A stretch of 64,000 nt of DNA from Gammaproteobacteria bacterium (GTDB taxonomy: Bacteria > Pseudomonadota > Gammaproteobacteria > UBA4575), in NCBI GenBank assembly GCA_965243395.1, contig CBDEUS010000001.1:1088001-1152000 (forward strand), read 5' to 3'. The notes under the pieces were generated by a model. That model was not told the origin of the DNA. It worked only from the letters and a program-made list of their open reading frames with translations, and made no database searches. How positions within the stretch are numbered: the stretch's first letter is position 1; every line of letters starts with the position of its first letter. Below are positions 1 through 64,000 of this stretch, piece after piece. A program made the position numbers and the translations under genes.

Positions 1-579
1 TGTTTCTGAACAACTTTCTTCGAGTTCGCCTGAATTAGAATCTATATTTGGAAATAAACAGTGATAACATGCGCTATTGTCTTGCATGTTAAATACTGCA
101 ACTTGCCCTTCAAAACGAATTGCGGCACCAGTTATTAATGCTTTTTTATGTTTAACACAGGCAGCATTGATTGCAAATCGCGATTCAAAGTTATCGGTAG
201 CATCAACTACTACATCAGATCTTTGCACTTCTTTTGCAAGCGCTTCATTTGTTAACACTTGATTGATTGTGCGTACTGTGCACTGAGAATTAATTGCACT
301 TAGTGTTTGTTGTGCAGAATCTACCTTATTTTTACCGACGTCCTCTGTATGATGGAGTATCTGCCTTTGTAAGTTTGATAAATCGACGGTGTCCGGATCG
401 ACTATCGTTAGCTCACCGACACCGCTGGCAGCCAGATACATAGATACAGGAGAACCCAAGCCACCAGCACCAAATATCAATACTTTAGAATTAAGTAACT
501 TTTCTTGCCCATTAATATCAATTTGCGGCAACATTATTTGGCGATCATAGCGAAGCAACTGATCATCACTTAAATCCAT
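1..579 (-). CDS. moeB: Molybdopterin-synthase adenylyltransferase MoeB/ThiF family (runs off window start; not in ORF track)
   Basis: Manual translation from ATG at 579: MDLSDDQLLRYDRQIMLPQIDINGQEKLLNSKVLIFGAGGLGSPVSMYLAASGVG...DPDTVDLSNLQRQ; next to mobA/mobB. Confidence 0.9.
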   Translation of the reverse strand, partial: MDLSDDQLLRYDRQIMLPQIDINGQEKLLNSKVLIFGAGGLGSPVSMYLAASGVGELTIVDPDTVDLSNLQRQILHHTEDVGKNKVDSAQQTLSAINSQCTVRTINQVLTNEALAKEVQRSDVVVDATDNFESRFAINAACVKHKKALITGAAIRFEGQVAVFNMQDNSACYHCLFPNIDSNSGELEESCSET

Positions 580-591
580 CTTTATCAGACC

Positions 592-927
592 TTACTCACC
601 TTTGCGTCTTTTCTCTGCTTCTGCAAATGCAGCCAGCTGTTCCGGAGTAGCTTCTTTCTGAAATTTATCTTTCCATTCAGAATAAGGCATACCGTAGACT
701 ATTTCCCTTGCTTGTTCATATTCCAAGTTAATATTCCTTTCTTCTGCTGCAGCAACATACCACTTAGATAAACAGTTCCTGCAAAAATCCGCCAAATTCA
801 TTAAATCAATATTCTGAACTTCAGTTTTAGCCTGTAAATGTGCTACTAACCTTCTGTATACTGCGGCTTCAATTTCCAGCTGCTGTTGATCATTCATTTC
901 TTCACTCACCATAAAGTCCTCAAACAA
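592..927 (-). CDS. DUF1244-like small protein (real start probably ATG at 912 or 897)
   Basis: EIEAAVYRRLVAHL...QNIDLMNLADFCRNCLSKWY...AREIVYGMPYSEWK signature. Confidence 0.8.
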   Translation of the reverse strand: MFEDFMVSEEMNDQQQLEIEAAVYRRLVAHLQAKTEVQNIDLMNLADFCRNCLSKWYVAAAEERNINLEYEQAREIVYGMPYSEWKDKFQKEATPEQLAAFAEAEKRRKGE

Positions 928-990
928 GTTAATTTACAATATTATATTTGTATTTTCTCATAATACTTGGATCAAACCGCAATTAACTAA

Positions 991-1593
991 ATGACTACAA
1001 TTTATAATGAAAATGTAACAGGTGTGATTCTTGCCGGTGGCAAAGCAAGACGCATGGGAGGTTGCGATAAAGGACTAATAAAAATTAACAATCAGGCAAT
1101 GATTCAATATGTAATTGATGCTCTCAGACCTCAAGTAGCAGATATCTTAATTAATGCTAATCGCAATACAGAGCTTTATGAAAAGTTTGGTTATAGTGTA
1201 GTTGCAGATCAACTAGACGATTTTCAAGGCCCCCTCGCAGGGATTGCAGCTGCTATGAACAAAGCCAAAACAGAATACATCTGTACATGTCCATGTGATG
1301 GACCATTGGTTGCCCAAGATCTGGTTAGTCGATTATTGTCAGCATTTGATGATGAAAATACAGAAATTGCAGTTGCACATGATGGCAAGCGAATCCAACC
1401 TGTATATGCCTTGATGACCTGTAACTTACATACAAGCTTAATAAATTATCTTGAGAATGGAGAGCGTAAAATAGATCGTTGGTTTGCTCTGCATAACTGT
1501 ATAGAAATTGACTTTAGTGATAAACAAGATTGCTTTGTTAATATCAATACGCCAGAAGAACAAATCATTATTTCAGAAAAACTTTCGAATTAG
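991..1593 (+). CDS. mobA: Molybdenum cofactor guanylyltransferase
   Basis: ILAGGKARRMGGCDKGL, FQGPLAGI, PCDGP, FVNINTPEE motifs. Confidence 0.95.
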   Translation: MTTIYNENVTGVILAGGKARRMGGCDKGLIKINNQAMIQYVIDALRPQVADILINANRNTELYEKFGYSVVADQLDDFQGPLAGIAAAMNKAKTEYICTCPCDGPLVAQDLVSRLLSAFDDENTEIAVAHDGKRIQPVYALMTCNLHTSLINYLENGERKIDRWFALHNCIEIDFSDKQDCFVNINTPEEQIIISEKLSN

Positions 1594-1594
1594 T

Positions 1595-2125
1595 ATGCAA
1601 CAAATTTCATTTATCAAGCCTGTGATTGGCCTCTCTGCCTATAGCGGTTCAGGAAAAACAACACTACTAGGAAAACTCATTCCTATTTTCAATAGCCATA
1701 AACTTAGAGTAGCTGTGATTAAGCATGCACATCACTCATTTGATATCGATCATCCAGAAAAGGACAGTTACAAAATTCGAAAAGCGGGCGCCCAACAAAT
1801 TTTAATCTCGTCGCAAAATCGTTGGGCAATGATTCATGAACTAGAAGAAAATCAAGCAGAGCTTCAATTAGAGGATGCATTAGAAAAATTAGATACAGAA
1901 AATATAGATTTTGTCATTGTCGAAGGCTATAAAGCCGCTGCAATTCCCAAAATAGAGATCCACCGTCCCGCTTTAGGAAAACCATTAATCTCATCTGAGG
2001 ATTCACATGTCATTGCCATTGCAACAGATGATCCAGATAAGATAGACAGCACACTTCCTTTGCTGGATCTTAATCATCCTGAAATGATTGCGAGCTATAT
2101 TGAACGATTTATTGACAGTAATTGA
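1595..2125 (+). CDS. mobB: Molybdopterin-guanine dinucleotide biosynthesis protein B (start moved to ATG 1595)
   Basis: Walker-A-like AYSGSGKTT, IKHAHHSFDIDHPEKDS, VEGYK, PKIEIHR; follows mobA. Confidence 0.92.
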   Translation: MQQISFIKPVIGLSAYSGSGKTTLLGKLIPIFNSHKLRVAVIKHAHHSFDIDHPEKDSYKIRKAGAQQILISSQNRWAMIHELEENQAELQLEDALEKLDTENIDFVIVEGYKAAAIPKIEIHRPALGKPLISSEDSHVIAIATDDPDKIDSTLPLLDLNHPEMIASYIERFIDSN

Positions 2126-2390
2126 TAAAGTATTTCGTACATTCCTTAGCCAAGTATGAGATCTCTCTCCACTGGCCAGTTAAAAAAATGCTATAATTTG
2201 CTTATATTTAGGCACGTTGGTGCAATGAATAATAACAATGCATTGATATGTAACTCATGAATTTTCAGTTAGTTACATATACTTTTTAATCTTTATTATT
2301 ACGAAACTGGCTAACTGATTACCCATTAATTTGGGTAGCGTCCAGTTTTGGATGCAAATTAACTAATTAGACCTATTAGGAGAAGGCAAC

Positions 2391-3695
2391 ATGGCAGATC
2401 GTACCGTCACAGTAACCGACAATACGACAGGGAAAAAAGTCGACTTAGCGATTCATGATGGCACTAATGGCCCAAGCGTTATCGATATTGGCAAACTTTA
2501 CAAAGAGCTAGGATATTTCACCTTTGATCCTGGTTTTGTTTCTACAGGTAGTTGTAACAGCACCATTACATTCATTGATGGCGATATCGGCCTACTGCGA
2601 TATCGGGGATACCCTATCGAACAACTCGCTGAGAAAAGCACTTTCTTAGAAGTATGCTACCTGCTGCTTAACGGAGAGCTACCTACTCAAGCTGAGTTTG
2701 ATAGATTTGAATCCAGATTACGTGTGCATACTTTACTGGATGAAAAGATGCGCCGGTTTTATCTTGGCTTTCATAATGACGCTCACCCTATGGCCATGAT
2801 GGTAGCCACTGTAGGCGCATTATCTGCGTTCTATCATGATCATATTGATGTACATGATGCTGAATCACGGCAAATAGCTGCAAATCGCTTAATTGCAAAA
2901 ATGCCTACTATGGCTGCATGGGTACACAAATATTCAATTGGCCAACCATTCATATATCCAGATAATAATTTGGATTATGTATCAAACTTCTTACACATGA
3001 TGTTTGGTTTACCCACTATGGATTACAAGCCAAGCCCAACGTTTGTAAAAGCAATGGATGTAATCTTAATTTTACATGCTGACCATGAACAGAATGCCTC
3101 TACTTCTACAGTTAGACTGGCGGGAAGCTCTGGAGCCAACCCATATGCAGCACTTTCGGCTGGAATTAGTTCGCTTTGGGGACCAGCACATGGTGGTGCA
3201 AATGAAGCTGTTATTCGCATGCTTGAAGATATTGTTGAATCTGATAATGATGTTGCGTACTACATTGATCGCGCAAAAGACAAAGATTCGCCTTTCCGTC
3301 TAATGGGATTTGGGCACCGCGTATATAAAAACTATGATCCGCGTGCAAAAATTATTCGTGAAGTTTGTCACGAGTTATTAGCTGAATTGGGCGACGACAA
3401 TCCAAACAAACCATTGTTTGATACGGCAATGGAGCTTGAAAAAATTGCTCTGGAAGATGATTACTTTGTTGAACGTAAGCTTTATCCAAACGTAGATTTC
3501 TACTCTGGAATAATTTTGCGTGCCATGGGCATTCCAATGGAAATGTTTACTGTAATTTTTGCTTTAGCAAGAACAGTGGGCTGGATTTCGCATTGGAAAG
3601 AACATATGAGTGATCCTGCTGCAAAGATCGGCCGCCCGCGTCAGTTGTATACAGGTTCTGACGAAAGAGATTACGTTGATATCAAAAATAGATAA
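2391..3695 (+). CDS. gltA: Citrate synthase (type II)
   Basis: [64 protein letters not shown]; RBS AGGAG. Confidence 0.98.
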
Positions 3696-3697
3696 AA

Positions 3698-4852
3698 TCA
3701 GATCTCGGCAAAGAAGTTTGCTAATACCGGACTAAACAACTCATCATCGACCAAGAATGCATCGTGTCCTTTATTGGACGCGATGCGCTCAAACTGAACA
3801 TTACGCCCAGCATTTTTAACCCCTTCATATATTTCTTCCTGCTGCTGGATCGGGAATAAAATATCTGTATCAACTCCTACCACTAACGTTTTCTTGGCAT
3901 GAATTTTTGCTAAACCTGCATTTACTGATCCGCCATGTTCTGCAACATCAAACAAATCCATTGCACGAGATAAATAAAGATAACTATTTGCATCAAATGT
4001 ATCGACAAATTTATGCGCGTTATAATCAAGGTAGGATTCAACCTCGAATTCAATGCCAAATTTCCCTTTGCCTTTCCTACTGGGATCTACCCTTGCACGA
4101 TTAAAACGTTCGTTCCACTCTTCCGCTGCACGATAGGTTACTAACCCAAGCTTACGAGCTAACACCATGCCACGTTTGGGCTCTTCATCTGGTTCATAAC
4201 AACCACTTTTCCAGTCAGGATCACAAATGACAATTTCGCGCTGTAATGAACGCATGGCAATCGCTAATGGTAAGGAGCGGCATGCGCCAGAAATCGTAAC
4301 CAGATAATCTAGCTCATCAGGAAATTGTAAAGCATAAGCAAGTGAAGACATCCCTCCCATTGATGCACCGACAACAGCACGCAAATGATCAACACCCAGC
4401 TCTTGCATCGCATGATGTCCCGCTTTCGCGATATCTTCGATAGTCAATTCTGGAAAGTCAGAGCAATATTGACTTCCGGTTTTTGGATTTATGGAATTTG
4501 GACTTGTCGAACCAAAACAGCTACCTAATGAATTTACACAAACAACAAAGAAGCGATTTGTATCAATCGGCTTGCCTGGACCAATCATGTATTCCCACCA
4601 ACCAGGTGACGGATCTTCCTCTGAAGAACATGCATGAGCCGAAGGCGACAAACCTGTAAATACCAATACTGCATTATCGTGTGTTTCAGATAGCTTGCCC
4701 CAAGACTCATATGCCACTTGTACTTCTGGCAAGCTTTCGCCCCGGCGCATAATAAAATCTGTTGTTCCATAGTCGCCATGTAACTCAACTAACCGAGTTG
4801 CTGGTGGCATACGGTTTGGTATGGGATGGATTTCTTTAGCAGTCGAGCTCAC
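3698..4852 (-). CDS. metX: MetX-family O-acyltransferase, probably serine-acylating subtype
   Basis: AYESWG, TGLSPSAHA, PGWW..IGPGKPIDT, GASMGG nucleophile, DILFP, GHDAFL. Confidence 0.85.
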   Translation of the reverse strand: MSSTAKEIHPIPNRMPPATRLVELHGDYGTTDFIMRRGESLPEVQVAYESWGKLSETHDNAVLVFTGLSPSAHACSSEEDPSPGWWEYMIGPGKPIDTNRFFVVCVNSLGSCFGSTSPNSINPKTGSQYCSDFPELTIEDIAKAGHHAMQELGVDHLRAVVGASMGGMSSLAYALQFPDELDYLVTISGACRSLPLAIAMRSLQREIVICDPDWKSGCYEPDEEPKRGMVLARKLGLVTYRAAEEWNERFNRARVDPSRKGKGKFGIEFEVESYLDYNAHKFVDTFDANSYLYLSRAMDLFDVAEHGGSVNAGLAKIHAKKTLVVGVDTDILFPIQQQEEIYEGVKNAGRNVQFERIASNKGHDAFLVDDELFSPVLANFFAEI

Positions 4853-4935
4853 GATTATCCTTTCAGAAACTATTTAATAACTTATCAAATAAAAAGAAGT
4901 AAATTCTAGCAGTAACTAATATTTGAAGCTCTGAA

Positions 4936-5433
4936 TTAAACAGACTTTCTTGGGCGTAATGACTGAATAACGGACAAAATCAGCAAAAATACAAATAAAA
5001 TTAGCGTTTGCTCGGGAATAGTTAATTTTGCAAATGTCCAACTTACTTCTGCACATGATCCTGAACCCGTCAGCGTTTTCTTTAATACATCGAATAATGG
5101 CAATGTATCGAGCATATAATACAGATCTGGGCCACATTCCGGCACTTGGTCTTTTGGCAAATTTTGAAGCCATATATGTCTCGACGCCAATGCAATTCCA
5201 ATAGAACTTAGCACGATCCCTAAAAATCCATAAAACTTTGCAAAGATTGTTTTAGGGCCATGCAACAAGGCAATTAAAAATACGATTCCAAGTGCGATTA
5301 TTACCACTCGGTCCAAAATACAAAGTGGGCAGGGATCTAGATATAAGATATTTTCTAAATACAATATTGCAAATAACATTGCGGCAATACATGTTAGCAA
5401 CCCTAGGAATGCCAGCGAACGATAACTAAACAT
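4936..5433 (-). CDS. dsbB: Disulfide bond formation protein B
   Basis: Four hydrophobic segments, PCPLCILDR and periplasmic ECGP...GSCAE cysteine pair. Confidence 0.92.
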   Translation of the reverse strand: MFSYRSLAFLGLLTCIAAMLFAILYLENILYLDPCPLCILDRVVIIALGIVFLIALLHGPKTIFAKFYGFLGIVLSSIGIALASRHIWLQNLPKDQVPECGPDLYYMLDTLPLFDVLKKTLTGSGSCAEVSWTFAKLTIPEQTLILFVFLLILSVIQSLRPRKSV

Positions 5434-5448
5434 AAAAGCTATAAAAAA

Positions 5449-5988
5449 TTATTCTTCGATGGCTTGTTGTAAAGTTTCTTCTATTACCTGCTCTACAGGT
5501 TGATCATACTCAACCAAGGAATAACCTTCAGGAGGCTCTTGTAGTTGAAACGAATCAACTGTTTTTGTTTCTTGAATATTTGCGATGCCTACTCTTTCGG
5601 AAATATTATATTCAAACCAGTCATCTTTAACTGAGTAAACATCATATACGACTTGGTCACCGTTACCATTTACTTCGTAATACACTCCGTTTTCGTAAGA
5701 CCATGTTCCTTTATCGGATGACAATTCATAAAGTTTTTCTTTATCATTCAAAATCAAGTAATCAACAGAATATTTGCCATTGGCTTCACGTACTATTTTC
5801 CAAGACTCCGTCCAGCCGGCATCTTCCTCTCCTTCGTATCCGCCTTCTCCGCGCCACACACCAATCAAGGCTTGTTTTGACTTAGTATCATCATCCTTTA
5901 CTTCAGGATTTTGAGAACATGAGCTAATAAAAATAGCTGACATTAGAAACGCAGATAGTAAGAAAAATTTTATTACAAACAACTTCAT
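5449..5988 (-). CDS. Hypothetical lipoprotein
   Basis: Signal peptide ending ISSC; LIGVWRG lipocalin-like start of mature part. Confidence 0.65.
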   Translation of the reverse strand: MKLFVIKFFLLSAFLMSAIFISSCSQNPEVKDDDTKSKQALIGVWRGEGGYEGEEDAGWTESWKIVREANGKYSVDYLILNDKEKLYELSSDKGTWSYENGVYYEVNGNGDQVVYDVYSVKDDWFEYNISERVGIANIQETKTVDSFQLQEPPEGYSLVEYDQPVEQVIEETLQQAIEE

Positions 5989-6031
5989 TATATTGACCTA
6001 ATGCCTAGTGAATATTGAATGGCAAGTGTAA

Positions 6032-6574
6032 CTACTCATCACTCATCTCACAATGCAAGGCGTGAAGCTTTTTATACCATTCAATTAGAACTGACAACGA
6101 ATATGCTGCATTTGCAGGACTTGGATTTGGTGTGACAAATACCAGTGAATTCCCTATCTGAAATTCTTGCAATCCCCATTGAATCTGATTTTTCTTCAAA
6201 TCAGAATATTGTTGGAATTTTTGTATGGCAACTTTGCCATGAAACCAGCATATTTTTGGTTGATATTGCATGATCGTATTAAATAGTACGGGTGCCCATT
6301 TTTTATAGTCTTTCGCGCATAAATCTTTGCCCATTGATGAATGCCGTTTAACAACATCTGTGAATCCAATTTTATATTCTTGAAATAATTTTTGCTGTGA
6401 AGATACAGATGGAATTAATTGTTTCGAAACCAGCCCGCTTGCATTCAATGCTTTCCAAAAACGATTCCTGGGATTAGCAAAGTAATACCCTCGTTCTACG
6501 GATATAGTTGAGGGATTAAGTCCAATTGAAAGAATCTCTAAATCAAATTCAATATAATCTAATAGCGTTTTCAT
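6032..6574 (-). CDS. mug: Mismatch-specific (G:U/G:T) DNA glycosylase, UDG family 2
   Basis: GLNPS, YFANPRNRFWKAL, GFTDVV, PNPSPAN motifs. Confidence 0.88.
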   Translation of the reverse strand: MKTLLDYIEFDLEILSIGLNPSTISVERGYYFANPRNRFWKALNASGLVSKQLIPSVSSQQKLFQEYKIGFTDVVKRHSSMGKDLCAKDYKKWAPVLFNTIMQYQPKICWFHGKVAIQKFQQYSDLKKNQIQWGLQEFQIGNSLVFVTPNPSPANAAYSLSVLIEWYKKLHALHCEMSDE

Positions 6575-6623
6575 TTATAAAAATTGTTACAATTGAGCTT
6601 CATTGATTGCTTAAATAATAATT

Positions 6624-7355
6624 ATGCCTACAAACAAAATCGGTCACACCATTCATGCCATGGAACTAGGTCCAATGGAAAACTTTATCTATTTACTAGT
6701 AGATGAAAATAGTAAAACAGCAGCTGTTGTAGATCCCGCATGGGATGTCGACACAATTGTACAAAATGCAAAGCAACTCGATATTACTATTACTGACGTA
6801 TTATTAACTCATAGCCACCATGATCACATCAATGGCGTAGAAGAGTTATTAAACCATTATGATGCCCAAGTTCATTTATTAAAAAGCGAAGCTGATTTTT
6901 GGGGTAAAGAATTAGCTAAACCCAATATTCACCATGGTGGAGATCAAATTAAACTAGGTCAAACTGAAATAGAAATCATGCATACACCTGGTCATACACC
7001 TGGTTCAGCATGTTACCGATTAGGGAATGATTTGATTACAGGCGATACATTATTTGTATTTGGTTGCGGGCGTTGCGATTTGCATGGCGGAGACCCTGAA
7101 CAAATGTACAAGACCTTAAAACATTTTAAAACAGATTTGCCTAACGATATTGTAATCCATCCAGGCCATAACTATGCAGTGCAAAAATCTTCTACCTTAA
7201 GAGAAGAAATCGAAGGTAATCCATTTATGCATTTTACCGATGTAGACCAATTTGTACGTTATCGCATGAAAATTCATGATCAAATCAGAAACTCTCCCTA
7301 TTCATCACAAAGCGAGAGCGCTTTAAAGAAACAACTCGATACAGCAGAGCATTAA
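6624..7355 (+). CDS. Metallo-beta-lactamase-fold hydrolase (glyoxalase II-like)
   Basis: THSHHDH, HTPGHTPGS, TGDTLF..GCGR, PGHNY. Confidence 0.88.
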   Translation: MPTNKIGHTIHAMELGPMENFIYLLVDENSKTAAVVDPAWDVDTIVQNAKQLDITITDVLLTHSHHDHINGVEELLNHYDAQVHLLKSEADFWGKELAKPNIHHGGDQIKLGQTEIEIMHTPGHTPGSACYRLGNDLITGDTLFVFGCGRCDLHGGDPEQMYKTLKHFKTDLPNDIVIHPGHNYAVQKSSTLREEIEGNPFMHFTDVDQFVRYRMKIHDQIRNSPYSSQSESALKKQLDTAEH

Positions 7356-8437
7356 AATATCTCTAACTGCTTTACGCTTTTATTAGTTCGTACAAATTTA
7401 GTTTCGTCCAACTGGTGCAAGTCTTTATATAAATTGTGTTTTTTACAGGCGAGTACGAAACGATCTTCAATTAAATTTGCATACTTACCAGAACCACGCA
7501 TACGCATACCAAAATTAGATTGGTATAACTCACCGCCATGCATTTCTTTTAGTCGATTTAATATATGCTCAGCTTTATATGGATATTCTTTTTCAAGCCA
7601 GTCTACAAACAATGTCTTTAACTCGTGCGGCAATCTCAGCATTACAAAATTTGCACCAACAGCGCCTGCATCACTTGCTGTTGCAATAATATTCTCAAGT
7701 TCACCGTCGGTAAGTACGGGGATTATCGGAGCAACTAAAACACTTACAGGTATATTTGCCTCTGATAGAGATTGAACTACTTTCAATCTTCGTTGTGGCG
7801 TTGCTGCACGCGGCTCTAATTGTTGCGCTAACCTTTTATCCAAGGTTGTTATCGTAACCGCTACATGCACTAAATTCAGCTCCGCTAATTTCGTCAAAAT
7901 ATCAATATCACGCTCTACTAAAGCAGATTTAGTCACTAGACTTACGGGATGCTTATACTCCAGCATTAGTTGCAAAATTTTTCTTGTAATTCCTAACTTT
8001 TTTTCAACAGGTTGATAAGTGTCTGTAATATTCCCTAACGAGATCGTTTTAACTTCATAACTGGATTTTAAAAATTCTTTTTTGAGCAGCTCTACCGCAT
8101 TAGATTTATAAAATATCTTTTGCTCAAAATCGAGGCCGGGCGATAGGTCTAAATATGAATGTGTTGGTCTTGCGAAGCAATAAACGCATCCGTGCTCACA
8201 GCCACGATAAATATTCAAACTACGTTCAAATGGAACATCTGGTGAATGATTTTTACTTAAGATTGATTTTGCTGAAGACGAAGAAATTTCTGTTAAAACA
8301 ATTTTTGAATCATATTCAGAAATCCCAGAATCTAATTCAGTAACCGTTTTTTCAAATCTGCCTGGTATGTTAGTGCTATGCCCGCGTCCCCTATAATTTT
8401 GCGTCGACTTTTTGTTTGGTGAAATTCTAGTAACCAA
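7352..8437 (-). CDS. PA0069/Rv2578c-family radical SAM protein (SplB-related)
   Basis: YRGCEHGCVYCFARPTHSYLDLSPGLDFE (CxxxCxxC), TDTYQPVE, LEPRAATP. Confidence 0.9.
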   Translation of the reverse strand: MVTRISPNKKSTQNYRGRGHSTNIPGRFEKTVTELDSGISEYDSKIVLTEISSSSAKSILSKNHSPDVPFERSLNIYRGCEHGCVYCFARPTHSYLDLSPGLDFEQKIFYKSNAVELLKKEFLKSSYEVKTISLGNITDTYQPVEKKLGITRKILQLMLEYKHPVSLVTKSALVERDIDILTKLAELNLVHVAVTITTLDKRLAQQLEPRAATPQRRLKVVQSLSEANIPVSVLVAPIIPVLTDGELENIIATASDAGAVGANFVMLRLPHELKTLFVDWLEKEYPYKAEHILNRLKEMHGGELYQSNFGMRMRGSGKYANLIEDRFVLACKKHNLYKDLHQLDETKFVRTNKSVKQLEIF

Positions 8438-8441
8438 GATA

Positions 8442-8810
8442 TCAAGATGCTTGCTTGCTAAGCGAAACTAAAATATTACTAATTTCTTCAGCGGAACCAA
8501 GGTAAGGCGCCATTTTAATTTTTATATTTGGATGCTGGATCTGAGATTTTTGCAATTCTTCAGGAATATCCGTAGCGACATGTCGGCCCGCAGAGAGAAA
8601 ATACGGCAATACGGTAACTGCCTTCGCTCCTTTCGCCACACAGCTTGTAACACCTTCTGGAATGGAAGGTTCTGCTAGCTCCAGAAAAGCGCATTCGACA
8701 ATCGGGAATTCATGATCGCTATGGCCTGCCAGACGCTCTGTAAGTGTCCTGACCTCATCATTTGAGGCCTGACGACGGCTCCCATGCGCAATAAGTAGTA
8801 GAGCATTCAT
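8442..8810 (-). CDS. Short CbiX/SirB-type chelatase domain protein
   Basis: LIAHGSR, AFLELAEPSI, PYFLSAGRHV..DIP. Confidence 0.85.
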   Translation of the reverse strand: MNALLLIAHGSRRQASNDEVRTLTERLAGHSDHEFPIVECAFLELAEPSIPEGVTSCVAKGAKAVTVLPYFLSAGRHVATDIPEELQKSQIQHPNIKIKMAPYLGSAEEISNILVSLSKQAS

Positions 8811-8881
8811 GCATAAATGCTATCACAGACCAAAATGAAGCTTTACGGCTGTGCTACACAAACAAGGGATAGTTATTAGGC

Positions 8882-8919
8882 AAAAAAAACCCACGTTTTG
8901 AGATTTTCTAAACGTGGGT
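8882..8919 (-). terminator. Rho-independent terminator
   Basis: Minus strand ACCCACGTTT-loop-AAACGTGGGT running into a U tract. Confidence 0.8.
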
Positions 8920-9044
8920 CAGTTTCAGAAGGAGAGAAACTACAATCTGTATTATAAAACTGGACCGAGATGTTAAATTTACAGCTCATCCGTGTTTATC
9001 TGCCTTTTAGCCAGAGATATACAAAATATATGGCCTAAGAAGAC

Positions 9045-9416
9045 CTATACGACACCAAATTCCTGCTTGAGGAACTCCTCTTCTCGTAGCACTTCAGGCT
9101 GGGAGTCCAAATCCTGTTTTTTGTAAGTCACCATGGCAACCCCCCGATCATCTATGCGGATAATAATGCCCATCATCCTGCTCATACGTCGCAACGGACC
9201 ATCCTTACTGACCAGTACAATCTCCACTTTTTTACCACGATCCAGGTCATGTTCTGGAATCTGAACATACAAACCACCATCACTGATATTGCCCTGATTT
9301 GAGCGTAATGTCGTATAGCCCGAGCGCTTGATGTACACATCGCCCTTTATCGCTATCCGCTCTTTTCGTGGATAAAATGAGCTGCGTAATTTCTTTTTCC
9401 TAAAAATCCCGAACAT
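9045..9416 (-). CDS. PilZ-domain protein
   Basis: Arg-rich N-terminus (PRKER) and NISDGG (D/NxSxxG) motif. Confidence 0.75.
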   Translation of the reverse strand: MFGIFRKKKLRSSFYPRKERIAIKGDVYIKRSGYTTLRSNQGNISDGGLYVQIPEHDLDRGKKVEIVLVSKDGPLRRMSRMMGIIIRIDDRGVAMVTYKKQDLDSQPEVLREEEFLKQEFGVV

Positions 9417-9590
9417 ATGTAAATAGATCGTTTAGATCGAACTTTTTCAACTTAGACTAATTAAAAATATTGCTTTAAATTGTAAGTTACCATAGGTAGA
9501 AGTTATGTTTTGTGACAGCATGCGCCGATGGCAAGCGAGTTATTCCTGTCAAACGGATTGAGGCAAAAGACATTGACAGGCAGATATTAT

Positions 9591-9899
9591 CTACCTGTTT
9601 AACATGGCAGCATCACGGAATATTTTCCAATCTGCGCCCAATATGGAACATTTTTCGGGATTATTCTTATATTTACTTTTCAATAAGCGATAGCTGATAT
9701 GAGGGATCTTGAAGGTAAATGCCGCGAGCAGCATAAACATAAGCCCCATCAAAGTGGTTCTTTCGCCTTTTAAATCGACATTAAATATCCAAATTATTAA
9801 TGCTGCTAAACATACCAGCGCAATAGTCATATAGGTTAAATTACGATTAAGTACATGATATTCGCTATAAAGGCTCTGAGATATTTTACTTTCAGACAT
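9591..9899 (-). CDS. Hypothetical two-TM membrane protein
   Basis: Start overlaps rhombosortase stop; two hydrophobic segments. Confidence 0.6.
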   Translation of the reverse strand: MSESKISQSLYSEYHVLNRNLTYMTIALVCLAALIIWIFNVDLKGERTTLMGLMFMLLAAFTFKIPHISYRLLKSKYKNNPEKCSILGADWKIFRDAAMLNR

Positions 9900-10483
9900 T
9901 ACTGTAACTTCTTATTTTTATTGGATGTAAAGAATAATATACTTATCGAACTTAGCAAGCCGCCAATAAAGCCATAAAAATGAGCTTGCACAATCACTGG
10001 ACCTCCCGCTGTTTGTTCACTTCCTGGTATGGGACCCATCCAAGCCTCCCAAACTAATTTAGCCAATAACACAACAAACAACACTAAGTTTAATAAATGC
10101 TTATGAGTAATAAAGTCAAGTAACAGTAAGACGACCACAAGACCATGTAAGGTGCCGGATAAACCTACATACCAATAAATTTGTGGGCTAAAGAGCCAAA
10201 TGCCCATGGTGACAGTTATGCAACTTATGAGAAAAACCAGTATCCATCCTGTTATTTTCAACACGTCCGGGAAAAGGATAAAAATTGCAACCATAGCCAC
10301 TGCGTTCATCGCAAAATGACGCCAATTTAAATGTACCAAGTTTCCTGTAATAAAACGCCACCACTGTCCAGCCTCTATATCTGCCCTTGCGAATTGAAAC
10401 CAATCTATTCCTGACTTCAGGCTAAATTGGGCGAATATACATAAAACCAATACTGTAAGGATAAAATAGCTGTTTTTATTCAT
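9899..10483 (-). CDS. Rhombosortase (rhomboid-family GlyGly-CTERM processing protease)
   Basis: GQWWRFITGNLVHLNWRHFAMN, YVGLSGTLHG, AHFYG. Confidence 0.85.
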   Translation of the reverse strand: MNKNSYFILTVLVLCIFAQFSLKSGIDWFQFARADIEAGQWWRFITGNLVHLNWRHFAMNAVAMVAIFILFPDVLKITGWILVFLISCITVTMGIWLFSPQIYWYVGLSGTLHGLVVVLLLLDFITHKHLLNLVLFVVLLAKLVWEAWMGPIPGSEQTAGGPVIVQAHFYGFIGGLLSSISILFFTSNKNKKLQ

Positions 10484-10600
10484 GAGGTTACAATAAATAT
10501 CTAATTTAATTTATCAGAAATAAAGTTGTCTAAAAACAGCATTTTTAATTCGCGGGTTACACTACTAAACTGCAAACAGGACTAAATAACAAGGATACCT

Positions 10601-11095
10601 TTGAATAAACGAAACTTTTTAATCGTGGCAGGCGGATTCACAATATTTACTCTGTTACAAGTTGGCTCCAAGCACAATAAAGTAGCCATTAAAGCCGCAC
10701 CTGATATCACTAAATTAAACTATGATAACCAATATTGGCGGAATAAATTGAGCGAAGCCGAGTATGCCATCTTGCGTACAGGCGCCACCGAACCACGATA
10801 TTCCAGCAAGCTTACGAATTTTTATGAAAATGGCACATACTCTTGCGTTGCCTGTGGTCTAGAACTATTTCATTCTGATATGAAATATGACAGCAACACT
10901 GGCTGGCCTAGTTTTAATGACCATATTCATGGTCATTTTGAAACCTATACGGACTTAAAAGGAATTTGGCCAAGGACAGGTTATCGCTGTGCCCGATGTG
11001 GCGGTCACCATGGCCATCTAATTATGGATGGACCATTACCCACAGGACAACGCTGGTGCAATAATGGACAGGTTCTTACGTTCAAACCTGCTTAA
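10601..11095 (+). CDS. msrB: Methionine-R-sulfoxide reductase with N-terminal export signal
   Basis: ILRTGATE, CVAC, KYDSNTGWPSF, CARCGGHHGH, GQRWCNN. Confidence 0.9.
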   Translation: MNKRNFLIVAGGFTIFTLLQVGSKHNKVAIKAAPDITKLNYDNQYWRNKLSEAEYAILRTGATEPRYSSKLTNFYENGTYSCVACGLELFHSDMKYDSNTGWPSFNDHIHGHFETYTDLKGIWPRTGYRCARCGGHHGHLIMDGPLPTGQRWCNNGQVLTFKPA

Positions 11096-11144
11096 ATTCC
11101 CAATACAAAAGATTCTTCGCTCTTATAAAACTTAAATAATGTAA

Positions 11145-11501
11145 ATGAATAACGAAAAAGATAAATTTAATTTAAACGACCCAGCACCTATTCCTGCATT
11201 AAATGAAGAATTAGATGAATTTCTTCAACATAGTCTGCATGAAACCCTGGCAGAATTTACTACCCAAGCTCAAATATATTTTCCACAAATATTAGATGAT
11301 GAACGCGACCAAGCCGCTGCAAAAATTCATTTAGATAATTTACAAGAACAAATCAGTCGTTCAAGCAAGGATTCAGAGAAAGTTGTTTCCGCGTTAACAG
11401 CTTTATCAAAAATTGGCGACAAAAAACAAGACGATATGATGGCCTGTGCCTTACTGGATTATATTGATGAAATTCTGGAATTAGTAAATGCCGAGAAATA
11501 G
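11145..11501 (+). CDS. Hypothetical acidic helical protein
   Basis: 118-aa ORF filling the gap between msrB and fadA; no motif recognised. Confidence 0.6.
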   Translation: MNNEKDKFNLNDPAPIPALNEELDEFLQHSLHETLAEFTTQAQIYFPQILDDERDQAAAKIHLDNLQEQISRSSKDSEKVVSALTALSKIGDKKQDDMMACALLDYIDEILELVNAEK

Positions 11502-11529
11502 TCTTCTATTTATGAATGATGCCTTACTT

Positions 11530-14881
<3,352 letters not shown>

Positions 14882-15356
14882 AGTAGAAATTTCACAATGA
14901 ATAATGTCATGGAGCGAAAAGAGGTAATTATTTATATTTAGTTATAGTTATGAGCTTATTTTACTAATATGTTAGCTAAATGCATATATAAAAAAACAAG
15001 TTGTACAGCATAAAAGCTAAAAACATACCGTCATTACACTCGAGCAAGCCAATATGATTATCAAAGCAGCAAATTAAGATAGACAAAGACGTAAACAATC
15101 ACCATAAACTGTGGTTGTGCTTGATAGAGGCAGAAATAAACGCTCTTTCTAGAGCCAATAACTACAATTTCACGCGGTCACAAATTGCGATGACAAATGT
15201 TTGGGAAAACGTTGGTTGAATTGAAGTTATAAGCGACTTATCAGATAAGCATGAACAATGCGCAGTATCGGGCATACTAACCCTGGGTTAGTTACTAACC
15301 CATGAAATTAAATTAAAAAAATAAATTTAAATCGAATAGACGAAAATCTGACAAAA

Positions 15357-15599
15357 TCAGTCAGTATTTTTTTCGTCTTGAATATATTCTGAAATATCGT
15401 CTATATCGACAAAGTTATTGCGACGATCTTTCTGAGCACGCCGATCTTGGGCAACCAACTCGCCATTGTTATCAGTCAGAGGAAATTCTTTAGCCTCTAA
15501 ATGACGACGATCGTTTCCTTTACGAGTGTCTTCTGTGGTCTGGATATTCTCAAATTCATCTACAATCGTGTTGATCGCAGTATCAAAGTAGTCATTCAT
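15357..15599 (-). CDS. Small hypothetical protein with repeated RxxxDRR motifs
   Basis: RKGNDRR...FPLTDNNGELVAQDRRAQKDRR. Confidence 0.7.
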   Translation of the reverse strand: MNDYFDTAINTIVDEFENIQTTEDTRKGNDRRHLEAKEFPLTDNNGELVAQDRRAQKDRRNNFVDIDDISEYIQDEKNTD

Positions 15600-15924
15600 A
15601 TTACTTTGCCCATCCGTGTTTGATTGATAAATAATCTCACAATTTATGTAATGAAATTGAGCAATAGCTCAGATAATTAATGATAATTACTTCAAAAAAT
15701 CCGTCTCCTTTAAGTCGAACTGCAATATAATTGAATTAATCAACTAAATTACTATGTATAGCTAAATAGATTTGAATCAAACAAGCATACTAATAGGACT
15801 ATTAAGAGATTCGACTGGCTCGGATATCGATTTCATACTGTAATTTAACGAGAATAAAAAGTGACGTAGATACATTACGATCACTAAAAAAACTACCTTA
15901 TAGACAATCTTTCAGGAGATAAAA

Positions 15925-17112
15925 ATGATCAAGCCACATGGATCGGACGCTTTGACGCCTTTATATGTAGAAGATGAAGCACTTCGTAAAGAATTAGAAA
16001 AAGAAGCTGAAGGATTGCCATCCATAGTCGTGAACTCTGCAGCTGCCTCTAATGCAGTGATGCTGGGTGCAGGATACTTCACCCCACTAAAGGGGTTTAT
16101 GACAGCTACCGATGCAATTTCAGTAGCTAACAACATGCAAACTAGTGAGGGATTATTCTGGCCTACTCCTGTACTCAATTTAGTGCAAGACCAAAGTGTG
16201 ATTGGCGATGCTAAACGCATTGCATTACGTGACCCCAATGTTGAGGGTAACCCTGTATTGGCAATTCAAGATATTGAATCCATCGAAGTGCTAACCGATG
16301 AACAAGTTAACAACATTACCGAAAAAGTTTATCGCACAACGGATCCTGAACACATAGGTGCGGCAACCTTTATGTCTTTAGGTAAAACTGCTCTTTCCGG
16401 ACCAATTCAGGTCTTAAACTACAGTTACTTTAGTGAAGAGTTTAAAGGTACGTTTAAAACTGCCGGTGAAATTCGTAAAGAAATTGCGGAACGCGGATGG
16501 AACACTGTTGTTGGTTTCCAAACACGTAACCCAATGCACCGAGCACATGAAGAACTTTGCAAAATGGCACAAGAAGCTGTCAATGCAGATGGTGTGTTAA
16601 TACACATGTTGTTAGGAAAATTAAAAAAGGGAGATATCCCTGCACCCATACGTGATGCAGCTATTCGTAAAATGGTAGAAGTATACTTTCCACCTAATAG
16701 CGTTATGGTTACGGGTTATGGTTTTGACATGTTGTATGCTGGCCCACGCGAAGGTGTGTTACACGCAGTGTTTAGACAAAATTGTGGATGCACACATTTT
16801 ATTATTGGTCGTGATCACGCTGGTGTGGGTGATTACTATGGTGCATTTGATGCACAAACCATATTTGATGATGAAGTTCCTGCCGATGCTTTAGAAATTG
16901 AAATTTTCCGTGCTGACCATACTGCATACTCTAAAAAATTAAATAAAGTTGTCATGATGCGTGATGCCCCGGATCATGAAAAAGAAGACTTTGTACTTCT
17001 TTCTGGTACAAAAGTTCGTGCAATGCTCGCTGCTGGAGAAGATCTTCCTAAAGAATTTGCTAGACCTGAAGTTGCTAAGATTTTAATGGAGTACTATCAA
17101 AGCATTAATTGA
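15925..17112 (+). CDS. sat: Sulfate adenylyltransferase (homo-oligomeric Sat)
   Basis: MIKPHG, FQTRNPMHRAHE, MLYAGPRE, IGRDHAGVG, LSGTKVR; RBS AGGAG. Confidence 0.96.
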   Translation: MIKPHGSDALTPLYVEDEALRKELEKEAEGLPSIVVNSAAASNAVMLGAGYFTPLKGFMTATDAISVANNMQTSEGLFWPTPVLNLVQDQSVIGDAKRIALRDPNVEGNPVLAIQDIESIEVLTDEQVNNITEKVYRTTDPEHIGAATFMSLGKTALSGPIQVLNYSYFSEEFKGTFKTAGEIRKEIAERGWNTVVGFQTRNPMHRAHEELCKMAQEAVNADGVLIHMLLGKLKKGDIPAPIRDAAIRKMVEVYFPPNSVMVTGYGFDMLYAGPREGVLHAVFRQNCGCTHFIIGRDHAGVGDYYGAFDAQTIFDDEVPADALEIEIFRADHTAYSKKLNKVVMMRDAPDHEKEDFVLLSGTKVRAMLAAGEDLPKEFARPEVAKILMEYYQSIN

Positions 17113-17127
17113 TTTGGTGAGCACAAT

Positions 17128-17892
17128 TTAAATATCAATTTCGATTGAGCTTGCCACGCGTTCTTGCACTCGGCTGATAATTTCAGGATCTTCAGAAAAG
17201 ATCACGAAGCTGCCTTTTTGATTGCTAAGTAGAACGCCTTTGAATTTGTCATCACCAATTTTTTCGCGCTCGGGCATTTTCTTCCAGGGAATATACATAA
17301 CCGTTACCGGCTGTCCATTTTCTGATAATACAAAATGTGGTGCTTTTTTATCATCGATAGGGCAATTACTTGCGTAACGAATATGCCCGATACTTTCACT
17401 CACTTTTACACCATGTGGCGCAAGCATTTCATTGAATGAAGCTAGCTTAATATTTTTATCTTTGATCAATGCATCCTTATGCTCATATAAGTGAGCAAGA
17501 ATCTGTTGTTCCAACCCTTGCGATTCACCAAACTTAAACATACCCAGTGATAAACCAACCGCTAATACTAAAGCAGCGGCTATCGACATCCATCTATAAT
17601 CACGTTGCGGTTTATTTTCAGATTTTTTAAAAGCGACTACATTGTCATTTTGCTGCACAACATCAGCTTCTGCATACTCACCACTCAATCTTTGTGCGAG
17701 TATGATTCTAGACTCCAAGCCTTCTGGCACATCAATGTGTATCGCAGATTTAAGTTTGTCATCAAACTGCTTGAGCTTTTGAGAAAGCTCAGAATACTCT
17801 TCACTAGCAGCAACTTCCTTTAATACATCCGGATCACGTGTATTCGGGTCACTTATGAGTACTTGTTTGATTGTTAAACTGTCTTTTTCCAT
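17128..17892 (-). CDS. DUF3379-like membrane anti-sigma factor
   Basis: DVPEGLESRIILAQ, one TM helix, HLYEH; directly downstream of an ECF sigma. Confidence 0.72.
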   Translation of the reverse strand: MEKDSLTIKQVLISDPNTRDPDVLKEVAASEEYSELSQKLKQFDDKLKSAIHIDVPEGLESRIILAQRLSGEYAEADVVQQNDNVVAFKKSENKPQRDYRWMSIAAALVLAVGLSLGMFKFGESQGLEQQILAHLYEHKDALIKDKNIKLASFNEMLAPHGVKVSESIGHIRYASNCPIDDKKAPHFVLSENGQPVTVMYIPWKKMPEREKIGDDKFKGVLLSNQKGSFVIFSEDPEIISRVQERVASSIEIDI

Positions 17893-17913
17893 TCTTGCAA
17901 ATTTTTTAAAAAA

Positions 17914-18477
17914 TTAAATTTCAGTCACTTTATCTTGATTATCTAGTTCAAGGTCTGGTCCATCGTCTTCCAATATTGCACGTAATTTTTTTCGTGCACG
18001 AAATAATCGAGTCATCACTGCACCAGATTTAATCCCAATAATTTCTCCTATCTCATCACAGCTGTAACCGCCTATTACTTGTAACAGTAATGGCTCTAAA
18101 TATTCTTCCGGTAAATCTTTTAAACTTTTACGCAAAGCAATGACCTCTGCTTTAGCAAAACTGTCATCAATTTGTGCAAATTGATCTACATTTACATCAT
18201 CAATGGGTGTGGTATCTGGCCTTATCTTTTCAAAACGCCTAGCATTTTCACGGCGATATATCGTAAATAGCCAACTTTTTACTGCGTTAGGATCCTTTAG
18301 TGAATCCATCGCTTTCCAAGCTCTTAAAAATGTCTCTTGAACTAAGTCTTCAGAAACTTGTGCATCCTTGGTTAACCACAAACCATAACGGTAAAGATCC
18401 TTCGAGTAGGCATTTACCATTGCCTCGAACTGCGAAGTTCTTTTAGCGTCACTATATAGACCAGAGGTTGCCATCAA
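17914..18477 (-). CDS. ECF RNA polymerase sigma factor
   Basis: EDLVQETFLRAWK, KSWLFTI (region 2); GYSCDEIG...GAVMTRLFRARKKL (region 4). Confidence 0.92.
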   Translation of the reverse strand: MMATSGLYSDAKRTSQFEAMVNAYSKDLYRYGLWLTKDAQVSEDLVQETFLRAWKAMDSLKDPNAVKSWLFTIYRRENARRFEKIRPDTTPIDDVNVDQFAQIDDSFAKAEVIALRKSLKDLPEEYLEPLLLQVIGGYSCDEIGEIIGIKSGAVMTRLFRARKKLRAILEDDGPDLELDNQDKVTEI

Positions 18478-18547
18478 TCCTTACAATCGGTAGGTATAAT
18501 TATTAGTTAGAAATTGAGATTAAGATATTTATATATATTACTGATAT

Positions 18548-19432
18548 CTATCGCTTTTTACTATTGTCTTCGTTTTCAACAAGCAAGCCTGGATCAATAC
18601 GCTGTGTGTGCCAGTTCATGCGCCAATCTAAATGCGCACCCGTTACTCTACCGGTTGCACCGACAAGTGCAATGGTCTCCCCTTGCTGAACTCGGTCTCC
18701 CACTTGAACCAGCACTTTATCAAGATGCAAAAAGGACGAAGATAAACGGTGGCCATGGTCTAAAACCACAGTCCAGCCTGAAAAATACATATCATCAACA
18801 TAGCTTACAACTCCGGCTGCAGGAGCAACTACGGACGTTCCGACAGGAGCTGCCACATCGATTCCATAGTGTGGCTGTCGAGGTTGACCATTTAGGATTC
18901 GCTGACTTCCATAAACGCCTGTGATCGGTCCTTTAGTCGGCCAAATAAACTTCTGTTTAAAATCAAGTCGGCCTTCATCCATGTTCCGTGCTAAACGAAT
19001 TTCTCTTTGTTCTTGTTTAATTCTGACCAGTGTATCTGCATCAGGGTTCACTTGAGCATTAGGTAATCCATCTATACGCTGTATTTTGTACTCTCGCTGA
19101 GCAATCTTCAGTTCATGCTGCTTTGATGAGCCATTACTATAAATAAATTTTAAAATAGCACGTGAAGGATAATCACGCCCAAAACCTATAATAAAATCAC
19201 CACTTTTAGAAACTCGCACCTCATAATCATTAACGATTACTTTTGCACCAGGAGTAACTTGTCCATAGACCAAACCGCCCTGAATAAAATCACCATTTAG
19301 TTTAAACGTATTATCTGCAGCCATAACATTACAAGCCACGGATAAACTAATTATGATAGATAAAAAAATATTACTAAAAAACATAGCTGCGGATGAATTT
19401 GACCGCAGCAATTTTGCCATATGGCCCTGCAA
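18548..19432 (-). CDS. M23-family metallopeptidase (start uncertain)
   Basis: PHYGIDVA (HxxxD), HLD, TGAHLDW; signal-peptide-like N-terminus. Confidence 0.9.
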   Translation of the reverse strand: MQGHMAKLLRSNSSAAMFFSNIFLSIIISLSVACNVMAADNTFKLNGDFIQGGLVYGQVTPGAKVIVNDYEVRVSKSGDFIIGFGRDYPSRAILKFIYSNGSSKQHELKIAQREYKIQRIDGLPNAQVNPDADTLVRIKQEQREIRLARNMDEGRLDFKQKFIWPTKGPITGVYGSQRILNGQPRQPHYGIDVAAPVGTSVVAPAAGVVSYVDDMYFSGWTVVLDHGHRLSSSFLHLDKVLVQVGDRVQQGETIALVGATGRVTGAHLDWRMNWHTQRIDPGLLVENEDNSKKR

Positions 19433-19548
19433 CTAGGAAATAGTGGCTATCAAAGGTGAAAGCGTGATTAGCAGGTAATAGAAACTTAGAATGGTTTAAA
19501 TTAAATAAAGAAATCTAAGCGAATCAAGACAACACTTACGGAGATACT

Positions 19549-19782
19549 CTAGTTATTATTCTGCTTCGAGATTTTTTCCGCAATCCGATCACGGAGTATC
19601 TGAGTATCAATTCTGGGATTGTGTTCTGCTTTAGGTTTTCGAGCGTCTATATCTTCTTTCATCCACAAATGATCTACATCTCCAACAATTTGGTTATTAG
19701 CTTCCAAATTTTTATTCGTAGACGCCGCAGTTTTTGCTGATTTCTTTCCGGTAAGCTTGTCTAAAAATGATTTTTTTTCCAT
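19549..19782 (-). CDS. Small hypothetical protein
   Basis: 77-aa ORF with GGGGA upstream; no motif recognised. Confidence 0.55.
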   Translation of the reverse strand: MEKKSFLDKLTGKKSAKTAASTNKNLEANNQIVGDVDHLWMKEDIDARKPKAEHNPRIDTQILRDRIAEKISKQNNN

Positions 19783-20143
19783 CTCAATTCGTCCCCATAA
19801 TATATATCTATGACTCGATTTTACTAGAACTAATGCAATAATAAGCAGCCATTAATCACATATTCAGCATCCCTTATCAGCGAAAATCAATCAAATCTGA
19901 AGTTATCAAACGAGTTCTAGATCCAGTGTTCATAAATAATATTATGAATGAAAAATCAATAATTTAATTTACGTGTCACCCATATTTTGACTTTCATTTA
20001 TTCTTATCAGTAAAAAATATTTAATTTGAACTTAATGGAACAACTTCTATAATTCAATAAATGCAAATTGCATCGATTAAACTAAAGAAAATCAGAGAAT
20101 ATAATAACCATAATCTTTACCCCAGTTATAGGAGGTATTTAAA

Positions 20144-20329
20144 ATGATCGAAAATGTTGGTGAAACAGATCGAATGTTAAGAATTCTTGTTGGACTATTA
20201 CTGATTGGCTTAGCACTCGCCTTTGGTGGTGCTTGGTGGATCGGATTAGTTGGAATCATACCCGTATTTACAGGAGTTACGGGCTGGTGCCCAGGCTATC
20301 TTCCTTTTGGAATTTCAACCTGTAATTGA
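20144..20329 (+). CDS. DUF2892/YgaP-like small membrane protein
   Basis: NVGETDRMLRILVG...GWCPGYLPFGISTC; RBS AGGAGG. Confidence 0.88.
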   Translation: MIENVGETDRMLRILVGLLLIGLALAFGGAWWIGLVGIIPVFTGVTGWCPGYLPFGISTCN

Positions 20330-20436
20330 CAGCGTTAGTCAATTTAATTTAACAAATCGCTCAAAAAAATCCGAGAATATATTCCTGAGACTATATAGTT
20401 TCAGCCTGAATTAATATAAGCAAAGTACAGGGAAGA

Positions 20437-21000
20437 ATGGCTTTAAATACTGAAGAATTCCGCGACTACCTTGAGAGCGAGTACCCAATCGATGTTTTGA
20501 GCATTTTCATCGATCGCATTGGTATACGTATTCAGTATCGTGAACAACTTGGTGATGGCCAAATAGACCGACAACTTCGCAAAGCTCATATCAAAGAATC
20601 TGCAGAAACTTTTATTAAAAAAGCAGCCTATATGGATGCTCAGTTAGACCGTAATAGTGAAATGATGATGCAATTAAGTACAGGCAGTGTAGACATAACA
20701 GTTCAACGCGTGAGTAACAAATCTGAATTAAACACGAGCAGTGAATATCGATTACGTCAAGATACAATCCGCAGTACTGAAGAACAATATATATTCGCTA
20801 CAAAATACTATCCATTAGTATGTAAAGACGAGGCAGATATTACAGCGCAGACATTGAGAGAACATGTATGTGGCGATGATGAAAAAAAATATATATTAGA
20901 GGTTCAACTATTAAACACTTCCGAACATTACTCCTCGATCGCAAGATTTCATACGGCCGAGTCTTATTCTACAATTATGGAACTTGAAACATTAGGCTGA
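20437..21000 (+). CDS. Hypothetical protein
   Basis: 187-aa ORF with AGGGA upstream; no motif recognised. Confidence 0.6.
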   Translation: MALNTEEFRDYLESEYPIDVLSIFIDRIGIRIQYREQLGDGQIDRQLRKAHIKESAETFIKKAAYMDAQLDRNSEMMMQLSTGSVDITVQRVSNKSELNTSSEYRLRQDTIRSTEEQYIFATKYYPLVCKDEADITAQTLREHVCGDDEKKYILEVQLLNTSEHYSSIARFHTAESYSTIMELETLG

Positions 21001-21027
21001 CGATTTATACGTTAGCTTTTTTTGCAA

Positions 21028-23934
21028 TTATCCTCCACCCGCTGCAAAAATCTTGCGCATTTTTGGCGTAATAACCTTAAACTGTGAAGATTCAAAAAAT
21101 TCTAGTATGGGTTCTGGTCTACCTGCATGGAAACCTTGCGCAAAATCCACACCGATTTCTTTTAATGTTTTTAGGATTTCTTCATTTTCAACATATTCAG
21201 CAATAGTCTGCTTTCCAAGTACATGGCCCATATCATTTATAGCTTTAACCATTGCACGACTTACATCATCATGGTGAATATCTTTGACAAACATTCCGTC
21301 AATTTTTAGAAAATCAACAGGAAGTGTTTTTAGATATGCGAATGAAGAAAGTCCTGCGCCAAAATCATCCAGCGCGAAATAACAACCTAATTCTTTAAGT
21401 TTCTGCACAAATGAAGTCGCTTGATCTAAATTGGCAATAGCGGCTGTCTCGGTAATCTCAAAACATATTTTACTAGGCTCAATCTGGTATTCTTTCAGCT
21501 TGGCCATAATAAAAGGTAGAAAACCTTCAGATACTAAAGATTGACCTGAAAGATTTATGGAACACTTATCAATTTGTGATAACACATCCCTATTATCAGA
21601 TAATTGCAATAACACCTTATCCAATATCCATCGATCAAGCTTGGGCGCACGATTGTAACGTTCAACAGCGGGTAAAAATGCATTTGGCGGGACTAACCTT
21701 CCATTGTCATCTTCCATTCTAATTAAAATTTCAAATCCATTTTTATCTACTTCAACATCTTTATTAGCCTTAATATTTATTATGGATTGTGCAGTAACTA
21801 CTAAACGTCCTTCATTTAAGGCTTTATCAAAGCGTTGTAACCAACGTTCTTGACCTCTTCGACGATTAATATTTTCATCGCCTTCTCTGAATACACGCAC
21901 ACAGTTTCGACCTGACTCTTTTGCTAAATAACATGCGCTATCTACTGCAGATAAGGCATAAGATAGGTCAAAACATTTTTGATTAACTTCGGCAACACCG
22001 ATACTTGCCTCTACATTGAAACTTTTTTGCTCCCAAATAAATTTATATTCTTGAATAGATTTTAAGATTTCATGTGCTTTCTCTTCTGCTTGATCCAATG
22101 AACACTCAGGTAACAACAATGCAAATTCATCACCACCCAAACGCGCCAGGATATCGCTACCTCTTAATTTACTTTTCACCAAGTTACTAAATTGAATTAA
22201 TAGTTCATCACCCGCGGCATGTCCATACAAATCATTCACCATTTTAAAACGGTCAAGATCCAAATATATCAACGAACTTTTCTTGTGCTTGGTTTTAGCA
22301 TTGAGAATGGCTTTACGTACATTGCGCTCGAACTCTGATCGATTAATCAAATTCGTCAACGAATCATGGCTTGCCTGATAACGCAAACGTCTTGCTAATA
22401 ACCGCAAATTGGTAACATCGTTCATCACGGTTACTGCACCATATAACTTGCCTGATTGTGAAATTAATGGTGTCACCATCAACTGCACTGTGTACTTAGT
22501 TCCTGTTTTAGTTACGATATCTGCATTCAATTTTTGATTTTTCTTCTGATTGCCCGATAAACAGGAAAGAATCGGATTTTCTATTTTTTCATCTGATTCT
22601 TCTTCATAAAGATCAATAACATTTTCAATATGCTTGCCACGCGCATGTTCTTCCGAACAATTTAAAAATCTTGCCGCTGCCTGATTTATATATTGAACTT
22701 CACCACGTTCATTTGTTGTTATTACAGCATCTACAATCGATCGTAATGTTGCTACAACTTTATCTTTTTCTTCTGCTAGTTGGACCTGCGACTGTTTTTG
22801 TAGATGAATATCACTAATTGATCCAACAACTTTTTTTGCATTACCGGTATAGTCATAATCAGCTGTTCCTCGGATAACGAACCATCGATAGCCTTTTTGC
22901 TTTACAGCAATACGCGCCTCAACAATAAACTGCTTGCCTTTATCATTGATTAATCTTGCCCATGCATTTGCAAATATTTCACGATCTTCCGGGTGTATTA
23001 AACGCTGTAATTGAGATAGCCCTATTTTACTCTCATCAACTTTTAGCCCAAGCAATTCATACATGGGTTGAGACCACCATTCAGAACCCTCCAAGCCTGC
23101 TTGCCATTCCCAAATCCCTTCTTGTGCACCTTGAATAACATTTTGAAATTTATTCTCGCTCTCGAGCAATGCAGCTTCAGTTTGTGACCCCGTGGTGTAA
23201 TCTGTAAATGTCCAGATAAGAAACGAGCCTTCCAATTTTCGAATTAGTTTGATATTAACTTGCAGCGACTTTTCATCTTTGTCCCAGCGACTGTTATTTG
23301 TCCCACGTGCGGAAACCTTAAGGTCTCTAACAAATCCCTGCTCAATAAGTAACTGGTTAATTTTTTTAATTGTATTAGCATTGGTAAATACATCACGAAG
23401 TTTAGTTTGATATTCATTACCAGGAGTAATATTCAAAACACGGCATGCTAATTGATTTATGTATTTAATCTGATCACTGTTATTTTCGGTTACACAAACT
23501 GCAACTGGAATAGAATCAATAAAATTAGACCAACCTTCAATAGTTACTAGACTTTTATCAATATCACTTTGTTTGGTTTGGGTATACTTAATACTTTCAA
23601 TTCGTATTGTTTTACTTCTTTGATCCAAATAGTACTTCCATTCAAAATCAAAGCCGTAAATATGATTTGCAGAGACCACAACATCTCCACTATGAAGAGC
23701 ACGACTTACTAGCTCAAAATGATCATCAGGTAATAGACGGTTAACTTTTGGAGCATTTACAGATTTTGCTAAATCTCTGGCTGCTTTATTTGCATCAACG
23801 ATTCTTCCATCAAAGCGACACATCAACTCGATAGGCACTACTCCTTCTGCCCTACTCGAAGACAAATTTGATGTGGACTTTTTAATGCCACCTAGCTTTG
23901 ATACTTTAATTGACACGGCTATATCTAGGACCAT
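21028..23934 (-). CDS. Cytoplasmic multi-PAS GGDEF-EAL protein
   Basis: PAS signatures (IHPEDRE, DAVITTN..G.V.YIN), ARLGGDEF, FEILIRM, DDFGAG, KIDG. Confidence 0.92.
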   Translation of the reverse strand: MVLDIAVSIKVSKLGGIKKSTSNLSSSRAEGVVPIELMCRFDGRIVDANKAARDLAKSVNAPKVNRLLPDDHFELVSRALHSGDVVVSANHIYGFDFEWKYYLDQRSKTIRIESIKYTQTKQSDIDKSLVTIEGWSNFIDSIPVAVCVTENNSDQIKYINQLACRVLNITPGNEYQTKLRDVFTNANTIKKINQLLIEQGFVRDLKVSARGTNNSRWDKDEKSLQVNIKLIRKLEGSFLIWTFTDYTTGSQTEAALLESENKFQNVIQGAQEGIWEWQAGLEGSEWWSQPMYELLGLKVDESKIGLSQLQRLIHPEDREIFANAWARLINDKGKQFIVEARIAVKQKGYRWFVIRGTADYDYTGNAKKVVGSISDIHLQKQSQVQLAEEKDKVVATLRSIVDAVITTNERGEVQYINQAAARFLNCSEEHARGKHIENVIDLYEEESDEKIENPILSCLSGNQKKNQKLNADIVTKTGTKYTVQLMVTPLISQSGKLYGAVTVMNDVTNLRLLARRLRYQASHDSLTNLINRSEFERNVRKAILNAKTKHKKSSLIYLDLDRFKMVNDLYGHAAGDELLIQFSNLVKSKLRGSDILARLGGDEFALLLPECSLDQAEEKAHEILKSIQEYKFIWEQKSFNVEASIGVAEVNQKCFDLSYALSAVDSACYLAKESGRNCVRVFREGDENINRRRGQERWLQRFDKALNEGRLVVTAQSIINIKANKDVEVDKNGFEILIRMEDDNGRLVPPNAFLPAVERYNRAPKLDRWILDKVLLQLSDNRDVLSQIDKCSINLSGQSLVSEGFLPFIMAKLKEYQIEPSKICFEITETAAIANLDQATSFVQKLKELGCYFALDDFGAGLSSFAYLKTLPVDFLKIDGMFVKDIHHDDVSRAMVKAINDMGHVLGKQTIAEYVENEEILKTLKEIGVDFAQGFHAGRPEPILEFFESSQFKVITPKMRKIFAAGGG

Positions 23935-24700
23935 GTGTAGAGACTGATATCGTCGGTATAAATCACCCCATAGATACAGAAATCTGACTGGATAAAGTCC
24001 TTTTACTCCAACTCCAATGTATTGATTCAGAGTAAAATTTTAGCGCTTTCAGCGAGAAAAACAGTGACCGAGTAGAACGAGTGAAGCATTTGGCTTATCA
24101 ACTGTGCGCAGATATAAATGGACTATATGGCCCAAAATTCTAATTTTTTCATTACAAACAATAAGTTATATTATTTTTGTCGAAAGTTTGCTTTTGGTAC
24201 GTATTTTAAGTTTAGTTTGTTGTTTGATTCTTAAAATAAGAAACCTTAGGGCATGAATTCAATTAGAATTTAGCTCAATTTAGGTATGAATTTCTTGTAG
24301 TTCATAATTAAATTAATGAGCATATTGGTTATTTTTTGACGAATGAAATTTTGAAGTCGGTCAATCAGATAGCATCAATATACGACTGGCTAGTACGATA
24401 GAATTTTATGGTTAATTAAGGCGTGCACAATACTCAGTGTCAATTTAACACTACATATTTATCATGCAAAAACGTCAACTATTATGCTACAGATCTCTAA
24501 ACTAATAGTGTACAAGGCTTAGTGTGCTATCAAAAAGGTATAGATAAACATTCATTATTGGATGTACTGTTATATGCAATAAGACATTTTATGCTAAAAA
24601 TATTCGACATAATGCTCGAAAACGTTATGATGCAAGCTAGAATTAAAAGCGGCCAACTAGAAAAAGCTGCTACACAACCCTACTTATAGGAGAATGAACT

Positions 24701-25033
24701 ATGTTTGGATTAGGTGGGAAAAATAAGGACTTCAATGTAACAATCAAAAATACCGGCCAGACATTTGAAGTTAAAGGCGGTATTAACCTATTACAAGCAG
24801 CTAAAAATGCTGGTATTGACTGGCCCTGCGACTGCAAAGTTGGCTCATGCGGTTCATGTCGCGCTAAATTAATTAGTGGCAAAGTAAAAGAGTTAACTGA
24901 TTTTGCATACACATTGGATGGCGACATGTTAAAAGAAAACTACATTCTTGCATGTCAATCGCGTCTGAAGACTGATTTAGAAGTCGAAGTAGATTTTGAC
25001 CAAGGCGCTATTAACCCTGACTACAAATCTTAA
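24701..25033 (+). CDS. Stand-alone 2Fe-2S ferredoxin
   Basis: CKVGSCGSC...LACQ; RBS AGGAG. Confidence 0.9.
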   Translation: MFGLGGKNKDFNVTIKNTGQTFEVKGGINLLQAAKNAGIDWPCDCKVGSCGSCRAKLISGKVKELTDFAYTLDGDMLKENYILACQSRLKTDLEVEVDFDQGAINPDYKS

Positions 25034-25051
25034 GCGATTTCTTTATTTAAT

Positions 25052-25083
25052 AAAGCGTGGCATCTTTTCTGTCACGCTTTTTT
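25052..25083 (+). terminator. Rho-independent terminator after ferredoxin
   Basis: AAAGCGTGGCA-loop-TGTCACGCTTT plus T run. Confidence 0.75.
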
Positions 25084-25116
25084 ATTGCGTGAATGTTTTA
25101 CAAATATAATTGAAGA

Positions 25117-25545
25117 ATGTCCTTTTGGAGCAACATACAAACCTGGAAAGAAAGCGCATACAATACCATGTGGTGTTTAATAGGCTGCTCTATCGGTGAT
25201 TTTGGCACAATAGCATTTTTTCAATTCTCAAAATTTAGTCTTCCTCCATTGTATGTTTTAACTCTTGCTATTATTAATGGTCTTATTACTAGCATACTCT
25301 TAGAAACTTATATTCTCAGCCGTAGAGGTATGGAGTTTATGCAAGCACTAAATACTGCTTTAGGAATGAGTTTTATATCGATGATTTCAATGGAAGCAGC
25401 CATGAATATTACCGACTATTATTTAACCGGTGGCGCCAAATTAACTTGGTGGGTAGTACCGATAATGCTTATAGTAGGGTTTTTAACTCCATGGCCCTAT
25501 AATTATTGGCGTCTAAAAAAGTTTGGCCATGCTTGCTGTCACTAA
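25117..25545 (+). CDS. DUF4396-like membrane protein
   Basis: WCLIGCSIGD, SMISMEAAMN, PWPYNYW, C-terminal HACCH. Confidence 0.75.
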   Translation: MSFWSNIQTWKESAYNTMWCLIGCSIGDFGTIAFFQFSKFSLPPLYVLTLAIINGLITSILLETYILSRRGMEFMQALNTALGMSFISMISMEAAMNITDYYLTGGAKLTWWVVPIMLIVGFLTPWPYNYWRLKKFGHACCH

Positions 25546-25547
25546 AA

Positions 25548-27440
25548 GTGCCCACGAACTCCGAATCTAACACACACAACCAGTTTCAATTACTCAAAGA
25601 AAGACGTTTTCGCCCTTTTTTTCTCACGCAATTTTTCGGTGCATTTAACGACAATGTTTTTAAAAATGCATTGTTCATTTCGATTGCATTTCAAAGTAGC
25701 TATTCGGGTTCGGATAAATCCAGTTATATTATTAATCTAGGTGCAATTTTATTTATTATTCCTTTTTTATTGTTTTCATCAACCGCAGGACAAATTGCTG
25801 ATCGCTATGAAAAATCATTATTAATTAGACGAATTAAATTAGCTGAAATTGGCATTATGATTTTGGCAACGATAGGCTTTTATATACAAAGCATACCGTT
25901 ACTTTTATTTGCCCTTTTCTTGATGGGCACTCAATCTTCATTATTTGGACCTATAAAATATTCCATCATTCCTCAACACCTCAATAAGTATGAACTTGTC
26001 GGTGGCAATGCGCTTGTTGAAACCGGTACTTTTGGCGCTATTATATTAGGAACAATGCTTGGCGGTATTTTGGTTGGTTTACCTGATGGAACAAAACTAC
26101 TCATACCTATAACTATAATTGCATTAGCTACATTAGGCTTTTTAAATAGTTTAAGAATTCCTCTAGCACCCGCTGTAGACCCGAATCATAAAATTAAATG
26201 GAATGTTTTATCAGAGACCTTTAATAATTTAAATACATTAAGAAAAAATCGAACTGTATTTAACTCCGTTTTGGGTGTGTCGTGGTTCTGGTTTCTTGGT
26301 GCAACCTATTTAACACAATTGCCTAATTTCACCCGCCTATCAGTTGGCGGAAACGAGCAAGTTGTAACATTTTTCCTGGCATTATTTTGTATAGGCATTG
26401 GAATAGGTTCCCTTACTTGTGAGCGGCTTTCCAATCGCACAATCGAACTAGGTTTGGTCCCCATAGGTTCTATCGGGCTTACGTTATTTGGTACGGATTT
26501 ATTCTTTGCTACTACGGCGCAAACAAGTTCTGAATTAATTGGTTTCAAAGAATTTATTTTGAATCGCGCTAATTGGCGTTTAGTGTTGGATATTTTCTTA
26601 TTAGGTGTATTCGGAGGTATTTATATCGTACCACTATATGCACTTATTCAAGCGCGCTCAAATCCTAAACGTCGTTCTCGAGTGATTGCTGGCAACAATA
26701 TTTTGAATGCATTACTCATGATTACTGCTGCGATATACGCAATTATATTAATTAATATAGGTTTAACAATCCCACAAATATTTTTGATTGCAGCAATACT
26801 AAATGCAGTGGTTGCTATTTATATATATACACTTGTACCAGAATTTTTTATGCGCTTTGTAACCTGGATATTAGTCCACCTCGTATATCGAATTAAGAAA
26901 GTTGATTTAGATAATATTCCCGAAGAAGGCCCTGCGGTAATTGTTTCTAATCACGTTAGCTTAATGGATGCGCTCATAATTGGTGGCAGCGTAAGAAGAC
27001 CTATTCGTTTTGTGATGTACCATAAAATTTTCAATATTCCTTTTTTACGCTTTATTTTCAAAACTGCTAATGCAATTCCTATTGCGCCAAAAAAAGAAAA
27101 TCCTGAATTATTAGAACATGCCTACAAAAAAATCTCTGAAGAGCTACGAAACGGCAATGTCGTCGGTATATTTCCAGAAGGTAAACTTTCTTCTGATGGA
27201 AATGTAGATGCTTTCAAACCTGGAATTGAGCGCATACTAAAAGAAACACCTGTGCCTGTTATTCCTATTGCACTGAAAGGTATGTGGGGAAGCTTTTTCA
27301 GCAATAAGCATGGCAAGCCTTTAAGTGGATTTCCCCGTAGAATGTTAGCAAAAATCAAAATAACAGCAGGCAAACTATTACCGGCTAATCAAGTAAGTGC
27401 AACCAAACTACAGCAAATTGTGATTAAAATGCTAGATTAA
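25548..27440 (+). CDS. MFS lysophospholipid transporter (LplT-like) fused to PlsC-type acyltransferase (start probably GTG 25548)
   Basis: FLTQFFGAFNDNVFKNA, FGPIKYSIIP; C-terminal NHVSLMD (HxxxxD) and FPEG. Confidence 0.88.
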   Translation: MPTNSESNTHNQFQLLKERRFRPFFLTQFFGAFNDNVFKNALFISIAFQSSYSGSDKSSYIINLGAILFIIPFLLFSSTAGQIADRYEKSLLIRRIKLAEIGIMILATIGFYIQSIPLLLFALFLMGTQSSLFGPIKYSIIPQHLNKYELVGGNALVETGTFGAIILGTMLGGILVGLPDGTKLLIPITIIALATLGFLNSLRIPLAPAVDPNHKIKWNVLSETFNNLNTLRKNRTVFNSVLGVSWFWFLGATYLTQLPNFTRLSVGGNEQVVTFFLALFCIGIGIGSLTCERLSNRTIELGLVPIGSIGLTLFGTDLFFATTAQTSSELIGFKEFILNRANWRLVLDIFLLGVFGGIYIVPLYALIQARSNPKRRSRVIAGNNILNALLMITAAIYAIILINIGLTIPQIFLIAAILNAVVAIYIYTLVPEFFMRFVTWILVHLVYRIKKVDLDNIPEEGPAVIVSNHVSLMDALIIGGSVRRPIRFVMYHKIFNIPFLRFIFKTANAIPIAPKKENPELLEHAYKKISEELRNGNVVGIFPEGKLSSDGNVDAFKPGIERILKETPVPVIPIALKGMWGSFFSNKHGKPLSGFPRRMLAKIKITAGKLLPANQVSATKLQQIVIKMLD

Positions 27441-27513
27441 TATATATAGTATCCAATGTGATTTCGTATAAAATATATAGATTGCTTACCACTCAATTTA
27501 TTCATCGACGTTC

Positions 27514-28122
27514 ATGACGCTATATAAAGTTAAACACCATACATTAGATCCCTACTCTTCAAAGGCGATACGTAAAATATTGGCAGATAATAAGAAGTAT
27601 ATTGTTGATGAATTTATACAACAAATTGAAAAATACATTGAAGATTATAATGCTGTAGTGAAAAACAGCCTCAATATCCCTCAGGCTCAAATAACCGCAG
27701 ATAATCTTGATAATACTGCCAAAGATATAAATAAAGTACTAAATGATTTACAAACGTTGCCTACATTTGGCATACCTTTACTAAAAGCCAAAGCATCATT
27801 CTCTGGTTTAGGCTATTTACCTGAAATATTAGATCGTACAAGGACTGATCTTATGCACGTAAGAGATATCATCAATTGGGCAACAGATAATATTCGTGGG
27901 CAAACTAATCAAGATGCTTTATATCGCTTGAAAATATTGATTTCAAATATTGCCAAACTTTATAAGGATAAGTTTAATAAAACTTTGACCACGAATGAAA
28001 AATCTGAATTCATGCAAATTATGCAAATTGTTTTTATAGAAATCGACGAAACATTCTCAAGGACAATCATCCAAAATGAAATCGATGAATTACAACAAGC
28101 CGATTTATCTACAAAATATTAA
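27514..28122 (+). CDS. Hypothetical protein
   Basis: 202-aa ORF, no motif recognised. Confidence 0.6.
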   Translation: MTLYKVKHHTLDPYSSKAIRKILADNKKYIVDEFIQQIEKYIEDYNAVVKNSLNIPQAQITADNLDNTAKDINKVLNDLQTLPTFGIPLLKAKASFSGLGYLPEILDRTRTDLMHVRDIINWATDNIRGQTNQDALYRLKILISNIAKLYKDKFNKTLTTNEKSEFMQIMQIVFIEIDETFSRTIIQNEIDELQQADLSTKY

Positions 28123-28252
28123 TAACACTTCTACTTTCAAAGCTAACAAGTAACTGTAAAAAAATGCAATCAAATATTGCTGTATACATTTGATATATTA
28201 TTCAGCAATTGCTTCAGTATCATTGCCTTAAGCAAAATCAAATAATTCTCAG

Positions 28253-29242
28253 CTATTGTATTGTAATTCCTTCTACACGCATTAAATGTGTCAATGCTTC
28301 TTCTAACATCGACCGTGCTTGTGCTGTAGTTGCATGCAGATATGAATGAAGTGCAGCATCTTGCTTGTTTTCGTTTTCACATTCAGCACTATAGATTTCA
28401 AATGCTACTAAATGGCGAACTAATTCTGTTATATGCTTTGGGCATTCACATTTAATCGTATCGGATTGTTTAGCGAGCTCGAGTAATTGCTTATTACTAA
28501 AGCTCCTTGTCGGTATTGTTTGCTCAAAGTGCAAAGTTGACCCCACTTCTAAACTAGGTAACCTACCACTGCCTCCGGAGTGATAAATACATAAACGGCC
28601 TAACTCTTGAACATCGATAGATGTGCGGACTACTGTAGTTTGAGATGACTGAATTTGTTCAATGAATTCTTGATTACTAAATCCATAAATTAAAATAACA
28701 TGCCAAGCACCGCTGATCTCACGAATTTTTTGAATTTCTGAGTTAGTAAACTGGTTAATAGTTGGCTTTTCAACTACAACTACTTCGGGTTGTTTTGATT
28801 GCGCAATATCTAACTCTAACTCTTCAATTGTTTCATATACACCAACAATATTAATACCATTTACTTCTGGCAAACCATCCATTATCCGTAACGGTATACT
28901 GTCTCCCAACAATGCAACGTGGCAAATCTCAGTATCAGAAAAAGTTTCTTTTGAACTTGCACGTTTATGGTCGCTAATAACAACTGCATCTAGCTCTGCA
29001 CGGGCTTTAAGTTGCTCCATGTTTAAACGTGCAATCGTTCCTATCGAAATTCCAGCGTCTACGAGTGATTTTAGTAGAAGTAATTTTGCAACATCATCAC
29101 GTGAATAGTTACGATCACCAGATTCGGTACGTGATGGCGTCACTGCATTATATCTGCGTTCCCATGCACGCAAGGTTTCGGAACCTATTCCAGTAATTCT
29201 TGATACCGCTCCAATTTTATATGTAGTTAATTGGCTATCCAT
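28253..29242 (-). CDS. MerR-family regulator with CarH/LitR-like HTH and C-terminal CECPxH motif
   Basis: YKIGAVSRITGIGSETLRAWERRY..V.PSRTESGDRNYS; IKCECPKH. Confidence 0.85.
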   Translation of the reverse strand: MDSQLTTYKIGAVSRITGIGSETLRAWERRYNAVTPSRTESGDRNYSRDDVAKLLLLKSLVDAGISIGTIARLNMEQLKARAELDAVVISDHKRASSKETFSDTEICHVALLGDSIPLRIMDGLPEVNGINIVGVYETIEELELDIAQSKQPEVVVVEKPTINQFTNSEIQKIREISGAWHVILIYGFSNQEFIEQIQSSQTTVVRTSIDVQELGRLCIYHSGGSGRLPSLEVGSTLHFEQTIPTRSFSNKQLLELAKQSDTIKCECPKHITELVRHLVAFEIYSAECENENKQDAALHSYLHATTAQARSMLEEALTHLMRVEGITIQ

Positions 29243-29518
29243 TTTTGTAACCCTTGATATTTTTCATTACGTATTTGTACAGATTTAATTACATTTATCT
29301 GTACATATAATGTAAATCAAAGATTATTTGTTAGCAAATATCTGTACAGTATATAGATATTTAGCTCAGGTTAGTGCCTATAAAAGCTATGCCTACTTAG
29401 ATATAAGTCACTGTTTTTATGATATTATTTGAATTTTATTCGTTTATTAGCAGGAGCGAGATTGAGTCGTATGACCCAACTCTAATGAACTTGTACAGAA
29501 TTTATATAAAGCCTTTAA

Positions 29519-29752
29519 TCAAGAGCTTGAAGATCGTTTTTGTTGCTCACGAATACTGGTATCACTCGCTTCTTGCAGGATGGTATTCGCTTCATCTTCA
29601 TTAAACTCGTAAACGAGGCTATCGCGATAATAATCTACTACTTTGTTCATAATGCGGATAATCTCAAAATCTTTGAGATCATTTGTTGTCCTTATACCTT
29701 CCATATATTTAAGAACCTTATGTTCTAAGGTACTTTCACCAAAATAGCTCAT
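29519..29752 (-). CDS. Small hypothetical protein
   Basis: 77-aa ORF with AGGGG upstream. Confidence 0.5.
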   Translation of the reverse strand: MSYFGESTLEHKVLKYMEGIRTTNDLKDFEIIRIMNKVVDYYRDSLVYEFNEDEANTILQEASDTSIREQQKRSSSS

Positions 29753-30121
29753 GGATAAACCCCTAAATTTTCTAGCATTATTGCTATATGTTATTGAGCC
29801 TTATTAAGGTATGTGAATCTATATATGGCCGAACGTAATGTTAAAAGTGACGAGGGGATCTAAACTAGGCACTCTAGCAATCTAGCCTGCTCTAAAAATA
29901 ACTAACGCCACAATAGTGTTTTAGAGGATTCAAGCACTTTTAACGCCCTAATAATCCACGCAAATATTCAAAAATTAACTGTTTTTTCAACTAAATATTT
30001 ATTTAAATAAAAACTGTATTCGCAAATTATTTGAATAACAGACTTTTAATATGCTTTATATTACTTCAAAAAATCAAACTGATGACTAAGACTCATAACT
30101 CTAAACTTGATACATAAAATT

Positions 30122-30137
30122 TGTTAATTTGCTCACA
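30122..30137. promoter_or_regulatory. CRP-family-like site
   Basis: TGTTA-N6-TCACA, one mismatch to TGTGA-N6-TCACA, AT-rich flanks. Confidence 0.45.
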
Positions 30138-30175
30138 TATTCTGGAATCTATAACGTCTACTGTGTCACTATATA

Positions 30176-30195
30176 TAGTTGTTTAATAACAACTA
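30176..30195. promoter_or_regulatory. Putative MarR operator
   Basis: Perfect 8-bp inverted repeat TAGTTGTT-TAAT-AACAACTA about 100 bp upstream of the MarR gene. Confidence 0.6.
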
Positions 30196-30196
30196 C

Positions 30197-30228
30197 TAGA
30201 CTATGTATAAATTTAGACTATGTATAAA
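30197..30228. repeat. 15-bp direct repeat, two copies
   Basis: TAGACTATGTATAAA at 30197-30211 and 30214-30228. Confidence 0.85.
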
Positions 30229-30290
30229 ACATAGCAACGGGGGAGAGTTGGTAAAAAACGGAAATTTTTACAACTACACTTGAGAGTCAA

Positions 30291-30782
30291 ATGAACATTA
30301 CTGAAGAAGAAAATGATTTCACAAAGCGAGTGCTTGAGAGCAGACAATCAGAAAATGATGCTGACATCATTACTTATATTGAAACAATACACAGTATTGC
30401 TAGAAAAAAGACGACTGGTTACTTAAAAAAGCATCAAGTTAATTATCAACAATGGCGCATCTTAAAATCCATTTACCTTGAGCTTGCAATCACGCCAGCA
30501 AAAGTTTCAGCAGCAACGTTTACAGATTCTGGCACTATCAGCAGACAGCTAGAATTGCTAGAAACTAAAGGATTGGTACAAAGAGAACACAGCAAACAAG
30601 ACCGTCGGGTAGTAAATTTAAGACTGACCCCAAAAGGTGAAAATGTTGCGAAAGATGGGATTAAGTTTAGTGAAAAATTAATAGACTGTGTGCGCGAAAA
30701 AATCGGTGATGACAAAACAGAAGAATTTCATCAAGCATTAATCGGTGCTTTAAAATGTTCTGCATTCAGCACTGATAAATGA
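30291..30782 (+). CDS. MarR-family transcriptional regulator
   Basis: QQWRIL, TISRQLELLETKGLVQR...DRRVVNLRLTPKG. Confidence 0.92.
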   Translation: MNITEEENDFTKRVLESRQSENDADIITYIETIHSIARKKTTGYLKKHQVNYQQWRILKSIYLELAITPAKVSAATFTDSGTISRQLELLETKGLVQREHSKQDRRVVNLRLTPKGENVAKDGIKFSEKLIDCVREKIGDDKTEEFHQALIGALKCSAFSTDK

Positions 30783-30813
30783 TCCATAATTTTTCATAAA
30801 TTAATTTAAATAA

Positions 30814-30843
30814 TAAAAAGCCTCCGGAACCGGAGGCTTTTAT
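30814..30843. terminator. Bidirectional rho-independent terminator
   Basis: AAAAAGCCTCCGG-AA-CCGGAGGCTTTT between convergent genes. Confidence 0.88.
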
Positions 30844-30892
30844 CTAAATGCGTAATTAGAATACGCATGGAGTTGGACTCGGTAATATTTTA

Positions 30893-30991
30893 TTAATGAA
30901 GTTTATGCTTGTGTAAGTACACAGTGCTAGCAATAATAATTCCCACTAAAGCAATAACATCAAACATAAGAATTGTGTGTGTAACTTCCAT
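30893..30991 (-). CDS. 32-aa single-TM small protein (not in ORF track)
   Basis: MEVTHTILMFDVIALVGIIIASTVYLHKHKLH*; GGGA upstream; terminator downstream. Confidence 0.55.
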   Translation of the reverse strand: MEVTHTILMFDVIALVGIIIASTVYLHKHKLH

Positions 30992-31045
30992 TTTATTTTC
31001 CCATTGATAGTTTATTTAATGTTTGTAATATTTAATTCCACCAAA

Positions 31046-31249
31046 TTACTCATATACCTTTGATTGCGAATTTAGCTGCGAGATCCAATCGTATATCTCT
31101 AATACCTGATCACGACTTAAATTCGTATCACTTGCAACGCTTTCAGTAGAATTCTGACGAGCTTTTAATGAACTCAGTTTTTTAACTGTTGGGAACTTAT
31201 GCAATCGAGAAGGCTTGCACAGCCTTTGAATACTTTTAAATGACAGCAT
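31046..31249 (-). CDS. Small hypothetical protein
   Basis: Strong RBS AAGGAG 5 nt before ATG. Confidence 0.6.
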   Translation of the reverse strand: MLSFKSIQRLCKPSRLHKFPTVKKLSSLKARQNSTESVASDTNLSRDQVLEIYDWISQLNSQSKVYE

Positions 31250-31603
31250 GAATGCTCCTTTTCAATACGTTAGTTATATCCTATAACTTAGCCATACTTA
31301 TCCTGTATGACTGTAACTCATTGTATCGGCGTGCTATTCAATTACTTTAGGTTTAACCCTAAATGGTTGCTTATGCTAGATAATTGGTAGTAAGTCACGG
31401 ATTCTAGGTGCATTTTATATTAATTATTTAGATATTTTATAACCACAGCATCTGTTTCATTGATATTGCTTTACATTGCCTATCGGATACATTCAAAGCC
31501 CTCTTACACTGCACTACGATGTTCTTGGGTTCACCTTAAATCAAACAAGTTTGCTTATACCGTCTTACGCACCCTTGGACCTACTTTGAATCTAAAAACT
31601 TAC

Positions 31604-32824
31604 TCATACTGTTCGACGATGTCCGTCTGGCTTCCACGAGGGTGCAATTACATTCGGCATATCTGAACGATGCAAAAGATTAGCTGGTGCTAAAGTAAAC
31701 TCGCCATAACGCTGGTTAATTTTGTCCATTGCCTGATTAATACCGTCTCGTTTAAGATCCTTCTGAGTAAACAAAGAAAGCTGGTTACCTTTTTTTTTCG
31801 GATCAATTGCAGTAATTTGCACTTGAAAACATCCTTCTCCATGCCAGTAATTATTTAGCAAATCATTCGCGAGCTTTTTAATTTCACGACTATCGTCTGT
31901 AGGTTCAATAGTTTTCATCTTTAACGCTAACCATCCCTGTTTAGTGCGAAAACCAATAAAAAAACGTTGTCCTTCTAAATCATGTTTTCGCAAACGAGCT
32001 GCAACTTTTTCTGCCATATGATGCAAATAGATTTTTAATGTACTTTTATTTGTTGTATTCGGTGGCATAACTTTACCGTGACCTATCGACTTAGGCGCTG
32101 CAACAATAGGCTGTAAAGGCTCCGGATCTAAGCCCTGAGCCATGTACCAAATCCGTCTGCCCGGGTTCCCAAAACGTCTTGCTAATTCTCCAATAGGCAA
32201 TTTCTTCATATCGCCACATACATGTACACCACGATTTGTTAGAAATCTACCAATCCCTTTTGCAATACCACATAAATCCGTTACAGGTAATGTTTTGAGA
32301 AATTCTTCTGATTCCCAAGGCGGTACAACAACATGTCCATCGGGTTTATCTTGTTTAGCTGCAACTTTAGCTGTAGTTTTATCTCCGCTAATACCAACAC
32401 TGCAGGGCACTCCTCCTGCTTCATACACAGTATCTTTAATAAGCCTCCCTATATTTGCAGGATCACCATAAATATTTTGACAGTGAGTAAAATCTAAAAA
32501 GGCTTCATCTACTGAAAATATCTCAATATCAGGTGTAATGTTTTGCAATGCAGACATAATATTAGTGGACACTTCTGCATAACGATAAGGCCTGGCTGGC
32601 ACTTGAATCACATCAGGACATAGTTCTTTCGCGTACTTAATTCGAGTAGCTGTTTTTATCCCATAGGCTCTTGCTTCATAAGAGCAAGTAATAAAGCATG
32701 TGCCAGTAAGCCCGTTTGTAATACCTATCGGCCGGCCGCGTAACTCCGGGTGATCATGTTGTTCGATGCTCGCAAAGAAAGCATCCATATCGATTAATGC
32801 AATAGCACGCTCCCAATGTCTCAT
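31604..32824 (-). CDS. dinB: Y-family DNA polymerase IV
   Basis: IDMDAFFASIE, CSYEARAYG, SVDEAFLD, AKVAA...KPDG, clamp motif QLSLF. Confidence 0.93.
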   Translation of the reverse strand: MRHWERAIALIDMDAFFASIEQHDHPELRGRPIGITNGLTGTCFITCSYEARAYGIKTATRIKYAKELCPDVIQVPARPYRYAEVSTNIMSALQNITPDIEIFSVDEAFLDFTHCQNIYGDPANIGRLIKDTVYEAGGVPCSVGISGDKTTAKVAAKQDKPDGHVVVPPWESEEFLKTLPVTDLCGIAKGIGRFLTNRGVHVCGDMKKLPIGELARRFGNPGRRIWYMAQGLDPEPLQPIVAAPKSIGHGKVMPPNTTNKSTLKIYLHHMAEKVAARLRKHDLEGQRFFIGFRTKQGWLALKMKTIEPTDDSREIKKLANDLLNNYWHGEGCFQVQITAIDPKKKGNQLSLFTQKDLKRDGINQAMDKINQRYGEFTLAPANLLHRSDMPNVIAPSWKPDGHRRTV

Positions 32825-32840
32825 CGCCAGTCAACATGAG

Positions 32841-33431
32841 CTAGATATACATTCTTACTTGGCCCACTAATACACCTTGTATCGTTACACGATCAGTCGA
32901 ATATTCTTTGGGCTGCATCGTTTTATTAGCAGGAATTAAACGAATAACATCGCGATTTGGGAATTTAATTCTTTTTAACGTTGCATTTTCACCATCAATG
33001 AGCGCTACAACAATTTGATTACTGCGTGCAGCACTTGCTTGTTCGATGACAACAAGATCACCATTACGAATCCCTTCATCAATCATAGAGTGACCTTTCA
33101 CTTGCAATACATAACGGTTGGGGCCACCTAATAAGTTTGCAAAATTAATCAATTCACGATTTTCAATCGCTTCAATGGGTTTGCCGGCAGCAATACGTCC
33201 TAATAGTGGTAATTCATCGCAATCAGGATGGCCTTCTAATTCGATACCACGGTGTTTTTGATGCCGGCGTATGTAACCCTGCTCTTCTAATGTAGATAAA
33301 TAACGGTGCACCACTCCTTTTGATTGAATACCTAAACCCGTAGCAATTTCAGTTAATAATGGTGCTTTGCGATGTTTGGCAATATATTCTTGAATAAAAT
33401 GTAGGGTGCTTTGTTCGCGTTCAGTCAGCAT
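32841..33431 (-). CDS. lexA: SOS repressor LexA (likely start ATG 33431, MLTEREQ)
   Basis: Winged-HTH N-terminus, IAAGKP cleavage site, GHSM serine, ATLKR lysine; GGAG before 33431. Confidence 0.93.
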   Translation of the reverse strand: MLTEREQSTLHFIQEYIAKHRKAPLLTEIATGLGIQSKGVVHRYLSTLEEQGYIRRHQKHRGIELEGHPDCDELPLLGRIAAGKPIEAIENRELINFANLLGGPNRYVLQVKGHSMIDEGIRNGDLVVIEQASAARSNQIVVALIDGENATLKRIKFPNRDVIRLIPANKTMQPKEYSTDRVTIQGVLVGQVRMYI

Positions 33432-33434
33432 AAC

Positions 33435-33474
33435 GTTCTCCATAAGTTCTCATCATAGAGAACTTATGGAGAAC
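33435..33474. promoter_or_regulatory. Putative LexA operator: two GTTC-N7-GTTC boxes forming a perfect 17-bp inverted repeat
   Basis: GTTCTCCATAAGTTCTC-ATCATA-GAGAACTTATGGAGAAC. Confidence 0.75.
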
Positions 33475-33476
33475 AT

Positions 33477-33944
33477 TCAATGGGCTTGGCAATAATTTTT
33501 TTGATTACTTGCAAGATATTGTTCTATAAGCTTTTTTGCTAGTTGTTGCTCATCTTCTGTCAATGCATCATATTTCCCACGATGATTGCCTAAGTAAGAC
33601 CAGCCATAGCCCCAGCGATACCAGTTATAGAAATAAGGGCTGCCACCAAAACGCACGCCTTCGTACATCACTTTTGCTAACGATTCATCTTGTGTTTTTT
33701 CAAACACACATTGCTTAAGCTTACGATCTGCAAGTTCACGCTCTTCTTCTGTTCCTCCTTTCCAATACGCTAAGTCATGCTGAAAACAACATTCGCACCA
33801 ATCATCTTTGGTAATTAAAGAACTATCAGGAAAAAGAGAACAACCATCACTGGCAAACGGGCTTAGTTCTACGTCATTGCTACACGAAAAAATAGCGATA
33901 CAAAAGAAAAAATAAATCGAATAAGCGCTTATTTTGTTCTTCAT
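33477..33944 (-). CDS. Cys-rich lipoprotein with phospholipase A2-like HD motif
   Basis: Lipobox IFSC; SDGCS, CCFQHDLAY, ADRKLKQC. Confidence 0.65.
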   Translation of the reverse strand: MKNKISAYSIYFFFCIAIFSCSNDVELSPFASDGCSLFPDSSLITKDDWCECCFQHDLAYWKGGTEEERELADRKLKQCVFEKTQDESLAKVMYEGVRFGGSPYFYNWYRWGYGWSYLGNHRGKYDALTEDEQQLAKKLIEQYLASNQKNYCQAH

Positions 33945-33963
33945 TTTTTACCTTTGAATATAT

Positions 33964-34040
33964 TGGCGCGCCCGGAGAGATTCGAACTCCCGACCACCTG
34001 GTTCGAAGCCAGGTACTCTATCCAGCTGAGCTACGGGCGC
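33964..34040 (-). tRNA. tRNA-Arg, anticodon TCG
   Basis: GCGCCCGTAGCTCAGCTGGATAGAGTA-CCTGG-CTTCGAA-CCAGG-TGGTCGGGAGTTCGAATCTCTCCGGGCGCGCCA; 77 nt with encoded CCA. Confidence 0.96.
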
Positions 34041-34094
34041 ACATCATAATTATAACGGGTTGCTAGATGTTTTCGATTAGCACAGTATCCATAT

Positions 34095-34571
34095 ATGGTA
34101 GATTCAACCCAGCATTACGCTAAATTTTTAGCCTTACTACAACTATTTTATCCGTCTTTATATAACCAAATTAGCGCCCTCTCTGAAAAATCGGATCTCG
34201 TGGAAGCAAATTTAATCTGCTCAAATAATACTCACTCTTTTCAAGCTATTGTCTACAGTGAAGGCATTACTAAAGACGGTGAATTGCTTGAAATTTATGC
34301 GGGTAAAGACTCAATAGCACCTTATTCATGGGATTGGCGTTGGGTATTCGCCCTAAAAATTTTATTTAACGGAAATATTGTTTTTCCAATTAAATTCAAA
34401 CAAAAAGTAATTGCGCTTCCTACAGGAAAGCATCCGCTTAGTAATGTATTTTTTAATATTTTGCAAGAAGAATTTAACAAAGAGATAATTGAAATCATAA
34501 AGTCTGCAAAACATAAAAACCTACCAATACGCGATGGTTTTATTGACTACTGTAAATCTATAAATATTTAA
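34095..34571 (+). CDS. Hypothetical protein
   Basis: 158-aa ORF, no motif recognised. Confidence 0.5.
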   Translation: MVDSTQHYAKFLALLQLFYPSLYNQISALSEKSDLVEANLICSNNTHSFQAIVYSEGITKDGELLEIYAGKDSIAPYSWDWRWVFALKILFNGNIVFPIKFKQKVIALPTGKHPLSNVFFNILQEEFNKEIIEIIKSAKHKNLPIRDGFIDYCKSINI

Positions 34572-34579
34572 AATAGTCG

Positions 34580-35761
34580 TTAACTAGGTTTGGAAAGTTT
34601 TAATTCTTTAGTATTTACTTGGTTTTTTGCTTTTGACAAAGAACCCTCAATATAACTCATCACATGCTCTGCAGTCGCGCGATAAGAGGTTAGTTTGCCA
34701 CCAAAAATGGATAATATTCTGGGTTTATGTTTCCGATCTCGATGATAAATTGTTTCACGTGAACGTTGGTTTGCATTTTTCTGGCTTCTTGGTAATACAC
34801 GTAATCCTGAAAACTTTTTATTGACTTCAAAATTTTGATCACGATACTTTGGGAAGTGCGAATAAAAAGTCTCCAGCAAATATTCTACTTCTTGATCTAA
34901 CGGAAATGTTTTCGCTGGATCATCATCAAAAATACTTTCTGTAGTTCCAATCATCGTTTCACCATACCAGGGCATCACGAATATTGGGCGTTGATCTTGA
35001 GGGCTTTCAATATAGAAAATAACTTCGCCTAATTGTAAGGGTAATATAATGTGTGTGCCTTGAACCAAGTCTACCTGGATATTTTTTTGTTCCGGATGAA
35101 CGCAATCTACTATATCTGATGCCCACGGGCCTGCTGCATTTACTACAACTTTAGTTATCACTTCATTTTTAATTCCTTGATCATCTATATACGCAATCTG
35201 ATTAGATTCATTATCTAAAATTATCTTGTTCACCTTTGCATTTAATATAAGCTCAGCTCCGAATTCTTGAGCTGAGTTCATTACTGATTGGGTTAACAAG
35301 CTATCATCAGTTTGTGCTTCATAATATTGATAAACTGCAAGCAGGTTTTCTTGCTTTAGTCCATGTAAAGAATCCCAATCTTGCTTGGGTATTTTTTTAA
35401 ATTGGGCATCTTTGCTTAGATTTCCCAGCAGCGCATATAAAGACAAACCAGCACGTATCATTAAAGGTGAGCGTTTAGAGTGCTTGTATATAGGAATATA
35501 TACCGGGGTAAGTTTGACTAAATCAGGAGCATTTTTAAGCAGGTAACTCCGTTCAATCAAGCATTCACGTACCAATGAAAATTCAAATTGTTCTAGATAG
35601 CGTAATCCCCCGTGTATGAGTTTACTTGAGCGAGAAGATGTACCTTCTGCCAAATGATCATATTGCTCAAGCAAGACCGTTTTGTATCCCCTTACTGCAG
35701 CGGCCTGCGCAACCCCAACTCCATGAATACCTCCACCTATAATCGCAACATCGTAACTCAT
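34580..35761 (-). CDS. FAD-dependent glycerol-3-phosphate dehydrogenase/oxidase family, short form
   Basis: IGGGIHG, GTSSRSSKLIHGGLRYLE, NAAGPW, IFGGKLTSYR. Confidence 0.85.
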   Translation of the reverse strand: MSYDVAIIGGGIHGVGVAQAAAVRGYKTVLLEQYDHLAEGTSSRSSKLIHGGLRYLEQFEFSLVRECLIERSYLLKNAPDLVKLTPVYIPIYKHSKRSPLMIRAGLSLYALLGNLSKDAQFKKIPKQDWDSLHGLKQENLLAVYQYYEAQTDDSLLTQSVMNSAQEFGAELILNAKVNKIILDNESNQIAYIDDQGIKNEVITKVVVNAAGPWASDIVDCVHPEQKNIQVDLVQGTHIILPLQLGEVIFYIESPQDQRPIFVMPWYGETMIGTTESIFDDDPAKTFPLDQEVEYLLETFYSHFPKYRDQNFEVNKKFSGLRVLPRSQKNANQRSRETIYHRDRKHKPRILSIFGGKLTSYRATAEHVMSYIEGSLSKAKNQVNTKELKLSKPS

Positions 35762-35764
35762 GTA

Positions 35765-36493
35765 TTATTTAAAATATTCTGAGTTGCTGAGCTTTACAAT
35801 ATCACCTGTTTCAATTAAATCCACACCTTGTTCTAACAATTCATAAGCAAAATTCGGATTACTAATATCGTACAAAGCCCATTTCCACGGACCATTCCAT
35901 AATTGATTGGGTTGGTTAATTTTTTTCACGTTACAAAATAGGTATTCTGGTTGTATATCTTTTGCTTCTTTAAAATATTTTTCATTATATTTTTTCAATA
36001 CATAACCAGTTGGTAATAATTGTTTGCTTTTTACATATCTGACAACACTAGATAAAAAAGAAATTATGATGATATTAAATATAGCATTCTCCTGGATATC
36101 TAATACACGATTCACTACCGTTTCTAACCCAAATTTCTCAATACTTTCTTTTTTAATTTCTACAAAAACATTTAATTTAGAATACTGATTCATAAGCTGA
36201 ATTATTTGTTCCAAACTTGGAATAAATAACAATTTTTTTTCGCCATCTAGATTCTTAGAACGCAGTAAAGAAATAGATTGTAATTCTTCAGCCTTCAAAT
36301 CCCAGACTTTACTATTAATACCCGTAGTTCGACTTAAACTCTCATCATGGATTACAATAGGCTCTAAATCTTTTGAAAACTGAATATCTAATTCAAGATA
36401 CTGAAACCCAAGCATTGCTGCTTTTTGAAAGGCAAGCGCACTATTCTCAGGATATGTCGTCATATCACCTCGATGAGCAATTAATCTATTCAT
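35765..36493 (-). CDS. Glycerophosphodiester phosphodiesterase family
   Basis: IAHRG...PENS..AF, ELDIQFSKD..PIVIHD, FVEIK. Confidence 0.9.
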   Translation of the reverse strand: MNRLIAHRGDMTTYPENSALAFQKAAMLGFQYLELDIQFSKDLEPIVIHDESLSRTTGINSKVWDLKAEELQSISLLRSKNLDGEKKLLFIPSLEQIIQLMNQYSKLNVFVEIKKESIEKFGLETVVNRVLDIQENAIFNIIIISFLSSVVRYVKSKQLLPTGYVLKKYNEKYFKEAKDIQPEYLFCNVKKINQPNQLWNGPWKWALYDISNPNFAYELLEQGVDLIETGDIVKLSNSEYFK

Positions 36494-37917
36494 TAATGCA
36501 GCATTCCTGTAAATGCATTACGAAACAGCTTGTAACGCGATAATAGTGAGTTGTTTTCATTTGGATAAAAGTGTTTGCTTTCTAAAATATCCCAAACAGG
36601 CTTTTGCATTGCAAGCCAAGCAGCGCCTCGAGATGTAGCTTCTTTGAAATTAGACACAACAACATCTGCCTCGCATAGATCAGCTAAACACTGACACAAA
36701 TGCTCATCTTTGCTCATACCACCTGCAATTAATAATTGGTTGACTTCAACATCATGCATTCGCATTTTTTTAATGTTAATTGTAATTAAAAATGCAATAC
36801 TCTCCATCAATGCAGCCATACATTGATGAATAGAATAATCTTGATAATTTTTTTCAGATTGTAAAAATCCTGCTTGGATATCACTTCTCCAAAATGGCGA
36901 ACCCAAACCACCTATGGTATTTAAAAATATGGGTACATCTTCAACATTTTTCCATTCAATGGATTCTATTTCATTGATACCCCATTCTTCTTCTGCCCAA
37001 GTCATGGCGGCTCCCGCTCCATTTACGGTACCCTCTAAAACATACTCTTCTTCGCTTTCAGAGCTATAAGTAATACTGCTTAACAATTTAGAACTCAATA
37101 TTGGTCCTCGCTTACTTCTAGCTAATATAAAAGCACCCGTACCTATATTGACAAAAGCTGTATCATTCTCAAGCTTTCCATAACCGTAAACTGCACTATT
37201 TTGATCACCATTTACTAGCACCAAAGGATATTCTAGTTTTTTTACTTCGCCATATTTAAAGCTATTGGGTACAGGCTTGGGTAAATAGCGAGTATCAATA
37301 CAAAATGCAGTAAGCAAATCCTCATCCCATGTTTTTGTTTTTAAATTCCAAAGAAGTGTTCTATGAGCATTTGAAAAGTCTATAAAATTTGGTTGATGTT
37401 CAAGCAAATTGAAAATCAAATACGTCGCGAGCGGCCCAAATCTAAGCTGATCATTCTGTTGTTTATTTTTAACCGCTACATCGTTTTCTAGTAGCCACTG
37501 CAACTTAGATGCACCATAGTGAGGTGATAGCGGCAAACCTGTTTTTTGCTTGATAATGTCCTCTTGGAATTCAAAATTTTCTAATTTATTTTGTGTGCGA
37601 GTATCTAACCAACTTAATGCAGGTGTAATTGCCTCACCAGTCAACTTATCCCAGGCAATTACAGTGGAACGTTGCGTAGTTAAAGCAACAGAAATATTCG
37701 TTAAATTACTTTTCCTAATGAATTTTTGTGCTTCATCCAATACAGAGATACACGAATTTAAAATTTGCGTTCCATCTTGCTCGACTTGGAATGAATCACG
37801 ATAGTAGAGATCAACTTCTTGTTGAGATTTGAAAATTGCATTACCTAATAGATCATAGATAATCGCACGGGTGGAGTGAGTACCTTGGTCTACGACAATT
37901 ACATTTGACCAAGACAT
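36493..37917 (-). CDS. FGGY carbohydrate kinase, glycerol kinase-like
   Basis: DQGTHSTRA, TTQRST, SWLDTR, KTGLPLSPHY..SKL.WL, GDQ, GLGSPFW. Confidence 0.85.
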   Translation of the reverse strand: MSWSNVIVVDQGTHSTRAIIYDLLGNAIFKSQQEVDLYYRDSFQVEQDGTQILNSCISVLDEAQKFIRKSNLTNISVALTTQRSTVIAWDKLTGEAITPALSWLDTRTQNKLENFEFQEDIIKQKTGLPLSPHYGASKLQWLLENDVAVKNKQQNDQLRFGPLATYLIFNLLEHQPNFIDFSNAHRTLLWNLKTKTWDEDLLTAFCIDTRYLPKPVPNSFKYGEVKKLEYPLVLVNGDQNSAVYGYGKLENDTAFVNIGTGAFILARSKRGPILSSKLLSSITYSSESEEEYVLEGTVNGAGAAMTWAEEEWGINEIESIEWKNVEDVPIFLNTIGGLGSPFWRSDIQAGFLQSEKNYQDYSIHQCMAALMESIAFLITINIKKMRMHDVEVNQLLIAGGMSKDEHLCQCLADLCEADVVVSNFKEATSRGAAWLAMQKPVWDILESKHFYPNENNSLLSRYKLFRNAFTGMLH

Positions 37918-37929
37918 TTAGATACAGAA

Positions 37930-38523
37930 TTATACTTTTCTCTTGAGATAAAAAAACAATCGAATTCCGAGTAGTACAGCTAAAATAATAGCGTATATCA
38001 TCGGTTCACGTGTATCAATTTTTACCATCCACCAAAAATGCAGTACTGCAAGTATTGCAATTATGTACACCAAACGATGCAATTGAATCCATTTATATTG
38101 CAAACGTTCAACCATTTTATTCGTTGAGGTTACAGCAAGTGGAATAAGCAATATCAACGCAGAAAACCCTGCGGTAATAAAAGGTCGCTTAATTACATCA
38201 TCTATAATTTCACTAAAATCAAAAAACTGATCTAGCACCACATAGGAGGTCACGTGTGTACACACATAAAAGAATGCAAACAGACCAAACATACGTCGAT
38301 ATTGAATAATATTATTCCAACGAAAGATTCTAATTATCGGTGAAAATGCAAGTGTCAATAATAGTATACGTAAGGCCCAATCACCTGTATATCGATTGAT
38401 AGTTTCAATAGGATTAGCACCGAACCCTTCAGAATAGAAGCGATAAGCCAGCAATACCAAAGGCAATAACAATAATATAAAGAGTACGGGCTTAATTATT
38501 TTGCCCGATTTATTAGTTAACAC
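37930..38523 (-). CDS. msrQ: Heme membrane subunit of periplasmic Met-sulfoxide reductase
   Basis: RRMFGLFAFFY, KRPFITAG, PLAVTS, WIQLHRLVY. Confidence 0.93.
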   Translation of the reverse strand: MLTNKSGKIIKPVLFILLLLPLVLLAYRFYSEGFGANPIETINRYTGDWALRILLLTLAFSPIIRIFRWNNIIQYRRMFGLFAFFYVCTHVTSYVVLDQFFDFSEIIDDVIKRPFITAGFSALILLIPLAVTSTNKMVERLQYKWIQLHRLVYIIAILAVLHFWWMVKIDTREPMIYAIILAVLLGIRLFFYLKRKV

Positions 38524-38558
38524 AGTTTTCTGGGTGTTTTATTCTAGTTTTATATAAG

Positions 38559-39524
38559 TTAGAAATTTTTCTTAAGATCCATACCTGTATATAAGCTTGC
38601 CACTTGGTCTCCATAGCCATTAAAAGGTAGTGTTTCTCGTTTTAAAAATTCTCCGATTCTTCGCTCTCGCTTTTGACTCCATCTTGGGTGATCTACTTCT
38701 GGGTTCACATTAGAGTAAAAACCATATTCTCTTGGGCCAGCAACATTCCAGCTTGTTGCAGGCTGCTCCGCCAGAAAGTTAATACTGACGATAGATTTAA
38801 TACTTTTAAATCCATACTTCCAAGGCACAACTAAACGCAAAGGTGCTCCATTTTGATTCGGCAACTCTTTACCATATAAGCCGACAGCTAAAATTGTTAG
38901 CGGATGCATGGCTTCATCAATTCGCAAACCTTCTCGATAAGGCCAGTCTAAAACACTTCGTTTTTGACCTGGCAAATTGTCAGGATCTAAAATAGTTTTG
39001 AATTCAACAAACTTGGCTTTAGAAGTAGGTTTAAATTTCTTCAAAATAGGTCCAAGCTCAATACCCACCCACGGAATTACCATTGACCAAGCTTCTACAC
39101 AACGTAAACGATAAATTCTTTCTTCAAGTTTTGCAGGCGATATAAAATCTTCTAAATCAAATTCACCTGTTTCTTCACACTCACCAGTAACCTCTACACT
39201 CCAGGGTTTAACTTTCAAGTGGTGCGCATTACGTTTTGGATCACCCTTATCTAAGCCTAACTCATAAAAATTATTGTAGCCCGTTACCGCATCAAAAGGA
39301 GTTAACTCATCTTTAGTGGAATATTCGCTTTTGCTGATGTTTTCAAAATTAATATCTGCAGATCCAACTACTGGCCACATGGCTAAAGAAGGTGCCAGAG
39401 ACATTGCAGTAATAGACGCAGAATTTTTTATAAATTTTCTACGTTCTTTGTATATTGCCTGATCGGTAACATCAGACTCGGTTAAATCCATAGGCTTTCG
39501 TACTTTTATCAACATGCTCATCAA
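38559..39524 (-). CDS. msrP: Molybdenum catalytic subunit of periplasmic Met-sulfoxide reductase
   Basis: Tat [43 protein letters not shown]. Confidence 0.96.
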
Positions 39525-39658
39525 TGCCTTAGTAATCAGTTATTTATTTAGTATTAGAGTAAATTATATTGTAACGGTTCAGAGATTCATCCACCTTGCG
39601 TGCATAATCTTGTACTGTCCAGCCTAATAGACCGGACTTACGACTAATTAATGACCAA

Positions 39659-40030
39659 TCAGTTATTGGAAAAATATGAACTCAGTAGATCTACCAGTTC
39701 TTTAGGGTCAAATGGCTTCTCGAATACGCCTATTGCTCCATTTTGAATTGCAGTGTCTTTTACGGCTCCATACATAGCGGTGATAAATACAATAGGAATT
39801 ATAGCATTTTCATTGATTAATTTCTGTTGCAATTCAAGACCCGTCATACCAGACATATCTTGATCTAATACTAAAACGCCTTCACTGGGTTTAGGATGTG
39901 CTTCTATAAATGCTTCAGCTGAATGAAATACTTCAACATCATAACCACGTTTTCGTAATATCAAAGTGTGTGAATGACACACTATTCGATCATCATCCAC
40001 TAGATAAATTTTAGTTGCACTTGAAGACAA
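39659..40030 (-). CDS. Single-domain response regulator (FixJ-like receiver)
   Basis: LVDDD, LDQDMSGMTG, FIT, KPF. Confidence 0.88.
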   Translation of the reverse strand: MSSSATKIYLVDDDRIVCHSHTLILRKRGYDVEVFHSAEAFIEAHPKPSEGVLVLDQDMSGMTGLELQQKLINENAIIPIVFITAMYGAVKDTAIQNGAIGVFEKPFDPKELVDLLSSYFSNN

Positions 40031-40481
40031 TCTTGTTTCTCAGTATTTAATGTGAATGATTAATGTAGTAATAGCTTACTACATTAAATTCATACATGCG
40101 CTCTTCATTTTTCTCACTCGATGATGTAGAAAATCTTAAATTAATCATTTTTCGCGTAAAGCGCGTTGTACAAGCACTCAGGAAGACCAAATTCGCATAA
40201 GATGGCCCATCATCCAATAGTAACTGAACTTAAATTTTATCTGAGGTTGCTTCTTCAAAAATTGCACTACTAGAAAGTACAACTTTCAATAACAAAGATG
40301 TGGTTAATATGCGTGATAGTGCAGTTTGAATTTTTTCATCCCAATTAAAATTGGATATACACTAAATTGAACATGGGCTAGATAGGACTATTTTAAACAG
40401 CTATGTTTCCTTGTTGAGGTTTTATATAAGTACGTTTTCACCAAGTTTAATACTCAACAAACAAAATTTCTTTCTTAATGT

Positions 40482-40509
40482 TGGGTAGCTAACCAAGGTT
40501 AGCTACCCA
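40482..40509. repeat. 13-bp perfect inverted repeat downstream of the secreted-protein gene (terminator or stabiliser)
   Basis: TGGGTAGCTAACC-AA-GGTTAGCTACCCA. Confidence 0.7.
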
Positions 40510-40567
40510 CACCCTTAGAAAGGGACCACTAAGATTGGATACTACTTTCTTTTATAAAGTAGATTTT

Positions 40568-42280
40568 TTACCAAGCAGCAATTCCAAAGCCACTACTTGG
40601 AATGTCAGAGTCTGCTTGAACTGGAGGATAGCGACCCTCTAATTGCAAGTCACCCACTCGGCAATCATCATCACCTGTTGGGTTACCAGCCATATCAAGC
40701 TTATCCCAAATCGTATCTTCACCTGCACAATCTTCAATGACTCTGTAAATTGCGATGGTTGTGAAACCACCTGGTGGATACAACCAATCACCTGAGCTAT
40801 TTTGTCCGATTGCAAATGGCACAGGAGTGTTCAATGCATAAAGATATTCAGTGTCCTTTGGATTTTGGCTAAGTGCTAGATCCAATCCACCTGCTTGATA
40901 CAAGAAATCTCTTTGATCGGGCTGAATTATTCCTCTGTCTCCATCGGTTGCTGGAGAGCTGGAAATTCTATGACGGAAGTTTTCCACTACACCAGAGAAT
41001 TGAGGCACACCATCAACAACAGTCACAGGTGGTCCACCGTCTTCCATAATACAAGTTGTTAAATCCATTCTACGAATAGAAATACCTGAGTTGAAGAAGG
41101 CTTGTGCATACACTGTACTGGTACGTGTTGAAATTTGTGACCAACATGTGTCATCACCAAGGTCAGGCTTGTTTGGTTGAATCCGAACTTTGGCACCAAA
41201 CTTGTTGACAGTAAATTGTGAAGTACCGCCTTGACCACGCTGTTGGAAACTACCATGCGTCATTATCACGCAGTCGTTAAAGTTTCGTCCTTTAACAGGC
41301 AATACAGAAAAACCAAAGTTATCATTACCGGAAGTTTCACTTACAACGGGGTTAGTGAAACGTGGAGCAATATCATCTGGGCTAGCTCCATCAAAGTTAT
41401 AACCTAACATTCTCGCTATACCTCTAGCGATACGAGAACGGTCTCGAATAGGAACACCCCTTCTATTTAACTTGATGACTTCCACGATATCATCTTCCGT
41501 ACCATTTCCTAACGCAAAGAAAGTATTACGTTGTGAAACAATCAACTGACGCCCTTCGTTCAAGAATGACATTTGCGCCGGATCACCGTTCTCGTCACGT
41601 GTAGGTCCATGCGCAATTCTTCGGAATGTACCTCTACGATTGTTAAATCTGTAAATCGTAAATGAAGTTCCTTCAAAATTTTCAATCTCTGGACGCTCGC
41701 CACAAGTAATACCTGTGGGGGCTAAGAAACCAACGGGTAAGCCTGGGCAACCGTTGAACTCAACTTCACCGCTACCGGCGTTGACTGTGGCCACTAAGTC
41801 ACGATTAATTCCGAACGCTCTTCGCGAATCGCGATCAACAGAACGTGGTTCTTGACCAACTGTTGATGCTGTATCAGTAAGTGTTACATCACATTTGTTA
41901 ACACGGAATGCAGAAACAGATCCAGCTAAGCTATCACTTGTAGGATCAAATCCAGCATTAATCATCATTACATACTGAGTTCCTCTATACTCTTTTACGA
42001 TTACAGAGAACTGACCTGATGTAACAATGCCGTCATCGTTACCATAGCCACCGGATTCTGCGCGCTGTACTTCTGTAAGAGTTCCATCTGATGCTCTTGC
42101 AAAAACAATCAGGCGGTTTTGCTGTGGATTACCATCATCATCACGCTTTACCCGATTTTCGTTTACATATACCGCGCCTTTGGTTAAGTCATAACCGCAG
42201 TCGCGCGCCATCACACCAGAAAATGGAGCTAATAGAAGCACCATTCCTAGCGATAGCATAATTGATATAGATATTTTCAT
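40568..42280 (-). CDS. Secreted Cys-rich protein, probable lactonase-like beta-propeller (start ATG 42280)
   Basis: RBS GGAGGGAGG before ATG 42280; signal peptide MKISIS...GVMA; GAVYVNEN...NRLIVFARASDGTL....ESGGYG, GSVSAFRV, DTCW, YLYALN, C-terminal GFGIAAW. Confidence 0.7.
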   Translation of the reverse strand: MKISISIMLSLGMVLLLAPFSGVMARDCGYDLTKGAVYVNENRVKRDDDGNPQQNRLIVFARASDGTLTEVQRAESGGYGNDDGIVTSGQFSVIVKEYRGTQYVMMINAGFDPTSDSLAGSVSAFRVNKCDVTLTDTASTVGQEPRSVDRDSRRAFGINRDLVATVNAGSGEVEFNGCPGLPVGFLAPTGITCGERPEIENFEGTSFTIYRFNNRRGTFRRIAHGPTRDENGDPAQMSFLNEGRQLIVSQRNTFFALGNGTEDDIVEVIKLNRRGVPIRDRSRIARGIARMLGYNFDGASPDDIAPRFTNPVVSETSGNDNFGFSVLPVKGRNFNDCVIMTHGSFQQRGQGGTSQFTVNKFGAKVRIQPNKPDLGDDTCWSQISTRTSTVYAQAFFNSGISIRRMDLTTCIMEDGGPPVTVVDGVPQFSGVVENFRHRISSSPATDGDRGIIQPDQRDFLYQAGGLDLALSQNPKDTEYLYALNTPVPFAIGQNSSGDWLYPPGGFTTIAIYRVIEDCAGEDTIWDKLDMAGNPTGDDDCRVGDLQLEGRYPPVQADSDIPSSGFGIAAW

Positions 42281-42312
42281 ATCCTCCCTCCTAGTAGTCA
42301 TAAGATACGAGA

Positions 42313-42624
42313 CATGCAGTTGCGATCATGCAAAGCAATCCGCAAATAACTTCATCACTGAAGTGCATGCTTCATTTTTTTGAAATTTAGTTTTGATTGT
42401 TTAAGAACGTCGCCTTAATCAAATCTAACTAAATTTCATTTGCCACTGCGTAAACACGCAGCGAACAAAACTAAAATTCGTAGATTGATTCAGGCTGGTA
42501 CGAGGCCTGTAAGAATTGAAACGTCAAAGTTTTGGACGTTTGATGGCTCTTAATTGTATTAAGAGTAAAGAAATGGACTGTGTTTAGGTCCGTGAGTGAA
42601 TTTCAAAGATTTTGGAAATTACTC
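42313..42624 (-). ncRNA. Highly structured leader with candidate ANTAR dual-hairpin site
   Basis: About nine consecutive inverted repeats; tandem A1/G4 hexaloop hairpins at 42349-42364 and 42329-42344. Confidence 0.55.
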
Positions 42625-42791
42625 TTTTATGCTTATATTTAGCTATGCTTTATAGGCCAATAATGCAATTAAATCAAGGACTAATCGACTTTTTTAGATT
42701 GAATTAAAATTCAATTTTGCGAAACTTGATAAATTTTAGTGAGTTACACCAAGATTTCTTAATTTACTTAAAGCACTTAGCTTAAATAAGG

Positions 42792-43415
42792 TTAATTTAA
42801 CTTGGCTTGGGATCGCTCAAACATATCGCCCGTAAAACGGTTTACATTGTCAATCGATTTCACTAGCTCGGAAGCGATCAAACCTACCTTTTTGCGTTGA
42901 TTTCGAGATTCTGTACGTAACATCTCAAATGCTTGATCACTACTGATGTTAAAGCGCGCCATAAGAATGCCAATCGCAATGCTTGTTTCACGCCCTTGCT
43001 GCAAAGCTATGTTTAATTGTGACTCAGTCTGTTTCAGTGACCTGATATCCTCTGCCCGTTGCATCGCTGACTCAATAGTAGGTAACACATGCTGTACATC
43101 AATAGGTTTGACTAAATATCCTAGTGCACCGGCATTAGCCGCTTCTGTGACAAACTCATCATCTGAATATGCAGAGAGAAATATACAAGAAACATCTGCT
43201 TTATCCCTGAGCTCCAGGGCAGCATCGACGCCTGAAATATCAGGCATTCTAAAATCCATAATGGCAAGATCAGGTTTGACTTCACAACCGATTTCTACAG
43301 CTTGCTTACCATTCTCTGCCTCTAAGACATCGAAATCATACTGACGCAGGTTTTTAGCTAGAGTAACCCGAATTACGCGGTCATCATCCGCGAGTAGTAT
43401 TTGTGCTTTAGACAT
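42792..43415 (-). CDS. REC-ANTAR response regulator (EutV/PdtaR/NasT architecture)
   Basis: LADDD, MDFRMP, FLSA, KP receiver; AIGILMARFNISSDQAFEMLRTESRNQRKKV ANTAR domain; RBS GGAGG. Confidence 0.93.
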   Translation of the reverse strand: MSKAQILLADDDRVIRVTLAKNLRQYDFDVLEAENGKQAVEIGCEVKPDLAIMDFRMPDISGVDAALELRDKADVSCIFLSAYSDDEFVTEAANAGALGYLVKPIDVQHVLPTIESAMQRAEDIRSLKQTESQLNIALQQGRETSIAIGILMARFNISSDQAFEMLRTESRNQRKKVGLIASELVKSIDNVNRFTGDMFERSQAKLN

Positions 43416-43597
43416 GCTTCTCCTCCAAGTAGCAGACCTAAATTATAATTTTTTTATAGTTATAAAGGATCTTCGTCCTTTTGCTTAACAAGTTTAACAG
43501 ACTTTAATTAAACTTGAATTTACTTTAATTAAATTTTAATTTTGCAATAATTAGCTATAATATTTCTTATTATTATTAATACTTTATCAGCTAATTA

Positions 43598-46500
43598 TCA
43601 TATTGCTTCTAGAATATTGAGCTCTGAAGCTAACATATTTAAAACAACCGGTGGGTAAAGTGTAAGCGTTGCTTTTACATAATTATCGACTTGTTCATAC
43701 TGTAACTCAGCACCTTCTGGTGGCATTAAAGACTGCACCATCCCTAGGCCCACACCCCCACTCTCCAAATTCTCATCAAAATCAAATGAGTCCAGTTTCT
43801 CAATGATATTGGCGACAGCGATCTCAACCTTGTCGTCTTGATTTTTTATTATTACTCGCACTCCATTTGAATCGACAGCTTCTACTGCACGATGCTTCAT
43901 TGCATTGGTGACTAATTCAGAAATAATAAGTGACACTGCTACGGTCTCTTCTTCCCATAACTCTAAATGCTCGGAATCTTCACACAGCACTTCAAAAGAA
44001 ATTTCTTGGGAAAATAATTTACTTGATGCTTGTGTTATACGACTAACAAGTTCAACCAAATTTACTAACCTATACTCAGAATCAATCATCAAATTATTAA
44101 CAATAGAAATAGTATCTACCTGGTTAATAGAAGTTACCAAAACATCACGAAGTTGAGGATACGTATCTAAATTGACTTTTAATAACCCAACGATTGCTTG
44201 TAAATTATTTTTAATACGATGTCGCATTTCACGACTGACTTCATCACGTTGCACCTTAATATGATCAAGCCTCTCTTGCTGGCTTGTACTACGCTGAGTT
44301 ATATCTCGACATAATATTCTCAGCTCTCGTGGCATACCTGCTTGAGCTTGGATCAAACGTAACCGTTGGTGAGTATTTATAAGATCACCCTCTTTTGTAA
44401 GCATTCGCACTTCCATTTCAAACTCATTCACTTGATCTTCAAAAACAACACTAAAGTGACGACTGGCACGACGAATATCATTCTCGTGAATCAAGTTCCA
44501 AATTGGTTTATGCAACAACTCATCTTTTTCATATCCTAAATATTCTGAGCAAAATTGATTCACGGATTGAATAATGCCGTTAGCATCAACTGAGAAATAC
44601 ATATCCGGTGCATTTTCGTATAAATCCTGCAATCTATTTTGACTTCGAAGCAATTGTTGTTCCATTTCAACGCGTTCACTAACATCATGAACAAGAGCCA
44701 AACATGTTTGGTTTGATTTAAATAAATTAGCCGATTTAGACGCTGCCCATTCTGTATGCTTAACTTTTCCTTCGGCATCCTGAATTTGCAAACTAAACTG
44801 GTTTTCATTTGCATCAGCTTCCAACATGTATTTATGCAGTTTATCTAAGGCTTCCTTCTGATTTGGGTGTTTTAATGGCCAGTGGTTTGGTGACTTCCCG
44901 AAGACTTCATTCTCACTCCAACCTAAAATTTGCCTGGCTTGTTCAGACCATCTTGTTATAGCGCCCTCAACATTCCATTCGATGATGGCCGTAGGAGAAT
45001 TTTGCAAATGCAGATCCAATGTTTGTTTGGCTTTTTCCTGTCTTTGTTCAGCAAATTGGCTTTGTAATCGATTTGATATCCACTCCGCCATCATCTGCAC
45101 ATACTGTATTTCACTGTCTGTAAATTCATCTGCACGTGGTTCAATACTAGAAAAATTTAAAGTGCCGTAAGGTCTATTATCCAAATACACTGGAGCACCA
45201 ATATAGGCTTCAAGCTGAAGTTCAGAATACGCGGGATGATGAACAATCTCAGTCTGCTTGGCATGCGCAAATCCCATTGCATTTCTCGATTCAATTAATA
45301 ACTGACAATAGGTCAACCCTAGTTCAAATTTATCACCTGATTGTATTTTATAAGATGATGATGTGGTGTGTACTTGCATCACAGTATAACGATCGCCCTC
45401 TATATAAGAAAAAATTCCACATTTCATATCTAAATGCTGACAACCACTTACTAGCAAACATTGTATTTGGTTATGTAGAGTGGTTTCTTCTACTGAAATA
45501 ATAGAATAAAAAGAATGTAAGGCATCTTCATTACGCCGTAATGCAATTTCAGCATGTTTACGTTTGGTAATATCCGCGGTCGTTCCAATCACTCGTAATG
45601 GTTTTCCATTTTCATCGCGTTCTAAAATTCGGCCACGATCATGCACCCATCGCCATTCACCTGACTTGTGTTTAAGACGATGTTCATGCTCATAAAAATC
45701 GGTATCACCTTGTATGTGAGCATTAAACGCATGTTTTGTTTCGTTTAAGTCATTTTTGTGAATCAAAGATTCCCATGGGTGCTTGTCATGCAATAGCTCT
45801 TCTTTTAAATAACCTATTAATTCATACCAGCGATCATCGAAATAAAATTCATCCTTACCTAAATCTATTTCCCATACACCATCTTGTGTACTTTCCAACG
45901 CAAGCTGTAAGCGTTGCTGCTGTTTGCGCACTTTCTCTGTGGCTTCGAATCGTCGTTGACGGTCTTTTTGATACAAATAAAACGCAATAACAACTGCAGC
46001 AAGAATCGCTAAAAACTTAAGCAGCCCGTTAAGAATGATATCTTTCAATCTTTCAGAGAATAACGTTGCATTATGAAGCGATACCACATCCCACTGTGTA
46101 CCACTAATGGAAGCCACTGCACCTACACGTTGCATATCATCGGGCTCTAAATAAACATCATTGACTAATTCTAAATCTGTGCCTGGAGTAGCTAATTCGA
46201 CAAACCCTGGTACATCTTGGCGCCACAGTACAAGCTGGTAATCAACATTTTGATGTTTGTAAAGTAGTGGTTGTACTAATTCAGGTGGAAAGCTAACACC
46301 GAAAATTCCAAGAAAATTATTTTTGTGATTCCAAGGAACAATAATATTGAAATGGTCATGCTCAGAATTACGATGCATTCGCACAGCGTACTCTATCTGA
46401 CTTTCACTGATTGACGGCAATAAATAAACTTCTGGTTTGTTTTGCTGTGTGCCATCCGAATCAATTATTAATTTGCCTTGCTTATCCCATATAAGAAAAT

Positions 46501-46927
46501 TAAGTGCATCAGGGTAGCTACTACTAATCTCACGATTAAGTATTCTAATTGCGGGAGAATCAGTCTTTTTACTTTGCTTGGCTTCATTTAGTAACTCAGT
46601 ATGATTCTCAGCAAACATACCCAGACTGTATTCCATCTGCTCAACATAATTCGCTATTTCATTAGCTGCAGACCATGATGAGCGCTGCATCAATTCTGTT
46701 TGAGACTTTTCGAATTGCGAGTAGTGCTCCCAACCACTCCACAGAAGCAAAGCTAAAACAACAGACAATAGGAACACTACAACTGAAAGCGGAACCCTTT
46801 GCTTAACAAAAGGTAACTTCGCAGTTGAAGCAAACCAAGTTTTGCTATCAGCCGAGATAACTCCTCCTTTACGGCAACCTCCCAACCAATGCGTTACTCT
46901 TATAATTCTTACTCGATGTACGAGCAC
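43598..46927 (-). CDS. Membrane sensor kinase: TM-periplasmic-TM, PAS, GAF, PAS, PAS, HisKA_2, HATPase (start uncertain)
   Basis: Two TM segments; DGVWE..., AYIGAPVY..YGTLNF GAF; EMRHRIKNNLQ H-box; ELVTNAMKH; GVGLGMV. Confidence 0.88.
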   Translation of the reverse strand: MLVHRVRIIRVTHWLGGCRKGGVISADSKTWFASTAKLPFVKQRVPLSVVVFLLSVVLALLLWSGWEHYSQFEKSQTELMQRSSWSAANEIANYVEQMEYSLGMFAENHTELLNEAKQSKKTDSPAIRILNREISSSYPDALNFLIWDKQGKLIIDSDGTQQNKPEVYLLPSISESQIEYAVRMHRNSEHDHFNIIVPWNHKNNFLGIFGVSFPPELVQPLLYKHQNVDYQLVLWRQDVPGFVELATPGTDLELVNDVYLEPDDMQRVGAVASISGTQWDVVSLHNATLFSERLKDIILNGLLKFLAILAAVVIAFYLYQKDRQRRFEATEKVRKQQQRLQLALESTQDGVWEIDLGKDEFYFDDRWYELIGYLKEELLHDKHPWESLIHKNDLNETKHAFNAHIQGDTDFYEHEHRLKHKSGEWRWVHDRGRILERDENGKPLRVIGTTADITKRKHAEIALRRNEDALHSFYSIISVEETTLHNQIQCLLVSGCQHLDMKCGIFSYIEGDRYTVMQVHTTSSSYKIQSGDKFELGLTYCQLLIESRNAMGFAHAKQTEIVHHPAYSELQLEAYIGAPVYLDNRPYGTLNFSSIEPRADEFTDSEIQYVQMMAEWISNRLQSQFAEQRQEKAKQTLDLHLQNSPTAIIEWNVEGAITRWSEQARQILGWSENEVFGKSPNHWPLKHPNQKEALDKLHKYMLEADANENQFSLQIQDAEGKVKHTEWAASKSANLFKSNQTCLALVHDVSERVEMEQQLLRSQNRLQDLYENAPDMYFSVDANGIIQSVNQFCSEYLGYEKDELLHKPIWNLIHENDIRRASRHFSVVFEDQVNEFEMEVRMLTKEGDLINTHQRLRLIQAQAGMPRELRILCRDITQRSTSQQERLDHIKVQRDEVSREMRHRIKNNLQAIVGLLKVNLDTYPQLRDVLVTSINQVDTISIVNNLMIDSEYRLVNLVELVSRITQASSKLFSQEISFEVLCEDSEHLELWEEETVAVSLIISELVTNAMKHRAVEAVDSNGVRVIIKNQDDKVEIAVANIIEKLDSFDFDENLESGGVGLGMVQSLMPPEGAELQYEQVDNYVKATLTLYPPVVLNMLASELNILEAI

Positions 46928-47055
46928 TGCTTCTTTTATGAATTTTTATTAAGCAAGCTGTCTAATATACTTTAATACTGCTTATCGAATCTAATTAATA
47001 AATTTAATAGTTTTTGCTAATACCTGTTCAATCACTTTATTTATAGGTTGATCCT

Positions 47056-49347
47056 TTACCATTTAATTCCATGGTGCTCAATGGCTTTAATTTTGGCTTC
47101 TGAATTGCTCAATTCCGGAATATCTAATCCATCCAGCTTGTTACGTAATTCTTGTGTTGCTTCTCTTGCCTCAGATGCATTTCGAATTGCAGTAGGAGTG
47201 ATAAGAACGAGAAGCTCTGTGCGCTCAGATGACTTGGTTGTAGTACCGAACAATGGGCCCAGTACTGGTAAATTACGTAATCCTGGGACACCTATGTTGC
47301 CATCAGAATTTGTATCTTGAATAAGGCCCCCAAGTACAATTGTATCGCCACTCGGGACAGAAACTGAGGTGCTTACTTCACGTTGATCAATTGTAGGTGA
47401 ATCTATTGCAGATGAAGTCGTGGGATTTGCAGTACGTATATTTTGATAGATATCCATTACAACCGTACCATTTTGACTCACTCTGGGTGCTACTTGCAGC
47501 GTCACACCTGTTTCAACAAACTGAATAGTACTTGTCACTAAATCACTTGTACCCGTATTCGTAGATTCTGAAGTACGCACAGGGACTTGATCACCTACAT
47601 TTATTGAAGCCGTATGATTATCAAGCACCATTAATGACGGTGATGAAAGAACTTGCATCTTGTCATCTTGAGCAAGCGCACTTAGAACAGCTCGAACAAT
47701 TCCACCCGAATCTACTAATGAATAAGAAAATCCACCGTTTGTAGTCGCACCAATTAGTCCTGCATCTGCACCACCTACACCATCACCTAATCTACCAATA
47801 CCCGTATTTCCATCAATGTCATTATTTCTGAAAAACCACTGTGTTCCATATTCCAAATCACCTGTGAGTTCTACTTCTACAATAGTAGCTTCAAGCAATA
47901 CTTGTAATGGCGAAATATCTAAACGTTTAATTGCATCTTCTATGTCTTTATATTCTTCATTTGTGGCTTTTACTACCAAAGCATTATTTTCTTCATCAGC
48001 AATAATTTTAATTGGACTGTTATTATTACCACTTCCATTCGTTCCACTATTGAATGTATCTGAAGAAGAAAAACGTTCTGTATTAGGACTTAAACTTCCT
48101 GGCAGTGAAGCACCTGCACCAGTTGGAACACCTGCGCTTATTCCATCAGCATCGCCACTAATAAATCCAGAATCCGAATTACCAATACCAGAGCTTTGAC
48201 TCACTCCACCCGATAATCCAGGTGCTAGGGCAGCAGGATCTTGTCCTTCTTGCGTGGATACGTCCGCATCAAATAACTCCGACAATATTTGCGCTAAGTA
48301 TCCAGCACGTAAATTTTGTACAAAATATACGTGCAAGGTGCGTGCAATGGTGTTATCGACCCGATCTAAGCGATCGATCCACTGTGAAACCGTATTTAAA
48401 TAACGACGCTGTGGAGTTATAGCGAGAATTGCATTTAAACGTTCTATTTCAACAAAGCGTAAAATATCGACTTGTTTCTCTTGTCCACTAAAACCAAAAA
48501 TTGAATTTAATTCTTCTATAACTTTTTTAGCAGAAGATGAGGTCAATCTGAAAATGGCAGTAGACATCCCTTTGAATTGATCTACATCAAATATCTCCAC
48601 TGTATCCAGCATATTCTTTAATTCCGCCTGGGTACCCGAAACTAACAAAATATTTCTACCAGGATCTGTTTGGATCATGGCATTTTCACCTTGCAAGGAA
48701 CGCAGAACGTTTTTCATTTCTGTTGCTGAAATATACTGCAATGGCACAACAATAATTTGATAACCTTTTTGACGATCTAACTCATAAGAAGGCGTTACTA
48801 CACTACTTAAGCCCTCGCTGGCTGGAAGTATTTGAAAAATTCCTTCATTTTCAGCCAGTACCGCATTGTTAGCTTTGAGTATATTTTCCATCACGGGTAT
48901 CAATGCCTCTTTAGCCAATGGTCGACCCGTTTTAAGGCTGACCGTGCCTGTTACACGCTCATCAACCACATATGCACGACCCAACAAATCTCCAAGAATA
49001 GTCGCAGCAACCTCTTCAATGGGTGCATCTTGAAACATTAATGTGATATCACCAGTAGCACTATCGGATAAACCTGATGATCCAGGTCTTGCTGTAAACG
49101 TACCCGTTCCGGGATAAAACTCTGCAGCACGCTCTTCAGGTTTAGTAGGAGTATTAGATTCTCCATCTGCTGATGTAGCAGTATCAACTTCTATATTTTT
49201 TGTTGAAGTCTTAGCAACATCATCTACGCTAACTTCTGGCTGATTATTAGAAGAATTTGTTGTCGTGCAACCACTGAAAATAAAAACCAACGCTACAAAT
49301 ACAAAATGTAAGCATTTTTGAAAATCTGAAAGTTTGAATCTATTCAT
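47056..49347 (-). CDS. gspD: T2SS secretin, lipoprotein type (start probably ATG 49347)
   Basis: Lipobox IFSGC; N domains; QVLLEATIVEV, VLSSPSLMVLDN, LGGLIQ, ELLVLITP. Confidence 0.93.
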   Translation of the reverse strand: MNRFKLSDFQKCLHFVFVALVFIFSGCTTTNSSNNQPEVSVDDVAKTSTKNIEVDTATSADGESNTPTKPEERAAEFYPGTGTFTARPGSSGLSDSATGDITLMFQDAPIEEVAATILGDLLGRAYVVDERVTGTVSLKTGRPLAKEALIPVMENILKANNAVLAENEGIFQILPASEGLSSVVTPSYELDRQKGYQIIVVPLQYISATEMKNVLRSLQGENAMIQTDPGRNILLVSGTQAELKNMLDTVEIFDVDQFKGMSTAIFRLTSSSAKKVIEELNSIFGFSGQEKQVDILRFVEIERLNAILAITPQRRYLNTVSQWIDRLDRVDNTIARTLHVYFVQNLRAGYLAQILSELFDADVSTQEGQDPAALAPGLSGGVSQSSGIGNSDSGFISGDADGISAGVPTGAGASLPGSLSPNTERFSSSDTFNSGTNGSGNNNSPIKIIADEENNALVVKATNEEYKDIEDAIKRLDISPLQVLLEATIVEVELTGDLEYGTQWFFRNNDIDGNTGIGRLGDGVGGADAGLIGATTNGGFSYSLVDSGGIVRAVLSALAQDDKMQVLSSPSLMVLDNHTASINVGDQVPVRTSESTNTGTSDLVTSTIQFVETGVTLQVAPRVSQNGTVVMDIYQNIRTANPTTSSAIDSPTIDQREVSTSVSVPSGDTIVLGGLIQDTNSDGNIGVPGLRNLPVLGPLFGTTTKSSERTELLVLITPTAIRNASEAREATQELRNKLDGLDIPELSNSEAKIKAIEHHGIKW

Positions 49348-49736
49348 AAAAACCTTATGTTTAACAAGCAAACAAAGAATTGTTTGATAAACACCAAACA
49401 ATTACATAATTAAATGTAAGTTGTATTAAACACGATGGTTAACGCACAATTAATTGCACGCTACCTCCTCCAATATATTTATTATTTTCGATACTTAAGA
49501 GGCTATTGCTCTGAAGCTAATTGCACCAAATTAGTGAGGGCGGGGTCTGGGGCCGTAAAAGGTGCTTATTTATCAATTATTTGTCTACACGTTACGCGGC
49601 AGACTCTAAAGAGTCAATGGAAATCTAAAATACAGTATAAATCTTAAGGTTAAATTATTTTTATTGGGATTAAATAATCAGTGCTTTATTAGTGAGTTAA
49701 CTAAGGACTACAAACAAAGTAAAAAATTTTTAGATT

Positions 49737-50654
49737 TTAATCATCAAAAATTTTAGCGCCAAGAGCCTCTAATGCCCGTAATTCATCCTCTGTAATATCT
49801 TCATCATCATAAAAATCTTCATCATCAATTTCTAACGATGCATCTTCCCAGTCACCCAATAATTCATCGCCTAAATCACTGTAACCGCTATCTTCGTTAT
49901 AGCTAATATCTTTATCGTTTACTGCAGGTATTTTTATTGGTGATTTTCTTAACGAACTTCCCCCCGACTTAGTTTCACGTATTCTGGGCACTTCATTAAT
50001 ATTATCTGACTGACCCGTTTTCGTCTTATTGTTCCATGATTTACTCGTCACTTTTTGTTTTGGCAGATCTTCCGTATCACCATCCGCAGATCTCTGATAA
50101 GCACGAACCGCACTACTCGTTGTACGATTTATTTTACTTTTGTTTAATTGACTAATCAGCTTTGCTTGTTTTGCTTTACTACTCCCTTCAATAGGTGTGA
50201 CGAAAAGCTTATATTCTATTTCTGCATTTTGAAACTTCACATAATCAGATGATACTTCCGCAATTTTCCAATTTTTATAATTTTCCCCAACTTTTAATCT
50301 TTCCATCTGTTTTGCTTTTGTATCTGCAATAATTCCAACTTGCACGTCTGTACTTCTTGCAGTCCCTACTAAAATGAGATGTGATAATTCATTAACAGTA
50401 GTAACTTGACTTAGAGTATTTGAACCCGGCGCTGGAAACCGTCCTTTTACAAACAAAGGCCTTTGAGTGATTTCAGAATAATTTTCTATGTCACCTAATA
50501 ATCCAAATTGCGGTAGCTCGTAGTCAATGGATTTAGCAATATCTTTATCAGTGTTTGGTATATCTAATTCATTTGAATCCAGCGGGTAAGACATCACTTG
50601 ATAGGCAAATAGTGCTAACAATGCTAAACAAATTGTACTCAAGAATATCTTCAC
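49737..50654 (-). CDS. GspC/GspN-like T2SS accessory protein with long acidic tail
   Basis: N-terminal TM, RPLF..GR, LVGT, LKVGE...WKI..V; lies between gspM and gspD. Confidence 0.65.
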   Translation of the reverse strand: MKIFLSTICLALLALFAYQVMSYPLDSNELDIPNTDKDIAKSIDYELPQFGLLGDIENYSEITQRPLFVKGRFPAPGSNTLSQVTTVNELSHLILVGTARSTDVQVGIIADTKAKQMERLKVGENYKNWKIAEVSSDYVKFQNAEIEYKLFVTPIEGSSKAKQAKLISQLNKSKINRTTSSAVRAYQRSADGDTEDLPKQKVTSKSWNNKTKTGQSDNINEVPRIRETKSGGSSLRKSPIKIPAVNDKDISYNEDSGYSDLGDELLGDWEDASLEIDDEDFYDDEDITEDELRALEALGAKIFDD

Positions 50655-50663
50655 AATAACTTC

Positions 50664-51254
50664 CTAACTTGTCTCTTCCGCAGCCAAAAAACCTGACACA
50701 TCAAAACGGATATCTAAAGCTTCATCAGAATTATTAGAGTTCTGACTTCTAAAAGTAGTTCGATATCCTCTACCGATATTTATTTTGTCGATTATCAGCA
50801 CTGGAATATGGGCTTCAAGATCATATATGAAATTACGCAAACTACTTATATCTGCACGACAATGCACGGAAACTTTAATTTGACGTTCATCCAGATTTCC
50901 ACTGGTCACTGGTTGAGTGCTTAATATTTTAGCTCCATTACGAGTTAATACATCTTTGATTATTCCTTGTAATTCAGCAGAAATAATCGCGGCTTTACCA
51001 TGCTCAAAATAATATTCTTGTTCCTCATTGTATGCTTGCAACTTTGCTAGTTTGTTTGACAAACCTTTAGTTCTACCAGATATCGCTTTATATTGTGTTA
51101 GTCGATGTTGCAATGATGCAACCTCATCTTTAGTGCTGTTAAACACAGCATAAGCAGGTAGTATTACTAAAAATAATAAAAGCACTACTGCAAAAACAAG
51201 TACTGAAAGTGCAGCTAACTTATGTTTTGATTCTGGCATCTGTGGAATATTCAT
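50664..51254 (-). CDS. gspM: T2SS protein M
   Basis: TM plus coiled coil, AELQ, LRNFIYDLE..IPVLIID; operon position. Confidence 0.82.
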   Translation of the reverse strand: MNIPQMPESKHKLAALSVLVFAVVLLLFLVILPAYAVFNSTKDEVASLQHRLTQYKAISGRTKGLSNKLAKLQAYNEEQEYYFEHGKAAIISAELQGIIKDVLTRNGAKILSTQPVTSGNLDERQIKVSVHCRADISSLRNFIYDLEAHIPVLIIDKINIGRGYRTTFRSQNSNNSDEALDIRFDVSGFLAAEETS

Positions 51255-51266
51255 TATTTTTCTTAA

Positions 51267-52343
51267 CTATGAATTTACTTCACGCTTGATTTGCGCCGTT
51301 ATGGAATAACGCTCCAAGCCATCACCGCCACTTTGTGTGACTGGAGCTGCAAACCGAATATCATCAAACATTCCTGTTTGATCAATCACTGGAATCAATT
51401 CAGACGCTGACGCCGATAAACCTTGGATGGATAGCAGCCCTTCCTCCACACTTAAACGTTGAACATATGTGTGATCAGGCATCACTTGTGTTAATAAATT
51501 TAACATCTCAATGATACTGGGATTGTCCTCTTTAATATTAACTAAATACCCCACTTGATCTTGCATTTTTGAATATTCACTTTGTAACTTTTTTACTTTT
51601 TGTACCGTATGCTCCAAGCTCTCTAGCTCAGACGAAAGTTTATTAATATGAATATAATTAATCGCCAAAGGAGTTACCCCGGTTAAGATTAATAATCCTG
51701 CTGCTGCAGTTGCCAACCATTTGATAGATGAATTGTTATTTCTGTTAATACCTGCTTGTGAACGGAGTAAATTTACCCCACTCAAGTTTTGATCAGGATC
51801 ATCAGCATTAATAATATCAATGCTCTGTAGATGCACATTACTATTTTCAATTGCAGCAACAACAGGATTTAGAATTTCTTTTCTTATAACAATCAACAGT
51901 ACCCTAATGAGCTGTTTATCTTTAAAGCGCTCTTCAATACGATAATCAAAGTAGACATCTTCTTTATCAAATGGAGTATAGCGGTCCATTTCATACTGAA
52001 TCACTTCATATAGATTTTCTTCTGTATTAGCTGGTAATGATACCTGTCGTGTAAGCACTTCACTTTTATCAATATGTACATTTAATGCTAAGCTCTCTTT
52101 TGATGCTTCACTATTAAACAGTTCCTCTAACATTTGAGTTTTGTTTTCTTTTGACTGTTCAATATGTAGTAATAATTCATCACTGCTATTTAGAACTTGA
52201 AGCTGATCCGGATCTAATTTTAATAGTAAAGAATCTTTATTACGCCCAATGTTTTTATTTCTATCTCCAGGCAATAGCAAAAACAACCCCTCTGCCCACC
52301 AGATGAGTAATTCTTTTACGGACTGTGTAATTGAAGATAAAAT
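51267..52343 (-). CDS. gspL: T2SS protein L with PilN-like domain (probable ATT start at 52343; ORF track starts 52286)
   Basis: WWAEGLFLLLP N-terminal motif, YEMDRYTPF..EDVYFD, NLL, TM, LTQVMPDHT, FAAPV. Confidence 0.8.
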   Translation of the reverse strand: MLSSITQSVKELLIWWAEGLFLLLPGDRNKNIGRNKDSLLLKLDPDQLQVLNSSDELLLHIEQSKENKTQMLEELFNSEASKESLALNVHIDKSEVLTRQVSLPANTEENLYEVIQYEMDRYTPFDKEDVYFDYRIEERFKDKQLIRVLLIVIRKEILNPVVAAIENSNVHLQSIDIINADDPDQNLSGVNLLRSQAGINRNNNSSIKWLATAAAGLLILTGVTPLAINYIHINKLSSELESLEHTVQKVKKLQSEYSKMQDQVGYLVNIKEDNPSIIEMLNLLTQVMPDHTYVQRLSVEEGLLSIQGLSASASELIPVIDQTGMFDDIRFAAPVTQSGGDGLERYSITAQIKREVNS

Positions 52344-52417
52344 AGTATGTTCCTGTAGTTATAATTATTATGAATACTTTTGCAGATTATGGTGAAGCAG
52401 CAATTTTAGTTGCTAAT

Positions 52418-53245
52418 TTATCCCAACTTCCACCCTAATATTGCAAAAGGTTCAAACGTATTGCCTCTTTGTAATCGCACAATACATGTAATTGTTGTCG
52501 AGTATCCATTTGGATCTCTAGCATTAACATGCAATGTATAAATTAAACCCCCTGTTTCTGTAAAATAGTCAGTAGAAAAATCTTCACTTTGACCTGCATC
52601 AGTCACATTGTTGAGGGCATTTTTAACTATATTAGAAGCTAATGCAGTGTTGACACCTAAATCTTGTGCATGAATAGTTACATAAGGTTTAACTCTATTA
52701 AAAATCTCTGGTGTCATTCCAAGTAGAAGTGACAACTCATCAATACTATCAAACTCATCATCTTTAGATTCATACGCGAGCCCGTGAGCCGCATAATCCT
52801 GATCTTCTGCTCCATTTGCTCGCTTTAGACTATCCCGATCGCGCCAATCACCTATTGCGCCTGCAATTAATGCGCTGTTTTTGTCGTTTACACCAACTGC
52901 AATGAACAATGATTCTAATAAGTCTATTGGGGCCAGATTAATATCCACTTTCCCTGATTCATCCACAATGGATACAGATATTTTTACATCATCTATTTGA
53001 TAACTATAGTTTGGTTTTTTAATTATGTAGCCTTGCAGTTCATCACGACTAATTAGCTTATGTACACTTAACATTAAAGCACCTTCCGCTGCATGTTTAG
53101 TTTTAAAACTACTTACAACATTATTAGCCAAACTCAAACTGGCGCGAGCTTGGTATGAAACTGAACCAGCAATTACAGCTAAAAATGCTGTAATCCATAA
53201 TACGGTTATTAAAGCAAATCCCTTATGTGTACGATGCATAGACAT
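52418..53245 (-). CDS. gspK: Minor pseudopilin K
   Basis: GFALITVLW, DESGKVDINLA, DWRDRD, GAE..DY. Confidence 0.9.
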   Translation of the reverse strand: MSMHRTHKGFALITVLWITAFLAVIAGSVSYQARASLSLANNVVSSFKTKHAAEGALMLSVHKLISRDELQGYIIKKPNYSYQIDDVKISVSIVDESGKVDINLAPIDLLESLFIAVGVNDKNSALIAGAIGDWRDRDSLKRANGAEDQDYAAHGLAYESKDDEFDSIDELSLLLGMTPEIFNRVKPYVTIHAQDLGVNTALASNIVKNALNNVTDAGQSEDFSTDYFTETGGLIYTLHVNARDPNGYSTTITCIVRLQRGNTFEPFAILGWKLG

Positions 53246-53877
53246 TACGGTAAAACATAAGCTCCATATCTTGTTTCAACGATCAATGGTGGCCATTCAA
53301 CGGATTCAACAATTGGTTCAAGGGATATAGAAACTTTTGTTGGAAGTGCGCTTTGATTCAGCCAGTTTTTATACCAATTTAATACTCCGGTTTTTTTATT
53401 TACACCAAAGTACTCAAACTTAATATTTTTAACATTTTTAATTAATTTTACATCTCGTCCACTAAACCGCGCCTTGCCTGAAAAATAACTATTTGCAGGC
53501 AGATACCGTACGCTTAGATTCAATGCACCATTTTGTTTTTGCTTAAAAATTTCATAAATATAAAGATAATCATCTAAACCATATTGAGGAGAACGTGCTA
53601 GAAAGATCATCCTGTCTGCATCACCATTAAAATATTTATTTTTTGATTTATCTTCTTGAATGGGATAAAAAACAGCCTCACTTAGTACCTTACGCAAAAA
53701 ACGCTGTGCACTGACAACTTCATCTAGGTTATTTTGATGTTCATCAACTTTTGCCCACACCTTATTTCCAAAAGTAAACCCATTTACACACAGTGTTACT
53801 ACAATTGAAATGATGACAAGCGAAATCAGTAGCTCGATTAAAGTTAATCCCGATTGATGAAGTGTATGTTTATTCAT
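53245..53877 (-). CDS. gspJ: Minor pseudopilin J
   Basis: GLTLIELLI prepilin site, W...LP, WPPL; operon position. Confidence 0.85.
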   Translation of the reverse strand: MNKHTLHQSGLTLIELLISLVIISIVVTLCVNGFTFGNKVWAKVDEHQNNLDEVVSAQRFLRKVLSEAVFYPIQEDKSKNKYFNGDADRMIFLARSPQYGLDDYLYIYEIFKQKQNGALNLSVRYLPANSYFSGKARFSGRDVKLIKNVKNIKFEYFGVNKKTGVLNWYKNWLNQSALPTKVSISLEPIVESVEWPPLIVETRYGAYVLP

Positions 53878-53882
53878 TTTTA

Positions 53883-54275
53883 CTAGGCACTTGCTAATCT
53901 GAAAGTCATTGTCTTTAAAGAACGCATACCTTTTTTACTTTTCCAAAATACATTCAACACAATTTGATACCGATTCACTTTTTCAATTGTGTTATTTGAT
54001 GCATCCAAAGCTTGAACCTCTAATTTCCAGTGATATCGGTTGTTATAAGCACCCTCACTCACGCTTGGCAATGTGTCTACTCTTATTCCGATTTCGGCCA
54101 GATGTGAATCTGCATACATAGACGCTTGAGCATAATCGTCTGCAAGACTAGAACCTTGTAATGCTGAGGAAAAAGCTTGATAGGCAACGCCGAGCGAAAT
54201 GGCCAACACTGATAGAGCCACCAGCGTCTCTAATAAGGTAAATCCATTTAAGTGTCTATATTTATTATTAACCAT
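53883..54275 (-). CDS. gspI: Minor pseudopilin I
   Basis: GFTLLETLVAL; size and operon position. Confidence 0.85.
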   Translation of the reverse strand: MVNNKYRHLNGFTLLETLVALSVLAISLGVAYQAFSSALQGSSLADDYAQASMYADSHLAEIGIRVDTLPSVSEGAYNNRYHWKLEVQALDASNNTIEKVNRYQIVLNVFWKSKKGMRSLKTMTFRLASA

Positions 54276-54744
54276 GACTTAGTTCGACTTTGCCGGACAA
54301 CCATTCCACAACAATACGGTATGTTTTTTTCCCATTTGAAATATTAATTTCTCCGCCAGATGAACTGCCATCAGGTGCAAAGTGAATTTGTGAAATGTTT
54401 TTATTAGCTTTTAAATCCCGCGCAGAGAACATTTGCAAGTCCAGAGATGAATCTAAAGCTCTTTGGCGCTTGTTTCCTACTATCCAATAAATTCTTTTTT
54501 CATTATCCAATGCAAAAGAAACCTCTTTGCGTTTAGTAATTGCTGCTATCCGGGCTTGTCTTAATGTCACTAAAATATCTTGTGATGTGGCTTTTAATGC
54601 AGCGCTGGATGAAAGTCGGCTATAGGCCGTTGCCGAAATCGCCGTAATGCTGATTGCTATGACGAGTGTTATTAATAACTCAATTAGTGTAAAACCAGAG
54701 TAAGTACCATATGTATTATGTGATTTTAATTGCAAAGCATTCAT
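54268..54744 (-). CDS. gspH: Minor pseudopilin H
   Basis: GFTLIELL, F.PDGSSSGG, VEWLSGKV. Confidence 0.88.
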   Translation of the reverse strand: MNALQLKSHNTYGTYSGFTLIELLITLVIAISITAISATAYSRLSSSAALKATSQDILVTLRQARIAAITKRKEVSFALDNEKRIYWIVGNKRQRALDSSLDLQMFSARDLKANKNISQIHFAPDGSSSGGEINISNGKKTYRIVVEWLSGKVELSHG

Positions 54745-54749
54745 TTACA

Positions 54750-55175
54750 TTAGTTCCAGCTAAATACATCCTGATTCTCTTTTTCTCCACCTTCCGCACC
54801 ATCTGCACCCAGGCTATAAATTTCATATTCAGCATTTCTACCGGGATAACGATAAAGATAATCTTTTTTCCACGGATCTTGCGGAACAAAATTCTTACGC
54901 AAATAAGGACCGTTCCAACCGTCTACACCGGCGGGTTGTTGCACAAGTGCTTGCAAGGTTTGCTCAGTAGTTGGGTAACGATTGGTATCAATTTTATACA
55001 TTTCCAATGCTGAAGAAAGTTCTTCGATTTGAATTTTGGCTGCTTTGGTTTTTGAGTCACCTAAACGTTTCATAACTTGTGGTCCCACTATTCCAGCAAG
55101 CAAGGCCAAAATCGCCACTACAACCAACAATTCAATTAACGTAAATCCTTTATGGGTCATATTATTTTTTATCAT
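54750..55175 (-). CDS. gspG: Major pseudopilin
   Basis: GFTLIELLVV, YPTTEQ.L.AL, WNGPYL, DPW, SLGADG.EGGE. Confidence 0.96.
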   Translation of the reverse strand: MIKNNMTHKGFTLIELLVVVAILALLAGIVGPQVMKRLGDSKTKAAKIQIEELSSALEMYKIDTNRYPTTEQTLQALVQQPAGVDGWNGPYLRKNFVPQDPWKKDYLYRYPGRNAEYEIYSLGADGAEGGEKENQDVFSWN

Positions 55176-55191
55176 ACTTATTACTCTTTAA

Positions 55192-56412
55192 TTATGTCGC
55201 TAAGTCATTAATGCTCACCATGCCAAGCAAAATAGATACAATAATTCCTCCAATCATTACGCCCAGCAATATGATGATAGCTGGTTCAAATAAATTAACT
55301 ACTCTCTGCATGGCATTTGAAGTTTCTTTTTCATAAATTTCTGAGACACGTTTTAACATACTGTCTAACTCACCTGTTTCTTCGCCTACTTTAATCATTT
55401 GTAATGCTAAAGATGGAAATAAATTTGCATTACTTAACGTTTGAAACAAACTTTTGCCTTCTTTAAATTGCTCCATCGCTTTACTGATGTTCTCAAGAAA
55501 TAAACTATTGGAGAGATTAGCTTTAGCTATCGGAAGTGCTGATAACACTGGTACACCATTCGATAGCAAGCTACCTAAGCTGCTGGTGAATTTTGCGGTT
55601 TCATGCTTTACCAATAAATCACCAAAAACTGGAAGTCTCAAAAATCTCGCATCCCAAAATGCACGATATTTTGGGGATTTAAATAAGTATCGTAGTAATA
55701 AAATGAGTGAAATCAACGCAATAATAATTACCCACCAATAATTGCTAACGTAATCCGAAATATTTATTACTATTTTAGTAGCAATCGGCAGCAATTCTTC
55801 ATTACCTTCGAATAACTCAGTAATTTTAGGCACCACAAAAGTCATAATGATAAACAAAGATGCTATAGAGACTACAACCAATATCATTGGATAAATTAGT
55901 GATGAAATTAATTTATCACGCATGGTTTTAGCGCTCTCTAAATAAGCATGCATGCGAGATAATCCAATTTCTAAATTACCACTGGCTTCAGAAGCACGAA
56001 CCATATTTACATAGTAAGGGCTAAAAATTGTTTTTTGCTTCTCTAATGCACTAGATAAATCATTTCCAGATTCAACATCTTCTAATAAATTAGCTGACAT
56101 ATTGCGAACATTTTCGTGTTCCGAAAGATCTTTAAAAATACGTAAGGCATGATCAACAGGTAATTTAGCTTTTACCAATGTAGAAAGTTGTTCAGTAAAA
56201 GAAAGTAATTGGCTTGCTGTAATTGATTTTTTAGAGACTTTGAAATAATCGACTAATGCACTTCTTGATGTAGATTTAGCTTCTTTTGCATAAATTGGGA
56301 TGTAACCAGAATTTTGCAACCAATTAATTACTTCAGAATGATTACGCTCTTCACGCTGTCCTTCGAAGATTTTTCCCTCGGGAGTAGTCGCTTTGTATTC
56401 AAAATTTGGCAT
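55192..56412 (-). CDS. gspF: T2SS inner membrane platform protein
   Basis: ASEASGNL, LIYP, VGEETGEL, FEP; three TMs. Confidence 0.93.
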   Translation of the reverse strand: MPNFEYKATTPEGKIFEGQREERNHSEVINWLQNSGYIPIYAKEAKSTSRSALVDYFKVSKKSITASQLLSFTEQLSTLVKAKLPVDHALRIFKDLSEHENVRNMSANLLEDVESGNDLSSALEKQKTIFSPYYVNMVRASEASGNLEIGLSRMHAYLESAKTMRDKLISSLIYPMILVVVSIASLFIIMTFVVPKITELFEGNEELLPIATKIVINISDYVSNYWWVIIIALISLILLLRYLFKSPKYRAFWDARFLRLPVFGDLLVKHETAKFTSSLGSLLSNGVPVLSALPIAKANLSNSLFLENISKAMEQFKEGKSLFQTLSNANLFPSLALQMIKVGEETGELDSMLKRVSEIYEKETSNAMQRVVNLFEPAIIILLGVMIGGIIVSILLGMVSINDLAT

Positions 56413-56427
56413 GATTTTTTAAAGAAC

Positions 56428-58125
56428 TTATGCATCCTGCGTGACACGAAGTATTTCTTCCAATGAAGTAACCCCTTGCGCAACTTTTTGTAACCCATCT
56501 TGATACATTGTTTTCATACCTTGCTGTAAAGCAGCATTTTCAAGTGTTGTGGCATCAGCGTGTTCAAGAATCAACTTTCGAATTTCATCAGTTATCATTA
56601 GCAATTCAAGAATACAAATTCGGCCACTGTATCCGGTATGATGACAGGCATCACAACCGCCATCGGCGACATACATATGTTCTGTCTTTACATCAGGCCC
56701 TAACTCATCCTTAATTTTTGCAGGCATCTCGGTTTTTGTTTTACATTCATCACATAAAACACGTACTAACCGTTGAGCAACAACTGCGTTTAGTGTAGAT
56801 GTTAATAAATAATCTTCTACGCCCATTTCCATTAAACGCGTAACACTGCTTGCAGAATCATTTGTATGTAACGTTGACAAAACCAAATGCCCTGTTAATG
56901 CAGATTGCACACAAATTTCTGCAGTTTCCAAGTCACGCATCTCACCAACCATAATTACATCGGGATCTTGTCGTACAATAGAGCGCAATGCATTTGCAAA
57001 TGTTAAGCCGATACTAGCCTTAGCTTGAATTTGATTTATGCCCTCTAGTTGGTATTCAACCGGATCTTCAACTGTAATGATTTTACGTCGCGGTTCATTC
57101 AATAAACTAAGTGCAGTATATAAAGTAGTTGTTTTACCACTACCCGTCGGACCTGTAAGCAAAATCATGCCATGCGGTTGACTCAATGCATTTATAAATT
57201 TGTCATGATCTCCTTGCTGGAACCCTAATGCTTTAAAATCCAATACGACAGATTCTTGATTAAGCAACCTCATAACCACGCTTTCGCCATGCATAGTAGG
57301 TACGGTGGAAATTCGCATGTCGAAATCACGACCCTGAATGCGATTACGAATTCTTCCATCTTGAGGTAAACGTCGTTCCGCAATATTTAACTTCGCCATG
57401 ATTTTAATTCTGGAAATCACTGCTGCTGCAAACTGACGTGGCGGAGACTCAACCTCTTGTAATACACCATCAATGCGATAACGTACTTTTAAGTCGCCTT
57501 CGAAAGGTTCAATATGAATATCAGATGCGCCCTGTTCGGCTGCACGTTGTATTATTAAATTAACTAAGCGTATAACAGGTGCTTCACTGGCTAGATCTTT
57601 TAATTGGTCCAGCTCATCATCTGAAATTTCGTCAACACTTACTTCATCTATAATTTGATTCATTTTGCTAGAATCAAGCCCTGATATTTGATTTATAACA
57701 TCATCAATATCAGACAATGTACCAATGCGAACTTCTATGCTTTTTCCCGTTGCAATCCGTATTGCATCCACAACATTTTGATCTAACGGGTCAGCCATAG
57801 CCAAAACGATCTTGTCATCATTTTGATCCAAAGGAACTGAAGAATTTTCTTTTAAAAACCGAGGAGAAATTGCACCATTCAAAATTGCTTCATTAGGATA
57901 TTCACTCCGTTGCACAACAGGCAATGCAAGAAGGCTACCTAATGCATCGGCAATATCTTTATCGCTCACTACACCTAAACGATTCAACATCGAAACAAAA
58001 GAAACATCCGGAGTTTCTTCCTGCATACGTTTAATTTTCGACAGATCAATGTCACGCAGTTTTGAACTGCGCTGCAGATAGTCCGCAATGTCCTCATTGG
58101 ACAAATTTGTAGCGATATTCGACAT
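56428..58125 (-). CDS. gspE: T2SS ATPase
   Basis: ASDIHIEP, GPTGSGKTTT, EDPVE, RQDPDVIMVGEMRD, CxxC zinc pairs. Confidence 0.96.
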   Translation of the reverse strand: MSNIATNLSNEDIADYLQRSSKLRDIDLSKIKRMQEETPDVSFVSMLNRLGVVSDKDIADALGSLLALPVVQRSEYPNEAILNGAISPRFLKENSSVPLDQNDDKIVLAMADPLDQNVVDAIRIATGKSIEVRIGTLSDIDDVINQISGLDSSKMNQIIDEVSVDEISDDELDQLKDLASEAPVIRLVNLIIQRAAEQGASDIHIEPFEGDLKVRYRIDGVLQEVESPPRQFAAAVISRIKIMAKLNIAERRLPQDGRIRNRIQGRDFDMRISTVPTMHGESVVMRLLNQESVVLDFKALGFQQGDHDKFINALSQPHGMILLTGPTGSGKTTTLYTALSLLNEPRRKIITVEDPVEYQLEGINQIQAKASIGLTFANALRSIVRQDPDVIMVGEMRDLETAEICVQSALTGHLVLSTLHTNDSASSVTRLMEMGVEDYLLTSTLNAVVAQRLVRVLCDECKTKTEMPAKIKDELGPDVKTEHMYVADGGCDACHHTGYSGRICILELLMITDEIRKLILEHADATTLENAALQQGMKTMYQDGLQKVAQGVTSLEEILRVTQDA

Positions 58126-58337
58126 GTCAGATAAGTTGAGCCCGTATTAAACAAATAGTGATGTTAAAAACTCACGCTATTTGCTTGATATTTCAGAATT
58201 ATTATTATTATTCTCGACTATAGAATCATAGTCTTGATGAGGGAAAATTAAAAATATTAGAATTAATTTTAATTATTTAATATAAAGTATTGAATTCAAT
58301 AAATAAAAACACCTTTTAAGCGAATAAACTAAATAAT

Positions 58338-59351
58338 CTATCGAACATTTAAGCGAAATAAATGACCTTGATAATCAAAAACAGCTCCATAGCGTGTGAT
58401 TTCCACTAACGCTAAGTCCTGTTGTAAATACTTACCTTCCGTATACATACCGCCATTTATTCGTATCCGACGCTGACTAGGATCTTCATGAAACATATGT
58501 ACTGATACATTGAAATCAGGAATTTGCTCTTGAATCTCATATGGAAGTTCGCCAAAACTGGGCACTCCTGTGCTAACAGCAGTTTTATGTGTGACATGAG
58601 CTTGCGGCTCTGACTGTAATAATGTTTCTTCTGTATGATTTATATTTGAATCAACAAAGCTAGCATTTCTAATCTCGACCAGGTCGTCATCGAAATCATC
58701 ATGAGGTGCATTTAATTCATTTAAAATTTCTTCATCGTGATGCTTTATCTCAGCTTCTGCCAAGTCAGAATAAATAGCAACAAGTTCTTGTTTTTTTGAA
58801 GCATCATTAATTTCGTTTTCAGCAGGCGGTTTTATTTCATAGAGAGGTTTAGAAATTTGAGATGTCTGTGGTGGGTTTTCTACTTGCTTACTTATTACTG
58901 GTTCCACCCTTTCTGCTAATATACTTTGCTGAGAATTGCTTATACTTTTTGCTTCTTTCACCAGAAAATCTTCATCTTCATTTATAATTTTGACCGCTTT
59001 TAAATCTGACTTATGAACGTTCTTAACAGGCACCATCTCGATATTACGTGTTAATGCCTTTGACTCTTCTGCTTGTGAATTATCTTCTTTTGCAATTAGT
59101 TCCTTATTGAAACTTTTTACTTCAGATAGCTGCTTCTCATACTGATGATCTTTATTAATAAAAAAATAAGTAGCTGTCCAAACTATCAGCGCTGTAAGAA
59201 TTATTCCTATTGAAAGCAACCACCAATGATTCCAATCATTCCCATCACGAGCAAAACCCTCCCCTTTATATTCAACAGATATCGATGGTACTTGTTGACC
59301 AAGTTTGCGCTCTCGTTCTGCTTTTTTAATGGAGTCTAAAATAAATGACAT
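58338..59351 (-). CDS. gspB: GspB/ExeB-family protein
   Basis: MSFILDSIKKAERER, one TM, C-terminal HMF..DP..R...ING. Confidence 0.85.
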   Translation of the reverse strand: MSFILDSIKKAERERKLGQQVPSISVEYKGEGFARDGNDWNHWWLLSIGIILTALIVWTATYFFINKDHQYEKQLSEVKSFNKELIAKEDNSQAEESKALTRNIEMVPVKNVHKSDLKAVKIINEDEDFLVKEAKSISNSQQSILAERVEPVISKQVENPPQTSQISKPLYEIKPPAENEINDASKKQELVAIYSDLAEAEIKHHDEEILNELNAPHDDFDDDLVEIRNASFVDSNINHTEETLLQSEPQAHVTHKTAVSTGVPSFGELPYEIQEQIPDFNVSVHMFHEDPSQRRIRINGGMYTEGKYLQQDLALVEITRYGAVFDYQGHLFRLNVR

Positions 59352-59368
59352 TTGTCCATTCAGTATTT

Positions 59369-61153
59369 TTATTTAATTAAATATGGTGTATCAGTATCTT
59401 TATTATTAAAGTACATTTGAGTTACGGGGCCAACCACGCCATCAGATGGCAATTTATTAGCAATTTGGAAAGCACGCACCTGATCTACAAGCTCTTCGTT
59501 ATATATAAATGGGTTGATTGATGTTGGCTTGCGGCCTTGAAGTTTGGCAAGCTTTTGTTCAATGAGTGCTACTGCTTCACCTTCAAAACCTGGATTGATG
59601 TAACGCACACCTGCTTGCAAAGGCCGCCAAAGCATTTCAAATTGACCACTCCAGTTTTCTTCAACTTCTGCTATCGGCACCAGTTTATAATTGTCTTTAT
59701 TAGTGACAATTGCATAATCATCTTCAATAGATACTAAAACTATATAACTCGGTCCAAAGTGTTCATCCCTGCCTTTTAATAAAACAGGTCTATTAAGACC
59801 GATGACTTTTTGCATTGAACCAATTCCCTGGTAACACTGTAATTGATTATTTAAAGCATGCTCACAAGGATTAGAATCTTCGCTTGTATAATTTATTCCC
59901 CAGATTCTGAACAATTGCTTATAAGCCTTACCATAATTAGTAAGTTGCAAAGAATCGTCGACTTCTATGGTCTTAATATTTTCTTGATCCTTCGAAGCCA
60001 ATGTAGTTTTCTTAGATGATATATTTGTTGTCTTGGTCTTCTCGACAAAGTTAGCTGGTTTTTCTTTGATAAAAACAGTCTCTATTGCACTATTTGCTAT
60101 GCCCTCTTGTTGAACAATTATTTCTTTTTTATGTTTTTGTGGATTTTTATTTCGAGCTTTTGCATGCTCTCTAATTATTGGTTCTTTAGTTATACTTTCT
60201 TCGCTAACTTCATTTTCAACGCTCTCATTAAGAGAAATTAGCTTGAAATTATAGTTTTGATATGCAAAAACCGCTGTACCAGAAATTAATACTGCAAAAA
60301 TGCTTGCCGCCAAAGCCTTGGGAAACATATCGCTATTAGATGGTTCCCGATCAAAAACTTCCCTTGCTGATTGCTTGATTATTTTTGAAGTAATCTTTGG
60401 AGTACTTAATGTATAAGCACCCAATAAAACTCTGTCGCATAGAATATTGATTAAACGTGGCACACCCTTTGTAATTTTAAATATCTGCTTGATATTCGAT
60501 TCAGTGAATACTTTATGTCTGGCTCCAGCAATCGTTAAACGATGATTGATGTAGTAATTTGTTTCTTTTAGATTTAGCGGCCCAATATGAAAACGTGCCG
60601 TAATGCGTTGATTTACTTGCTCTAGCTCAGGTTTAGCGAGTAGTTCTTTTAATTCTGGTTGTCCGATTAAAATAATTTGCAGAAGTTTTTGCTCATTTGT
60701 TTCAAGGTTTGTAAGAGCACGGATATGCTCCAAGGCGTCAACACTTAAATTTTGCGCCTCGTCAATTACTAATACAGTATTTCTTCCTCTTGCATGCGTT
60801 TCTATAAGATATGTATTTATCTTTTTTACATATTCTTTAATGCTTGGCTGAAATGTAGAATATGAGAGCTTTAATTCATCACAGATTGAAGCCATTAATT
60901 CCATGGGTGAAAACTTGGGGTTAATTACAAAAGCGATATCCGTATTTTCTGGTAGCTGCTCAAACATACATCGACAGATAGTGGTCTTACCTGTCCCAAT
61001 ATCGCCCGTTAGGCAAACAAACCCGCCTTTACGAGTAATGCCGTAAAGCAAATGCGCGAGTGCTTCTTCATGCTGCTTACTTAAGAACAAGTATTTTGGA
61101 TTCGGAGCAATCGAAAAAGCAGACTCATCTATATTAAAAAAAGACCCATACAT
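59369..61153 (-). CDS. gspA: ExeA/GspA AAA ATPase with peptidoglycan-binding C-terminus (start probably ATG 61153)
   Basis: FSIAPNP.YL, GDIGTGKTT, IDEAQNL, G.PRLIN, FQ....L..DGVVGP.T. Confidence 0.9.
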   Translation of the reverse strand: MYGSFFNIDESAFSIAPNPKYLFLSKQHEEALAHLLYGITRKGGFVCLTGDIGTGKTTICRCMFEQLPENTDIAFVINPKFSPMELMASICDELKLSYSTFQPSIKEYVKKINTYLIETHARGRNTVLVIDEAQNLSVDALEHIRALTNLETNEQKLLQIILIGQPELKELLAKPELEQVNQRITARFHIGPLNLKETNYYINHRLTIAGARHKVFTESNIKQIFKITKGVPRLINILCDRVLLGAYTLSTPKITSKIIKQSAREVFDREPSNSDMFPKALAASIFAVLISGTAVFAYQNYNFKLISLNESVENEVSEESITKEPIIREHAKARNKNPQKHKKEIIVQQEGIANSAIETVFIKEKPANFVEKTKTTNISSKKTTLASKDQENIKTIEVDDSLQLTNYGKAYKQLFRIWGINYTSEDSNPCEHALNNQLQCYQGIGSMQKVIGLNRPVLLKGRDEHFGPSYIVLVSIEDDYAIVTNKDNYKLVPIAEVEENWSGQFEMLWRPLQAGVRYINPGFEGEAVALIEQKLAKLQGRKPTSINPFIYNEELVDQVRAFQIANKLPSDGVVGPVTQMYFNNKDTDTPYLIK

Positions 61154-61430
61154 ATTTTTTTTATATTTATAATTATCAGCAAACACAGAATCAAGAAGCC
61201 GAGGAATAGCCTCTTAATCATTAAGCTTATTTTTTGAGCTTACTCTTATAAAGAGCGTGTATTCAACCAACTAAGTGTAAGGTTGTTTAAGCTTATATGT
61301 ACGAATAATAGGAAATATTTATTAAGCTGGTGTGGCAAATGGAATTACATAACTGCTTTGCCGGTTGGAATAATCAATATATCGCTTCGAAATAGTAATA
61401 TTCAAGCCTAAACAGACTTATCAGTAATAA

Positions 61431-63788
61431 CTATGCCTGTTTAAAACGATTATCGATTTTACTTAATTCGAAGATAGCGGTTTCTTGAGATTTTATAATT
61501 AATTCATCAGCGGTTTTTGGTTTGCTGATAAAATAACCTTGCCCATAATCACAGTTTAAATCTTTAAGGATATTAAGCTGTTCTATAGTTTCAATTCCTT
61601 CTGCAACTATTTTTTTATTCAATGCCTTGCCCATGGAAATAATGGCTTTTACGATGGCACGCGATTCTTCATCGTTAGTTAAATCTCTAATGAACAGTTG
61701 ATCAATTTTGAGAGTTTGTGCTGGTAGTTTTTTAAGATAACTCAGCGAAGAATAACCCTTCCCAAAATCATCAATGGCAATTTCGATGCCGAGCTTATTA
61801 ATTTCTTTAAAAATAGAATAAGTACGGGGATCATCTTCTAGAAAAAGACTCTCGGTTAACTCAAATTCAACATTGGTTGTATGAATATCAAAATCATTTA
61901 GCCGAGACTCTATGTCATGAATAAAATTTTCATGACGTAACTGACGTGCAGATATGTTTATAGAAACTTTGGGTAAAGCTTTATAATCTTGCTGCCATAA
62001 TTCACATTGTCGAATCGTTTCTTTTATGACCCAATAACCCAACTCCACGATGTAACCATTATCCTCGGCATAAGCAATAAATTTATCTGGTCGAATTGGT
62101 CCTTTTTTACCATGATTCCATCGCAATAAAACTTCTGCCCCCGATATTTCTCCAGTTATTAGGTCCAGTTGAGGTTGAAAAACAGGAAACAATTCATTTC
62201 GTTCTATGGCATGGCGAAGATCGGCTTCTAATTCTGCCTTTTCCCAAACATCATCTTGCATTGAGTCCGCAAAGTTTACCAGGCGTTTGCGTCCCTGCTG
62301 TTTGGCTTTATACATTGCAATATCGGCCTTTTGAATTAATTCCTCAAAAGTGCGCCCATCTTTTGGAAATTCTGCAATACCTATGCTTGCGCCAATAAAA
62401 TGCTCGTAATTTTCAATATAAAAAGCAGCAGATAAATCCTGAATGATTTTCTCAGCTGCGCCATTTACACGCTGATGTTCTCCATAAATAGGCATAATAA
62501 CTACAAACTCATCACCGCCAAATCGAGAAAGAAAGTCATATCCGCTTACACAGTTTTTAATTCTATGGGATACCTCAACGAGCAACTTATCCCCAGTTGC
62601 GTGACCCTGTGTATCATTGATGACTTTGAAACGATCTAAATCGATAAATAGAAATGCAAATTTATCGTTCTCATTTTCTGACTTTTTAATAATAGCGTTT
62701 ATATAATCGTTCAGATGCTGTCGATTAGGCAATTTGGTTAAATCATCATAGTTGGCTTGATAGTGAAGCTTCCCTTGACGTTTTTTCAATTCATCTGACA
62801 TTACATTGAACGAATCACCTAGCGCCTGAAATTCATCATCACTATGGAATTGAACCTTTTCATCAAAGTTGTTGCTTGCTATTTTTTTAGTAACTTCTTT
62901 AAGCTTTTCAAGAGGTACGAGAATCCTTGAGATTTGATGCAAGGTTATCCAAGTTACGAGCAATATTGCTAAAATTAAGGATGGTAAAAGTATCTTTGCA
63001 AATGCATTTGAAGGGGCAAATAGCTTATTCAAGGGTTGAGCATAATAGATACTCCAACTTTCTGTTAGATACTTGCCATTGAGATATAAGTCCCATGATG
63101 CGACAGAATATCCATTTCTTTCATCATGAAAGGTAAAGATTGAGCTTGAACCACTATCGGATACTTCAAAATAATTTTTCGAATGTGAATAGAATTCTTT
63201 GCTAGAGCAGTTTAACGCGCCTAAATTCTGAATCACGATACAGGCATCTTCATAACCTGAAAAAATTTCATCTTCCCCAAATAAATAATCTTTATCAATT
63301 TTTGCACTGATCATATACGTTGAGCTTAATCCAGTTATCATTCGCGCCAAATTAACATCTAAATTATTTTCACTATCACGAGTAATAATAATTTTAGTGT
63401 TCCCCGAATTCATATGATTTACATCAGATAAACTCAAATTTGATGGGATTGGGCTGATTGATACAGAATTAATTGTGCTATTTTCCGTATAAATTTTTAA
63501 CGATTCATTATTTAAATCAAGAAGGCCTTGTGAATTTTTATCTTGCGTTTTAAATTGAATAAATCTTTTTAACTGATCTTCTGCAATTAATAGTCGATCA
63601 AATATGGCCATGCCATAGTTTTTTCCGGACGTTGCTAAATACTCATGAGTCTGCTTTTGTAAATGAGTGCTGACATAGTTATAGGAAAGAAACCCAACAA
63701 CGAAAACTGGAATGATGGAGGCAATGACAAATAATATAAATAATCGTCGTGCAACCCGACTGGTTAGGAAATTTAATGTGACTTGCAT
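61431..63788 (-). CDS. Membrane HAMP-GGDEF-EAL protein
   Basis: Two TMs, HAMP (DEFQALGDSFN), SRFGGDEF, AEVLLR, DDFGKG, KID. Confidence 0.92.
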   Translation of the reverse strand: MQVTLNFLTSRVARRLFILFVIASIIPVFVVGFLSYNYVSTHLQKQTHEYLATSGKNYGMAIFDRLLIAEDQLKRFIQFKTQDKNSQGLLDLNNESLKIYTENSTINSVSISPIPSNLSLSDVNHMNSGNTKIIITRDSENNLDVNLARMITGLSSTYMISAKIDKDYLFGEDEIFSGYEDACIVIQNLGALNCSSKEFYSHSKNYFEVSDSGSSSIFTFHDERNGYSVASWDLYLNGKYLTESWSIYYAQPLNKLFAPSNAFAKILLPSLILAILLVTWITLHQISRILVPLEKLKEVTKKIASNNFDEKVQFHSDDEFQALGDSFNVMSDELKKRQGKLHYQANYDDLTKLPNRQHLNDYINAIIKKSENENDKFAFLFIDLDRFKVINDTQGHATGDKLLVEVSHRIKNCVSGYDFLSRFGGDEFVVIMPIYGEHQRVNGAAEKIIQDLSAAFYIENYEHFIGASIGIAEFPKDGRTFEELIQKADIAMYKAKQQGRKRLVNFADSMQDDVWEKAELEADLRHAIERNELFPVFQPQLDLITGEISGAEVLLRWNHGKKGPIRPDKFIAYAEDNGYIVELGYWVIKETIRQCELWQQDYKALPKVSINISARQLRHENFIHDIESRLNDFDIHTTNVEFELTESLFLEDDPRTYSIFKEINKLGIEIAIDDFGKGYSSLSYLKKLPAQTLKIDQLFIRDLTNDEESRAIVKAIISMGKALNKKIVAEGIETIEQLNILKDLNCDYGQGYFISKPKTADELIIKSQETAIFELSKIDNRFKQA

Positions 63789-63795
63789 GACTTAC

Positions 63796-64000
63796 TTAAA
63801 AGTCTTCTGCAAAACCAATGAAGGAGCCGTCTCTTCCCCGTATGATATCGTCTTGTGATTTTTTTGTGATGATTTGTAGATTTGTTTCTCCATCTTCACC
63901 CTTACTGTATAAATCATAGTCTGAGTTTAATGGATTTAAATTTTTATCTTTACGTCTAAAGCCCGGAGGGTTCGTCGAATAGTTTAAATATTGATAGGGA
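63796..64000 (-). CDS. C-terminus of a GspG-like pseudopilin-domain protein (runs off window end; not in ORF track)
   Basis: Manual translation: YLNYSTNPPGFRRKDKNLNPLNSDYDLYSKGEDGETNLQIITKKSQDDIIRGRDGSFIGFAEDF*. Confidence 0.65.
   Translation of the reverse strand, partial: PYQYLNYSTNPPGFRRKDKNLNPLNSDYDLYSKGEDGETNLQIITKKSQDDIIRGRDGSFIGFAEDF

Follow-up and report, generated by a model that had tools for sequence, protein, structure and literature searches.

Relationship to described ANTAR systems

ANTAR regulators form a large family whose predicted targets, according to PMC3369931, lie mostly in nitrogen metabolism. The same source describes the ANTAR motif as a pair of neighbouring hairpins, each with 3 bp or more and a hexaloop that carries A1 and G4, and reports linkers of 5-12 nt in eut leaders, with induction impaired when the linker is cut to 3 nt. 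The closest described systems to the locus considered here are PdtaS/PdtaR of mycobacteria, in which a GAF-PAS sensor and HisKA_2 kinase is paired with a REC-ANTAR regulator, and EutW/EutV of Enterococcus faecalis, in which the regulator gene adjoins a long leader. ANTAR-target RNAs overlapping ORF starts have also been described in actinobacteria, where they are associated with translational repression (bioRxiv 10.1101/660928).

Both the kinase/regulator pairing and the adjoining long leader recur in the 64-kb window analysed here (the whole stretch of 64,000 nucleotides). The host of this DNA is an uncultured gammaproteobacterium. The minus strand of the window carries a sensor kinase, a REC-ANTAR regulator, a long gap, an exported protein and a lone receiver, all five in the order given by an earlier sequence-only reading, and this block sits directly downstream of a complete Xps-type type II secretion system (T2SS). 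The locus differs from PdtaS/PdtaR in its gammaproteobacterial host and in that its neighbouring candidate target, an exported-protein operon, adjoins a T2SS, and from EutW/EutV in having no eut genes; as had been stated, no eut, nas or ami genes occur among the window ORFs submitted to family searches. We consider that a PdtaS/PdtaR-like system probably controls the neighbouring exported-protein operon at the RNA level.

Secretion cluster, sensor kinase and regulator

The T2SS, which was correctly placed immediately upstream, comprises GspA, B, E, F, G, H, I, J, K, L and M (gspA to gspM, 61186..50664, minus strand), an unassigned 305-aa ORF and the secretin GspD (47056..49401, minus strand; TIGR02517, 479 bits vs 351), whose gene is the last of the cluster and adjoins that of the kinase. 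GspE, GspG and GspM exceed their NCBIfam cut-offs, GspF (373 vs 424) and GspH-K score below theirs, GspL gives weak PilM-type matches only, and GspA and GspB were identified by Pfam. The core genes gspD, E, F, G and M all lie in one cluster.

The kinase (1109 aa; 43598..46927, minus strand) shows, by Pfam and NCBIfam, the domain order TM1, outer domain, TM2, PAS_3, GAF, PAS, PAS, HisKA_2 and a divergent ATPase domain, in agreement with the periplasmic sensor, three PAS domains, GAF domain and H-box described earlier. Hydrophobic segments at residues 45-64 and 299-321, both read off the sequence, bracket an outer domain of ~235 aa that gives only a weak dCache_1 match (24.7 bits vs a cut-off of 45), and TIGR00229 (PAS) matches three stretches of the protein. 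The HisKA_2 domain (PF07568) clears its cut-off of 22.3 with 39.9 bits; its H-box is EMRHRIKNNLQ, in which the histidine is residue 903 as read off the sequence, and HR(I/V)KN is invariant in the alignment of 10 kinase orthologues. The ATPase domain does not reach the thresholds set by Pfam (HATPase_c_2, 24.2 vs 27.4; HATPase_c, 19.2 vs 26.4); in the orthologue alignment its N-box, SEL.TNA.KH, is retained and a GG.G.G block is confined to the close clade. A search with the kinase core gave no PDB sequence match.

The two transmembrane segments, the outer domain and the extra PAS domains distinguish this kinase from PdtaS. In contrast, the aligned orthologues of the far clade (L009-L012; 639-795 aa) lack the N-terminal membrane part and in this respect are like PdtaS, which is described as cytosolic. 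The membrane-anchored HisKA_2 kinase proposed from the sequence is therefore found in the window but does not extend to the far clade, and because L009-L012 lack this part, the anchor is, judged from the alignment, a lineage-specific addition, the kinases of deeper relatives being predicted to be soluble.

The regulator (42792..43415, minus strand) contains Response_reg (E 2.4e-25) and ANTAR (PF03861; 45.2 bits vs a gathering threshold of 27.3, profile positions 2-54 of 54) domains assigned by Pfam. It aligns over its full length with EutV (6wsh/6ww6; E 3.8e-30), its best PDB match, and over residues 5-185 with Rv1626/PdtaR (1s8n; E 2.2e-28), so that the EutV/PdtaR resemblance noted earlier is upheld. 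In the alignment D54 falls on Asp54, the residue phosphorylated in EutV, and it is invariant in 12/12 orthologues; the other acidic residues of the receiver and its Lys have the usual sequence contexts, by inspection only. We placed by hand, on the regulator-EutV alignment, the 11 RNA-contact residues given for the EutV-RNA structure in PMC8934654. Five of these differ (R142G, K147I, K149I, E160S and M172R), in all 12 regulator orthologues, and six are kept or conservatively replaced (K143R, Y164F, R168, N173, R175 and R177K).

Conserved gene order and the exported propeller protein

The gene order on which the sequence-only reading was built is conserved in related MAG loci: the adjacency of kinase, ANTAR gene, leader and propeller gene is found in every locus with sufficient flank, down to ~50% protein identity. 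The ANTAR gene lies immediately 5' of the propeller gene in 11/13 loci, the two left over (L002 and L013) each having <140 nt of upstream flank, while the kinase gene is 5' of the ANTAR gene in 10 loci and gspD is 5' of the kinase gene in 9; all loci in which the kinase or gspD is not visible upstream are contig ends. The far clade keeps this adjacency with propeller proteins that are 50-52% and kinases that are 41-44% identical (the L009 contig stops inside the propeller gene). As an indirect sign of linkage, 17 of 55 clusters of propeller homologues have a regulator cluster with an equally long longest contig. MsrPQ/GlpK genes come after the receiver in the window and its closer relatives, and gave no match in the L010-L012 loci searched.

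The exported protein (570 aa; 40568..42280, minus strand, from the conserved start) has an N-terminus, MKISISIMLSLGMVLLLAPFSGVMA, that is signal-peptide-like by inspection. Its AlphaFold model (pLDDT 73, pTM 0.80) has as its best PDB matches by Foldseek 7-bladed lactonase-type propellers (YbhE/Pgl, 1ri6, 3fgb and 3scy; target TM-scores 0.58-0.67), and Atlas lactonase clusters match it at 0.95. On the model, the fold is a 7-bladed propeller closest to the PF10282 lactonase family, as expected for the secreted beta-propeller recognised earlier. The protein scores below the PF10282 gathering threshold (17.4 vs 21.7 bits), although some homologues do carry this domain. It differs from PF10282 propellers in its low identity to them (10-12%), in being ~200 residues longer and exported, in its nine conserved cysteines (of which, across 20 homologues, eight never vary and the ninth hardly does) and, in relatives, in its linkage to a di-haem oxidoreductase. 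At 1.6% Cys, the label "Cys-rich" given to it previously is not really apt. The blocks HGSFQQR and DTCW are invariant in the homologue alignment, and the family is rare: a set of 1.84 billion proteins yields only 15 representatives at E<=1e-30. Adjacency to the gsp cluster suggests the propeller as a putative T2SS substrate.

In relatives, the propeller gene heads an operon with the di-haem oxidoreductase and two small proteins, the genes for which were not found in the window by tblastn. Comparison of the gap with relatives by blastn indicates that these genes have been deleted here, leaving a scar (40031..40567, minus strand). Within it a conserved palindrome (40508..40483) follows the propeller stop codon, and vestiges persist of the 5' end of the di-haem oxidoreductase gene (40339..40304) and of the 3' end of a small-protein gene (~40155..40106). 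Beyond the scar lies the single-domain FixJ-type receiver (39659..40030, minus strand, by Pfam and NCBIfam; Response_reg E 2.8e-20), an orphan in this genome. It had been counted as part of the signalling set and is indeed present, but in L008 and L010-L012 it is directly preceded by a MASE1-PAS-HisKA kinase as its partner, so that it is probably what remains of a second system.

A structured leader with one dual hexaloop

Measured to the first ATG of the propeller ORF, the gap after the REC-ANTAR gene is 490 nt; the ATG that relatives share as start codon lies at 42280, after AGGAGGGAGGA, which makes the gap 511 nt (483-670 nt across relatives). A promoter-like element, TTGATT-N17-TATAAA (42649..42677, minus strand), is present in 12/12 leaders, and its position implies a predicted 5' UTR of ~353-446 nt. 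The leader that follows (~360 nt; 42269..42648, minus strand) folds more stably than any of 100 shuffled versions (z = -3.6) and contains about nine hairpins, all on the minus strand: H0 (42626..42594), H1 (42591..42575), H2 (42565..42547), H3 (42540..42520), H4 (42509..42491), H5 (42462..42442), H6 (42437..42382), H7 (42364..42349) and a start-codon hairpin (42284..42269). In the leader alignment 93.1% of cells are paired and 17 pairs show compensatory change, compared with 5.9 in shuffles (0/500 shuffles as high). The hairpin-rich gap of ~0.5 kb and the structured leader described from the sequence are accordingly both real and conserved.

Within the leader is a canonical-looking ANTAR dual hexaloop (42329..42364, minus strand; 5 bp in each stem), ACUUC-AGUGAU-GAAGU, a 4-nt linker and UGCGG-AUUGCU-UUGCA, which fits the A1/G4 definition used for eut leaders in PMC3369931. 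It is the sole such pair on both strands of the window (128 kb of strand scanned) and arises in 3/5000 leader shuffles; given that 12 leaders were tested, a single strict dual hexaloop is only borderline significant. The dual-hairpin RNA anticipated earlier therefore exists in the window leader, but it occurs in 0/7 close relatives (L001, L003-L008), and a terminator scan of the window found no intrinsic terminator overlapping the second hairpin; the MFE fold offers alternative pairings there but no stem with a U-run. Both features separate the locus from EutW/EutV, as does a linker shorter than those reported for eut and the change of five RNA-contact residues. The first hairpin of the pair, H7, keeps its stem in relatives while its loop varies (AGUGAU, AAUCAU, GUUGGA, UGG and others).

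A relaxed scan detected duals in 4/12 leaders, three of them mutually related, at a density (0.74 per kb vs 0.26 per kb) not clearly above background. These three, from L009, L011 and L012 of the four far relatives, have an A..G.. loop pair whose second hairpin overlaps the Shine-Dalgarno (SD) sequence, like the start-site targets described for actinobacteria, but with loops of 6-7 nt, linkers of ~20 nt and an SD sequence that is conserved anyway. The window motif is unlike those targets in that it ends 49 nt before the propeller ATG.

Alternative explanations

That a PdtaS/PdtaR-type (EutW/EutV-type) system acts on the adjoining leader of the exported-protein gene has, in our estimate, an even chance of being correct. 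A variant that we think quite unlikely is that the kinase/ANTAR pair acts through a non-canonical motif in the conserved 5' half of the leader, the dual hexaloop being incidental. H1, H3 and H4 are found at fixed positions in 12, 11 and 12 of the 12 leaders (the L011 H3 was missed by the regular expression), with 5-6 bp stems and 9-10-nt loops that are A-rich and mostly start with C, and RNAalifold reveals compensatory changes in H3 and H4 between the two clades. Moreover, the Ile at EutV K149 and the Arg at M172 of all 12 orthologues belong to a wider type, with Ile or Val at the first position, since 117/117 top homologues lack the Lys and Met. PAL (6hmj), another ANTAR protein matched, is also without the Met and binds a different RNA. 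However, the H1, H3 and H4 loop sequences are alike only in part, that of H3 being different in the far clade, and nothing ties these hairpins to the regulator protein; the substitutions need not alter specificity because the subfamily is large and some of its members are automatically named NasT or PdtaR.

The conserved leader structure does not in itself require an ANTAR motif, and the leader could act in cis as a self-contained regulatory RNA, or be targeted by some other factor (for example an sRNA/Hfq, a ligand or a protein of the CsrA type), with the ANTAR pair acting in trans and the gene order inherited. The start codon is hidden in a hairpin in both clades, with different partners and one compensatory change in L008, and the CCUA of the H1 loop may pair with UAGG at the SD, a combination that becomes CCCA:UGGG in the far clade. 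Part of the synteny, furthermore, is plain relatedness, because the close clade shares the placement of MsrPQ and GlpK as well. We nevertheless regard this explanation as unlikely: the adjacency outlasts the changed flanking genes in L010-L012, known REC-ANTAR systems often act on neighbouring operons (as for eut in PMC3369931), and the leader matched no Rfam family. Very improbable, in our view, is that the promoter-like element drives a separate small RNA of ~280 nt ending at H7, the propeller gene being expressed by read-through or from another start. Read by eye, H7 is a short stem followed by a U-rich stretch in ~5/8 close leaders, and the region 3' of it is the most variable and holds insertions; the U-tail is absent, however, from 3/8 close and all four far-clade leaders, the terminator scan gave no match at H7, and no second conserved promoter-like element precedes the propeller gene.

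Proposed mechanism and implications

Returning to regulation of the leader by a PdtaS/PdtaR-type system, an N-terminal periplasmic sensor carrying two TM segments would have been added to the HisKA_2 kinase in this lineage, and the kinase would phosphorylate the REC-ANTAR protein. The activated regulator would then bind the ~360-nt hairpin-rich leader, transcribed from the conserved promoter before the next gene, and thereby set expression after initiation through read-through, mRNA stability or start-codon access; both the binding site and the sign of regulation are presumptive. The target would be the Sec-exported 7-bladed propeller, encoded by the first gene of the di-haem oxidoreductase operon in relatives, with its partner deleted here. 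A bolder and rather doubtful proposal is that the large ANTAR subfamily with Ile/Val for the G4-binding Lys and Arg for the loop-sizing Met reads a different RNA signature, here the hairpins with 9-10-nt loops, and couples a periplasmic signal to production of an exported redox system, made up of propeller and di-haem protein, in co-evolution with the T2SS.

At this conserved locus an ANTAR regulator has as its likely target an operon for exported proteins of redox type, located next to a secretion system. Within the clade the sensor appears to have moved to the membrane, and the textbook RNA motif is not conserved despite a strongly structured leader. If the regulator binds this leader, the locus would make it tractable to test how far recognition of RNA by ANTAR proteins can drift and would provide a first functional handle on a rare family of exported propellers.

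Gene content of the signalling region

The kinase, REC-ANTAR, propeller and lone receiver genes are encoded on the minus strand throughout, and profile matches confirm the kinase, REC-ANTAR protein and receiver that a sequence-only reading had placed on one strand. The kinase (46927..43598, minus strand, 1109 aa) contains two hydrophobic segments, as read from the sequence (residues 45-64 and 299-321), separated by a domain of about 235 aa, and the second segment is followed by PAS_3, GAF, PAS, PAS and HisKA_2 domains in that order. HisKA_2 carries the H-box EMRHRIKNNLQ and scores 39.9 bits against a cut-off of 22.3; the C-terminal ATPase-like domain falls below the Pfam cut-offs. The outer domain shows a weak dCache_1 match (24.7 bits against a cut-off of 45), and since its structural model (pLDDT 51.9) is too poor for searching, the sensor fold stays at the level of this hint. 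A phmmer search with the kinase core against PDB sequences gave zero matches among solved structures.

The REC-ANTAR regulator (43415..42792, minus strand, 207 aa; ANTAR 45.2 bits against 27.3) and a lone FixJ-type receiver (40030..39659, minus strand, 123 aa) were assigned by family profiles. Upstream of the kinase, the type II secretion system (T2SS) proposed earlier proves to be a complete Xps-type cluster comprising gspA, B, E, F, G, H, I, J, K, L, M, an unassigned 305-aa ORF and gspD, while msrP, msrQ and glycerol genes lie downstream. Family searches with window ORFs turned up no eut, nas or ami genes, in agreement with the first inspection. Two PAS-GGDEF-EAL proteins (21028..23934 and 61431..63788) flank the region; binding of c-di-GMP has been reported for PdtaS (bioRxiv 10.1101/615575) and for NasT (PMC10783516).

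Comparison with relatives places the translation start of the propeller gene (42280..40568, minus strand) at the ATG at 42280, directly 3' of AGGAGGGAGGA, rather than at 42301. By inspection, the N-terminus of the product resembles a signal peptide, and 20 homologues share eight invariant cysteines and one nearly invariant, together with the blocks NGCPGLP, HGSFQQR and DTCW. Pfam gives a sub-threshold match to Lactonase (17.4 against 21.7) and NCBIfam gives none. The best structural matches of an alignment-based AlphaFold model (pLDDT 73.4, pTM 0.80) are seven-bladed lactonase-type propellers (3fgb, 3scy, 1ri6, 4qrj and 6nau; target TM-scores 0.58-0.67, identity 10-12%), followed by the propellers of N2O and nitrite reductases, and a language-model atlas concurs, with lactonase clusters at 0.95. 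The family is rare: among 1.84 billion representatives, a profile search returned 15 sequences at E<=1e-30 and, with the cut-off relaxed to E<=1e-10, 21, and the homologues form 55 clusters in a 90%-identity set, all of them unnamed or 'hypothetical'.

Conservation and remodelling of the gene block

Scanning one genome per species yielded 13 related loci, all on contigs of metagenome-assembled genomes (MAGs), which are labelled Gammaproteobacteria, Thiotrichales or Pseudomonadota with the exception of one 2.8-kb Acidimicrobiales contig. This contig (L002, CAZGVQ010000553.1) carries a propeller gene with 77% identity, and its assignment is probably a binning error. Gene order, examined by tblastn with the window proteins as queries, is conserved: the propeller gene is directly preceded by the ANTAR gene in 11 of the 13 loci (the other two, L002 and L013, have less than 140 nt of upstream flank), the ANTAR gene by the kinase in 10 (the L006 contig begins at ANTAR), and the kinase by gspD in nine (L006 and L007 stop short of gspD), with the lone receiver downstream in 10. 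The block persists in a distant clade (L009-L012), where identity falls to 50-52% for the propeller protein and 41-44% for the kinase. MsrPQ and GlpK gave no tblastn match in L010-L012, and the L009 contig stops within the propeller gene. Indirect support comes from the propeller clusters, 17 of 55 having a longest contig equal in size to that of a regulator cluster.

The membrane anchor proposed for the kinase is borne out in the window by the two hydrophobic segments but is not shared by the distant orthologues, which are 639-644 aa long in L010-L012 and 795 aa in L009 and start past the position of the second segment; in L010 the end of gspD lies only about 70 nt upstream of the kinase. As judged from these sequences, the membrane-anchored sensor is a within-clade addition to a soluble PdtaS-like core. 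L008 (14612-17081), L010 (14618-17117) and likewise L011 and L012 carry a MASE1-PAS-HisKA-HATPase kinase whose end abuts or overlaps the start of the lone receiver; it is missing from the window and, L008 aside, from the close clade. As this kinase directly precedes the receiver in these relatives, the receiver most likely once belonged to this second system and is an orphan in the window.

In relatives the propeller gene is followed by a di-haem oxidoreductase (PF06537; two CxxCH motifs in the translations), a protein of about 229 aa and one of about 119 aa. Of the 12 loci with downstream flank, 10 contain the oxidoreductase; the exceptions are L003, where only a fragment precedes a second copy of the propeller gene, and L013, which lacks it. 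The tandem propeller copies of L003 (9002-10744 and 11780-13393) are arranged such that the second, 79% identical to the window protein, comes after the 142-aa oxidoreductase fragment. The oxidoreductase and both small-protein genes are absent from the window, where a 537-nt gap (40031..40567) keeps the palindrome that follows the propeller stop codon, the initial codons of the oxidoreductase gene (40339..40304) and the 3' end of the last small-protein gene (about 40155..40106). Compared with the related loci, the gap marks a deletion of about 3 kb in which these three genes were lost.

A structured and covarying leader

The ANTAR and propeller genes are separated by 483-670 nt in all 12 sequences, each of which contains a promoter-like TTGATT-N17-TATAAA element (42677..42649, minus strand, in the window) whose -10 hexamer ends in A, not T; the implied 5' UTR is about 353-446 nt. 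The description of this gap as full of hairpins holds, since the window leader folds better than its shuffles (z = -3.6; 0/100 as good) and RNAalifold predicts nine local helices from eight close sequences. Across 63 leader pairs (a two-pair long-range tenth helix being excluded), pairing holds in 93.1% of cells, compared with 88.0% in shuffles, and changes on both sides occur at 17 pairs, compared with 5.9 in shuffles (0/500 as high), counts that are biased in favour of the structure because it was derived from the same sequences. Sliding the partners by 1-3 columns left 32-42% paired, with 4-7 both-side-changed pairs.

Most compensatory changes fall in H0 (42626..42594), H2, H5 (42462..42442) and H7 (42364..42349), while H3 (42540..42520; ACGUC/GACGU versus AUGGC/GCCAU), H4 (42509..42491) and H5 covary across both clades, and the distant clade has a different complementary pair in place of the long H6 stem (42437..42382). 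In both clades a hairpin encloses the start codon, but with different partners; in the window this hairpin (42284..42269) has 6 bp and a GAAA loop, and L008 (10018-10033) retains it via one compensatory change that also alters a codon. There is a possible long-range pairing of the H1 loop CCUA (H1, 42591..42575; loop about 42588..42585) with UAGG just 5' of the Shine-Dalgarno sequence (A2 alignment columns 78-81 with 496-499), which becomes CCCA:UGGG in the distant clade, amounting to only 4 bp and one evolutionary event. By eye, the H1 and H5 loops suggested a kissing interaction, which was rejected as it is not kept in L003. Rfam searches of 39000-47500 (E<=1) and of the leader (E<=10) recovered no family, returning only chance-level miRNA, CRISPR and snoRNA names.

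The secretin gene gspD seems to form a transcription unit separate from gspE-M: within 49402..49736 it has both a promoter-like element of its own (TTGACT-N17-TAACGT) and a leader containing a GC-rich block, GGCCCCAGACCCCGCCC, each of them conserved. An exact 11-mer, TAACTCACTAA, occurs on the minus strand 5' of both the propeller and gspD promoter-like elements (42746..42736 and 49699..49689), but was rejected as a shared operator, the gspD copy not being kept in L003, L004 and L008.

Possible RNA recognition and mode of control

PMC3369931 defines the ANTAR target as a pair of hairpins, each with a stem of 3 bp or longer and a hexaloop with A in position 1 and G in position 4, joined by a short linker (5-12 nt in eut), the second of them overlapping a terminator. 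With stems of 5 bp or more and a linker of at most 20 nt, a strict scan gave a sole match on both strands of the whole window, at 42364..42329 in the leader, and dinucleotide shuffles of the leader produced such a pair in 3/5000 cases. Its linker is 4 nt, outside the eut range, and no terminator overlapping its second hairpin was found in the window leader. The first hairpin is H7, which has a covarying stem and a freely varying loop, and the strict scan found a dual hexaloop in none of the seven close relatives. A single strict match among 12 leaders tested is suggestive only. L009, L011 and L012 each carry a hairpin, UUUC-AUGGGA-GGAG, that takes in the Shine-Dalgarno, a sequence that would be conserved anyway; about 20 nt 5' of it is a covarying hairpin whose A..G.. 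loop measures 6-7 nt. Relaxed rules gave 0.74 pairs per kb in leaders versus 0.26 elsewhere, an enrichment rejected as not significant. A canonical dual hexaloop upstream of gspD in L008 (2575-2615; 5 bp each, 9-nt linker), just past the stop codon of the preceding gene, is not kept in the window and is compatible with background (12 such pairs over all loci).

EutV (6wsh/6ww6, E 3.8e-30) and Rv1626 (1s8n, E 2.2e-28) both match the regulator along its entire length. Mapping of the EutV contacts listed in PMC8934654 onto the alignment, for which the Y/R/M/N/R/R pattern suggested a numbering offset of 2, shows six of the 11 RNA contacts kept or conservatively replaced and five changed (R142G, K147I, K149I, E160S and M172R). 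Among the changed residues are the Met described there as essential and proposed as a possible determinant of loop size, and two of the three reported to coordinate G4. The substitutions occur in 12/12 orthologues, and all 117 top homologues are without Lys or Met at those positions, so the regulator belongs to a broad subfamily, some members of which are auto-named NasT or PdtaR. Literature searches on other aspects of ANTAR regulators returned no description of the RNA specificity of this subfamily.

The leader may be autonomous or otherwise controlled, with the two-component system acting elsewhere; the conserved structure would suit such an arrangement and the conserved gene order its opposite, and we consider it unlikely. 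Less probable again is non-canonical recognition of the conserved hairpins. A separate small RNA with its end at H7 we regard as very unlikely.

In the titles and abstracts retrieved, ANTAR regulators were linked neither with type II secretion nor with the exported propeller family, and nothing relevant appeared on ANTAR with HWE, HisKA_2 or transmembrane kinases, or on DUF1111, lactonase or propeller. From its conserved adjacency and signal-peptide-like N-terminus, the propeller protein is a candidate for export through the neighbouring T2SS. The most economical explanation, to which we give an even chance, is that a PdtaS/PdtaR-type system uses the leader to control the exported-protein operon next to it, in which case the regulator would act at the window hexaloops, at the conserved 5' hairpins, or at the hairpins around the Shine-Dalgarno and start codon.
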